Both the position numbers and the translations under genes were made by a program. The notes under the pieces are model-generated. The model did no database searches and was not told the DNA's origin. It saw nothing but the letters and a program-made list of their open reading frames with translations. Positions 1 through 64,000 of a DNA stretch of 64,000 nt are shown piece by piece. How positions within the stretch are numbered: position 1 is the stretch's first letter; every line of letters starts with the position of its first letter. The DNA is from Geosiphon pyriformis uo1 (Eukaryota; Fungi; Glomeromycota), in contig JAAOMT010000494.1 in assembly GCA_016748015.1 (NCBI GenBank), positions 736,190-800,189 on the forward strand. Direction: 5' to 3'.

Positions 1-1457
1 TAGGAGCATTGTTGTTGATAGGTCTGTTGTTTTGATTGTCATTGTTTTTAGGAACTGAAAGGATTGTTGCGATCTCTTGAGAAGTGTCCAGTTAATCCAC
101 AACAGTAGCACACAGGTGGGCCACGATTTTGTTGTCTTTGATAAGGGGGCTATTGGGGCTGATTAAAGTGTGGCTCAAATCTAGGTCTTTGTAGTTGTTG
201 ATTTTCTCTGACTGCTTGGGCTATGGGTTCCAATAGCTGAGCAAGATTGGCTGTAAGTCTATCTATTAATTGTTCATTGAGATCTTGAGTCTGGGCAGTA
301 AAAAAGGTAGCAGCCATTTGGGGAGCAGGAGCCAAAATAGAAGCAGGAGTAAAGACTGGAAGTGTGGATCCCAAATGCATTCTTTGGTTATCTTCAATCT
401 TTTGAGCTAATTCAATGGTTATATCTATTGTAGAATTGTCTTTGAGGGCCAAGAGAGGCCAGAGAGCATATGATAGATCAGTTTTCAATCCTTTTGTGAA
501 GAAGTAAATCTTTTGCTCTTCTGTCCAGTTTCTCCCAGAATCTACATGTTTGATTAACTTTCTGATAGCTTTGGCATATTCAGTCACTACTTCTCCAGGG
601 CCTTGAGTTCTTCTTTCCAGTTCCATGTGCCATTTGGATATTAATATTGGGGTTCTGAATTTTGTTTCAAACTGGGTAGTGGAAGAGGTGTTGTCTTCTC
701 CAGCATTTGCCAGTGCCCATCTAATGATTCTTTGATGAATATTGGCATTGGTTTCTTGTGAAAACCAAGTAGCAGGAGAGCCTTGGAGGTAGCCACCAAC
801 AATTTGAAACTTGTATTTATTATCATATTGGTTTGTTGTGGCAGCTCTCTCAAAATCATCCAGCCATTCGATTGGATTTTGGGTATCACTTCTGAATAAT
901 AGTAATGGGGTGTTGTTTCTTCGCCCTAAAGCAGTCTGTATATCTTGGAGGGCAATCAGAATGTTTTGTTGTAGAGGGTCTTGAGCCATTGGTTCAGGTG
1001 TAACTGTTTGTGTGGAGTGTTCTGATTCACTTGAAAAGAGATCAAAAACAGGAGCAGTTTGATAGCTTTTTTCTTCTGTTTCAAGAGGAGTTTCTGTTGA
1101 TTGATGGACAGCAATCCAAATGTGGATTTGATGATTCAGATATTCGAGATCAGGAGGCTGTTGTTCAAAGGTAGTAAAATATAAGAGCTGATTGATACTG
1201 TTGTTTCTTTCTTCAAAGTCATCTTCAAAATAAGCTTGGTCAAAGTAATAAGTTGTATAAGTTGTGTAGATTTCAGCTGAATGCTTGTTCAAGAACCAGT
1301 TCCAAAAATCTTGGAATTGTCTGCTGAATTGTTCTTCAATGGGAAAGCAAATCAAGCAGGAGGGCAAAGGATTGAGTTCAATAAAGTCTAGATTGTTTTT
1401 GTTGTGTGCTTTAAAGTGTTCTTCTGATTGTTGTAGCAGATATGAATAATCACCCAT
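1..1457 (-). pseudogene. gag: gag of A1 (N-terminal extension, retrotransposon capsid domain, CCHC knuckle after a premature stop)
   Basis: ORF 150..1457 contains FRSDTQNPIEWLDDFERAA and TQGPGEVVTEYA..FTKGL. The zinc knuckle is encoded at about 70-115. Confidence 0.9.
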
Positions 1458-1509
1458 ACAATAGGAAACAAAGTGGATTTTGACAACCTCACAGGAAGCA
1501 CCACTTTTA

Positions 1510-2248
1510 TGTTACAGGTTGGAGTAACAAGCTAACAGATAGCAAGAGAGAACAGAATTGTAGGGTAATGGAAATAATCAAAGGGGAATTCAACTTCAAA
1601 GAGCAAATTGAATGAGTAGGAATTCAATGTGTGAGATCAGTCTTATAAAATATCTCAGTCGCTGTACTTTTCAAAGGTAACTGGGAAATCTGAAGGTAGA
1701 AGGATAGTCCATACTGTCAACAAATGATCACACTTGGTATAATTTTATGCCTCACATCGGTGCTTTTAGAATTCAATATCAAGTATTAGATGTGCTCTTC
1801 AGTCACATTTTATTCAATAATCTTCAAATACTACACTTATACATTTCAGAAAAAGGGTAAGGAATAACCAACAAGTAATCTTTTATCTTTAAGATGTTCA
1901 GATACTTGAAAGTAGGGAAAGGGAAATTAGCAATAAGAGAAGGATTGAGATGAAGTTGTTATTTTATTTCTTTTCTTTCTTTGATTCTTACATACTTTTC
2001 TACAGCTAAGAGATTCATTATTTATATAGCTGTCAAAAGTGATCAATGATCAGATCAATGACTAGGTCAATGATCAGGTCAATGATCAAGTTAATGATCA
2101 GGTCATTGATCAGATTAATGATCAGGTCAATGGTCAGGTCATTGATCAGGTCAATGATCACTTACTAAAAATAGAGTGGCTAATTTATATAACATCAGTG
2201 GCTAATACATGTGATAATTAATAAGAAGTATAAGTTTCAACCATAACA
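1510..2248 (-). repeat. 5' LTR of A1, with a 12-bp TGACCTGATCAT-type array at about 2040-2160
   Basis: Homologous to 2273-2946 in the opposite orientation and adjacent to the PBS. Confidence 0.92.
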
Positions 2249-2272
2249 TTATTATTACACATCTGAAAGCAC
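2249..2272 (+). other. 24-bp sliver of B1 gag left between the A1 and A2 insertions
   Basis: ttattattacacatctgaaagcac joins 12331 onward and matches B2 gag at about 34912-34950. Confidence 0.8.
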
Positions 2273-2946
2273 TGTTACAGTTGAAACCCATAATTTTTAT
2301 TAGTTATCACATGTATTAGTCACTGATGTCATATAATTAGCCACTCTATTTTTAGATAGTGATCATTGACCTGATCAATGACCTAACCGTTGACCTGATC
2401 ATTGACCTAATCAATGACCTGATTGTTGACCTGATCATTGACCTGATCATTGACCTAGTCGTTGACCTGGTCATTGACCACTTTTAATAGCTATATAAAC
2501 GATGAGTCTCTTAGCTGTAGAAAATCATCTCTCAGACAAGAATCAAATAAATAAAAATAACAACTTTCATCTCAAACACTCTCTTATCACTAATTTCTCT
2601 TTCCTGTTTGAATAATTGTAGTATTTGAAGACTATTTGTATAAACATGACTGAAGAGCACAAGTTGATACCTGATATTGAATTCTAAGAGTGCTGACGTG
2701 AAGGCATAGAATTAATACCAGCAGTGATCAATTGTTGACAGTATGGACTATCCCTCTACCTTCAAATTCTCTTGTTACCTTTTGAAAAGAATAGCGAACA
2801 AGATATTTTATGAGACTGATCTTGCACATTGAATCCATACTCATTCAATTCGCTCTTTAAAGTTGAATTCCCTTTTGATTATTTCCATCACCCTACAATC
2901 CTGTTCTCCCTTGCTATCTGTTAGCTTGTTACTCCAACCCGTAACA
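2273..2946 (+). repeat. 5' LTR of A2
   Basis: Direct repeat of 11670-12326 with TGTTA..TAACA ends. Confidence 0.95.
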
Positions 2947-2952
2947 TAAAAG

Positions 2953-2969
2953 TGGTGCTCCCTGTGAGG
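2953..2969 (+). promoter_or_regulatory. Primer-binding site, tRNA-Ile(UAU)-like
   Basis: TGGTGCTCCCTGTGAGG is the complement of CCUCACAGGGAGCACCA, which resembles eukaryotic tRNA-Ile(UAU) 3' ends (from memory). It recurs after every 5' LTR whose PBS side is in the window. Confidence 0.8.
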
Positions 2970-2998
2970 TTGTCAAAATTCACTTATTCTCTTATTGT

Positions 2999-4551
2999 AT
3001 GGGTGATTACTCATATCTGCCACAGCAATCAGAAGAACACTTTGCAGCACACAACAGAAATGACCTAGATTTCATTGAACTTAATCCTTTGCCCTCCTGC
3101 TTGATCTGCTTTTCCATTGAAAAACAATCCAACAGACAATTCCAAGACTTTTGGAACTGGTTCCTGAATGAGCATTCAGCTGAAACCTACACAACTTATA
3201 CAACCTATTACTTTGATCAAGCTTATTTTGGAAGAAAGAAACAACAGTATCAATCAGCTCTTATATTTTACAACCTTTGAACAACAGCCCCCTGATTTTG
3301 AATATCTGAATTATCAAATCCACATTTGGATTGCTGTCCATCAATCAACAGTAACTCCCCTTGAAACAGAAGAAGAAAGCTACCAAACAGCCCCTATTTT
3401 TGATCTCTTCTTAAGTGAATCAGAGCACTCCACACAAACAGTAACTTCTGAACCAATGGCCCAAGATCCAATGCAATTAAACATCCTGGCTGCCCTCCAA
3501 GGCATACAAACTGCTTTGGGATGAAGAAACAACACCCCACTACTCCTATTCAGAGGTAATGCCCAAGATTCAATTGAATAGTTGGACAATTTTGAAAGAG
3601 CAGCCACTGCAAACCAGTATGATGATGAATACAAGTTCCAAATCGTTGGTGGCTATCTCCAAGGCTCCCCTGCTACCTGGTTTTTACAAGAAACCAATGC
3701 TGGTGCTTAACAAAGAATTGTTAGATGGACCCCAGCAAATATTGGAGAAAACAACACCTCTTTTACTATCTGGTTTGAAAACAAATTCAGAACCCCTATC
3801 TTAATATCCAAATGGTGTATGGAATTAGAAAGAAGAACCCAAGGTTCTGGTAAAATTGTGACCGAATATGCCAAAGCAATCAGAAAACTCATCAAGCGTG
3901 TAGACTCTGATAGAAACTGGACTGAAGAGCAAAAGATCCACTTCTTCACAAAAGGATTGAGAACTGATTTATCATATGCTCTTTGGCCTCTCTTGGCTTT
4001 AAAAAATAATCCCACCATGGATACGGCCATTGAACTCACCCAAAGAATTGAAGACAATCAAAGAATGCATTTGGGATCCACACTTCCAGTTTTTGCTTCT
4101 GCTTCTGTTATGGCTCCTATTTCTCAAATGGCCGCTACTTCTTTTGCTGCCCAAACCCAAGACCCAAGACCCAAATGAACAATTGATAGATAGACTCACA
4201 GCTAACCTTGCCTGGTTATTAGAACTGTTGGCACAAGCAGTTAGAGATAACCAGCAACTACCAAGACATAGATATGAACCTCATTTTAACCAGCCCCAGC
4301 AACCTCTCTATCAAAGACAGCAAAATCATGGCCCACCTGTGTGCTATTGTTGTGGATTAACTAGACATTATTCAAGAGATTGTAACAATCCTCCACTGCC
4401 TCCTCCAGCTCCCAGAAACAATAACAACCAAAACAACAGACTCAACAACCACAACAATGTCCCCAATCAAAGACCCAATTATGCTAACATTAATTTCTTT
4501 GGAGAGGATCTCCTAGTAGAAGCCACTGTTTATCAGCCTTTAAACTGGTAG
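2999..4551 (+). pseudogene. gag: gag of A2
   Basis: Broken ORFs homologous to A1 gag. CCHC knuckle CYCCGLTRHYSRDC. Confidence 0.9.
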
Positions 4552-4580
4552 GTGCACCTCCAAAGGGTGAGAGTGCAAGC
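4539..4580 (+). promoter_or_regulatory. -1 ribosomal frameshift signal (U UUA AAC plus downstream stem-loop)
   Basis: Heptamer at 4539-4545 is in the correct gag phase just before the gag stop. The -1 frame is open into pol. TGCACCTC..GAGAGTGCA stem follows. Conserved in A3 at 48843-48849. Confidence 0.8.
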
Positions 4581-5850
4581 CAACCAGAAGAAAACCCCTT
4601 TTACGCTTTTAACTTAACTGATGATGACTATGACATGGATGAACTAGCAATCAACACCTCAGAACCAACCAGAAAAAAGAAAAAAGCCAAGGTTGATTTC
4701 GTTCTAGACCCCAACAAAGCCTCAACTTCTGCCACTGATAACAATGAGCCACCAAAGGCTAAAGTTTTTAAGAATCCTCCAAAGTTGGAACTCCCAGAAA
4801 TTGTACAAAAATCTGGACCATATTCCGTTGTCAAAGATCTCATGGAAACCCCAGCACATATTACCTTTGGCTAGTTAATGACCCACCCACAGTTCAGAAA
4901 AGATCTTTACAAATCCTTGATTCCAAAGAAAAAGACACCAAAAACCAACAAGCACCCTCGCCAAGCTGGACTTGCTGACAACAGCAATGTCACTCCTTTG
5001 ATTTGTAAAGCCCAAGTGGCTGGATACTTCATTGAACAGTGAATCATCTGTTAGTGTCATTGCCAAACACTTCTTAGAAGCAATTGGTAGAAAGATTGAT
5101 GAATCTTCCACCAGACCAATGACCAACATACATGGTGACAAAAAGAAAGGACTGGGTATTGCCAAAGCTGTTCCTGTCTGCATCAATGAAATCAGCATTG
5201 AAACTAACATGGAAGTTTCTGAAGCCAAGGAATACACTATCATTGTTGGCAATGAATGGCTCAAGAAAGCAAAAGCTTTGCTTGATTATGAACTTTGTGA
5301 ATTAACCATCAGATGTGGTGAGAAATCCATTGTGGTTAAGTGTCACCATTGGACAACTTCCCCAGTACCCAAACAAAACCAAGAAGAAGAACAATCAGAT
5401 GAATCAGATGATGAAGAGAGTGATGAAGAAAAAGAATAAAAAGAGCAAGAAGAAACTACTGAATTTGCCTATACCACCTTCATCAGCAATGGCAAACCAT
5501 TGGACAATGTTAAAGCAGACAAAGAAGGAATCATTGTAAATGGCAAGCTAATCTGCTGGCCTTATTATGATATTCTTAGAAGAACCTTTGAAAGAAAACC
5601 TGGCAAGAAAGCCAAATACAGTTTTTGGTGGCATGGTCTTTGTGCCCAGTGTTGGTGCAACAAACCCTTGTATTTTCCAAGTGATGAATACAAATCATGC
5701 CTGATCTATTACAGAGATTGGAAACCAATCAGTTTGATACCCAGAGAAGAATTAAAAGAAGTACAGAAGTCCTTTGAGAATAAACCACCTGAGATCCAAT
5801 TACTGGGTGTAGAACAAAAAGAACTCTCCCCAGAAGAAAAAAAAATAGAC

Positions 5851-8211
5851 CCTAAATTTCATGACCACGAATAGAGCTAAGAGTAAAAAAGTTGCAAACG
5901 TTACTTTTCCTATAGTAATTAATAAAGTTTCAACATGAGAGGGTCTCTCTGTTATTGAAGCAGCTAGACAAAATGTTCTGGCAACATTTCCTTTAAAAAA
6001 TAATAGTAATAAACTGCCTTTAGTGGCTTTTGGTTCATTTTCTTTACCTTTGGCTGGTAGTTCTTTCCCAGTCAAAGTTCCTTCAAAAAGACACACTTGG
6101 GTTAGTCCCAGTGTTGTCTCCACTACTTCAAAAAGCCCAAAGATTTTTAATAACAGGCCAGTCAACAAGTTGGTCTTTCTTGCTCTCACCACTCCCACTA
6201 TTACTTCTACTACTACTGCTTCACAAATGGCCATGAAAGCCAAAAATTCCAAAAAACAGCAGCAGGCAGTCGCAACTGCTATGGTCACACCAAAGCCCTT
6301 TGTGGTTCCAGATGAGATTTTCAGTAAGATCTCCACAGCAGCAGCCAGCCCTATTCCTGATAGGGATGGCAACAGCAGCAGCACATCTCCCAAGTTGGGC
6401 CAAGATCAACCACTGGCTGTGTTGCCTGATGTGATACTTTCTGGTATCAATCCAGATGATCTCAAAGATTGGGCTGATCAGATGGAAATCAAATCAACTG
6501 TGCCCCCCCCAGTTTCTGGTGCATCTGATGCTAGTGCTTGGGAGAATGTAAATGAACATCAAAAGTTCTCTGGTTGGGTGGCCTCCAATCTTGTACCTAG
6601 TGCTACATTTAAGATTAAGATGGCTTTGCTCAGTTCCTTGTTTCAGTTGATGCCTGGTTGTATTGGGCTTAAATCTGTTTCACGAGATGCTGTCAAGTTG
6701 TTCTGTATGGAATTTGCATCTCAGGAGTGTCTAAATGGCACTACCAAAGTGGCCATTGGTGATGAGATTTTTTTAACTACTCTTAAGATTGCATGGTCTT
6801 TGGGAGTGGCCTTTGTTTCTTCCCCTTCTTTGTCAGTTGCACTGTGTGATGTACCCTTGGGTGTCTCTTCTGATGACATCAAATCTGCTCTTGGCATTTT
6901 TGGTGTTGTCACTTCTGTTAAGTTGAAGTCTGCTGGCTTATGGCAATATGCTGTGGTTAACTTTAAGGACATTTCTTCTGCTGCTGCTGCTCTCTCTAAC
7001 TGGTCTGTGTTGGTCAGAAAAAATAGCATTAGGATTCTTCTTATTGCCAACCAAAAAGAAGTTATCTCCTCAAGAGACACTTTCAAAGCTAAGCTGGTTA
7101 ATCTTCCATTTGGTTGCACTGTATTTGAGATAAGTGATCTGGTCTCTCAAGTTGGTGGCCATACATGTTTCATTCCCCGCTCCCCTGATTCCTATTGACG
7201 TCAATGCTTTGCTGTGGTGACTTTTGATTCCTTGGAATCTTTAAATGCTGCTGTTTCAAAAACCAGTACCTTACATGGCTGCTGCATCTGGTGGGAAACT
7301 CCTGGATGTCATTGCTGCTATAGATGTCAAAGTTTGAATCATTTGGCTGTGGACTGCAAGGTGTTGCCACCTCTCCCTTCTAAACTCTCTTCTAATTCTG
7401 CTGGTAGTTCTGTTTTTCTCAAGTCATCCCTTGTTGGAGCTAAATTTTATGCCAAAGCTGCCACTTCTGTGGTTCTTCCTGTTGCTGCTGCTGCTGATAC
7501 AGGTCTGGCTTTCAGTACCTTCCCCAAAGTTGTGGTGCTGCTATTGCCGGTTGTCTCCTCTGGTTCAGATGTTGCTGTTAATGCTAGATTGGCTTCTCTG
7601 GAAACCCAACTTAGTGAACTGTCTTTGTTGATCAAGTCTATAGTTGAACTTGTGGGTTCTTTGGTTGCATTGGTTACTACATTATTGTCTACTCTACCAG
7701 TTATGGCTGAGGCAATGAAGGAAAGTGTGATTGGATTGGGAAACCAAATTAAGGCTGTTTGTGCTGTGGCTTCTGTACTGCAAAAAAAAGTGGGAGCCCT
7801 CAAGTTGAGGAGTGAGAAGGTACACTATAACATATCTGATGATGAAGACATGGATGATGATGATGATGATGGTGATGCTAAAGATTTTTTGGTCTATGAT
7901 GATATATTTGATGTGATGATGAAGTTAAGGAAGGTTCAATCCTCCAATATCAAGTCCAATCCAGATCAGACGGCTAAGTGGATGAGCAGTCTTGTTAAGA
8001 GTAGTTATGAACTGGTATGCATTATGGGTAAGATGTATGAATTAGATATGTTTAATACATTAGGTAGCAAAGATAGTACTAACATATAGTTAGGACTTTC
8101 CACTTGTGATTAGCCACATCTTGTAATATGTATTATTGGGTGAGCTGGCTTTATGAAACCGCCACATTACTGTGGACTAACTAATAAACGACCGGCGTGG
8201 CTACACGTTAA

Positions 8212-8247
<36 letters not shown>
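5851..8247 (+). mobile_element. ORF1-only (HAL1-like) non-autonomous non-LTR retrotransposon
   Basis: TSD A9-TAGAC at 5837-5850 and 8248-8261. Poly(A) from 8213. One ORF1 followed directly by a 3' UTR homologous to the LINE tail at 31999-32127. Confidence 0.9.
5861..8089 (+). pseudogene. LINE ORF1-like nucleic-acid-binding protein (RRM-like domains, CCHC knuckle, coiled coil), about 742 codons with two in-frame TGA stops
   Basis: ATG 5861 is in frame with ORFs 6023..7198 and 7214..8089. Stops at 5936 and 7196. Motifs VALCDVPLG..YAVVNF, AKLVNLPFG..AVVTF and CYRCQSLNHLAVDC. Confidence 0.85.
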
Positions 8248-8258
<11 letters not shown>

Positions 8259-9699
8259 GACATTGAAAATTTGCTGGCTAGAAATAGCCCAGTTATTTCC
8301 AAAGAAAGTGATACCCCTGGATGTATCCATGTGATACAACACACTATTACCACCAGAGAAACTTGACCCATCCATTTGAAGCCTTATCAATCCAATTGGC
8401 ACAATGATGAGTTTATCAAAAAAGAAATAAACCAGATGAAAAAACTTGGATTCATACAAGAAACCAAGAGTAAATGGGCTTTCTCAGTTGTAGTGGTATC
8501 CAAGAAAGGTGGAACATTATGCTTTTGTGTCGACTACTGCCAATTAAATGCCATCACTGAAAGAGACATGTACCCACTTCCCAAGATTAATGCAATATTA
8601 GACCAATTCAAAAATGCTGCTTTTTTCTCAACCATTGACTTAACTGCTGGATTCTGGCAAGTAGAGATGGATCCAGAAAACAGAAAGAAAACTGCCTTCA
8701 TCACCAAGTATAGCACCTATGAATTCACAGTCATGCCTTTTGGTCTTACCAACACCCCTCCTACTTTTCAATGCTTAATGAATAAAGTATTTGAATCAGT
8801 CAAGGAAAACTTTGTTTTAGGCTATTTGGACGACATAATGGTATACTCAAAAACCTGGGATGAACACCTAGAACATTTGTAAAAGGTTTTTGACCTCCTC
8901 AGAAATATTGGTCTTAAAATCAATCCAATTAAATCTTTCTTTGGAAGACAATTCACCCAGTTCCTTGGTCATCTTATCACAAAAGATGGAATCTTTTCTG
9001 ACCCAGCCAAAGTTGAAAAAGTCCAAAACATCAAACAACCAATGAACATTCATGAACTATGCTCTTTTCTTGGTTTGGCCTCTTATTATCACAAATTTGT
9101 CAAGGATTTCTCCAAAATCGCCTCTCCTCTCAATCAGCTACTCAGGAAAAATGTCAATTACCATTGGGGAACACATCAGCAAAAAGCCTTTGAAACTTTA
9201 AAAGAAAAACTGGTTACAGAACCCATCCTCAAGCAACCTGATCTAGATCGACCCTTTATTCTCCACACTGATGCATCTGGCTTTGGACTTGGTGCTGTTC
9301 TCTCCCAGAAAGATGAAGATAGCAAAGAACATGCCATAGCCTATGCCAGTAGAACCCTTTCTCCAGCAGAACAGAACTATTCAGTAACTAAACAAGAATG
9401 CTTAGCAGTAGTATGGTCTACCAGTTACTGGAGTAAGTATCTTCTTGGTGTGAAGTTTTTGGTGGTAACAGATCACCAAGCTTTGGTTTGGCTGCACAAC
9501 AAAAAGAGGCTAGAACACAAATAGATAACTCGCTGAATACTCCACTTGGATAAATTAGACTATAATATTCAACATCACAAAGAAGTTAATCATCAAAATG
9601 CTGACGCTCTCTCCAGACTTACTATTCAGTAACAGAACAACCCTCTCAAACCAAACCAACTTAATTATTAGTAATTCCCTCTTTTTGACAAACACAATA

Positions 9700-11013
9700 A
9701 TGGACTTGGATAACTACTCTGCCTTAATGGAATTTTTGGGTAAAGAACAATACCCATCGAAATACACACGACAACAAAAAGAACATTTGCACAAACAATC
9801 AAATTTCTATTTAATTTGCCAGAACCAACTTTATAAAAGAAATAGAAAAGATCCTGACTGCCTCCAAAGAGTCATCAGATTTAAAGAAAGAAAAATTGTA
9901 ATCTACAATATGCACACTGATCCATTAGCTGGACACTTTGGAAAAACAAAAACAATTCAGAAAACTCTAGCTCGCTATTATTGGCCTATCTTGGAAAAAG
10001 ACATTGCTGAATACATCAAAACTTGTAATATCTGCCAAAGAAGAGGAAAACCCAATCGCAAAGAAGATATTCATCCAATTTTTGTTGGTCAACTTTTTGA
10101 CAAAATTAGTATAGATGTTGTTGGACCTTTAACAATAACTCCTAATGGCAACAGATACATTATTACAGCTACCGACTATCTTATAAAGTGGGTAGAAGCA
10201 AAAGCCACTCCAGACCAAACAGCAGTCTTAATAGCCAATTTCATTTATGAAGATATCATTTGTTGCCATGGCTGTTCCAAAGAACCTTTATCTGACAAAG
10301 AAAGAGCTTTTCTCAGTACACTTGTTAAAGAACTTTGCAGAAAAATGGGAATACATCACAAACTTTCCTTATCTTATCACCCCCAAACAAATGGTCTAGT
10401 AAAACGTTTCAATAGAACACTATGTGAAACCTTAGTCAAAACCAGCAAAGAAACAAACTTATGAGACAAAGTACTGCCTTCAGCTTTGTTTGCTTATAGA
10501 ACTGTAAATCATGACATAACAAGTTATGAACCCTTTTATCTACTCTATGAATGAATGGCAACCCTACCAATAGAAATTGACATTGAAACAATACTCTTTG
10601 AAGAAATAACAATAGGGAATTACAAAGACATTTTGCAAAGAAGCCTTGGTACCATTCTTGACTCATTAGTAGAAGCATAGATAATTGTCTTTAAAAAGAT
10701 AAAACAATTCCAAGAGAAGCTTAAGAAAAAGAAACCATATAAAACACTTTCCTTAAGTGTTGATGACTTAGTTTTAAAATACCATTCAGACAGAGACAAT
10801 GTCTATGGTGATAAATTCTCTAGCTGGTAGAAAGGACTCTTTATAATCAACAAAGTTTTGAACAATGGTTCATATATCTTACAAGATCAATATGAAACAA
10901 TCTTCAATAATCGCCCTGTTCATGGCACATGACTCAAGAAATATCACAAATGACCTGATTGGTTACTTGTTGTGGTAATACCAACCCAAATGATCAACAA
11001 AAATCAGATATAA
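9700..11013 (+). pseudogene. Integrase of A2 (separate frame from RT-RH)
   Basis: HHCC (MHTDPLAGHFG..CNIC), DDE core (IDVVGP, LSD, HPQTNGLVKRFN) and a degenerate GPY/F-type tail. Confidence 0.9.
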
Positions 11014-11700
11014 ATAATTGCACCATTCCCAAAACAGAGGTATCTTCAATCGACATGAATAATTATTTCCTAGATCAAAACATTCTACACTTTCCATGAG
11101 TACTGGATCAAAAACTATCCAAATGCTACTCTGACCATTGAAAAACAAACCACCATAACTGATAACAGTGGAACACATACTGTTATTAGACCAAAGAAAA
11201 CAACTACCAAAAGAGAAAGAATTGGTAGCAAAATGGATAAGTATTTGCTAGAAAGCATAACAGCAGCAATACTTACACCTTCCATGACAATTGGAAAAAC
11301 GATTATGGAAATCTTGCCCATAGACAAAAACTTGTTATATGGAAGACAACAAGAACTCTATGGTCGTTTTGGTGAAATCATAGAATAAATGAAGCTCATA
11401 AAGAAAACAACTTCAGAGATACAAGTGGAAATTTTAGGTATTATATGTTTAAATGTTCCAAAAGTTTTGATCATTGCAAGAAGAGCCAAAACTCTTATAG
11501 AAAGATTTGGTTTCTTGGATACAAAGCTTATTTCGCCTCAAGTACTATACACTCTATCCACAAAAGACTTCAACAAACTAGTTAGTTTTGAGTTAGACAA
11601 AACCCTTCAATTAGAATACCCTATAAATAACTTGATTTTGCTGGAGCTTAATCTCTTTGGAGAGGATGATGTTATAATTGAAACCCATAATTTTTATTAA
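10990..11700 (+). pseudogene. ORF3-like helical domain of A2, in the same frame as integrase
   Basis: Continuous frame broken only by TAA/TGA/TAG stops that C-to-T changes can explain. Includes ORF 11389..11700 and runs through the PPT. Confidence 0.6.
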
Positions 11701-12326
11701 TTATCACATGTATTAGTCACTGATGTCATATAATTAGCCACTCTATTTTTAGATAGTGATCATTGACCTGATCATTGACCTAGTTGTTGATCTGATCATT
11801 GACCACTTTCAATAGCTATATAAGCAATGAGTCTCTTAGCTGTAGAAAATCATCTCTCAGACAAGAATCAAATAAATAAAAATAACAACTTTCATCTTAA
11901 TCACTCTCTTATCGCTAATTTCCCTTTCCCTACTTTTAAGTATCTGAACATCTTAGGATAAAAGATTACTTGTTGGCCTTTTCCTGTTTAAATAATTGTA
12001 GTATTTGAAGACTATTTGTATAAACATGACTGAAGAGCACAAGTTGATACCTGATATTGAATTCTAAGAGTGCTGACATGAAAGCATAGAATTAATACCA
12101 GCAGTAATCAATTGTTGACAGTACGGACTATTTCTCTACTTTCAGATTCCCTTGTTACCTTTTGAAAAGAATAGCAACTGAGATATTTTATGAGACTGAT
12201 CTCGCACATTGAATCCATACTTATTCAATTCACTCTTTAAAGTTGAATTTCCCTTTGATTATTTCTATCATCCTACAATTCTGTTCTCCCTTGCTATCTA
12301 TTAGCTTGTTACTCCAATCTGTAACA
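11670..12326 (+). repeat. 3' LTR of A2
   Basis: Preceded by the PPT and followed by the GCAC TSD. It has fewer 12-bp units and an extra ~50-bp block compared with the 5' LTR. Confidence 0.95.
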
Positions 12327-12330
12327 GCAC

Positions 12331-15300
12331 TATCAATATAACATCAACAGACACATTCATCACAAACATGACAATACTATTGAACAAGATCTTATTCCAA
12401 AGTAAACAAAAGAAAACAGAGTTACTAGAAACATATGGCAATTACTTTGAAAGATTTAAATTGCAATTCCCAACGCCATCAAGAATTTGATCACCACCAC
12501 AACCAGATTTCAGAGCCATTAGTTCTTGGAAAATAACTGACTCTAAGGAAAAAAAAGATAGCAATTAGGAAAATAGTAAACAAAACTCAATTTTAGAAAA
12601 TCCAGAAATTGGGACTCTGGTTAATCAAACCCAAAAAATCAGAACAATTGAAATCCTGACATTAATAATCAACAACACTTACCTCCAGTAATTGTGATCA
12701 ATCCACCACCAGCCTTACCAATCAACAATTAGCAACAACAACAGCCACAACCACCATTCTAACAGTAACTACAACAGCAATTACTTCAACAACAACAACA
12801 ACAACAACAACAACTTCATCTACCACCAGTTCAATAGCAACAACCAATCACACAAATGGCATATGCACCAATTACCAAACTCAAAAAATTTACTGACAAA
12901 GAAGATAACATTCAGGTTTGGCTCAATGATGTCACTAAAGCAATCACTGCTAACAATTGGGACAATGTCAGAGCCCTATAGGCTATTCCATATTTTTTGC
13001 AAGATACTGCTGATTTCTGGTATCAAAGCTTGATCAACAAACCTGTCACCTTTGACGTGTTTAATACAGAGTTTTTGAGATATTTTAGCAACAATAATAG
13101 TATTAATTACTTAGCCAATACTTTTACCACCATCAAACAAGGAGAAAATGAAATAGTCACTACTTACTTGGGACACTTCAGGCCATACAGGCTGATTATT
13201 TTACAGCACCACAAATTTTAAATCAATTCATTAGAGGTCTGCATAGTAGCATTCTTCAACATATACGTCCATTATATCTAATAGACTTTCAAGCTATCAT
13301 TACAAACACCAGAGATTTTGAAGCTGCCAAATTAGAAGCCAACCACACCCAAGTTATAAACCTAGTGATGAATGGATCATCTGACTTGGATTCCAAGTTG
13401 AAGCAGTTCAGTGATTCTATCAATCAGAAATTGGAAGGATACTTAGCTAACACCAATTAGACAATTTATCAACCACTACAATGATGCAGCAACCAAGAAA
13501 ACTCCAATCATTTCCAAAATATACTGTGTCTGGCATCAACAATGGCAACAGAAAATGCACACTTGCCACTATTGTGGTAGACAAAAACATTTGCAAATTA
13601 ACTGCCACCAACATTTGATTGGAAAATCAATATTGAAACCCTGATCACCAGTTTCAAACTCAGAATTATCAATCAAACTCAGCTCCATATCAACCAACTT
13701 ACATGTTACTAATGCAGCAACCAATGTATCAACCACTAATATATTAACCACCAATTTATTAACCACAGTCACAAGTCATATATCAACTGCAGTCACAAGT
13801 AATCTATCAATCCCAACAAATTTTAATACTGCCATCAAACTCAGCTTAGATGACATCAAGAAATCTCAGATTAAGAACCACCCAAAACTGGAGATCAGTG
13901 ATAGTTGTCTACCAACCAATTCCCAGCTCCTCAAACCAGCCATTGGGATCACATCAGTAGAGTTTAGAAATCAGGTACATACAAAATCTGAGTTCTTAGA
14001 ACTATTTAAGTCTCCTGGTAATTTCAGAAGATGCCACATCTCACAACTTAGAAACCAAACAAAAGCAGTCACTTACCAACAATATCCCACTAACAACCAT
14101 TACTGAGGACAAATTACTTATTGTTATCTTCTTTTTTGAACTCAAAAAACCAGTTGAAACACCACTATTTAATAGAGCTGCCCTAAAATCAAAACTCATT
14201 ACAGCGATGTATACAGATGCTAAAGTTAATAGGCAGCACATTAAACTAATCCTAAACAGTGGATCAGCTGACAGCATTATTACATGACAACTTATGGACC
14301 AATTAGGTTGCTGAGTTGATTGTGCTGCCAACATCAGAATCATAACAGCTGATGGAGCAACCAAAACTTCAATTGGTGAAATAAATGACTTTCCATTTAA
14401 AGTTAACAACCTTATAATACTGATCAAAGTATTGGTAATAGAAGCAACACAGTACCAAGCTCTTATTGGAAATAACTGGCTGTCAAAAACCAATGCCATG
14501 CTCAACTGGAACACCCAAGAACTGCAGATTAGCCAAAATAATCACTACATATGTGTACTAGCTATATGTGGCTATTTCAAGACCACCAACACGTTAGCAC
14601 CACTTATTGAGTTTGAGAAAAAAAAGCAGAAACCTACCTGGGAAGCCTATTAAGTATTATGGGCTGAAAATAACCACAACAAGTTACTACCAATACCTTT
14701 CTGGGACAACAACAGAAAAGAAAAACAAAAGAAAGAACTTACTTGGAATGCTGACCAAGCCTGGAAAACTGAAAACAACCTGAATGAACCAACAAATTGG
14801 GAGTGAGAAAAGACTGACAATGGAAAAGAAAAAGAGAAAGAAGAAAAAACAACACCTATCAGTACCACTACTTATAATTCTTACACCTATACTACACCAC
14901 AATGATCCACTTACCACTGATTAAAGCTTATATGTATTGATTGTGACAAGAAATTGTCATCAATGGGTGCATGCTGTGGTGATAACAAAAAATACCATAC
15001 TGCAACAAGATTCTAATAAGTGACTGGGTTAGGAAAAGAACACCAATAGAAGCTGCCTAAAGAAGAACAGTAAAATACTTAAATGGTTGTTTACACAATG
15101 ATGACAAAATATGGTAAATGGCACTTGCCAAAATTAAAGGCACAATGCCAGAGAAAATCAGAATAATAAAGAATAACCCTCCAGAATCTATAGAATTTGA
15201 CTGGGATCCAGAACCAGTCATAAATCTACTAGATCCAGAACAATTCCATAAACACTACCAAGAATTAGCACCCACTAAAGAGGAACAAGAGCAACAATTA

Positions 15301-17823
15301 GAAGAAATAAACACTAGACTATGCAACCACTGTTTGATCTCTTGTGACTTCTAGTATTGTAATAAGTGTGATCTTATTTACAATTTACCATCATGTATGC
15401 TCTATACAATCCTAGAGAAAAAAGAATCAATTAGCAGCTGCACATCAGAATTGGAATCAATTTTCGATTCCAATTTAAACTCTGACAATGATGATAACAA
15501 AAACAACAGTTTTAGCTCTGTTCAAAATGGCAACAGTGATAACAACACTAATTTAAACTCTGATTCAAACCCAAACAATACATTACACTTTCTGATCTCA
15601 TCAAAGAGCAAGAACTTAAATGGTTCAGTAATACTGATACAGAGTTTGATCTAAGATATCCCAGAAAAATACCATTAAATTGGAACCACATTCACACACC
15701 TGTATTGATCTTAAAATAGCACTGGAAATCTCAGCAACAACAATGGTTTAACTAGCATCTAAGAGTAGCTTAGTAAAAAAAAAATCAACATCAGAGGAGG
15801 AATAATTGATGCAGAATATATAGAAAACATTATTGTAATGCTACAGAATAACTCTAAAAAGGCCTATATCATAGAGCCAAACAAAAAAATAGCACAGAAA
15901 ATATTCCTATCTCTGGTGAAAATAGCTCAGTTAGTGCCAGTGGGAAATAGAGAAAAATTAGAGATTACAGCAAGAGGGATACAGAGATTTGGATTAATGG
16001 GTAGAATAGATGTACCAGTTAATATGATAAAAAAAGAAGTAATTGACAAGGGAGAAATTATCTCCACTCATTAATCAATTTTCATTCCACCATATGACCA
16101 ATACATATTAGTCATAGAGAGAAAAATAAAGGATTAAGTTCAGATTTTTGAGGCAGAAGTGACACTTTGTGAATCAGGAGAGATTGAATTAGTTAATCTA
16201 CACATACTAGTTAAGAACTACAGTCACATCAAAATTCTCATTTACAACAACACAAAAAATGTTATCAAGATACCAAAAGAAACCACCATTGAATACTTAA
16301 CCACTGAAATTAAAAACCAACTGCCAAACACCATTCCAGATTTTTCACAGCTGTGCAGATATGTAGATATCACATTTCAAACAATATATGAATGAAATGA
16401 ATGTTATTTGCTCCAAGCAGAACAATTGGAACAGATGAACTTGGAAAATCTAAACCCATTACAACATATGCAGCTCAAGATATTACTTAACAATTTCAAT
16501 GACATATTTGCCAGTGAAAACAAATTTGGCAGAACTGACATCATCCAACATCAAATCAAGACTGGAGATACAATGCCAATTAAACAGAAAGCATACAAAG
16601 TACCACTAGCCAGCCATGAGATTATTCATCAAGAAATCAATCAAATACTTGACAACAGATTAATTCAGCCATCAATGAGCCCATGGTTGTCACCAGTGAT
16701 ACTAGTCTGTAAGAAAAATAGGAAAATATGTTTTTGTGTGGATTACTGGAAATTAAATAGAGTAACAAAAGTGATAGCTATCTAACTCCAAAGATCCAAG
16801 AACTTTTCGATGCTTTCAGAGAAAAAAAATGGTTTTTAACATTAGACTTAAACAGTAGTTACTGGCAAGTAGCCATAAAACCAGAAGACAAAAAAAAAAT
16901 GGCTTTCACAACACAAGAAGAGAACTTTGAATTTGAAGTTATGTCATTTGGCTTGATGAATGCTCCAGTCACTTTTTAGCAACTTATGGAAATTGTTTAT
17001 ACAGAACTACTATGGAAATCAATAGTTGTATACTTAAACAACACCAATGTGTTTTCAAAAACATTTGATGATCATCTGCATCATCTCCAATAAGTATTTG
17101 AAAGACTCAAATGAGCAGAATTGAAATTAAATGCAAACAAATGCTTCTTTGGAAAAACTGAACTCAAGTTTTTGGAACATGTAGTGAGCAAAAACAGTAT
17201 TAAAACAGATCCAGACAAGATTGAGATAGTCAAGAACAACCAACTTGACAGAACTAAAAGCATTCTTGAAATTTGTTAGATACTATTGCCACTTTATTAA
17301 AGACTTTTCCAAAATAGCTCAGCCACTACACCAACTCCAAACAAAGAACACCAAATATAAGTGGACTGAAATCCAACAAAAAGCCTTTGACACACTAAGA
17401 AGAAAACTTATTTAAGCCTCAATATTAATCTATTCAGACCATAGTAAATTATTTATCATTACTACTGATACATCAGACCAAGTATTGGAAGCAGTACTAT
17501 TACAGAAAAGACTGGATAGAAGAGAACATCCAGTAGCTTACACCAGTAAAAGCTTAAGTTTGGCAGAAAAAAACTATGAAACTTCAGCACTGGAACACTT
17601 AACTATCTATTGGGCTGTCATCAAATAGAAAAAGTACTTGAGTCAAAAGTTTGATGTGTATACTGATCACAAAATATTGACTTTAATTCAGAAGCAAGAA
17701 TTTGGAAATAATCACCATGTCAGATGAAAAATAGAACTTTCATTATTTAATTATATAGTACATTACAAAAAAGGAAAAAAAAATGGAAATGCTGACAGAT
17801 TGTCATGAATAAGACAAATCTAA
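12331..17823 (+). pseudogene. gag-PR-Cys domain-dUTPase-RT-RNase H of B1
   Basis: Many stop-broken fragments: MAYAP capsid start, LILNSGS protease, dUTPase at about 15630-16020, FCVDY. Confidence 0.88.
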
Positions 17824-17853
17824 AAACATTTCAACCCAAAAATATAACAAAAA

Positions 17854-19230
17854 ATGAATATACAAAAATATTAACAACTCCAATATTATATAAATACCAA
17901 ATTGTTTAAGGAGAAATTATCTCAAAAAAAACAAAGAAACATAAAACAACAATCAAAATATTTTATCAACCATCAAAATATACTTTACTAGAAGAACAAA
18001 AGAAATCCAAATCAACCAACCAGAGTAATCATAGAACCAGAAAAAGAGACAATATTATTTAACATGCACTCAGATCTAACAGCAGGACATTTTCATAAAG
18101 AAGCAACCATGGAAAGAACCAGAAAAAGATACTATTGGCCATCAATATATCCAAATATCATCCAATATGTTCAAAATTGTGATGCTTGTCAGAGAAGAGA
18201 AGGAACAAAACCAAGTGAACCATTAAGACTAATTAAAGTGAAACAACTATTTGACCACATTGAAATTGACTTGGTCAGATCATTAACAATAACCAACAGA
18301 GGCAACAGATATATTGTAGTAGCCATAGATTATTTCACAAAATGGCCAGAAGCAAAAGCCATTCAAAAAGCAGATGCAAAATCCATTGCCAAATTCATTC
18401 ATCAAGATTTGATCTATCAACACAGATGTCCAAAAGAATTATTATTAGATCAAAAAATTCACTTTGTAAATAAAACATTAGCAAAATTAAGTCAAAGATT
18501 TGGGATAAAAAGACCATTATTATCATTATACCATCCACAAACAAATGGGTTAGTTGAAAGATTTAACAGAACATTGTGTGAAGCCATTGCTAAAATCAGC
18601 CAAAAAAACCAGAACAAATAAGATTTGATTATATCATTAGTATTATTTGCTTATTGGACAATAAAGCAAGACACTACATAAGCAATACCATTCAAATTAG
18701 TATATAGTAGAACAGCAACATTACCAGTTGAAATAGAAATCAAAACATACTCAACAGAACCAATAACAGAAGAAAATTTATAAAAAACATTGTTGAAAAG
18801 AACATATGACTTAATGGAGACATTAGAAAACAAATGATAAAAAGCAGCTGATAACATTCAACAGTCACAAAAAAAACAAAAAAAAAGACATAATAACCAA
18901 CTATCAGATAAACCAGTTGAATTCAAGATTGAAGACAAAGTACTTTTACATTATACCAAAGCAGAAAAACAATAAAGTGGAAAATTTGACCCCAAATGGG
19001 ACGGACCATTTCACATAGAAGAAATTCTTGGAAATGAAACTTATAAATTAAGATTGAACAACAAAATTTTAATCAAAGCAGCACATGGTAATTGACTGAA
19101 ACAATACTATCATATAGCATCATCATCTGCCAGTAATATTTCACAATTAGAAGTACAGAGAATACTAATCAAACCAAATGAAATTCTACGAGATCTAGAA
19201 CCAATTATAATCATCAAACCAAACATGTAA
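17854..19230 (+). pseudogene. Integrase ORF of B1
   Basis: MHSDLTAGHFH..CDAC, HPQTNGLVERFN, KWDGPF. Confidence 0.9.
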
Positions 19231-19291
19231 AATAGAACAACCAAAAGAGTATATAAAAACATAGTATACATGACAAAAGACAGCAGAAAGA

Positions 19292-19921
19292 ATGAAGATT
19301 ATAAACAGCATTCACTCACTAGCACAACAACTTTTTCAACTGATCCAACAACAAAAAATGGAAATTACAATTAACCAACAAACTATCAGATACACAAACA
19401 CCAGAAAAAGACCATAAGATAAAATACAGAAGAAAACAGAAAACACAGTGAACAAAATAATTACAAAAGTGAAATTGGCAATAGAAACACAACCAAAAGT
19501 CACCCAATATTAAGAGTTAACTATAGAAACTTGGAATTGGTAGATACAACAATTTTCAAGAAATTTTTGTTACTTTTATTTGGAACAACACTTGAATATT
19601 CAGGGCTTATATACAGATAAAACAAAATAATTATTTGACACCACAATACTGCAACAACTAGAACAATTTGTGGAGAAGAACAATTTGACTACACAAGCAA
19701 AAGCCATTTATCAGCTACACACTGGATTTCAGGATCGACCAGAAATCTTACTCAATTTAGAAATGAACTCCATTATTATTAACCAAATGGGAAAAATAAC
19801 CAACACTTAATTTGAAGAATTACAGAACAAGATAGCACAAGTAATTTTTGAAAAAAAAGTTCAAGAAATACTCAAAAATGGAGAATTAGAATTAAGAGAT
19901 CTTGACGGAGCTCAATATTAA
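19292..19921 (+). pseudogene. ORF3 of B1 (about 209 codons, unknown function)
   Basis: The ATG-to-TAA span is 630 nt. Homologous to ORF3 of B2 and C1. Confidence 0.7.
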
Positions 19922-19935
19922 AGAGGAGGAAATAA

Positions 19936-20597
19936 TGTTACTCATAAAATATAAAAAATATATTAGCATATAAATTAGCCAATCAGAAGTAGTCATAGTA
20001 AATGTGGAATTCCAGAATTTCTCTTAAAGAAATTGCAGGATTCCAAGAATTTCAGGATTTTCGTACAAAAAATTGCAGAATTTTAGAATCCCAGGATTCT
20101 TCTCAAAAGAATTGCAGGATTTTAGGAATTCCAAAATTCCTGGTGTAAAGAATTGAGGAATTGAAAAATCTTAATTATGTATATATATTGGTAGCATTAG
20201 AAATAGAAAAGACAGACTTCTTAGTTTAGATTTAATTTAAGCAAGCTTTTCATTCACAAATATAAATAATTAATTATTTGCTATCTAAATTTACTTTCTA
20301 TTATTAACACTTCATGTTAATAGTAATTGATACTTAATCACACTGAAACAATAGCTCTTGATTATGGCTATTGACAGGATACTAATTTGCAACTGTTTTG
20401 GCTCATTTTCTTATTTTCTTTTATTTTTTTTATTTTTTTTGCTATTCTTTTGTTTTACTTATTGATTGAAGATTAAGCATTGAAGTTATTGACATCATGG
20501 ATAGCCTAGTAAAAGACCCAAAAATAAGGGTAGAATCATATATATATTAACAGATAGCTTACCAGAAAGGCATGATTGCCAGAATAAATTCAGTCAC
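19936..20597 (+). repeat. 3' LTR of B1, left part (U3 with GGAATTCCAGG-type repeats)
   Basis: Starts TGTTACTCATA after the PPT, is homologous to the B2 LTRs and is interrupted at TCAC. Confidence 0.9.
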
Positions 20598-21483
20598 TAT
20601 TACTCATAAAAAGAAAAACAGATATAGGGAGAATAGTAGACCAATGAGTGAATAGTATGTAGCATGTGAGCACATTGCTCAGCAATGTAGAGCAATGATA
20701 GAAATCACGGCACATTGCTCAGCAATATAGAGCAATGTCAGAAAACATGGCATATTGCTTAGCAATATAGAGCTATATTAGAAAATTAGAGCACATCACT
20801 CAGCAATATGAGCATTGCTCAAGAAATTATAGCACATCATTCAGAAATGTGAGTGATTTCATAGAACATTAATTATGTATATATAGTGATAGTATTAGAA
20901 GTAGAAAGATAAGAATCCTTTAGTTAGAAATCTTCCATTTACAAATATTAGATAAATAAATTATTCACTATCCAAATCCACTCTTCACTATCAACATTTT
21001 ATGTTGATAGTAATTGATACCTAACCATGCTGGAACAATAGCTCTTAATTATGGCTATTAACAAGATACTAATGTACACATTACCTTGGCTCATTTCTTT
21101 ATTTTCTTTTATTTATTTATTTCTTTAATTTTTTACTGTTGTATACTAACTGATTAAGGATTAAAGCACTGAGTAATTGATGTCATGGATAGTCTGGTAA
21201 AAGACCCAGAAATAAGAGTAAAATTATATATATATTAACAGATAGCTTACCAGAAAGGCACGACTGCCAGAATAAACCAGCCACCAAGCTGAAAACAGAA
21301 ATTGGGAACACAACTCACCAACCAACTACATTGTCATTGAATCTCTGTTCATTATACAAAAGACTCAACTCTAAAACCTTCAAATACAACCAATGTACTA
21401 GTATTACCAGCATTGTCAAGATATTGAGCACCAAGTTATGGATTTGTTATTTGATTTGAGACCCCAAATAATCATTTGTAACA
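20598..21483 (+). repeat. 5' LTR of C1 (about 41-bp GCACATTGCTCAGCAAT-type U3 repeats)
   Basis: Direct repeat of 29787-30568. Confidence 0.93.
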
Positions 21484-21545
21484 TTTGGTGCTTTCTGTGA
21501 AGTATAATCTTACAGAGAACAGCACCAACCAAACTCATCCAAACA

Positions 21546-24500
21546 GTGGCAAAATCTGAAGAAATAGGAACAAACCATTTAGGATTTGCAAAATCCTTAT
21601 TCCAACATTATCACATTCATTTCGGATTAACAAATAATAGTTGGCCAACCAAATCAGCTTTCAATTGCTACGTTAATGAAAGAATAGTATATCACTTAGG
21701 AGGCCAAAGAGATCCAGAATCTACTTTCAACAACTTCTTCAGTGAATTACTCCAAAGCACCATCTTTCTACAAAATTATTTATTTACACCCCTAATTACA
21801 AAAATAAACAGGGAAATTGAAAAATACACCAAACAGAGATTTTTTATCACTTTTGCAAACAAAGGCAAAGGAAGGCTACAAACACCAGCAGGAATACCAA
21901 AGCAAATCTAACTACTCACTTGGAAGAAACAAAGGTTTGATTCACCTGCTAATCCATTATATTACCACACACCCAGAAGCATTATCAATATAATAAACAC
22001 AGCTACAACAAGCACAACAATGCCACTAAACAGAATCCTATTCCAAAGTAAACAAAAGAAGACAGAGTTATTAAGAACATACAGCAATTATTTTGAGGGA
22101 TTTAAATTATGATCTCCAATGCCATTAGGAATTTGATTATCACCATCACAACCAGATTTTGGAGCCATTAATCCTTGGGAAATAACTGACTCTGAAGAAG
22201 AAGAAAGTAGTGATCGGAAAGTTAATAAGCAAAACCTGATCCTAAAACATTCAGAAATTAAAACTCTGGTTAATCAAACTCTGGAAAATTAGAATAATTA
22301 AAACCCTAACATAATTAATTAGCACTTACCTCCAGTAATTATGATCAATCTACCACCAGCTCCACCAAATGCCCAACAACAACAACAGCCACAACCACTA
22401 CCTCAACAACAAATTTAGCAGCAATCACAATCCAACTTAGATCCAATGGCATATGTACTGATAGCCAAACTCAAAAAATTCACTGGTGAAAAGAACGATG
22501 CCCAAGTATGGCTAAATGATGTGGAGAAAGCTATTGCAACTAATAGATGGAATAATGCCAGAGCCATGCAAGCCATCTCATATTTTCTCTAGAATACTGC
22601 CAATTTATGATATCAAAGCCTGGTCAACAAACTCCAAGATTTTAATGCATTCAAAATTGAGTTCTTAAAATACTTCAGCAACAATAACAGCATTAACAGA
22701 CTAGCAAACACATTTACTACCATCAAACAAGGAGAAAATAAAGCAGTTACTACTTACTTAGGATGTTTCCATAGGAATCTACACCAGATCCAAGCCATCA
22801 ACACCAATTATTTTACAGTGGCCCAGATCCTAAATCAGTTTATTTGCAGATTATGCAGTAGCATTCTACAACATGTATGTTCATTGTATCCTATTGATTT
22901 GCAAGCAGCTGTCACAAATGCCCAAGATTTTGAAGCCGCTGAACTCGAAGCTAACCATGCCCAAACCATTAACCTAGTAATAAATAGATTATCTGAATTG
23001 GATTCCAAATTGAAACAATTTAATGATTCCATCAATCAGAAATTAGAGAGATACTTAACTGACAATCATGCAATTTATCAACCACCACAATGACACAATA
23101 ATTCTGGAAATGCAAATTGTTTCCAGAATTAGTCACATCTATTATCATTGACTAATCAACAGTGACAACAAGAAACACGTGTTTGCTACTATTGTGGTAA
23201 ACAAAGACACCTACAAATTAATTGTTGTCATTGCTTAAATAATCAATGATCAGAAAATCAATATCGAAACCCCAATCACCAGTTTCAAATTCCAAATAAC
23301 CTACCAAATTCAGAGCCATATTATCAGAATTACATACCTATAATACAGCAGCCACTTTATCATCCACCAGTATATCAAGTGCCAATTTATTAACTGACAA
23401 TACTGACAATTTATCAGCTGCAGTCACAACCCATTTATCAGCCGCAGTTTCAGGTAATCTATCAGCCCCAACAAATTCAAACACCACCACAGAACTTATC
23501 TCAAAATAGAACCCAAAGGCCAAGATTGACTCAACAAAGCTGAAGATCATCAATGGTAGTTCACCAACTGATCTCCAGTTCTTCCACACAACCAGCAGGA
23601 TCTCAACAATAGAATTTGGGCACTGGGTATACCCAAAACCCAAATTCTCAGAACTATTTAAGTCTTCTAGTTACCACAGAAGACACTCAATCCAATAATC
23701 CAGAGACCAACCAACACTTACCAGCAACATTCCGCCAGCTACCATTACCAAGAACAAATTACTGGATGTTATTTTCCCATTTAAACTCAAAGAACCATCA
23801 ACCACACTATTATTTAGTGGAGCCGTTTTGGAAAAAAACCTATTACGGCCATATATACTGATGTCAAAGTTGATGGCCATTTCATTAAACTGATTCTAGA
23901 CAGTGAATTAGCTGACAGCATTATTACAAAACAACTTATAGACCAATTAGATTACCAAGTTGATCGCGCTGCTAATGCCAAAATCATAACCACTAATGGA
24001 GCAACAAAAACTCTCATTGGTGAGATCGATGACTTCTCCATCAAAGTCAACAGTATCATAATCCTAATCAAAGTACTGATCATAGAAGCCACCCAATACC
24101 AAGCACTCATTAGGAATGATTGGCTATTCAAAACCAATGTTTTGCTTAATTGGAATATGCAAGAGCTTCAAATTAGCCAGAACGGCCAACACACATGCAT
24201 ACCAGCCACATGTAGTCATTTCAAGACCACCAACTTGACAACTCCACTTATTAAATTCAAGAAAGAGGAGAAGAAACCTATCTGGGAAGCCTACCAAGTT
24301 TTCTGGACTGACACCGAACACAACAAGCTGCCATCAATACCTTTGTGAGACAACAACAGCAAAGGAAAGCAGAGTGAAAAACTTATCTAAGAAGTTAACC
24401 AAACCTGAGAAACTGACAACAATCAGAAAGAACAAATAAATTGGGAATACAAAGAAAACAAAAAGGGAAAAGAAAAGGGAAAAGAAGAAGAACCAACAAC

Positions 24501-27500
24501 CAACAGCAACTTCACTTATAATTCCTATACTACACCCCACTGATCCACTTATTGCTGCCCAAAACTGGTATGCATTGATTGTGGCAAGAAATTGTCATCA
24601 ATGGGTGCTTGTTGTGGCGACGATGAGGAGTACACTTTGGCAACAAAATTTTACTACTGTCCATGTGTTATTGAACACTTTGGAAGGCCAAAGCAGGTTG
24701 GGAAATGAGACAATGAACTATGCTTGGCTTGTGGAGAAACTTTTCTGAATGAAGAAATGTGGAACAACATTTTTGGGTAAGAAGGAATGTGTAATGAATT
24801 GTGTTAATACACAATTCTCATAAGTGACTGGATGAGGAAAGGAATGCCCATAGATGTTGTCTGGAGACAAGCCATTAAATGTCTGGACAGATGTCCACAT
24901 GATGATGACAAAATCTGGCAAATGGCACTCACCAAAATTAAAGGAATGATATCAGAAGAGATAAAAACAATTAAAAATAATCCACCTGAACCTATAGAAC
25001 TCGACTAAGACCCAAAACCAGTCATAAATCTCCTAGATCCAAAACAATTCTATGAACATTATCAAGAGCTAGCACCTACAAGAGAAGAGCAGGAGCAACA
25101 CTTGGAAGAAATCAACATTTAACTATGTGACTACTGTTTGATTCCATATGACTTTCAATATTGTAATGAGTGTGATCTCATTTACAATCCACCACTATGC
25201 ATGATCTACACAATCCCAGAGGAAGAAGAACCAATCAGCAACTGTACATCAGAATCAGAATCAATTTTCAATCCTGATTCAAACTCTGACAACGACAATG
25301 ATGAAAATAACGGTTCCAGCTCCACTCAAAATGGCAATGAAAATATCAGCGATTCAGACTTCAATTTAAACCCCAAAATATATATTGTGCTTCCTGATCT
25401 ATCTAAGGAGCAGGAACTCAAATGGTATAGTGACAATAATAAAGATATTATGCCAGAACGCACACATGATACTGATACAAGGTTTGATCTGAGATATCTG
25501 GGAAAAGAAGCCATTAAATTGGAACCAAATTTACACACATGTATTGATCTCAAAATAGCTCTGGAAATTCCAGCAACAACCATAGTTCAATTAGCATTTA
25601 GGAGTAGCTTAGTGAAAAAAGGAATCAACATCAGAGGAGAAATAATTAACACAAGGTATGTAGGAAATATTATTGCTATGCTACAAAATAACTCTGAAAA
25701 AGCCTATATCATAAAGCCAAACAAAAAAATAACACAAGCAATATTTCTATCTCTGGTAAAAATAGCTCAATTAGTGTTAGTGAGAAACAAAAAAGAATTA
25801 GGGATTACTGCTAAAAGAATACAGGGATTTGAATCAACAAGTACAATAGACATACTAGTTAATATGGCAGAGGAAAAAGTTATTGACAAAAGAGAAATTA
25901 TCTCAACTTATTAATCAATTTCCATTCCACTATATGACCAGTATATGTTACCTATAAAAAGAGAAGTAAAGAATTAGGCTCAGTTGTTTGAAGCAGAAGC
26001 TATCATTTGCGAATCAGGAGAGATTGAACTTACTAATCTCTACATATTAGCCAAAAGCCCCAAAAACATCAAAATTCTTATCTACAACACAATCAGAAGT
26101 GTCATTGAAATACCAAAGGAAACTATTATTAGATATTTGATCACTAAAGTTAAGGATCAACCACCAAATCACATTCCAGATTTTCTACAGCTTTGCAAAT
26201 ATGTAGACATTACATTACAAACCATCTACAGACGAAGTGAATGTTATCTGCTTCAACCAGAACAATTGGAACAGATAAACATGGGGAATCTAGATCCATT
26301 TCAATGGATGCAACTCAAGATGTTACTCAACAATTTCAATGACATCTTTACTAGTAAAAATGAATTTGGCCAAACCAACATCATCCAGCATTAGATCAAG
26401 ACTGAAGATACAATGCTAATTAAACAAAGAGCATACAGAGTACCACCAGCTAGCCATGAGATTATTTGTTAAGAAATCAACTGAATGCTTGACAATGAGC
26501 TAATTCAGCCATTAATGAATCCATGGTCATTACCAGTAGTACTAGTTCATAAGAAGAATGGAAAAAGCCATTTTTGTGTAGACTACTAGAAACTGAATGG
26601 AGTAATAAAAGATGATAGCTATCCAACACCAACTATTCAACACTTTTGGAGGAAATAAATGGTTTTCAACACTGGACTTAAATAGTGATTACTGGCAAGT
26701 AGCCATGAATCCAGCCGACAAAAAAAAAACAGCATTTACCACAAAAGAAGGAAATTTTGAGTTTGAAGTTATGCTATTTGGCTTGATGAATGCTCCAGCA
26801 ACATTTCAACAACTCATAAAAATTGTCTATACTGGATTACTATGGAAATTAGTAGTTATATACTTGGATGACACCAATGTGTTCTCAAAAACATTTAATG
26901 ATTATTTGTATCATCTTCAACAAGTATTCGAAAGGTTAAGAAAAGCTGGATTGAAACTAAATGCAACCAAATGTTTCTTTGAAAAAACTGAACTCAAGTT
27001 TTTGGAACATGTAATGAGCAAAGACAGAATCAAAACAGATCTAGACAAGATTGAAGTAGTTAAAAACTTTCTAGTACCAGCCAACTTGCCAGAACTAAGG
27101 GCATTTTTGGGATTTGCAAACTACTATTGCTGTTTCATCAAAGACTTTTCTAAACTAACTCAGCCATTTCACCATCTACAAACCAAAAATGTGAAGTATG
27201 AATGGACTGAAACTCAACAAGAAGCATTTAACATATTAAGAAAAAAGCTTATTCAAGCTCCAGTATTAATGTATTCAAATTACAACAAATTATTTATCAT
27301 TACTACTAATGTATTAGGTCAAGCATTGAGAACAGTACTATCACAGAAAAGACCCGATAGAAGAGAGCATCCAGTAGCTTATGCCAGTAGAAGTTTAAGT
27401 TTAACTGAAAAGAACTATAGAACTCCAGCACTGGAACACTTAGCAATCTATTGGGCTGTCATTAAATAGAGAGAATACTTGAGCCAAAAGTTTAAAATAT

Positions 27501-27664
27501 ATACAGATCACAAAGAATTGACTTCAATTCAGAAACAAGAATTTGCAGATGATTGTCATGCCAGATGGAAAATAGAACTTTTACTATTCAATTATACAGT
27601 ACATTATAAAAAAAGAAAAGACAATGGAAATGCTGACAGATTGTTATGAATGAGACAAATCTAA
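21546..27664 (+). pseudogene. gag-pol of C1 (gag, PR, Cys domain, dUTPase, RT, RNase H)
   Basis: ORF fragments 21546 to 27469. RT YLDD lies in 26612..27469. Confidence 0.9.
25450..25860 (+). pseudogene. dut: Trimeric-type dUTPase domain of C1
   Basis: TRFDL, RSSL, GEIINTRYVG, KITQ and RIQGFES are degenerate motifs 1-5. Confidence 0.85.
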
Positions 27665-27694
27665 AAACATTTCAACCCAAAAATATAATAAAAG

Positions 27695-29071
27695 ATGAAC
27701 ACACAAAAATACCAACAACTCTAGCATTATATAAATACTCAATTGTTCAAGGAGAAATTATCTCAAAAAAAACAAAACAACATAAAACAGCAATCAAAAT
27801 ATTTCATAAATCATCAAAATATACTTTACCAGAAAAACAGAAGAAATCCAGACCAACTAACCAAAGTAATTACAGAATCAGAAAAAGAAACAATATTGTT
27901 TAACATGCACTCAAATCCAACAACAGGACATTTTTATAAAGAAGCAATCATAGAAAAAACCAAAAAAAGATACTATTGGCCATCAATGTATCCAGACATC
28001 ATCCAATATGTTCAAAGTTGCGATGTTTGTTAAAGAAGAGGTGGAACAAAATCCAGTAAACCATTAAGACCAATCAAAATAGAACAACTATTTGATTGCA
28101 TTGAAATTGACTTAGTCAGACTATTAACAATTACCAGTAGAGGCAACAGATATATTGCAGTAGCTATGAACTATCTCACAAAATGGCCAGAAGCAAAAGC
28201 CATTTAAAAAGCAGATGCAGAATCTGTTGCCAAATTCATCCATCAAGATTTGATATGTCGAAATGGATGTTCAAAAAAACTACTATCAGATTAAGGAACT
28301 CATTTTGTGAATAAAACATTAACAGAATTAAGTTAGAGATTTGGGATAAAAAGACTATTATCATTACTATATCATCCATAAACCAATAGATTAGTTGAAA
28401 GATTCAATAGAACATTGTGTAATGCAATTACCAAAATCAGTCAAAAAAACCAAGATGAATGGGATTTGTTTATACCATCAGTATTATTTGCTTATCGAAC
28501 AATGAGACAAGATACTATACAAGCAACACTATTTGAATTAGTATATGGTAGAACAGCAACATTACCAGTTAAGATAGAGGTCAACACATATCCAATTGAA
28601 CCAATAACAGAAGCTAATTTCCAAAAAACATTATTGAAAAGAACATATAACCTAATAGAAACACTAGAAAACAGATAATAAAAAGCATATAATAACATTT
28701 AAAAGTCTCAAGAAAAGCAAAAAAAATGACACAATAACCAATTACCAAATAAACCAGTTGAATTCAAGATTAGAGACAAAGTACTTCTACATTGTATCAA
28801 AGTGGAAAAACAATAGAGTAGAAAATTCGACCCCAAATAGGACAGACCATTTTACATAGAAGAAATTCTTGGAAATGAAGCTTATAAATTAAGATAGAAC
28901 AACAAAATCTTAACCAAAGCAGCACATGGTGATCGACTGAAATCATATTACCAAATAGCATCATTATTTACCAATAACATTCCACAATTGGGAATACAAT
29001 GAATATTAGTTCAACCAGAGAAGATTCCACAAGATCTGGAACCAATCATAATCATTGGACTAAACACATAA
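27695..29071 (+). pseudogene. Integrase ORF of C1
   Basis: HHCC and core fragments in ORFs 27743..28033 and 28415..28678. Confidence 0.88.
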
Positions 29072-29136
29072 AATCAAACAATAAAAGAATATATAAAGAC
29101 ACAGTATATGTGACAAAGGCAACCAAGAAAAAAAAA

Positions 29137-29772
29137 ATGGAAATACCAGATTATATTCACATCATAGCTCAACAATTATTCCAGGCCTTAAGTTAACAAC
29201 CTTTAGACATAGAAATTATTATTAAAAACCAAACAATTTGCTATCAAAACACCAAAAGAAAGACAAAAAATACACCATATCAGCAGTTACCAAAAAATAA
29301 TAAAAACTGGTCAGATAAAATAATAGAAAAAGTAAAAAACACTTTTGGGAAAATACCTATTATGGCACCAACAGAAAAACTTACAAAAAAAAATTGGAAA
29401 CAATGGACAGAACAACTTCCAATATTATATTGTTACTACCAATTAGGTCGAAAGTTAAATATTCAAGAGTTGTATATCGACAAATCCAAAAAGATATTTA
29501 ACCAAAACATAATACAGCAAATTGAAGAATTTATTGGGAAAAAGACAAACTCAACACTACATGGGAGAACAATTTACCAACTGCACAATATATTTCAGAA
29601 CTATCCAGAAATACTGTTATACTCTGACATGGAAATTATAACCATTAACCAATGAGAAAAAATGAACAATGTACAAGTAGAAGACATGAAAAATAAAGTC
29701 AAACAAACAATACTAGAAAAAAAAGTATTAGAGCTAATTCAGAATGAAGATTTTGACAGAGCTTAATATTAA
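29137..29772 (+). pseudogene. ORF3 of C1 (about 211 codons)
   Basis: MEIPDYIHIIAQQLF..YCYYQLG..RTIYQLH..PEILL. The frame is preserved. Confidence 0.72.
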
Positions 29773-29786
29773 AAAGGAGGAGATAA

Positions 29787-30568
29787 TATTACTCATAAAA
29801 AAAACAGATATAGGGAGAATAGTAAACCAATGAGTAAATAGTATGTAGCACGTGAACACATTGCTCAGCAATATAGAGCAATGATAGAAATCACAGCACA
29901 TTGCTCAAGAAATTATAGCATATTACTCAAGAATGTGAGCAATTTTGTAGAACATCAATTATGTATATATAGTGGTAGCATTAAAAGTAGAAAGATAAGA
30001 ATCCTTTAATTAGAAATTTTCTATCTATAAATATTAAATAAATAAATCATTCACTATTTAAATTTACTTTTCACTATCAACACTTCATGTTGATAGTAAT
30101 TAATACCTAATCATGCTAGAACAATAGCTTTTGATTATGGCTATTGATAAGATACTAACGTGCATATCGTCTTGGCTTATTTTTTTATTTTCTTTTATTT
30201 CTTTCTTTCTTTGATTTTTACTGTCATATACTAACTGATTAAGGATTAAAGTGCTGAGTAATTGACATCACGGATAGCCTGATAAAAGATCCAGAAATAA
30301 GGGTAAAATTATATATATATTAATGGATAGCTTACCAGAAAGGCATAACTGCCAGAATAAACTGGCCACCAAGCTGAAAACAGAAATTGGGAACACAACT
30401 CATCAACCAACTACATTGTCATTGAATCTCTGTCCATTATACAAAAGACTCAACTTTAAAACCTTTAGATACAACTAACATACCAGTATTACCAACATTG
30501 TCAAGATATTGAGCACCAAGTTATGGATTTGTTATTTGATTTAAGACTTCAAATAATTATCTATAATA
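29787..30568 (+). repeat. 3' LTR of C1
   Basis: Follows the PPT, has a degenerate end (ctataata) and is followed by the TSD. Confidence 0.92.
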
Positions 30569-30572
30569 TCAC

Positions 30573-30770
30573 CAAGCTTAGAAAAAAATTGGGAAAACAA
30601 CTTACTAATAACAACAATAGCATTATTAAATCTCTGTTCATTATACAAAAGACTCCACAACAAAACCTTCAAATTAACAAAATCTTCAGAAACCAACATA
30701 ACTATATTAATTGAGCACCAAGTTGTGGGTTTGTTATTTGATTTAAAACACCAAGTAATCATCTGTAACA
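30573..30770 (+). repeat. 3' LTR of B1, right part (U5 end)
   Basis: Resumes the LTR sequence after the TCAC TSD, ends TGTAACA and has no PBS after it. Confidence 0.88.
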
Positions 30771-32141
30771 CTGTGTTATTGGCTTTGGAAGCAGTACCTT
30801 ACAAATGTAAACTAATATTGAACACAGATAATCAAGCAGTAGTGTCAACAACTCAAAATGGTTGTCCAAAGACTCTCTTATGTCTATTAAAAATTAGCTC
30901 AAAACTCCTAATTAGTATACATAAAATACAATCAAGACAGTAATAGATGAAAAAAGAATTGATTTCAACATAAACAAAGTGGCTGCACATACTAAAATAT
31001 CCGAAAATAAGATGGCTGACAAACTAGCCAAAGAAGCTATTGCTTTTGATACAGTAAAGTGAGTCTACAATGCTAAGAATATCAGTTACATTCCCTTTTG
31101 CAAAAGAGTTGAATTGGATTTGAATATCAAACATTTTCTGAACCAACAAACTGGAATACAAAGAGCTTTGGATTGAATTGGCAATAACAAAATGCAAAAG
31201 ACAGTGAGGTCTTTGGACCAGAGAGTAGACTAGAAGTGCACAACTAAAGTATAGAACTGGAATAATAAAATTTCATTAAGCTTTACTTCAGCTGGTTCCT
31301 CAGCAATGTGTACATTTATCATAAAATTATTTCACAACATGCTGCCTACAGCTAAAGTGCTATACAATAGACATCTTTTTGTATATCTGAACAATTTGTA
31401 CAAAATATGCCACATGAAAGTAAAAACCAACCAACACTTTTGGGAATGCTTTTTAAATACTCAAAAGGGCAAAACGCTGATAAATGATGTAAGAAATAAG
31501 TGAATACAGTGCTTATCAAAGGCTGTGAAAGGGAAACATAAAACCTTAGACTCTGGTGTGAGAGTAGTTCTGTCTAATGAATACATTAGGTCAACATCCA
31601 ACATAGATCTGTTATACAAAAAACTAATCAATAAGCAATTCAGAAGAATCAATGCTTTTGTTAACATTAATTAAAGAGTTAACAATAATATTTTAATTAA
31701 GGTAAGTAAATAGGCAGTGATTCAAGCAAGGAATAAATTATGGAGGGAACATTACAAATTACAACCTGAGTGAAAAAAATTGATGGGTGTTGATAACAAA
31801 GTTAAAAAAAACCCATTATATGTGATTAGCATGCACAAAACGCCAAGGAATAGTGGTAATAGTAGTGGCAATTCCAATATTAAAATGTGTGATGGGTTCA
31901 CACATTGTAATAAAATATTGACTAATGTTTTGAGTAGTAAAATTACTTTATGTAATAGTGTAATATTCCTTAAGTTTTCTGATTATACTAGCATGTAGTT
32001 AGGCATAACCACTTAATAGTTAGCCACATCTTGTATTTTAGAGTACTGGGTGAGTTGGCTTTATGAAAAAGCCATGCTTTTTGAGTGTGACTAAACTAAT
32101 AAAAGACCAGCATGGCTACATGTTAACAAAAAAAAAAAAAA
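30771..32141 (+). mobile_element. 3' end of a LINE: ORF2 RNase H and C-terminal CCHC domain, 3' UTR, poly(A)
   Basis: LLALEAVP..LNTDNQAVV and KVAAH..ENKMADKLAKEA (RNase H). KLFHNMLPT..KICH..NQHFWEC. Stop at 31998, poly(A) 32128-32141. Confidence 0.88.
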
Positions 32142-33621
32142 GAGGTATTTTTTTCTCCAGTACTTGTTGGTGTTCATCTAATAATTCTTTGGTGAGCATC
32201 AGCATCAGTTTTTTGTGAGAACCAAGTAGCAGAAGAGTCTTGAAGGTAACCACCAATGATTTAGAACTTGTATTTAGTGTTATATTGGTTGACAGTAACT
32301 GCTCTCTTAAAATCATCCAATCATTCAATTGGATTTTGTGCATCATTTTTAAATAAAAGTAGTGGAGTATTGTTTTTTTGTTCTAAAGCAGTTTGTATAC
32401 TTTGGAAGACAGCTAAAATATTTGCTTGCATGGAGTTATTAGTCATTGATTCAGGAATAATTGTTTGTGCAAAATGTTTTAATTCACTTGAGAAAAGATC
32501 AAAAACAAAAGCAGTTTGGTAGCTTTTTTTTTTTGTTTTAAGGGGAGTTTTAATTGATTAATGGGCAGCAATCCAGATGTGGATTTGATAATTCAAATAT
32601 TCGAAATCAGGAAGCTGTTGTTTAAAAGTTGTTGAGTATAAAAGTTGGTTAATGCTGTTGTTTTTTTTTTCAAAGTTGTTTTCAAGATAAGCTTGGTCAA
32701 AGTAGTAAGTTGTATAGGCTGTATAAGTTTCAGCTAAATGCTTGTTTAAGAATCAGTTCCAAAAATCTTGAAATTGTCTACTGGATTGTTCTTCAATGAG
32801 AAAGCAAATTAAGCAGAAAGACAAAGAATTGAATTTAATAAAGTCTAGATTGTTTTTATTGTGTGCTTCAAAGTGTTTTTCTGATTGTTGTAACAGATAT
32901 GAATAATCATCTATATAATAGAATTTTGACAACCTTACAGGGAGCACTACTTTTATGTTATGAGTTGAAATAACAAGCTAACAGATAGCAAAAGAGAACA
33001 GAATTGTAGAGTGATAAAAGAAATCAAAGGAAATTTAACTTCAAAGAGCAAATTGAATAAGTATGGATTCAATGTGTAAAATTAGTCTCATAAAATATCT
33101 CAGTCACTATATTTTTCAAAAGATAATCAGAAAATTTGAAGGTAGAAGAATAGTCTGTACTGTTAACAAATGATTATATACTGGTATAATTCTATGCCTT
33201 ATGTCAGCACTCTTAGAATTCAATATCAGGTATTAGATATACTCTTCAGTTATGTTTTATTCAATAATCTTTAAATACTGCAATTACATGTTTTAAGAAA
33301 AAGTAGAAAACAACCAACAAATAATCTTTTATCACAAGATGTTCAAATACTTGAAAATAGAAAAAGAGAATTTAGCAATAAGAGAATAATTAAGATGAAA
33401 ATTGTTATTTTTTTTATTTTTTTTCTTTGATTCTTGTATGTTTTTCTATAGCTAAGAGATTCATTTCTTATATAGTTATCAAAAGTGGTCAATGATCAGA
33501 TCAACAACTAGGTCAATGATCAAATTAACAATTAGGTTAATAATTAGGTCAATGATTAGGTCAATAATCATTATCTAAAAAAAGAGTGGCTAATTATATA
33601 ACATCAATGGCTAATACATGT

Positions 33622-34437
33622 TATTACTCATAGAATATAGGAAATATAGTATTATTAGTCAGTAGATATTAGCCAATCAGAGGTAGATGTAGTAAATGTG
33701 GAATTTCAGAATTCTTCTCATCAGAAATTGCAAGATTCCAGGAATTTCAGGATTTCTGTCACAAAGAATTGAGGAATTGAGGAATCTCAATTATGTATAT
33801 ATAGCAGTAGAATTAGAAGCTGAAAAGACAGACCTCTCAGTTTAGATTTAATTTAAGCAACATTTCAGTTCCTAATTATCAAATAAATAATTATTCCATA
33901 TCTCAACCCACTCTCTACTATCAAAACTTCATGTTGATAATAATTGATACTTAACCATGCTGGAACAATAGCTCTTGATTATGGCTATTGACGAGATACT
34001 AACGTACCAAATTGCCTTGACTTATTTTTTCTATTTTCTTTATTTTTATTTTCTTTATTTTATTTTTATTTCTTTCTTTTTTTGATTTTGTTGTTGTATA
34101 CTAATTGATTAAAAGATTAAGCACTGAGTTATTGATGTCAAGAATAGCCTGGTAAAAGACCCAGAAATAAGGGTAGGATTTTATATATTATCAGATAGCT
34201 TACCAAAAGGGCACGACTACTAGACTAAATCTGGCCACCACACTGAGAAAGAAATTGGGAAAACTTTTGGAAAGATACAGCTACTATTGACACTATTGAA
34301 TTTCTGTCCATTATACAAAGAACTCCATCAAAACCTTCAGATACAACAATTGCAGAACCTCATCCATGGAAGTAGCTTTTGAGCACCAAGTTACGGGTTG
34401 TTATTTAATTCAACAGCAGAAATAATCATCTGTAATA
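33622..34437 (+). repeat. 5' LTR of B2
   Basis: Direct repeat of 42991-43846. Confidence 0.95.
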
Positions 34438-34499
34438 TTTGATGCTCCCTGTGAGGTATAATCCTACAGAGAACCAGCACCAACAAACACTATTCAAAA

Positions 34500-37400
34500 G
34501 TGGCAGAATCAGAAAATATAGGAGCAAACCATTTAGGATTCACAAAGTTCTTATTTCAACACTATTGTCAATACTTGGGATTAAATCACAATCATATATC
34601 TGCCGAATCAGCCTTCAATTTCTACATCAACAAAAAGATTTCCTCTTTATTAGGAACACCAGTGAATACTGAATTAGCAAGAGAAACTTTCTATAGGGAG
34701 TTAATTCAAAATACCAACCTGCCAACAAATCATAATTTCACATCCATCATCACTGAGATCAACAAAGAAATTAAACACCACATTCAACAAAGATATCTAA
34801 TTACATATGCTAGTAAAGGCAAGGGAAAACGAAAAACACCAGCAGTAACACCCAGAAAAATACAGCCACCTACTTGGAAGAAAAACAGAATTGAATTCCC
34901 AAGCAACCCATCCTACCACTATACACCTGAAAGCACCATCAACATATCATTAACAGATGCATTCCCATCAACTGTGACATCAGCATTTGGATGATTTTCA
35001 TTTCAAAGTAGACAAAGGAAAACAGAATTATTAGGACCATATGGTAAATACTTTGAGAGATTTAATTCACGATTATCAATTCCATTAGGACTTCGATTAC
35101 CACCGCCTCCACCAGATTTCGGGATCTCTGATCCATGAGAAGCAGCAGAATCAGAAAAAGAGGAAAAAGAATCAGAGAATCAAGAATTTACTTACCAGAA
35201 CCCAATCACTGAAAACCTGGAAGTTGAAACCCCGAATTTTCAAACTCAGCAAAATCTAAATCTAAAAAGTTCAGAAATCAAAACTCCAAATTGTCAAAGG
35301 CAGAACAATCCAAACCCTGAATTAAATAATCAGCAAAACTTATCTCTGGTAATTGTCATCGATCAACCACTGATTAATCCCATAGCCGAACTCATACAAC
35401 AGCCACTTCAACTACCACCTCAACAACCAGTACAACAACAACTGCTTCAACAGCTACCACAACCACCTAACTTAGATCCAATGGCCTATGCACCAATTGC
35501 AAAACTTGACAACTTTACTGGCAAAGAGGATGACACTCAAGTATGGTTGAATGATGTAGAAAAGACCATCGCAGCCAACAGATGGAATGATGCCCAAGCA
35601 ATACAAGCCATTCCCTACTTTCTCAAGGATACCACCAATTCGTGGTATCAGAGCTTGGTTAATAAACCACAAGATTTCAATGCCTTCAAAATGGAATTTC
35701 TAAGATACTTCAGCAATAATAACAGCATCAATCACCTAGTCAATACATTCACCACCATGAAACAAAGAAAAACTGAAGCAGTCACCACTTACCTAAAATG
35801 CTTCTATTAAAACCTGCGCCAAATTCAAGCAATTGATGCCAACTATTTTACAGCACCACAGATACTCAACCAGTTTATCCATGGCCTGCGCAGCAGCATC
35901 TTGCAATATATACATCCGTTGCATCCAGGCACACTTCAAAACACAGTCACACATGCCAGAGATTTTGAATCTGCTGAGTCAGAAGCCAACCATGCCCAAG
36001 CCATTAATCTAGTAATGAACAGATCATCTGAATTAGATTCCAAATTGGAGAAGTTCAGTGAATCAATTAATAAGAGATTGGAAAGATACTTAGCTGACAA
36101 TCACGCCATTTATCAGCCTTCACAATGACGCAATAATCAAGGAAACTCTAATCGTGCCCAAAATCAACCACATCCATCTTTATCAACCAATCAACAGTGG
36201 CAACAGGAAATGCGTATCTGCCACTATTGTGGTAAACAAGAACATATCCAAATGGACTGTCGCCAGTGTTTAAATAACCAATAATCAGGAAATCAATATT
36301 AAAACCCTGATCGCCGGTTCCAAACTCTGAATCAGTACCCAAATCAAAACCAATCCGCTTATCTACCAGTTACACAGTCATCAGTCTATTAATCTCTGGT
36401 GTATTAAGCTCCAATCTATCAACCACAGCCACAAGTAATTTATCAACAACTGCAGTCACAAATAATCTATCAACCCCAAAAAATCCAAACACCACCCCAA
36501 AGCTTACCACTCAACAGAACCCAAAGACCAAGAATGACTTAACAGAGATGGAGATCAGCGATAGTAGTCCATCAACTGATCCCCAGTTCTTCACAGCAAC
36601 CATCTGGATTACGCCAGCAGAATTTGGGTGTTGGTCAACCCCAGAACCCAAATTCCCAGAACTATTTAAGTCTCCTGGTCACCCCAGAAAATGCCTCAAC
36701 CAATAACCCGACATTTGCCCAAAAACAACCACTCACCAATAATATTCTACCTGCTACCATTACTGAAGACGAGTCTTTGGCTATTATATTTCCATTTGAA
36801 TTTGAAGAAACAACTGTAATGTCATTATTTAGTGGAGCCACTTTTGAAGCCAAACCAATCATCGTGATGTATACTAACGCCAAAGTCGAGGGACAATCCA
36901 TCAAATTAATCCTTGACAGCAGTTCAGCAGACAGCATCATCACATGACAACTTATGGATCAATTAGGTTGCCGAGTTGATTGAGCTGCCAGCACCAGAAT
37001 CATCATAGCCGATAGAGCAACCAAAACTCCAATCGGCGAAATTAACGACTTCTCTTTTGAAGTCAATGGCATTGTGACTCCTATTAAAGTTCTAGTGATG
37101 GAAGCCACTCAATACCAAGCTCTCATTGGTAATGACTGGCTATTCAAAGTCAACACGACATTAGACTGGAACACTCAGGAACTCCAGCTAACATATTAGG
37201 GCCAACACATATGTGTACTGGCCATGTGTGGTCACTTTAAAACTCTTCCAAGAGAGAAACTATTGATCAAACTGGAGGAGGAGAAAGAGAAACCTACTTG
37301 GGAAGCTTACCAAGTCTCGTGGGCCAATGTTGACCACAATAAACTGCTGCCAATACTTGCCTAGGATGACGATAACAATGGAAAAGAGGAACAAGAAAAA

Positions 37401-40400
37401 GAATCTATTTGTGGAACCACTATCGATGCTTGGACTGATGACAAAGACCACCACAAGCTAATGCCAATACTATCGTGGGACGACAACCCCAAGAGAAAGC
37501 AAAGAGAAGAACTTACCTGGGAAATAGATGACCTGACCTGAACTGACAACGATAAACAGGAACTGACACCAAGCTGGAAATAGAAAGAAAGCAACAAAGG
37601 GAAAGGAAAAGCAAAAGAAAAAGAGCCACTGTTAATAAACTCATATACTTCCTATCAATATACAACACCACAACAATTCACCTATTGACGACCCAAACTA
37701 GTGTGTGTCAATTGCGGCAAAAAATTGTTGTCAATGGGTGCATGCTGTGGCAATGACAAAGAATATTAGACAGCAACCAAGTTTTATTGTTACGCATGTC
37801 TCATTAAACACTTTGGAAGACCAAAACGAGTGGGAAAATGGGATAATACACCATGTCTAGCCTGTGGAAAAACTCTCCTCAATGAAGGAATGTGGAACAA
37901 CATTCCTGGAAGAGAAGGAATGTGCGATGTGTCCTGCCAATACACAATCTTTATCAGTGACTGGGTTGAGAAAGGAACACCCATAGAAGCCGCCTGGAAA
38001 AGAACTGTACAGCAATTGGACAGTTGTCCATATGACAACGATGAAATATGGCAGATGGCAATCGCCAAAATTGAAGATGTGTCACCAGAAGAAATCAGGA
38101 CAATTAAAAACAACCCACCAGAACCCATCGAGCTTGACTGGGATGCAGAGCCAGTCATAAATTTTCTGGAACCAGAAGAGTTCCATGAACACTACCAAAA
38201 CTTGGCACCCATTAGAGAAAAGCAAGAACAATAGCTAGCACAGTTAAATACAAGACTGTGTTGCCATTGTTTAATTCCCAATGACTTTGAATATTGTGAC
38301 AATTGTGATCTCATTTACAATCTACCACCACGCATGATCTACATGATCCCTGAGGAAGAAGAACCAATCAGCAGCTGTGCATCGGAATTAGAATTGCTGA
38401 TCAATCATGATCCAGACTTCGATGATGATGATGAAAACACTGGTTCCAGCTCCATTCAAAATGGCAATGACAACAAAGACAATTCAAACTCAGATTCAAA
38501 CTTTAATTTAAACTATGAACAATATATTGCACTATCAAATCTCTTCAAAAAACAAGAGTTGAAATAGTATAGTGACAATGGGGAAGGTATTATGTCAGAA
38601 CATGCACATGATACTGATGCAGGGTTTAATCTGAGGTATCCAGGAAAAAAGGCCATCAAATTGAAACCACATTTACACACTTGCATTGATCTGAAAGTAG
38701 CACTAGAAATTCCGGCAACAACAATGGTTCAACTAGCATCTAGGAGTAGTTTAGCAAAAAGAGAAATTAATATAAGAGGAGGAATAATTGACACAGGATA
38801 TGTGGGAAATATCATTGCTATGCTACAAAATGACTCAGAAAAGGCCTATATAATAGAGCCCAATAAAAAGATAGCACAGGCAATATTTCTGCCTCTGGTT
38901 AGAGTAGCTCAGTTAGTATCAGTGAGAAAGAGAAAGGAATTAGAAATAACAACAAGAGAAATACAGGGATTCAGATCAATGGGTAGAATAGATGTACCAA
39001 TTAATATGGCGGAAAAAAAAATTATTGGCCAAGAAGAAATTATCTTAACCAGTCAAGCTATTTCTATTTCACCATATAACCAGTACATGCTAGCAATAGA
39101 AAAGAAGGAAAAAGACCAAGCACAAATTTTTGAAGCAGAAGCCAGTCTTTGTGAATCAGGAGAAGTTAGACTCATCAATCTCCACATACCAGCCAAAGAT
39201 TACAGCCACATCAAAATTCCCATCTACAACAATACAGAAAATGTCATAGAAATACCAGCTGGAATTATTATTGGATACTTAAACACTAAAATAGAAGATC
39301 AACCACCAAACCCCATTCCAGACTTTCTACAACTTTGTGGATATATTGATATCATATTACAAACAATATATGGATAACGTGAATATTATTTGCTCCAACC
39401 AGAACAATTAGAACAAATGAACATGGGAAACTTAGATCCACTCTAACGTATGCAACTCAAAATGTTGCTCAACCAGTTCAATGACATCTTTGCCAGCAAA
39501 AATGAGTTTGGCCAAACCAACATTATCCAGCATCAGATTAAGACTGGAGATGTAATGCCAATTAAACAAAGAGCATACAGAGTACCACCAGTTAGCCACG
39601 AAATTATTCGGCAAGAGATAAACTGAATGCTTGACAATAGGCTAATTCAGCCATTGATGAGCCCATGGTCATCACCAGTAGTACTTATCCATAAGAAGAA
39701 TGGAAAGATCTGATTTTGTGTGGACTACAGAAAACTCAATGATGTAACTTGTGGAGACAGCTATCCAACTCTATGGATACAGAAATTATTTGATGCTTTT
39801 GGCAGGAACAAATGGTTCTCAACATTACACTTGGACAGTGGTTACTGACAAGTGGCCATAGATCCAGCTGACAAAGAGAAAATGGCATTTACCACGAGAG
39901 AAGGGAATTTTGAATTTGAAGTAATGCCATTCGGTTTAACCAACGCACCAGCCACTTTCCAATGGCTAATGGAAATCATCTATACTGGCTTATTGTGGAA
40001 ATCAGTAGTTGTATACTTGAATGACACCAATGTATTCTCAAAAACATTTGATGATCATTTCCATCATCTTCAACAAGTGTTTGAAAGACTAAGAAGAGCA
40101 GGACTAAAGTTAAATGCAACAAAGTGCTTCTTTGGCAAGACAGAACTAAAATTCTTGGGATATATAGTCAGCAAAGATGACATCAAAACAGATCCAGAGA
40201 AAATAGAGATAGTAAAGAACTTTCCAATGCCCACCAATATGACAGAACTAAAATCATTCTTGGGATTTGCCAGCTACTATTGATGTTTTATCAAGAACTT
40301 TTCCAAGATAGCGCAGCCACTCAACCAACTGCAAACCAAGAATACCAAATATGAATGGGCAGAAAGTCAACAAGAAGCTTTTGACATTTTGAAAAGAAAG

Positions 40401-40817
40401 CTCATTCAAGCTCCAGTACTGATTTATCCAGATCACAGCAAACCATTCATCATCACCACCGATGCATCTGGCCAAGTATTGAGAGCAGTATTATCTCAGA
40501 GAAGACCAAACGGCAGAGAACATCTAGTAGCATATGCTAGCAGAGGTTTAACACCAGCCAAAAAGAACTATGGAACACCAGAACAAAAACACTTAGCAAT
40601 ATACTGGACAGTCATGAAATGGAAAGAATACTTGAGCCAGAAGTTTGAAGTATACACAGATCACAAGGGATTAACATCACTCCAAAAACAAAAATTTGGA
40701 GATGGAAGACAGTCAAGATGGAAAATGGCACTTGCACTATACAATTATATTATACATTACAAAAAAAGAAAAGACAATGGAAATGTTGACAGTTTGTTAC
40801 AAATGAGACAAATCTAA
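34500..40817 (+). pseudogene. Single-frame gag-pol of B2 (gag, PR, Cys domain, dUTPase, RT, RNase H)
   Basis: The main ORF fragments (34500, 35481, 35901, 36624, 37830, 38334, 38592, 39852, 40389) all share one reading frame. Confidence 0.92.
38592..39000 (+). pseudogene. dut: dUTPase domain of B2
   Basis: DAGFNL, RSSL, GGIIDTGYVG, KIAQ, REIQGFRSMG. Confidence 0.9.
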
Positions 40818-40911
40818 GAAAATTTTAACACAAAAATATAACAAAACCAGAACAATACCAACAAAAAATATAACAAAACCAGAACAATACCAACAAAAAA
40901 TATAACAAAAG

Positions 40912-42294
40912 ATGAACATACAAAAATATTAATAACTTCAACATTATATAAATACTCAACAGTTTAAGAAGAATTTATTTCAAACAGAATGAAAGAGTAT
41001 CAAACAACAATCAAAATATTTTATTACTTACCAAAATATACTTTATCGGAAAAATAGAAAAGATCCAAATCAACCAACTAGAGTAATTACAGAACCAGAA
41101 AAAGAGATAATATTATTTAACATGTACTCAAATCCAACAGCAGGACATTTTCACAAAGAAGCAACCATGAAAAGAACCAAAAAAAGATACTATTGGCCAT
41201 CAATGTATTCAGACATCATCCAATATGTTCAAAATTGTGATGCTTGTCAGTGAAGAGGAGATATGAAACCCAGTGAACCATTAAGACCAATCAAAGTAGG
41301 ACAACCATTTGACCATGTTGGAATTGATCTAGTTGGACCATTAACAATTACCAGCGGAGGAAACAAGTACATAGTAGTAGCCATGGACTATCTCACTAAA
41401 TGGCCAGAAGCAAAAGCAATTCAAAGAGCAGATGCAGAATCTGTTGCCAAATTTGTTTATCAGGATTTGATCTGTCAACATAGATGTCCAAAAGAATTAT
41501 TATCAGATCAAGGAACTTATTTTGTGAACAAAACATTAACAGAATTGAGCCAAAGATTCGGAATTAAGAGACCACTATCATCACCATACCATCCACAAAC
41601 CAATGGATTAGTCAAAAAATTCAACAGAACATTATGTGAAGCAATAGCTAAACTCAGCCAAGAAAACCAAAACGATTGGGATTTGTTGATACTATCAGTA
41701 CTATTTGCTTATTGGACAATGAAGCAAAATACTACACAAGCAATACTATTTGAATTAGTATATGGTAGAACAGCAACACTACCAATGAAAAGAGAAGTCA
41801 GCACATATCCAATCGAACCAATAACAGAAGAAAATTTCAAAAATACATTGTTGAAAAGAACATATGACCTAATAGAAACATTAGAAAACAAACGACAAAG
41901 AGCAGCTGATAACATACAAAAGTCACAAGAGAAAAAAAAAGAAAGACATGATAACCAACTACCAGATAAACCAGTTGAATTTAGGATTGGAGACAAAGTA
42001 CTACTACATCATACCAAAGCGGAAAAACAATGGAGTGGAAAATTTGACCCCAAATAGAATAAACTATTTCACATAAAAGAAATTCTAGAAAATAGAGCTT
42101 ACAAATTAAGATTGAATAACAAAATCTTGACCAAAGCAGCACATAGAGATCGACTGAAACCATACTACCATATAGCATCATTATCTACTAGTAATATTCC
42201 ACAATTAGGAGTACAGAGAATACTAGTCCAACCAGATGAGATTCTACGAGAGCTAAAACCAATCATTATTATTGATAACAACACGTCCAATTGA
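40912..42294 (+). pseudogene. Integrase ORF of B2
   Basis: GIDLVGP, LLSDQG, SPYHPQTNG, KFDPK and an SH3-like tail. No chromodomain seen. Confidence 0.92.
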
Positions 42295-42347
42295 TCGACA
42301 AAAGAATATATAAGAATATGATCAACATGACAGGAAATATCAGAAAA

Positions 42348-42977
42348 ATGGAAATTACAGACAACATTCACTCACTAGCACAACAACTCTTTCAATTGAT
42401 TTAACACTAGGAAATGGAGATTACAATCAATTAACAAACCATTTGATATCAAAATACTAGAAAGACATTGCAACCCAGAACACAAAAGAAAACTGAAAAT
42501 ATGGTGAACAAAATCATTGCGAAAGTAAAATTAGCAATAAAAGAGTCAACAAAAGAGTTATTATATCAAGAATTGACTAAAGAAACTTGGAATTAGTGGA
42601 TACAACAATTTCCATAAAACTATTGTTATTTTTATTTGGGACAACACATAAATATCCAGAATCTATATACAGATAAAACAAAGCGATTATTTAACAAAAG
42701 AATACTACAACAATTAGAATATTTTGTGGGAAAAAACAACTTATCCACACAGGCCTGAGCCATATACTGAATACACACAGCATTTTAGGATAGACCAGAA
42801 ATATTACTCAACAAAGCAATGGATATGGTTACCAGTAATCAATTGGGAAAGATCACCAATGCTCAATTTGAAGAATTACAGACCCAAATAACACAAGTAA
42901 TTCTCGAAAACAAAATCCAGGAAATACTTCAAGAGAGAGAATTAAATGAGTTGGATTTCGATGGAGCTCAATATTAA
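42348..42977 (+). pseudogene. ORF3 of B2 (209 codons)
   Basis: MEITDNIHSLAQQLF...DFDGAQY*. The frame is preserved and the stops are of the C-to-T type. Confidence 0.72.
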
Positions 42978-42990
42978 AAGAAGAGGATAA

Positions 42991-43846
42991 TATTACTCAT
43001 AGAATATAGGAAATATAGTATTATTAGTCAGTAGATATTAGCCAATCAGAGGTAGACGTAGTAAATGTGGAATTCCAGAATTCCTCTCAGAGGAATTGCA
43101 GGATTCTAGGAATTTCAGGATTTCTCTCATCAGGAATTGCAGGATTCCAGGAATCCCAGGATTCCTGTCACAAAAAATTGAGGAATTGAGGAATCTCAAT
43201 TATGTATATATAGCAGTAGAATTAGAAGCTGAAAAGACAGACCTCTCAGTTTAGATTTAATCTAAGCAACATTCCAGTTCCCAATCATCAAATAAATAAT
43301 TATTCCATATCTCAACCCACTCTCTACTATCAACACTTCATGTTGATAGTAATTGATACTTAATCATGCTGAAACAATAGCTCTTGATCATGACTATTGA
43401 CGAGATACTAACGTACCAAATTGCCTTAGCTTATTTTTTCTATTTTCTTTATTTTTATTTTCTTTATTTTATTTTATTTTCTTTTTTTTTTTGATTTTGT
43501 TATTGTATACTAATTGATTAAAAGATTAAGCACTGAGTTATTGATGTTAAGAATAGCCTGGTAAAAGACCCAGAAATAAGGGTAGGATTTTATATATTAT
43601 CGGATAGCTTACCAGAAGGGCATGACTGCTAGACTAAATCCAGCCACCACACTAAAAAAGAAATTGGGAAAACTCTTGGAAAGATACAGCTACTATCAAC
43701 ACTATTGAATTTCTGTCCATTATACAAAGGACTCCATCAAAACCTTCAGATACAACAATTGCAGAACCTCATTCATGGAAATAGCTTTTAAGCACCAAGT
43801 TATGGGTTGTTATTTAATTCAACAGCAGAAATAATCACTTGTAACA
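42991..43846 (+). repeat. 3' LTR of B2
   Basis: Follows the PPT, ends TGTAACA and is followed by the TSD. Confidence 0.95.
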
Positions 43847-43886
43847 ATGTGATAATTAATAAAAAGTGTAAGTTTTAACCATAACA

Positions 43887-44371
43887 GTATGTAAAAATTA
43901 AAGAAAAAAAAGAAATAAAATAACAACTTTCATTTCAATTATTCTCTTATTGCTAATTTCTCTTTTTCTACTTTTAAGTATCTGAACATCTTGAGATAAA
44001 AAATTACTTTGGTTATTTTTTATCCTTTTCCTAAAACATGTAGTTGTAACATTTGAAGATTATTGAATAAAACATGACTGAAGAGTATATCTGATACCTG
44101 ATATTGAATTTTAAGAGTGCTAACATGAGGCATAGAATTATATCAGTGTGTGATTATTTGTTAACAGTACAAACTATCTTTCTACCTTTAGATTCTCTGG
44201 TTATTTTTTAAAAAGTATAGCAATTGAAATATTTTATAAGACTGATTTTGTACATTAAATTCATATTTATTCAATTTGCTCTTTGAAGTTGAATTCTCTT
44301 TGATTTTTTTTATCACCCTACAATTTTGTTCTCTCTTGCTATCTATTAGCTTATTACTCCAATCTGTAACA
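43887..44371 (+). repeat. Right part of a family A LTR (A5; 3' or solo LTR) cut by A4
   Basis: Starts mid-LTR at gtatgtaa, ends TGTAACA, and no PBS follows. Confidence 0.85.
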
Positions 44372-44727
44372 CTACATTTACATGTTTTCAAGAAAAAATA
44401 GGTAAATGCCAACAAGTAATTTTTTATTCCAAGATGTTCAAATACTTAAAAATAAGGAAAGGGAGATTAGTGAAAAAAGAAGGATTGAAATGAAGTTGTT
44501 ATTTTATTTCTTTTTTTTCTTTGATTCTTACATGCTTTTCTACAGCTAAAAAATTTATCACTTATATAGCTATCAAAAGTAGTCAATAATCAGATCAACG
44601 ACTAAGTTAATGATTAGGTTAATAATTAGGTCAATGATTACTATCTAAAAATAGAGTGGCTAATTATATGACATCAGTAGCTAATACATGTAATAATTAA
44701 TAAGAAGTATAGATTTCAACCATAACA
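44372..44727 (-). repeat. U3 part of a family A LTR (A6) cut by A5
   Basis: Matches about 1831-2248 and ends ccataaca. Confidence 0.85.
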
Positions 44728-46524
44728 ATAAATTGTTATGTGATAATGTTGTTTGCTAATTTACTATTAAGAATTAGCTTAATAACTTGGCCATTGACAT
44801 TGGCATTTGTATACATGGTTGTAATAAATTTGGTGTTAAAAGCAGCTTTACTAAATAATAAAGTTTCTGATTGTTTTTTTCAACTCAAATAAAAAGATAG
44901 TGATTAATAAGTTGTTTTTTGTAATGATTGCTGGTGGAATGTTATTGGTGAGTAATTGGGATTTGGTTTTTAGGTTGTTAGATAAGTTGTTTTTTGTTGC
45001 AGCCAAGAGGCTTAAATAATTCTGAAAATTTGGGTTTTAAGTATACTTACTTTCTGAATTTTTTGAGCATAATCCTAATATCTGGTTTAATAAACTAGAA
45101 ATTGGTTGGTGCATTGCTATTATTAATCTCCAATTTTGCTAAGTGTGAGTGATTTTCAGTCTTGAATTTTCAATTAATGTTGGCATAGTAATTTGTGGTA
45201 GAATTTGAATTTGTTGAAATTAATAAATTACTTGTGACTGTAGTTAATAGATTATTGGTGCTAAAATCTAATATATTGAAAGTAAATATATTGGTTGTTG
45301 TATTATTAGAGTGTAATACAGCTAATATTAGTATAATCTTAATAACAAATTATTGGTAAAATTCTGGGTTTTAAACCTGCAATTAGGGTTTCAATATTGA
45401 TTTTCCAATTATTAGTTATTAAATCTGAAGTGGCAATTTGCTTTTAAATAATCTTGTTTACTATAATGGTAACAATTATGTATTTTTTGTTACTATGGTT
45501 AATTTGATAATAACAATAATATTAAAACTAACTAATTTTGAAAGTAATTAAAATTTCCTGAATTGTTATAATATTGTGAAGACTGATAAATTGCTTGATT
45601 ATTAGTTAAGTATTTCTTTATTTTCTAATTAATAACTTTACCAAATTGAAACAATTTGGTGTTTAATTCAGATAATTTATTTATTATTAGGTTGATGATT
45701 TGAACATAATTGGCTTTAAGTTTAGCTAATTCGAAATCTTGAGTGTGTATAACTGTGTTTTAGAAAGTATTTGAATGTATTAAACATACTTATTGTAATA
45801 AATTATTGCATAATCTACAAATAAACTGGTTCAAAATCTGTGTCACTATAAAATAGTCAGCTTTAATTGCCTGAATTTGGCACAAATTTTTGTAAAAGCA
45901 TTCTAAGTAAGTGGTAACTGCTTTAGTATTACTTTATTTAATTATAATAAAACTAGTTAACAAGTAATTTAAACTATTATTATTATTGAAATACCATAAA
46001 AACACAGTTTTAAATACATCAAAATCTTAAGATTTGTTTACAAAATTCTAATACCATAAGTTAGCAATGTTTTATAAAAAGTAGAAAATTGCTTGAATTG
46101 CTTTGACATTGTTCTATCTATTGGCTGTAATAGTTTTTTCCATATTATTTAGTTATATTTGGATATTGTCTTCTTTACTAGTAAATTTTTCTAGTTTGGC
46201 AATAGATACATATATTATTGGTACAAGTTGTTGTTTTTGTAGTTGTTGTTAAGATTGTGATTATAGTGTAATAATTGGCACAACTGGTGAATTGATCATA
46301 ATAACTGAAAATAAGTTTTGCTAAAAAATAAAAGCAGAATTTAGATTGTTTAGATTTTATAGAGTTTAAACAATTAAAATTATAATTTCCAGATTAATTG
46401 GAATTGGGTTTTGATTATTATTTCTTTGATCTTTGTTTTCTTTTTTTTCTAATTTAGTATTTTTCCAATGATTAATAGATTCAAAATTTGGTTAAGGTAG
46501 TAGTAATCAAAGTCTTGATGTTAT
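44728..46524 (-). pseudogene. Heavily eroded B/C-type gag-to-protease remnant (B3), the oldest layer of the nest
   Basis: The reverse complement aligns by eye to B1 at about 12470-14300. Very AT-rich, with no ORF in the track. Confidence 0.8.
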
Positions 46525-47249
46525 TGTTATGATTAAAACTTATACTTTTTATTAATTATCACATGTATTAGCCACTAATATCACATAAATTAGCCACTCT
46601 ATTTTTAGAAAGTGATTATTGATCTGATCAATGACCTGACCATTAACCTGATTATTGACCTGATCATTGACTTAATCATTGATTTAATCATTAATCTAGT
46701 CATTAATCTGATCATTAACTACTTTTAACAGCTATATAAGTAATAAATCTCTTAACTGTAGAAAAGTATGTAAAAATCAAGGAAATCAAATAAATAAAAT
46801 AACAACTTTTATCTCAATCTTTCTCTTATTGCTAATTTCTTTTTCTCTACTTTTAAGTATTTGAACATCTTGGGATAAAAGATTACTTGTTGGTTATTTT
46901 CTACCCTTTTCCTGAAATGTGTAATTACAGCATTTGAAGATTATTAAATAAAATGTGACTGAAAAGTACATCTAATACCTGATATTGAATTCTAAGAGTG
47001 TTAACATGAGGCATAGAATTATACCAGGTGTGATTATTTGTTGACAGTATGGACTATTCCTCTACCTTCAAATTCCGGTTATTTTTAGAAAAGTACAGTG
47101 ACTGAGATATTTTATGAGACTGATCTTATATATTAAATCCTTACTTATTTAATTCACTCTTTGAAGTTAAATTCCCTTTAATTTTTTTTACCACCCTATA
47201 ATCCTGTTCTCTCTTGCTATCTGTTAGCTTGTTACTCCAACCTGTAACA
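46525..47249 (+). repeat. 5' LTR of A3
   Basis: Homologous to the A1/A2 LTRs and followed by a PBS. Confidence 0.92.
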
Positions 47250-50200
47250 TAAAAGTGGTGCTCTCTGTAAAATTGTCAAAATCCACTTTGTTTTCTATTG
47301 TATGAGTGATTATTCATATCTGTTACAACAATCAGAAAAACACTTTGAAGCACATAACAAAAACAATCTAGACTTTATTGAACTCAATCTTTTGCTCTCC
47401 TGCTTGATTTGCTTCTTCATTGAAAAACAATTTAGCAAACAATTCCAAGACTTTTGGAACTGATTTCTGAATGAGCATTCAGCTAAAACCTACACAGTTT
47501 ATACAACTTATTACTTTGACCAAGCTTATTTTGAAGACAACTTTGAAAAAAAAAATAACAGTATCAATTAGCTCTTATATTCTACAATCTTTAAACAACA
47601 GCCCCCTGATTTCGAATATCTGAATCATCAAATTCACATTTGAATTGCCACTCATTAATCAACTAAAACTCCTCTTAAAACAGAAAAAGAAAGCTATCAA
47701 ACTGCTCTCATTTTTGATCTCTTTTCAAGTGAATCAGAACACTCTACACAAACAGTTACACCTAAACCAATGGCTTAAAACCTTCTGCAACAAAACATTC
47801 TAATCGCCCTTCAAGGTATACAGATTGCTTTAGGGTAAAGAAACAACACCCCATTATTATTATTCAGAGATAATGCCTAAGATCTAATCAAATGGCTGGA
47901 TGATTTTGAAAGAGCTGTCACAGCAAACTAATATGATAATAAATACAAGTTCTAAATTGTTGGTGGCTATCTCCAAAACTCTCCTGCTACTTGGTTTTCA
48001 CAAAAAACCAATGCCAATGCTCAGCAAAAAATTATTAGATAGACATCAGCAAATACTAGAGAAGATAACATCTCTTTTACTACCCAGTTTGAAACAAAAT
48101 TTAGAACTCTGATCTTGATATCCAAATAGTGCATGGAGTTAGAAAAAATAACTCAAGACCCAGGAGAAATAGTAACTGAATATGCTAAAGTCATTAAAAA
48201 ACTAATTAAGTATGTAGACTCTTATAGAAATTGAACAGAAGAGCAAAAGATTCATTCTTTCACAAAAAGATTGAGAACTGACTTCTCATATGCTCTTTGG
48301 CCCCTCCTGGCCCTGAAAAATAATCTCACAATAGATATGACCATTGAACTTACCCAGAGAATAGAAGACAACCAAAAAATGCACTTAAAATCTACTCTTT
48401 CAGTTTTTGCTTCTGCTTCTGCTATGGTTCCAGCCCCACAAATGACTGCTACCTCTTTTGTCACTCATCCTCAAGACCCCAATAAACAATTAATAGACAA
48501 ACTTACTGCTAACCTTGCTCAGCTATTAAAACCATTAGCCCAAGCAGTCAGAGACAACCAGCAACCCCAAAGACTCAGATTTGAACCCTGCTTCAATCAA
48601 CCCCAACAACTACCATATAAAAGACAACAAAATCGTGGCCCACCTGTGTGCTATTGCTGTGGACTAACTGAACACTTTTCCAGAGACTGTAACAATCTTC
48701 TATTGCTCCCTCCAGCTTTCAGAAATAATGACATCCAAAATAACAGACCCAACAATAATAATGTTTTCAATTAAAGACCCAATCATGCCAACATCAATTT
48801 CTTTGGAGAGAATCTCTTAGTTGAAGCTACTGTTTATTAGTCTTTAAACTGGTAAGTGCATCTTCAAAAGGTGAGAGTGCAAGCCAATCAGAAAAAAACC
48901 TCTTTTATGCTTTTAACCTAACTGATGATGATTATAACATGAATAAATTAGCAATCAACACTTTTAAATCAACAAGAAAGAAGATAAAAGCCAAGGTTAA
49001 TTTCGTTCTAGATTCAAAGAAAGCCTCTACATCAACTGTTGATAACAATGAGCTGCTAAAGACTAAAGTTTTTAAAAATCCTCCAAAGTTGGAACTCCCA
49101 GAAATTGTACAAAAATCTGGACATTATTCTGTTGTTAAAAATCTCATGGAAACCCCAGTTCACATTACATTTGGTCAATTAATGATTCATCTACAGTTAA
49201 GAAAAAATCTTTACAAATTATTAATATCAATAAAGAAGACACCAAAAACCAACAAGCACCTTCATCAAGCTGGACTTGCTGACAACAACAATATCACTTC
49301 TCTGATTTGTAAAGCCCAAGTGGCTGGCTACTTTATTGATTTGATTCTAGACAGTAGATCATCTATTAGTGTAATTGCCAAACACTTTTTGGAAGCCATT
49401 GGAAGAAAAATTGATGAACTTTTTATCCAGCCAATGACCAATGTACATGGTAACAAAAAGAAAGCCCTAAATATAGCCAAAGCTATTCCTGTCTGCATCA
49501 ATGATATCAGCATTAAAACTGACATGGAAGTATCTAAAGCAAAAGAGTACATCATAATTGTTGACAATAAGTGGCTTAAAAAAGCTAAAGCACTACTTGA
49601 CTATGAGCTTTGTGAGCTAATCATCAGATGTGGTAAAAAGCCTATTGTAATTAAGTGCCAACATTGGACAACTTTTCCAGTACTCAAACAGAACCAAGAA
49701 GAAGAACAATCAGATGAATCAAATGATAATAAGAGTGATAATGAAGATCAAGAAGAACAAGAAGAAACTGCTAAACTTGTCTATACTATCTTTCACCAGC
49801 AATGGCAAGCTACTGAACAATATTAAAGCTGACAAAAAAAGAATCATAGTAAATGGCAAGCTGATCTGCTGGCCCTACTATGATATCTTCAGAAGAATTT
49901 TTGACAGAAAACCTAGCAAAAAACCAAATACAATTATTGGTGGCATGGTTCTTGTGCACAATGCTGGTGTAATAAACCTTTGTATTTACCAAGTAATAAA
50001 TGCAAATCCTGCCTAATCTATTACAAAGATTGGGAACCAATTAGCTTAATACCTTGAAAAAAACTTAAAGAAGTACAAAAGTTCTTTGAGAATAAACCAT
50101 CTGAAATCTAATTACTAATTGTAGAATGAAGAGAACCTTCCTCTAAAAAAAGAAAATTAGACATTAAAAATCTGTTGGCTAGAAATAGCCCAGTTATTTC

Positions 50201-52073
50201 AAAAGAAGATAACACCTCTGGACACACTTATATGATACAACATATCATTATCACTAAGAAAACTCATCTCATTTATTTAAAGCCTTATCAATCTAATTGA
50301 TACAATGATGAATTTATCAAGAAAAAGATAAACCAGATAAAAGATCTTGGATTCATATAAAAAACCAAGAGTGAATAGACTTTTCCAGTTGTAGTAATAT
50401 TCAAGAAAGATAGAATCCTATGCTTCTGTGTTGACTACTGCCAACTAAATGTCATCACTATAAAAAATATGTACACACTTCCCAAAATTGATGCAATGCT
50501 AGATAAATTCAATGATGCTGCTTTCTTTTCAACCATTAACTTAACTGCTGAATTCTGGCAAGTAGAGATGGATCCAGAAAGCAAAAAAAAAACTGCTTTT
50601 ATCACCAAGTATGGCACCTATGAATTCACAGTTATGTTTTTTGGTCTTACCAATGCTCCTTCCACTTTTCAATGCCTAATGAATAAAGTGTTTAAATTAG
50701 TAAAAGAAAACTTTGTTCTGGTTTACTTAGACAACATAATAGTATATTCAAAAACCTAGGATAAATACTTTGAACATTTACAGAAGGTTTTTGACCTGCT
50801 CTAAAATGCTGGCCTTAAGATCAACCCAATTAAATCTTTTTTTGGATGCCAATCCACCCAGTTTTTTGGTCATTTTATTACAAAAAATGAAATCTTCTCT
50901 GATTCAGCTAAAATTGAAAAAGTTCAAAACATTAGACAACCAATAAATGTTCCTAAACTATGCTTTTTCCATGGTTTGGCCTCTTATTATCACAAATTTA
51001 TCAAAGATTTTTCCAAAATTGTCTTTCCTTTCAATCAGCTACTCAGAAAAAATATCAATTATTACTGGAGTATTTATCAACAAAAAGCTTTTAAAATTCT
51101 GAAAGAAAAACTTGTTACTGAACCAATTTTTAAGCAACCTAATCTGAACCAACCTTTTATCTTCTATACTGATACATTTGGTTATAGACTTAGTGCTGTT
51201 TTTTCACAGAAAAATGAAAATAGCAGAAAACATGCCATAGTATATACCAGTAGATCCCTCACATCAGCAGAAAAGAACTATTCAATTACTAAACAGGAAT
51301 ACTTACTAGTAGTTTGGACTACTAATTACTGGAATCAATATTTTCTAGGCACAAAATTCTTAGTGGTAACAGATCATTAAGTCTTGGTTTGACTGTGCAA
51401 TAAAAAGAAGCTGGAACACAAAAAAATAACTTACTGGATACTCTACTTAGATAAATTCAACTATAACATTCAACATTATAAAAGAGCAAATCATTAAAAT
51501 GTAGATGTTTTTTCTAAACTTACCATCCAGTAACAGTACAACCTTTCAAACCAAACCAACTTAATTATTAGTAACTCTTTCACAAACAAACACAATAATA
51601 AACTTGGACAACTATTCTGCCTTAATAGAATTTTTGGGTAAAGAACAATACTCACCAGAATACACTTGACAGCAAAGAAAACATTTGCATAAACAATTAA
51701 ATTTCTATTTGATCTGCCAAAACCAGTTATATAAAAAAAACAGAAAAGATCCTAACTGTCCCCAAAAAGTCATCAAATTTGAAGAAAGAGAAATAGTAAT
51801 ATACAATATGTACACTGATCCATTAGTTAGACACTTTGGAAAAACAAAGACAATTCAAAAAACTTTAGCTTATTATTATTAGCCTATCTTGGAAAAAGAC
51901 ATTACTGAATACATCAAAACCTGTAACATCTGTCAAAGAAGAGGCAAACCCAATTGCAAAGAAGATATCCATCCAATCTCTGTTGGTCAATCATTTAACA
52001 GAATTGGTATAGATGTTGTTAGACTTTTAACAATAACTTCTGATGGTAACAAATATATTATTACAACTACCAA
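46525..52073 (+). mobile_element. Family A copy A3 (5' LTR to mid-integrase, cut by C2)
   Basis: LTR 46525-47249, PBS about 47256-47270, gag about 47302-48855, pol to 51533, integrase from 51598. Confidence 0.92.
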
Positions 52074-52910
52074 TGTTATTTATAAATAAAAAAAAACAGA
52101 TATAGAAAATAGCAGACCAATAAGAGAATAGTATTTAGCACATGAGCACATTGCTTAGCAATGTGAAGCAATGTCAGAAAACACAGCATATTACTTAGCA
52201 ATATGGAGCGATATTAAAAAATTAGAGCACATCACTTAGCAATATAAGCATTGCTCAAAAAATCATAGCACATTGCTCGAGAATGTGAGCAATCTTATAG
52301 AACATCAATCATATATATATAGCAGTAACAGTAGAAGTAGAAAAAAAAAAAGAAAAAAAAAACAATTAGTTAGAAATCTTCCATTCACAAATAATAAATA
52401 AATAAATTATTTACTATCCAAATCCACTCTCCACTATTAACACTTCATATTGATAGTTATTGATACATAACTATACTGGACCAATAGTTTTTGATCATGG
52501 CTATTGATGGAATACTAACATGTTCATTGCCTTGGCTTATTTTTATGTTATTTCTTTTATTTTCTTGTCTTAATTGTTGTTATTACTAACTTTATTGAGG
52601 ATTAACATACAGAGTACTAACATTAGAATATAGCACTGGTAAAAAACCCAGAAATAAGGGTAGAACACTCAATTAAGGTTAGCTTACCAGGAAAAACACT
52701 GGCCATCATGCTAAGAAAAAAATTGATAAAACTGCGGTTTTGGGAAGCTACAAATAAAACTATTACTACTGAATCTCTGTTCATTATACAAAAAACTCAA
52801 CCAAAACCTTCAGATAAATCCATCTTCAGATTTCTATCATTGACAACAGCCTTAAGCACCAAGTTACAGGTTTGTTATTTACTCCAACAACCAAGTAATC
52901 ACCTGTAACA
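52074..52910 (+). repeat. 5' LTR of C2
   Basis: C-type U3 repeats with TGTTA..TAACA ends. Confidence 0.9.
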
Positions 52911-55900
52911 TTTGGTGCTTTCTGTAAAGTATAATCTTACAGAGAACCAGCACCAACAAATAAATCAACAGTGACAAAATCAGAAAGTATAAGAGCAAAC
53001 TATTTAGGATTCACAAAATTCTTATTTCAACACTACTGTCAACACTTGGAATTGAACCACAATCAGATATCAGCAGAATCAGCCTTTAATTTCTATGTTA
53101 ACAAAAGAATTGCCTATTTGTTAGGAACACCAGTAAACACTGAATCAGTGAAAGAAACTTTTTACCACAAATTAATCCAAAACACCAGCTTACCAACAAA
53201 TTATAATTTCACATCCATTATTACTAAGATTAATAAAGAAATTAAACATCACACACAACAAAGATACTCAATTACTTATGCCAGTAAAGGCAAAGGAAAA
53301 TTACAAACACCAGCAGTAACACCTTAATGGATCTAACCACTTACTTGGAAGAAACACAGAATTGAATTACCTACAAATTCATCATATCATTATACTCCTG
53401 GAAGTGCCATCAATATTGCATCAGTAGGCGTGTCTATATCAAATATGACATCAACATTTAGACAATTTCCATTTCAAAGTAAACAAAGGAAAGAAGATCT
53501 ATTAGAACCATATGGCGCGTACTTCAAGGAATTCAAATCAAGATCATCAACACCATCAGGAGTTTGATTACCACCACCTCAACCAGATTTTGGAATTACT
53601 AATCTGTAGGAACCAACTGAATTGGAAAAAGAAGAAGAAGAGGAAGAAGAATCTGAAGATCAAGAATTTATTTACCAGAACCTGATTACTGAGAACCTGA
53701 ATATTAGAACCCTGAATTTTCAGATTCAGCAAGATCAAAATCTAGAAAATCCAGAAATCAAAACTCTGCCAAATCAGAACAACCAAAACCCCAAATTAAT
53801 TAATTAACAAAACTTATCTCCAAATATCATCATCAATCAGCCACCAATTGAACTGATTATTGAACTGATTCAACAACAGCAAATATCCTTTCAACAGCTA
53901 TCACTATAGCAACTTATCCAGCAACTGGGTTAACAACTGCAATAATAGCTTCAACTACCAATACAACAACAACAACCGATTGTGCCAATGGCTTTGGCAC
54001 CAATCACAAAACTTGAGAAGTTCACCAGTAAAGAGGACAACACCTAGGCATGAATCAATGACATTGCCAAAGCCATTACTGCAAATAATTAGGATGACAC
54101 AAGAACAATGTAAGTCATCCCATATTTCCTAAAGAATACCACCAACTCATAGTATTATAGCTTAGCCCAGAAACCTCAAAATTTTAATGCATTTAAAATA
54201 GAATTCCTAAAATATTTCAGTAATAATAACAGCATCAATCATCTGGCAAGTACTTTTACCACCCTAAAGCAAGGAGACACAGAAGCAGTCACCACTTACT
54301 TGAGATGCTTCCACAGAAATCTGCACCAAATCCAAGCTATCCAAGCTGATTACTTTACAGTGCCACAAATCTTAAATCAGTTCATCAGAGGCTTATGCAG
54401 CAGTATCCTCCAATGAGTACATCCAATACATTCAGTAGACCTTCCTACTGTAGTCACTTATGCTAGAGATTTTGAAACTGCTGAGTTAGAAGCCAACCAT
54501 GCCCAAGCTGTGAATTTAGTAATGAATAGATCATCTGACTTGGATTCTAAACTGAAACAATTCAGTAATTTCATTAATCAAAAATTAGAGAGATACTTAG
54601 CTGACAATTGCTCAATTTATTAGTCTCCTCAATAACATAATAATCAGAAAAACATGAATTATTTCCAAAATCAGTCATGTCCATCATCATCAACAAATCA
54701 GCCATAGCAACAAAAAATGCAAATCTGCCACAACTGTGGTAAACAAAGTCACATTAGAGCCAATTGCTGTGCTTATAGTAACTCATGATTAGAAAATCAA
54801 TATTGGAATCTTGATCACCAGTTCCCAACTCCAAATCATTACTCGAATCAAAATCAATATCAATCCGCTTACCTGCCAATAACACTGCCAATTTATCAAA
54901 CACTGATATATTAACCTCAATTATATCAACTGCAGTCATCTATAATATATTAACCACAACCACAAATAGTCTATCAACCACAACAATTAATTCAAACACT
55001 GTCCCAAAACCCATTTATGATAACATCCAGAAACCCCAGATCCCAAGTAACCCAAAACTAGAAATTGGTGATAGTGGTTCACCAATCAATCCCCAGTTTA
55101 TCAAATCAACCATTAGGATTATGCCAATAGAGTTCAAGAACTGGATATAACCAAAACCTGAGTTCTCAGAACTACTTAAGTTTTCTGGTTACCCCAGAAA
55201 ATGCTACATTCAGCAAACAGGAAACCAACCAGAAGCCACTTACCTGCAACATTTCACTAGCTGCCAGCACTAAAGATGAATTACTTGCTACCATATTCCC
55301 ATTTAAACTTAAGGAAATCACATCAGTTTTATTATTCAGTGGAGCTGCTCTGGACACCAAACCAATAACCATGATGTATACTGATGCCAAAGTTGATGGT
55401 CAGTATATCAAACTGATCTTAGATTGTAGATCAGTTGGCAGCATTATCACCAAACAACTTATGGATCAATTAGGTTGTCAAGTTGACTGAACTGCCAGTG
55501 CAAGAATCATCACAACCAATGAAGCAACCAAAACTCCTATTGGCAAGATTGACAACTTCTCTTTTGAAGTCAACAGCATCATAGTCTCTATCAAAGTTTT
55601 GGTAATAGAAGCCACTCAATACCAAGCACTAGTTGGTAATAACTGGCTCACTAAAACAAATGCCATACTGGATTGGACAACGCAAGAGCTCCAACTCAGC
55701 CAAAATGGTTGACATACACATGTACCAGCCATGTACAGCCACTTTAAAACCATCAACACACCAGCACCACTTATTAAGTTTAAGAAAGAAGAGAAAAAAC
55801 CTACCTGGAAAGTCTATTAAGTCTTGTGGGCTGACAATGACCACAATAAACTACTACCAATACTCTGTTGGGAGACAATGACAATAAAAAAGGAAAACAA

Positions 55901-58900
55901 AGAAAAGAACATATCTGGAGAACTACTGTCGATGCTTGAACCAATGACAGCCAAAGTGAGTTGCTACCAACAATAAGCTGGGAGGAAAAAGGGAAAGAAA
56001 AAGAAAAAGAAAAAAATGTACCTGGAGAAATTAAACCCACAAAAGACACAACCAAAGGATAGACAAGCTCATACTCCATTCGCCAGCTGCTATTACAGCC
56101 ACCATTTATTTCACTTAAATGCAAAGACTGTGGAAAAAAACTCTTTTCCATGGGAGTATGAATCGTGCCAGATGAAGACCATTGAATGTGAACACATTAT
56201 TATTGCAAACTGTGCTATTGCGAATGCTATGGATATTCAAAACACCAAGACAAGTGGGACAACAAACCATGTCTCACTTGTGGTAAACAGCTACTTGATG
56301 AAAGGATGTGGAATGACATTCCTAGTTGAGGAGGAACATGTGACACTTCATGCCAGTACATAATTCTCATTAGTAACTGGGTGAGTTGTAGCATGCCCAT
56401 AACAGCAGCTTAACAGAGAGCAATTAACCAATTGGATGACTACCCACACAATGAGGATGAGATCTGGCAAATGGCAAATGCCAAAGTTCAAGGAGCCATG
56501 CCCAGTGAAATTTTAAAAGTTAAAAACAACCCATCTGAACAAGTTGACATTATTCTTGTTCCAAATCCAGATGCTTTTCTCGACATAAAAACCAATCCAG
56601 AAGACTTCCATGAGCATTACCAAAACTTGGCGCCCACCAGAGAAGAACAGAAAGAGTGTTTAGCACAGCTAAACACTTGATTATGTGACTACTGTTTAAT
56701 TCTATATGACTTTCAATATTGTAATGAGTGTGACCTTATTTACAACCCACCAATCCACATGATCTACACAATCCCAGAAGAAAAAGAACTAATCAGTAGC
56801 TGCACATTAGAATCAGAATCAATTTTCAATCCCAACTCAAATCCTAACAACGATAATGATAAAAATAATGGTTCCAGCTCTGTTCAAAATAGCAATAACA
56901 ATGACAACAATTCTAACTCAGATTCAAACTCCAATTCAAACTACAAACAATATATTGCACTCCTTGACCTCACCAAGAAGCAGGAACTAAAATGGTTTAG
57001 CAACAATAATGAAAGTATCATGCCAGAACATGCGCATAATACTGATGCAGAGTTTGATCTGAAATATCCTGGAAAAGATGCTATCAAATTGGAACCACAT
57101 TCATGTACTTGCATTGATCTAAAAATAGCACTGGGAATTCTAGCAACCACAATGGTTCAACTAGCATCTAAGAGTAGTCTAGCAAAAAGAGGAATTAACA
57201 TCAGAGGAAGAATAATTAACACAGGATATGTGGGAAATATCATTGCTATGCTATAAAATGATTCAGAAAAAACCTATGTAATAGAGCCAAACAAAAAAAT
57301 AGTGCAGACAATATTTCTGCCTCTGGTCAAAATAGCTCAGTTAGTATCAATAGGAAATAGGAAAGAATTAGGAATAACAGCAAGAGGAATACAGAGATTT
57401 AGATCAATAGGTAGAGTAGATATATCAGTTAATATAGTGGAAGAAGAGATTATTGACAAGGGAAAAATTATCTTTACCAGTCAACTAATTTCATTCCACC
57501 ATATGACCAGTATATGATAGTCATAGAAAGGAAAGTGAAGAATCAGAACCAGATTTTTGAGACAGAAGCAGCACATTGTAAATCAGGAGAAATTGGACTC
57601 ATCAATCTTTACATACTAGCCAGGAACTACAGCCACATCAAAATTCCCATTTACAACAACACTGAAAAGGTTATGGAGATACCAGAAAGAACCATTATAG
57701 GACATTTAACTACTGAAATAGAGGACCAACCACCAAACCCCATTCCAGACTTTTCACAGCTTTGTGAATATGTTGACATCACATCACAAACAATATATAG
57801 ACGAAATAAATGTTATTTGCTCCAATCAGAACAATTGGAACAAATGAACATGGGAAATCTAGACACACTTCAATGCATACAGCTGAAAATATTGCTCAAC
57901 AAGTTCAATAACATCTTTGCCAGCGAGAATGAATTTGGCAGAACTGACATCATCCAACACCAGATCAAAATTGAAGATACTATGCTAATAAAACAATGAG
58001 CATATAGAGTACCACCTGCCAGCCATGAAATTATTTGTCAAGAAATCAACCGGATGCTTGACAATGGGTTAATTCAGCCATTAATAAGCCCATGGTCATT
58101 ACCAATAGTACTTGTCCAGAAAAAGAATGGAAAAATCTGCTTTTGCATGAACTACAGGAAGCTTAATAGAGTCATGCATAAAGACAGCTATCCAACTCCA
58201 TGGATTCAGGAATTATTTGATGCTTTTGGAAGAAACAAATGGTTCTTAACATTGGATTTAGATAGTGGTTATTGGCAAGTAGCCATAGATCCAGTGGACA
58301 AAAAAAAGACCACATTCACAACACAAGAGGAAAATTTTGAATTTGAAGTAATGCTATTCAGCTTAACAAATGCACCAGCCAAATTCCAATGGCTAATAGA
58401 AATAGTATATATCAGCTTGTTATAGAAATCAGTAGTCATTTATTTAGATGACACCAATGTGTTCTTCAAAACATTCAATGATTATTTGCATCATCTACAA
58501 CAAGTGTTTGAAAGGCTACGATGAGCAGAACTAAAGTTAAATGCCAATAAGTGCTTCTTTGACAAGACAGAATTAAACTTTTTAGGGCACATAATAAGCA
58601 AAGACAGCATCAAAATGGATCCAAAAAAGATAAAAATAGTCAAGAACTTTCCAGTACCAATCAATGTGACAGAGTTAAAATCATTCTTGAGATTCATAAG
58701 CTATTATTGATGCTTTATCAAAAACTTTTCCAAGATAGCTCAACCACTCAATTATTTCCAAACCAAAAATGTGAAATATGAATGGACAAAAGCACAACAA
58801 GAAGCTTTTGATATTCTAAGAAGAAAGCTTATACAAGCTCCAGTACTGATCTATTCAGATTACAACAAACCATTTATTATTACCACCGATGCATTAGGCC

Positions 58901-59954
58901 AAGCATTGGGAGCAGTACTATCACAGAGAGGACCAGATAGAAGAAAACATCCAGTTGCATATGCCAGCCAAGATTTAATTCCAGCTGAAAGAAATTATGG
59001 AACACCAGAATTAAAACACTTAGCAATTTATTGGGCAGTCATAAAATAGAGCAAATACTTAAGCCAGAAGTTTGATATATATACAGATTACAAGAGATTA
59101 ACAGCACTTCATAAACAAGAATTTGGAGATGGAAAACAATTAAGATGGAAAATGGCACTATTACTATATACTTATACTATACATTATAAAAAGGGAAAAG
59201 ACAATAAAAATGCTGACAGTTTGTTGTGAATGAGACAAATCTAAAACATCTTAACACAAAAATATAACAAAAGATGAACATACAAAAATATTAACAACTA
59301 CAACATTATATAAATACTCAACAGTTCAAAGAGAAATTATTTCAAAATAAGTAAAATAATATCAAACAACAATCAAAATATTTTATCAATTATAAAGATA
59401 TACTTTACTGGAAAAACAGAAAAAATTCAGATCAACCAATAAGAGTTGTCACAGAACCAGAGAAAGAGACAATATTATTCAACATGTATTCAAATCCAAC
59501 AGCAGAACATTTTTATAAAGAAACAACCATGGAAAGAACAAGAAAAAGATATTATTGGTCATCAATGTATTCAGATATCATTCAATATGTTCAGAATTGT
59601 GACGCTTGTTAAAGAAGAGGTGGAACAAAACCCAATGAACTATTAAGACCAATCAAAGTGAAACAATTATTCGACCATATTGGAATTGACTTAGTCGGAC
59701 CATTAACAATTACCAGCAGAGGCAACAGATACATTGCAGTAGCTATGAACTATCTCACAAAATGGCCAGAAGCAAAAGCCATTCAAAAAGCAGATGCAGA
59801 ATCTGTTGCCAAATTCATTCATCAAGATTTGATTTGTTGACATGAATGTTCAAAAAAACTACTATTAGATCAAAGAACTCACTTTGGGAACAGAACATTA
59901 GTGGAATTAAGTCACCAATTTGGAATCAAAAGACCAGTATCATCATCATATCAT
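52074..59954 (+). mobile_element. Family C copy C2 (5' LTR to mid-integrase, cut by D1)
   Basis: LTR 52074-52910, PBS 52913-52929, gag-pol 52971-59244 with dUTPase at about 57020-57430, integrase from 59274. Confidence 0.92.
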
Positions 59955-62900
59955 TGTTACCAGTAGAATTTTAGCTATTAATTAGCATGAAATTACTCTT
60001 ATAATTCCTATAATTCATTAGTATATTAATATCATTTCAAATTATCATTTATTATTTAATCAATTATTACATATTACAATTCAATTAAAATAATCTAATT
60101 AGTATAACAAAAAGTAAGATGATCAAATTACACAATACCCTGAACTTTGTAACATTCAAAAATTCGCCAAAATTTACAGAAATTCACCGAAATTTATAAG
60201 AAATTCCCCGAAATTTACAGAAATTTGCCAAAATTATGAATAGTTCACCCAAATTAATCAATAGTTCAGCAAAATAACTTGTAGTTCATCAAAATGTATC
60301 TTTAGTTTGCCAGAATTTGGGCAAAGAGAAAAAGTGCAAGTTCATAAACTAGTACTACAACAAATTGTATAAAAGAAGAGCTTTTCTCTTCTGAAAAATG
60401 TATCTTACTTTAGATTTATCTCTTAAAAACCATTCCTATACACACAAAAAAAAATAAATATCAAATAATTCGAAAAACCAAATTCTTTAATTATTGTACT
60501 TGGAAAAATTCTCAAAATCCAACTAACATTTTGAAATTGATTAGCTACCAATTTCAGTAAACTGTTAATAACTCCAGGCCTGGATAGAAAACGTTTCTCT
60601 TGACAAAATTCTATTTCTTTTACATTTTTTTTATTTTTCTTTTTTTTTCTTATTACAATCATTAGGGTAGCCTACAGACAAGATTTCTGTAGAAGAGTTG
60701 ACTTTCACAGCAAAGTAACTATACATTTTAGTAAGCTTCCAGATGAGCAATTCCTGGGAAAGAGTTGACATTTATTACAACATAACTACATAAAGCAACT
60801 GGCATGGAATTGGCCATTCCACTTATAAGCCCAGCAGTTCAAATTATAGGAGATAATTTGAAGATAAATTCAGTTATTGGAGGTTTAACTACTTCTAGAA
60901 AACGTGAATTCACAACAAACAGACATTAACAATGTTTAAAAAAAGAGACCAAAAACCTCCGGTAATATTTGGTGCTCTCTTATGGAAATAACACAGAAAC
61001 AACAAATTCAAAGTGGCGACCACACCAAACACAGCAACTTTAGAGTATTACCAGTCAATTTACACCCACTGTAAGCAAAGATTCAACATTCCAGACGGAA
61101 TTGAAATTGTAAAGAAATCAGTATACCAATACATTGAAAACCGCATCAACAATTATCTTTTTGAAAACTACAATGTTTCAGAAGTTAGAAGTAATCTCTA
61201 CAATAATTTAGTGCATTATTCACATTTGGGAACAGAAGACCTGAACAGTGAAACACTTGCTACCTACTTCCAAGAACTTAATTTTAATATTATTAAGCAT
61301 TGTGAAGAAAAATACCCAGTACAGTCTAAATACTCTTTTGACTTTGAATCAGAGACAGAAACAAGCAACAAAAACAAACAAAGATTGAAGCAATACTCAA
61401 GAACCACTCTAAACACTCCAACACTACAAAAGACAACTGCCAAACACTTGCAAATACCTGAACAAGGAACTAGTGTCAAATTACCACTTTCTATTACACC
61501 ATTTCCAATTTCACTTGTTCAACCACAAACACCAAGTTCACCACTTAGCCGTTTCTCCAGACCAGAAGATTTTCAGTCACCTAGAAATCCTACTCAACAG
61601 CAGGAACCAATATCAACAAGTGCCAATATCATTGATTACTTACAGGAAAACGAAAGTAATCATTCAGAAAGCTTGGAAAGTAAAGAAACTGAATCAGAAC
61701 CAGAAGAAATTCCAGAAAACGAAAAAAAAATGGCAACTGCTTACATTGCAAAAATTTCAGAATTTACTGGTGAAGACAATGATACCAGTCTCCAAGAATG
61801 GCTTGACAAAGTTCAAAAAGCAGGAGATGCAAATGGTTGGATTGCAGCAAGAATGCTCAAAGCAATTCCCTACTTTCTCCAAAGAACAGCAGAAGAATAA
61901 TTTGAAAATTTAGAAGAACCATTTGAAAACTGGCAAGCATTCAAAGATGCTTTTCTACAACAATTCACCGACAACAATACCTCTATCACTTTCAGAAACC
62001 GCTTTTGCAATATCAAACAAGAAACATTTGAATCTGTTATGACCTATCTTGGAAGATTTAACAAACTTTTCAGATGAATCCGACAATTGGAAACCAATGA
62101 CTACTATTCTGATGCTCAAGTTCTGGATCAGTTTATAGCAGGGTTAAAAGACAAACTAATTAAGAAAGTCCGTCCACATGTTTCAGCAGACTTAGCAACT
62201 GCTATTAGACATGCAAAGAGCTATGAAATGGCAATGGAAGAAGCAAATCACACCAAGCTTGTAAACCTTGCAATTGGAGAAACCAGCTCAGCAGCTGAAA
62301 AGAAGATAGACCAACTCACAAAAAAAGTTGAAAGCTACTTCACAAACTAACAACAACAGCAACAACAACCACAAAGATATCAACTCCCACAATGACGCAA
62401 CCAAAACAATTTTGGATTATCATCCAACAACCAATTTCAAAATTGTCATTATTGTGGAATTCCAGGACACTGGAAACGAGATTGTAGGAAATTACAAAGA
62501 AACCAACAAAACAGGAGTAATCAACATTACTCTTCACTACAACAATTCTATTACCAATCTCCACCACCAACTTATTATTCACCAAGACCACAAAATCAAA
62601 ACAGTTACTATCCACCAGCTCCACAATCAATGCAGCAACAATATCAGCAACCTTTACCAATTCAGCCATATCAGACACCACCCACTCAACAATATCAAGT
62701 ACCAGCAAGAAAATTGGTTCAACATAACCAATCCACACCCCAAAATCAATTGCAGAATAACCACAACAGAATCAATCCAAATAACCAGTTGGTTCCCTGA
62801 AATTCGGGCCAGCAAAGACCCAATCACTATCACACTCAATCTAGTTATCTCATAATACCAGAGGAATCGGATTTTCAACAAACTGCACTTTCTGAAGGTG

Positions 62901-64000
62901 AAATTACAGCACCAAGATCAAACTCTTCCAACCACACCATTCCCCCAGCTCAAATTGTCCAAAATGCTAATCTGTCAGATATATTTTCATTTGAATTTGA
63001 AGCAAATGAATCACCATTTCTGCTTAGTAATGCAGCAGTCAATGAACAGAAAGCAATTACTGTCATGTACACAGAAGCTACAGTGAAAGAAAAACCCATA
63101 TGCTTAATCTTAGATAATGGATTAGCTGGGAGTATTATTACTTACCAGCTGATGCAACAACTCAAACGAAACATAGACAGACCAGCTCAAACAGTTATTG
63201 TCACAGCTGATGGTATGAAGAAGACTCCAGTAGGAGAAATTGATGATTTCCCTTTTTCAATTGATGGAATCACCATTCCAGTTAAAGTTCTTGTTATGGA
63301 TGCACCCCAATATCAAGCTCTAGTCGAAAATGATTGGCTTCTCAAGGCCAATGCAAACCTGAACTGGAAAACTCAAGAACTTAAAATCTCATACCAAGGA
63401 CAATATACCATAGTACCTGCAACCTGTGGTACCTTTAACAAACGATCAGAAAAAGCTCCAGTATTTGAATTTGAAGAGAAGAAAGAAATACCACTTACTG
63501 AAACCTACATGGCTCTTGGATCAACATCCAATTGGGCTGAAGAAACTGAACAAGAAATTTTTGAAGAATCAAGGGGATGGAAGAAAGTTAGATATTCTAC
63601 ACCAGAACCACAGAAACAACCACTCTATATTCCACTCAAATACAAAGATTGCAACAAAAAACTTTCATCAATGGGAGCATGTATTTCTCCAGAAGAGGAA
63701 TATGAAACTTGTATCTTTTACTTTTGCAAAGCATGCCATAGAAAACGATTTGGATCTCCAAAAAGAAGTAAAAAATGGGACAGCACACTTTGCCTTACAT
63801 GTGGAGAAATACTACCAGAAGAATGCAATTGGATTGATGTAGCAATGAGAGAAGGAGTATGTGATCAAACCTGTCAATATGCTCTATCAATTTCGGAAAA
63901 AATCAGAAGAGGGACACCATTTGATGCAGCATACAACAGTGCTTTCAATAAACTTTACCACTACCCTTATGATGCTGAAATGATTTTTGACCTAGCAATG
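59955..64000 (+). mobile_element. Family D Ty3/Gypsy element D1, 5' portion
   Basis: LTR 59955-60967 with ~21-bp AAATTCACCGAAATTTACAG-type repeats at about 60158-60245. PBS TGGTGCTCTC at 60970. Gag, CCHC, protease and the start of the Cys domain follow. Confidence 0.88.
61013..64000 (+). pseudogene. gag-PR-Cys domain of D1 (partial)
   Basis: MATAYIAKISEFTGED capsid start, CHYCGIPGHWKRDC knuckle and LILDNG protease in one frame. Confidence 0.85.

Follow-up and report, generated by a model that had tools for sequence, protein, structure and literature searches.

We found that integrase (IN) is encoded outside Pol, as a reading frame of its own, in a lineage of Ty3/Gypsy-derived fungal LTR elements that is represented by six decayed copies in the window and by intact relatives. 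This split organisation is real and lineage-wide. It comprises a stop at the end of Pol, a separate frame for IN, a fixed first methionine, the order gag-pol / IN / ORF3, and selection against ATGs near the stop. We hold, with about even confidence, that IN is made by termination and restart with short scanning on the full-length RNA.

Split junctions in the window

The window is the whole stretch of DNA that was analysed, 64,000 nucleotides from Geosiphon pyriformis. It is a pile of decayed LTR elements with a CpG observed/expected ratio of 0.15. An HMM scan found exactly six RNase H and six IN domains, paired and all on the forward strand, and each IN match begins at profile position 1-2. 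Gag domains PF03732 and PF19259 were also found. The most complete element is B2, which has LTRs, a single frame from gag to RNase H, IN, ORF3 and a purine tract; a decayed stretch resembling a primer-binding site follows its 5' LTR, and the purine tract precedes its 3' LTR. The elements and their parts are as follows.

9165..9632, forward strand: A2 RNase H end and Pol stop (TAA at 9630-9632)
9633..9699, forward strand: A2 spacer, 67 nt, ATG-free and unstructured; contains the 3' part of a 43-nt GT..TAG candidate intron (9629-9671)
9700..11013, forward strand: A2 stand-alone IN (helical N-terminal part, H2C2, rve core, C-terminal part), interrupted by decay stops
11074..11700, forward strand: A2 probable ORF3 remnant (weak profile match, E 0.0045)
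17821..17853, forward strand: B1 Pol stop, then an in-frame spacer of 30 nt that contains a second TAA
17854..19230, forward strand: B1 stand-alone IN, decayed
27662..27694, forward strand: C1 Pol stop, then an in-frame spacer of 30 nt that contains a further TAA
27695..29071, forward strand: C1 stand-alone IN, decayed
29155..29712, forward strand: C1 ORF3 (29% identity to ORF3 of the intact relative L002, E 2e-9)
33619..34437, forward strand: B2 5' LTR, ends approximate (94% identity to the 3' LTR over 736 nt)
34455..40817, forward strand: B2 gag-protease-dUTPase-RT-RNase H, a single frame broken by 25 internal stops and closed by TAA 40815-40817
38595..38951, forward strand: B2 dUTPase, between protease and RT (PF00692, E 2e-18)
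40818..40911, forward strand: B2 spacer, 94 nt, A-rich and ATG-free
40912..42294, forward strand: B2 stand-alone IN, decayed
42300..42976, forward strand: B2 ORF3 remnant, identified by eye from its likeness to C1 and L002 (profile score not significant)
42977..43846, forward strand: B2 putative polypurine tract and 3' LTR, ends approximate
51531..51597, forward strand: A3 Pol stop and 64-nt spacer
51598..52086, forward strand: A3 IN 5' part, truncated, with ATA at the start position
59242..59273, forward strand: C2 Pol stop and 29-nt spacer
59274..59957, forward strand: C2 IN 5' part, truncated

A dUTPase also lies between protease and RT in C1 (25447-25794) and C2 (about 57011-57241), and a Cys-rich stretch lies ahead of that of B2 (about 37700-38400). 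The pol gene of A2 carries an insertion (5857-8243) that has a frame with an RRM and zinc knuckle and a poly(A) run near 8210, and that looks like a retrocopy or a non-LTR element. Copies of family A are found in either orientation and nested with other families (62-2251 versus 46522-48697; 2613-5856 versus 46922-50168), and LTRs contain short tandem repeats.

At each of the six junctions a TAA closes RNase H directly after the residues LTIQ or RQI, at 9630 (A2), 17821 (B1), 27662 (C1), 40815 (B2), 51531 (A3) and 59242 (C2). The spacers that follow are 67, 30, 30, 94, 64 and 29 nt long, respectively. None of the six contains an ATG, and IN starts with ATG in five copies and with ATA in A3. A preliminary description of this DNA had reported the conserved TAA, these preceding residues and spacer lengths, and a second in-frame TAA within the 30-nt spacers of B1 and C1; all were re-found on measuring them again. 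It had also pointed out that the spacers occur in all three phases. They do so in the window, but as an argument this carries less weight there than was claimed: the 94-nt spacer of B2 consists of 30 nt plus two 32-nt tandem units and that of C2 differs from the 30-nt form by one base, so the B/C ancestor probably had a single in-frame 30-nt spacer, and the phase differences inside B/C are probably in part secondary.

The shared TAA might instead be a product of C-to-T decay common to related dead copies. CpG is depleted in these elements, CAA-to-TAA changes are frequent, and decay stops do reach three of the four B/C copies at a single codon elsewhere in the window elements. The junction is the sole column stopped in all four B/C copies, and likewise in both A copies (A2 and A3), a pattern that is suggestive, and not proof, of a stop that predates the decay. 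Families A and B/C, which lie far apart on the IN tree, both have the stop. We accepted the split as real because intact relatives carry it, which goes beyond the window's own evidence: between open frames they have TAA, TAG or TGA, several of them with no CpG depletion. We regard decay as the origin of the stop as scarcely credible. CG methylation of elements is reported for R. irregularis in the accessible text of 10.1101/2021.03.30.436303.

Split elements among relatives

RNase H could be seen ahead of IN in 43 of 80 metagenome loci. At 25 of these the two were split, at 12 they were fused and at six the copy was broken, with RNase H continuing into IN-like sequence in most of the six. All 25 split loci have the window's type of IN. 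The split is also present in two full-length relatives, L014 and L031, in which every frame is open; the LTRs of L031 are 435 nt long and 97% identical, and a TGG-start stretch follows the LTR. In L014, L019 and L031, the gag domain PF00098 was found in addition. The stand-alone IN and the gag-pol / IN / ORF3 layout that had been proposed from the six window copies are thus borne out by relatives with open frames, in the same order, including both full-length elements. Extra frames of no recognised kind lie between or beside the main genes at L014:7458-8258, L034:2945-3538 and L037:308-556.

The first residue of IN is fixed. The A2 IN matched 394 proteins of 139-445 residues, and among the best 120 of these, 101 have Met at profile position 1, 12 begin later and seven have extra residues in front. 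Because this search could return only short proteins (139-445 residues), proteins of 773-2205 residues were searched too. Of the 120 listed from that search, most show about 30-42% identity and come from other lineages; IN relatives in this lineage show 40-65% identity. P0126 is a true Pol-IN fusion with a shorter IN front, and P0234 has 45% identity over 59% of the A2 IN query. P0121 and P0122 lack the RNase H end and the first IN residues, from which we infer that they are gene models joined across the Pol/IN junction; P0124 lacks most of RT and RNase H. These three and P0301 are long proteins in which Pol or IN runs into the following frame with conserved ends missing, and are probably gene-prediction artefacts. 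Named records of the IN family come from Rhizophagus, Cetraspora, Entrophospora and Paraglomus, with Funneliformis added by ORF3. All are arbuscular mycorrhizal fungi, which points to a fungus of this kind as the probable host of the window elements too. No member of the split clade was found by score in the viral and prokaryote collections.

Trees of IN placed 28 split rows on one side of a branch and 48 fused rows on the other. The SH-aLRT values of 98 and 95, from quick trees, support the view that the split INs form one clade in which the split state is ancestral. When other rows were included, L030 was unresolved at the base of the IN tree. RNase H and RT-RNase H trees, in which the reference rows were unnamed fused relatives and not named Gypsy clades, did not bring the split elements together in a single clade (4 changes), and one split clade was not rejected on the RT-RNase H data (p-AU 0.40). 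The truncated A3 was omitted from the trees, and L044 was omitted from alignment A5.

Many loci have a frame of 145-230 aa after IN, which we call ORF3. The family comprises 521 clusters at 50% identity, and its predicted fold consists of eight helices (pLDDT 92). No Pfam family matched at E <0.01 in 15 members; a match to DUF1016_N in one of the 15 (E 0.11) was not trusted. There was no usable match in the Atlas, Foldseek returned none at E 0.001 in PDB or BFVD, and the best structure comparison among 48,161 chains had a Z of 4.7. By its predicted structure, ORF3 thus appears to be a conserved helical protein family, small and soluble, with no known fold matched. We considered whether ORF3 could be an env glycoprotein, as in Errantivirus and other env-bearing elements; at about 145-230 aa and all-helical it is not env-like.

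Expression of integrase

We compared the junctions of 32 relatives, 23 with RNase H visible and nine with only the Pol tail visible. L010 and L018, near-copies of L009 and L019, were excluded; some of the loci are closely related, and the junction counts are not fully independent. The Pol stop was TAA in 22, TAG in seven and TGA in three. Spacers ranged from -11 to 727 nt: six overlapped, three were 1-30 nt, 21 were 31-170 nt and two were longer. The overlaps were TAATG (two), ATGA (one), -8 (two) and -11 (one). L014 is among the overlapping loci, and the spacer of L002 is 24 nt long.

The spacer phases of these relatives (10/12/10) argue against the notion that Pol and IN are fused by recoding, whether by readthrough, a frameshift or a small intron. 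Some junctions would allow it: the B1 and C1 spacers are in frame, and three of the 10 in-frame relatives (L002, L004 and L029) have no second stop. However, further stops interrupt the other seven, as well as B1 and C1, and sister pairs have spacers one base apart (L004/L047, 63 and 64 nt; L029/L038, 75 and 76 nt). The 43-nt GT..TAG intron would rejoin the frames of A2, but a GT..YAG intron able to do so is impossible in 30 of 38 junctions, A3 among them. Nor is a fixed Met1 expected of a linker. The lineage does appear, by eye, to recode upstream of RT, with TGA-CTA and slippery-looking sites, but none of the 38 Pol stops lies in a TGA-CTA context, which is a context for readthrough. For the lineage as a whole, recoding is largely refuted, and we consider it very improbable. 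A CAA codon with a constant in-frame spacer, and an intron at 9629-9671, had been named in the preliminary description as what to expect if the split were not genuine; open-frame relatives keep the stop in all three phases, and the intron does not serve A3.

The junctions upstream of RT vary among relatives. By eye, they have in-frame TGA-CTA stops (L031:3358-3363, L013:870-875, L040:1585-1590) or overlapping frames with slippery-looking sites (L014:3132-3147, L023:2898-2919). The TGA-CTA stop of L031 is located between protease and RT.

ATGs were depleted around the Pol stop. Spacers of 3-170 nt contained five ATGs in 30 junctions, compared with 26.6 expected from base shuffles and 19.5 from dinucleotide shuffles; for a thinned set of 23 junctions the base-shuffle figure was 22.9. 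The last 18 nt before the stop contained no ATG in 26 non-overlap loci (7.3 or 4.0 expected), and further upstream ATG was not depleted, with counts normal or above those of shuffles. The Pol tail behind RNase H varies from 3 to 587 residues, and the ATG-free boundary tracks the stop regardless. Each of the five ATGs in spacers begins a short frame whose end lies no more than 20 nt from the IN start, in one case as an ATGA overlap. A purine was present at -3 in 27 of 32 IN starts and in 122 of 193 internal Met codons. The two longest spacers, in L013 (365 nt, seven ATGs) and L031 (727 nt, 12 ATGs), showed no ATG depletion and have no linking frame.

An ATG pattern that is anchored on the stop, at a variable distance from RNase H, fits a terminating ribosome that moves slightly back or scans forward. 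In the restart mechanism that we propose, ribosomes would terminate at the Pol stop of the full-length RNA and restart at the nearest AUG. Post-termination small subunits may restart up to about 20 nt upstream in the overlap junctions, or may scan 24-170 nt downstream, as in the window families, across A/C-rich unstructured spacers. IN output would then be coupled to Pol output without a protease cut, and IN made on genomic RNA is predicted to enter the particle by binding that RNA, Gag or RT. The junctions between IN and ORF3 take the same forms (-8, -4, +2 and 32-41 nt). The human LINE-1 ORF2 is made by restart across a spacer of similar length.

The overlap forms in six of the 32 relatives match those known from viral stop-restart in the available sections of PMC10275272. 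As described there, restart of the TURBS type has stop and start within about 20 nt, and efficiency drops past about 30 nt. None of the window's six spacers is within that 20-nt range, which counts against restart; stop and start are that close in six of the 32 relatives, and 23 of the 32 have spacers >30 nt. The TURBS motif is UGGGA upstream of the stop; it was found near the stop in one of 38 junctions, not above background. GTA was depleted in spacers as well (nine versus 20.8 expected), so that ATG is not the sole avoided triplet, which weakens the restart reading. ATG depletion before ORF3 was not significant (seven versus 9.2, six of the seven in one locus).

Our results might also indicate that IN, and ORF3, are translated from a shorter RNA, made from an internal promoter near the end of pol or by splicing from the 5' LTR. 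ATG depletion and good start context are equally expected of a subgenomic leader. The long, ATG-rich spacers of L013 and L031 would be hard to scan, as would the distance to ORF3 where it lies more than 1.3 kb past IN (1358 nt in L025 and 1600 nt in L014). Foamy viruses, according to parts of PMC5035957, express Pol through a spliced RNA and also possess an internal promoter. However, the ATG-free zone tracks the stop and not a fixed RNase H position, and a shorter RNA does not predict stop-start overlaps. Family A has a branch-like TTAAT and a TAG before IN, as splicing would require, but no acceptor is conserved: YAG was not enriched in the 60 nt before IN (40 versus 48.5 in 32 loci), and in the interval from the closest upstream ATG to the start of IN, YAG is missing from 11 of 38 junctions and even AG from five. 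A splice acceptor encoded by the ADALSR codons was also considered and dropped, as these codons vary freely. We think a shorter RNA possible, though on the doubtful side; it is the strongest alternative to restart. On balance the evidence speaks for reinitiation rather than a spliced RNA, without being decisive, and the mechanism may differ among subclades.

One subclade has an RNA motif just before the IN ATG. In 15 loci (L003:290-337, L005:581-628, L007:591-638, L008:1136-1183, L019:4459-4506 and ten more) we found a stem, a 12-nt bulge, a 6-bp stem and a CANNGYGA loop, one copy per locus, with the 3' end a few bases from the IN start in most. Nine of 10 pairs have changed on both sides and 93.6% of cells pair, a covariation reached by none of 500 shuffles and not closely approached by slid pairings; the structure was derived from the same related 15 sequences, and the shuffle result is not a probability. 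The hairpin loci form one clade (SH-aLRT 91). The motif was absent from the other 65 loci and, with filters off, from the window (best 14.5 bits), and no Rfam family matched in the 13 of 15 loci scanned. A different hairpin, across the Pol stop, was rejected as a candidate: it folds above shuffles in B1 (17784-17856, z -3.6) and C1 (27625-27697, z -2.1) and not in B2, C2 or L002.

In the same subclade a Cys/His-rich domain lies behind RNase H at the end of Pol (L019:3773-4438, L024:2678-3214, L008:490-1116). It was matched in 11 of the 15 hairpin loci, one of them weakly, and in no other locus; the remaining four have little upstream sequence. It matched no Pfam family and had no Atlas match.

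The covarying hairpin raises the possibility that ribosomes enter internally, at an RNA element just ahead of the start of IN, with no dependence on Pol termination. It is missing from the window and the other 65 loci, where spacers are unstructured, and the model of it was built from the 15 loci of one clade. It would equally fit a restart enhancer (compare SART1) or a protein-binding site. We judge internal entry to be a distinctly improbable route for IN. The hairpin could be a candidate restart enhancer, an internal entry site, or a binding site for IN or for the Cys/His tail.

Relation to known systems

The elements resemble Ty3/Gypsy in having LTRs, a putative polypurine tract, a gag with capsid and zinc knuckle, and the order PR-RT-RH-IN, and among solved structures the IN profile matches Ty3 Gag-Pol best (E 9e-51). 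In the ICTV profile of the Metaviridae, IN lies inside pol (PMC7879559); here it lies outside the pol gene. The stop after RNase H in six of six copies and in 25 loci makes this a variant derived from Ty3/Gypsy and not a canonical member. The third ORF also differs from that of Ty3/Gypsy elements with env, being predicted to encode a small soluble helical protein. Families B and C have a dUTPase between PR and RT, where it has been described before in fungi and rotifers (portions of PMC6431247).

Stop-restart is described in caliciviruses, influenza B, CHV1, HvV190S and, with a need for structure downstream of the stop, the non-LTR element SART1 (PMC10275272, in the sections available). In some relatives a long frame ends in a UAAUG or AUGA overlap, as in these systems, and one subclade likewise has RNA structure by the junction. 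The elements differ in that most spacers are 24-170 nt, there is no UGGGA, the hairpin lies between stop and start, and the downstream product is the integrase of an LTR element.

The nearest packaging analogy may be foamy virus Pol, likewise an enzyme of a reverse-transcribing element that is made apart from Gag and packaged by another route (PMC5035957, in part). In foamy viruses a spliced RNA yields the whole of Pol, IN included, as a single precursor; in the present elements RT-RH remains joined to Gag and IN alone is separate. The proposed entry of IN via genomic RNA would resemble the packaging of foamy virus Pol through the genome. Elements of the DIRS type have a separate recombinase frame, but it encodes a tyrosine recombinase, as stated in passages of PMC5006619.

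Ginger1 and YPYY-type Gypsy integrases offer another likeness: a free-standing Gypsy-like IN with an extension before the H2C2 finger, the YPYY type being common to Ginger1 and Athila/Tat-related elements (both from excerpts of PMC2836005). By eye, the IN N-termini here have the spacing Y..YP..Y/F..LY, which resembles the motif of about 40 aa that precedes the zinc finger in YPYY-type integrases. A Ginger1-like protein with IN and OTU (P0125) aligned to 99% of the query with 35% identity, and its branch lies close to the split clade. Unlike Ginger1, the elements here have retained LTRs, gag and RT and lack an OTU or Ulp1 tail, and their IN lies behind RT-RH and ends at about 420 aa. The IN tree does not show a direction of descent between split IN and Ginger1.

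Taken together, these observations allow a broader reading, which we offer tentatively and think unlikely to hold as a whole. A branch of fungal LTR elements would be polycistronic (Gag-Pol, IN, ORF3) by chained stop-restart. The subclade hairpin, always behind the Cys/His tail, would be a cis-acting switch that drives restart and serves as a handle for packaging IN. The free IN may mark a route between Gypsy integrases and Ginger1 transposases.

A Ty3/Gypsy variant with a stand-alone IN frame appears to be a new organisation. We found no prior description of a split integrase in the open literature searched; one may have appeared in Repbase, a supplement or a subscription journal. The available portions of PMC6431247, PMC5911963, PMC5006619, PMC13468544, 10.1101/2022.12.01.518749 and PMC12440569 mention no LTR element whose integrase has a frame of its own.

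These findings matter for annotation. In these fungi, annotated genes appear to connect Pol with IN by excising the RNase H end, and intact split elements can pass for broken ones. The lineage offers a new structured RNA and two uncharacterised protein families, and it is a candidate case of restart following a very long reading frame in fungi. Fusion of IN to Gag-Pol is the textbook route by which the particle receives IN in the correct amount. That fusion was given up by a large lineage that has intact copies and named hosts in five arbuscular mycorrhizal genera, and having dropped it, the lineage must make and package IN in another way.

What the first reader, a model, noticed from the sequence alone, without database searches (positions are those of the whole stretch)
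42348..42977. Conserved ~210-aa ORF3 in the env position, with a distant counterpart in family A
Seen: B1 (19292-19921), C1 (29137-29772) and B2 keep a frame of 630-636 nt. Residues are conserved (AQQLFQ, W.QW..Q.P..YCY..LG, IY..H..FQ..PEILL, FDGAQY) despite strong DNA divergence. A2 has a similar pattern (Y..FG..ARRA..L..F..ISP..L..LS..DF..L) in frame with integrase, where a chromodomain would normally sit. I see no signal peptide or transmembrane segment, so it is not Env. Inference: a lineage-wide accessory protein under selection, possibly an integration-targeting or anti-silencing factor, fused to IN in A and free in B/C.
Basis: partly seen in the sequence, partly recalled or inferred. 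Interest (0 to 1): 0.75.

Follow-up and report, generated by a model that had tools for sequence, protein, structure and literature searches.

The report
Swappable third gene in fungal retrotransposons
Decayed Gypsy-type jumping genes in this fungal DNA carry, between integrase and the end repeat, the remains of a real, formerly selected gene for a small protein, predicted to be soluble and helical, that matched no family in the libraries searched; it is separate from integrase and likely regulates the element's own expression.

Summary
The ORF3 frame is real, but dead in all three window copies (9, 5 and 3 internal stops). It evolved under purifying selection (omega 0.14-0.19, p about 1e-21 against omega = 1). 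It belongs to a family of at least seven subfamilies at 21-40% identity, found in Geosiphon pyriformis Ty3/Gypsy elements and in unnamed metagenomic sequences. The predicted protein is soluble: alpha-beta-beta head, basic linker, helical core, acidic tail. It has no Pfam, PDB or viral-structure match and no membrane segment, so it is not Env.

The proposed integrase fusion in family A is refuted. Family-A ORF3 is a free 218-aa gene with its own ATG; an 11-nt loss in copy A2 moved it into the integrase frame. Homology between A and B/C is borderline. 'FDGAQY' is partly a DNA motif beside the polypurine tract.

Two new observations: ORF3 plus the U3 part of the LTR has been exchanged as one block between lineages, and integrase is itself a separate ORF in 7 of 7 junctions read. 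Best guess, untested: a nuclear activator of the element's own LTR (30%).

The parts
42348..42977 (+). ORF3 of element B2, 209 codons, 9 internal stops; possible earlier start at 42318
19292..19921 (+). ORF3 of element B1, 209 codons, 5 internal stops
29137..29772 (+). ORF3 of element C1 (C-type), 211 codons, 3 internal stops
11055..11700 (+). Family-A ORF3 of element A2: own ATG overlapping an integrase-frame TGA (11056-11058); 11 nt short after about codon 10, so the rest lies in the integrase frame; runs through the polypurine tract into the LTR
35139..40817 (+). B2 Gag-protease-dUTPase-RT-RNase H frame (decayed), ending in a stop before integrase; the frame extends upstream to 34455
40912..42294 (+). 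B2 integrase as a separate ORF (H2C2, rve, weak SH3; no chromodomain hit)
42963..42990 (+). GGAGCTYAAT motif and polypurine tract overlapping the ORF3 end
42991..43846 (+). B2 3' LTR; U3 holds a CCAAT box, 41-bp repeats (43069-43172) and a TATA-like box; target-site duplication ATGT at 43847-43850
33622..34437 (+). B2 5' LTR (94.6% identical to the 3' LTR over 814 columns); ATGT at 33618-33621
20670..20814 (+). C-type U3 40-bp repeats (C1 5' LTR); the same type at 29860-29933 and 52144-52274
2360..2479 (+). A-type U3 12-bp repeats (A2 5' LTR)

Best explanation
ORF3 is a free-standing third gene of these fungal Ty3/Gypsy retrotransposons that was under purifying selection while the elements were active, and its soluble helical product likely acts in the nucleus to raise transcription from the element's own LTR. 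Shown: the gene is real, separate from integrase, has no membrane-like segment, has seven divergent subfamilies, and is exchanged between lineages together with U3. Inferred: translation from its own start, by re-initiation after the integrase stop or from an internal promoter; the basic linker as nuclear-import or nucleic-acid-binding stretch; the helical core binding the family-specific U3 repeats, directly or through host factors; the acidic tail as activation region. The window copies died after insertion, by C-to-T and G-to-A decay.
For: Selection: omega 0.19 (own MG94-type fit) and 0.14 (IQ-TREE), 2dL = 90.9 against omega = 1; shifted and antisense frames of the same DNA give 0.99-2.56. 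Family: leave-one-out z of 21-40 for seven subfamilies. The 7 invariant columns are 6 hydrophobic residues and one Asn, with no catalytic-type set. Layout: the most basic 25-mer starts at residues 28-42 in 11 of 13 proteins, and the last 35 residues are net acidic in 12 of 13; model pLDDT 71. Linkage: B-C DNA identity falls from 0.77-0.87 in integrase to 0.59-0.62 at the ORF3 start and recovers near the LTR TATA box. Fourfold-site differences B1-C1 are 7 of 62 in integrase and 8 of 12 in ORF3 (p = 1.4e-4). Each family has its own dyad-containing U3 repeat. In L001 ORF3 is intact, 316 nt after the integrase stop, with a TATA-like word in the spacer. Precedent: foamy-virus Tas binds the LTR and an internal promoter (PMC4929722, abstract); plant 3' additional ORFs are proposed to be nuclear regulators (PMC7264820).
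Against: No binding, localisation or expression data exist. ORF3 and U3 are adjacent, so one template switch moves them together whether or not they interact. The U3 repeats resemble host-factor sites (heat-shock-element-like in B, bZIP-like in C, HMG-like in A; consensus sites recalled, not tested), so they need no element-encoded ligand. In some families the acidic tail is partly forced by the purine-rich tract it is read from. Overall pI ranges from 5.4 to 9.7, so the family is not uniformly basic. The U3 motifs were defined after looking at these sequences, one of 8 U3 regions had no motif hit, and the swap statistics rest on 12-13 sites. The spacer in L001 is 77% AT, so a TATA-like word is cheap.
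Confidence: 0.3

Rival explanations
1. ORF3 is an RNA-level regulator, like CERV or Rev: it would export or stabilise unspliced genomic RNA, or help translate the downstream cistrons.
For: Basic linker and helical core. The element has three cistrons whose expression needs explaining. CERV of Cer1 is a precedent in an LTR retrotransposon (PMC10309623, abstract).
Against: No spliced form is shown. R, U5, leader and pol, where an RNA element would most likely lie, are not exchanged with ORF3 in C1.
Confidence: 0.2
2. ORF3 is an integrase partner: it would package, import or steer the separately encoded integrase.
For: It lies next to integrase; integrase has no chromodomain hit and is not fused to Gag-Pol in 7 of 7 junctions, so it needs a route into particles.
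Against: No fusion exists in A. Nearly the same integrase (71-73% identity among decayed copies) works with ORF3 types only 44-46% identical.
Confidence: 0.2
3. ORF3 is an anti-silencing factor that would counter DNA methylation or small RNAs.
For: The host attacks these elements: CpG observed/expected 0.15 in the window; 16 of 17 stops face Gln, Arg or Trp in intact relatives. TEs of the related fungus Rhizophagus are methylated and yield small RNAs (10.1101/2021.03.30.436303, passages). Fast divergence and swapping fit an arms race.
Against: No enzyme signature and no match to known suppressors; omega is low, with no sign of positive selection in three sequences.
Confidence: 0.15
4. ORF3 is a captured viral coat or movement protein that would serve spread between nuclei or cells.
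For: It sits in the env position. The ESM Atlas listed a closterovirus coat cluster at 0.93 and 0.91.
Against: Shared features were 156 and 138 of 256, under the tool's 170 guide, and both queries were below its recognition mark. No Pfam hit; no membrane-like segment.
Confidence: 0.05
5. The frame is a by-product of conserved cis-acting DNA and encodes nothing useful.
For: All window copies are broken; the last codons overlap a conserved DNA motif.
Against: Omega far below 1 only in the coding frame; protein-level similarity across 21-40% identity; intact copies exist (P0160, P0006, P0253, P0048, P0054).
Confidence: 0.02

Closest known systems
Sense additional ORFs between pol and the 3' LTR of plant Ty3/Gypsy elements (Athila, Bagy2 env-like), and the antisense ones (Grande gene23, RIRE2, Retand, Botrytis Boty); PMC7264820, main text read
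   Same: Position, presence in most copies, conservation like other element proteins, unknown function.
   Different: No membrane segment (unlike env-like ORFs), sense strand (unlike gene23 or Boty), no Pfam family shared; sequence homology to these ORFs was not tested directly.
'add. ORF' of unknown function and dUTPase between PR and RT in fungal Gypsy elements; PMC2864245, passages read
   Same: Fungal Gypsy with an extra ORF; dUTPase between protease and RT as in B2.
   Different: That survey concerns chromodomain elements; here there is no chromodomain hit. Its extra ORFs were not compared with ORF3, and its figure and supplements were not seen.
Foamy-virus Tas (PMC4929722, abstract) and Cer1 CERV (PMC10309623, abstract)
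   Same: Small regulatory proteins encoded apart from gag-pol; functional analogues for the best and first rival explanations.
   Different: No sequence or fold relationship detected; analogy only.
Bdelloid LTR-retrotransposon ORF3 types (Env, GDSL esterase, DEDDy nuclease); PMC5408684, abstract
   Same: Modular, exchangeable ORF3 slot in dUTPase-bearing elements.
   Different: Those ORF3s are recognisable enzymes or Env; this one has no catalytic signature.

Membership tests
Ty3/Gypsy LTR retrotransposon (Metaviridae-like) | Gag, protease, RT, RNase H, integrase in that order | tested here: met
   Pfam hits in B2 in this order, with dUTPase between protease and RT
Ty3/Gypsy LTR retrotransposon (Metaviridae-like) | Two LTRs, polypurine tract, target-site duplication | tested here: met
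   B2 LTRs 94.6% identical, ATGT on both flanks, purine tract at 42978-42990
Ty3/Gypsy LTR retrotransposon (Metaviridae-like) | Integrase translated as part of the Pol polyprotein | tested here: not met
   Stop right after RNase H and a separate integrase Met in 7 of 7 junctions; joining by splicing cannot be excluded without RNA
Env / env-like ORF | Signal peptide and transmembrane segment | tested here: not met
   Maximum 19-residue hydropathy 0.27-1.29 in 11 B-H sequences, 1.37 and 1.61 in two A sequences; no hydrophobic N-terminus. Hydropathy screen only, no dedicated predictor
Chromovirus / integrase C-terminal targeting domain | Chromodomain or other domain fused in frame to integrase | tested here: not met
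   No chromodomain hit; ORF3 has its own start in another frame or lies 316 nt downstream
Conserved sense 3' additional ORF of LTR retrotransposons | Between pol and 3' LTR, same strand, in most copies, under selection | tested here: met
   4 of 4 window elements that retain this region, plus L001
One ORF3 family including type A | Significant profile or structure match between A and B-H | tested here: inconclusive
   hhalign probability 0.1-0.6%; mean global-alignment z 2.0-4.6 against 2.0 or less for controls; A model pLDDT 43
Closterovirus coat protein (PF01785) | Pfam match or coat fold | tested here: inconclusive
   Atlas lead only; no Pfam hit; not listed in fold searches
Tas-like LTR transactivator | Binds U3 and activates the LTR | not testable with these tools
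   Needs binding and reporter assays

The most novel reading that the evidence does not exclude
Glomeromycotina carry a lineage of three-cistron Gypsy elements (Gag-Pol without integrase; free integrase; ORF3) in which ORF3 is an element-encoded transactivator of a new fold, matched to family-specific U3 repeats and swapped with them as a regulator-promoter cassette: a foamy-virus-like regulatory design that arose independently in fungi.
Probability: 0.2. Interest if true: 0.8.

Novelty: new variant of a known kind. Interest (0 to 1): 0.5.

Why it matters
LTR elements cover 41% of the Geosiphon genome (PMC11952901, passage), and over 200 of the relatives found here are annotated as hypothetical host genes, so recognising ORF3 corrects annotation. 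The function of non-Env third ORFs is an open question. This family offers natural pairs of ORF3 and U3 types, which makes a regulator-promoter specificity test straightforward. A separately encoded integrase would also raise the question of how it reaches the particle.

Tried and rejected
No whole genome was held, so genome-wide copy analysis was impossible. No RNA holder was listed, so expression and splicing are untested. Pfam, NCBIfam and PHROGs gave no hit at any cut-off; PDB sequence search best E 0.28. Fold searches: 0 matches at E <= 0.001 in PDB and BFVD; best Z 4.0 and none at Z >= 5 among 48,161 chains. This does not show that the fold is new, and the domains were not folded separately. 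The family-A model was too poor to search with. Homodimer prediction gave no verdict. Viral-contig scans found nothing, nor did the prokaryote-genome scan. The metagenome scan gave 2 loci, one of which holds only the last ORF3 codons. An intron removing the RNase H stop was considered for family A: it would restore the frame in A2 but not in A3 (my reading), so it was not adopted. Rejected: integrase fusion, Env, chromodomain substitute, non-coding artefact. Literature searches listed no description of this ORF or of a separate integrase in these elements. The Geosiphon genome paper was not held, and TE libraries and supplements were not seen, so prior annotation there cannot be excluded.

Full report
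Setting. The window is a nest of decayed Ty3/Gypsy elements. B2 (33622-43846) is complete: LTRs 94.6% identical, ATGT on both flanks, and Pfam hits for Gag, protease, dUTPase, RT, RNase H and integrase in that order. All named relatives of ORF3 are annotated as Geosiphon pyriformis hypothetical proteins: 4 of 4, 97 of 97, 118 of the 120 listed out of 163 (43 weaker rows were not shown). One gene model is 100% identical to A2 over a third of the query. I infer that the window comes from this fungus or a close relative.

Observation. The three frames exist at the stated coordinates. B2 is 66% identical to B1 and 43.5% to C1. They are not open: 9, 5 and 3 internal stops. Sixteen of the 17 stops face Gln, Arg or Trp in intact relatives, and CpG observed/expected is 0.15, which fits deamination after insertion. 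B1 and B2 align over the whole ORF without a gap, against 8 gaps in a neighbouring LTR stretch. The B-C DNA alignments were too divergent for that test.

Selection. With stops masked, omega was 0.19 in my MG94-type fit and 0.14 in IQ-TREE; fixing omega at 1 cost 2dL = 90.9 (p = 1.5e-21). Counting methods gave 0.18-0.23 without and 0.32-0.53 with transition weighting; shifted and antisense frames gave 0.99-2.56. Integrase of the same copies gave 0.25-0.35. Only three sequences were used.

Family. A search of 1.84 billion representatives gave 53 hits. Of 10 looked up, 8 were Geosiphon and 2 unnamed metagenomic. The hits fall into seven subfamilies (B-H) at 21-40% identity, each tied to the others at z 21-40. 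Seven columns are invariant among the seven representatives: six hydrophobic and one Asn, which argues against an enzyme (inference). Metagenomic locus L001 holds an RT-RNase H ORF, an integrase 54-60% identical to those of B and C (one internal stop), a 316-nt spacer, and an intact 230-aa ORF3 only 29-32% identical to B and C. Its host organism is unknown. No Pfam, NCBIfam or PHROGs family reached significance.

Protein. A model of the intact natural relative P0160 (84% identical to B2) has pLDDT 71 and pTM 0.63: an uncertain alpha-beta-beta head (3-36), a disordered linker (39-49), a confident helical core (52-195) and a loose tail. No membrane-like or signal-like stretch was found. The most basic window covers the linker in 11 of 13 proteins, and the tail is net acidic in 12 of 13. 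It is therefore not Env.

Family A. Its ORF3 is a free gene: 20 of 97 relatives are exactly 218 aa and 56 of 97 begin at the same Met. In A2 that ATG (11055) overlaps an integrase-frame TGA (11056), and residue 13 begins 11 nt earlier than expected, which moves the rest into the integrase frame. The 19 of 97 gene models with an integrase piece join at scattered points and none passes residue 402 of 418, as expected of predicted splices over decayed DNA. The fusion is thus an artefact of one copy. Homology to B-H is unproven. Profile comparisons gave 0.1-0.6% probability, and HMM scores equalled those of reversed and shuffled controls. Averaged global alignments gave z 2.0-4.6 for three A proteins, against 2.0 or less for a reversed one and 20 unrelated pieces; block-shuffle controls lowered this to 1.2-3.6. 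Same position, size, charge layout and predicted order of elements (pLDDT 43) make homology more likely than not; my estimate is 60%.

The C-terminal motif. A GGAGCTYAAT-like word followed by the purine tract and the LTR start occurs in B1, B2, C1, A2 and L001. It reads as GAQY in B and C, and in another frame in A and L001, where ORF3 runs into the LTR. Its conservation is at least partly that of a DNA element.

Exchange. B1, B2 and C1 have nearly equidistant integrases, but C1's ORF3 is far off (branch 2.4 against 0.3). DNA identity drops from 0.77-0.87 to 0.59-0.62 at the ORF3 start and recovers near the LTR TATA box. Fourfold-site differences rise too: 7 of 62 against 8 of 12 for B1-C1 (p = 1.4e-4), 15 of 80 against 7 of 13 for B2-C1 (p = 0.011), with no such shift for B1-B2 (p = 0.32). 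So ORF3 and U3 were most likely exchanged as a block. One template switch at the integrase end is enough to produce this. Each family has its own U3 repeat with dyad character. The palindrome counts include nested duplicates and used simple shuffles, so they are weak.

Integrase. A stop follows RNase H, and integrase has its own Met, in B1, C1, B2, C2, A2, A3 and L001 (7 of 7). The 3' half is therefore two free cistrons, unless RNA splicing joins them. No RNA was available.

Mechanism. I commit to a nuclear activator of the element's own LTR (30%), from position, exchange with U3, basic linker, acidic tail and the absence of enzyme or membrane features. Every functional step is inferred. Adjacency alone explains the co-exchange, and the repeats could be host-factor sites (recalled consensus, untested). 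Rivals are RNA export or translation control (20%), integrase partner (20%) and anti-silencing (15%).

Known context. Conserved extra ORFs between pol and the 3' LTR are known in plants and Botrytis (PMC7264820, main text read; 10.1101/2021.04.13.439636, passages), in fungal Gypsy elements (PMC2864245, passages) and in rotifers (PMC5408684, abstract). The class is known; this protein family, its exchange with U3 and the separate integrase were not found. Earlier scan notes describe small helical acidic-tailed ORF3s in other fungal Gypsy elements, but the sequence look-up found no look-alike; these are unchecked leads, not support. Verdict: a real, undescribed accessory gene family, new variant of a known kind, interest 0.5.

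Noticed in passing
window 17812-17860, 27653-27700, 40806-40914, 59233-59280, 9621-9702, 51522-51600; L001 772-801: RT-RNase H ends in a stop and integrase starts at its own Met in 7 of 7 junctions, across families A, B, C and the metagenomic element. Unusual for Ty3/Gypsy; may deserve its own study.
   Followed up: partly
window about 37680-38330 (B2), with counterparts in B1, C1, C2: Long cysteine-rich insert between protease and dUTPase with several CxxC pairs and no Pfam hit.
   Followed up: no
window 38590-38950 (B2): dUTPase domain between protease and RT (E 4e-16); no such motif was seen in the family-A translation (not scanned).
   Followed up: partly
window 34455-35135: About 227 codons in frame upstream of Gag, starting just after the primer-binding-site-like sequence, no Pfam hit; shared by B/C elements.
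   Followed up: no
window 52080-59954 (C2): Second recombinant: C-type U3 joined to B2-like R, U5 and leader; truncated inside integrase, so its ORF3 is lost.
   Followed up: partly
window 5800-8089: A different repeat, with open frames of 419 and 296 codons (5939-8089), inserted in A2 between protease and RT and ending near a 44-nt poly(A) at 8213-8256; looks like a LINE-type insertion.
   Followed up: no
ESM Atlas: An unnamed 190-aa Mucoromycota cluster (98 members) scored 0.94 and 0.90; it may extend the family to other Glomeromycotina. Lead only.
   Followed up: no
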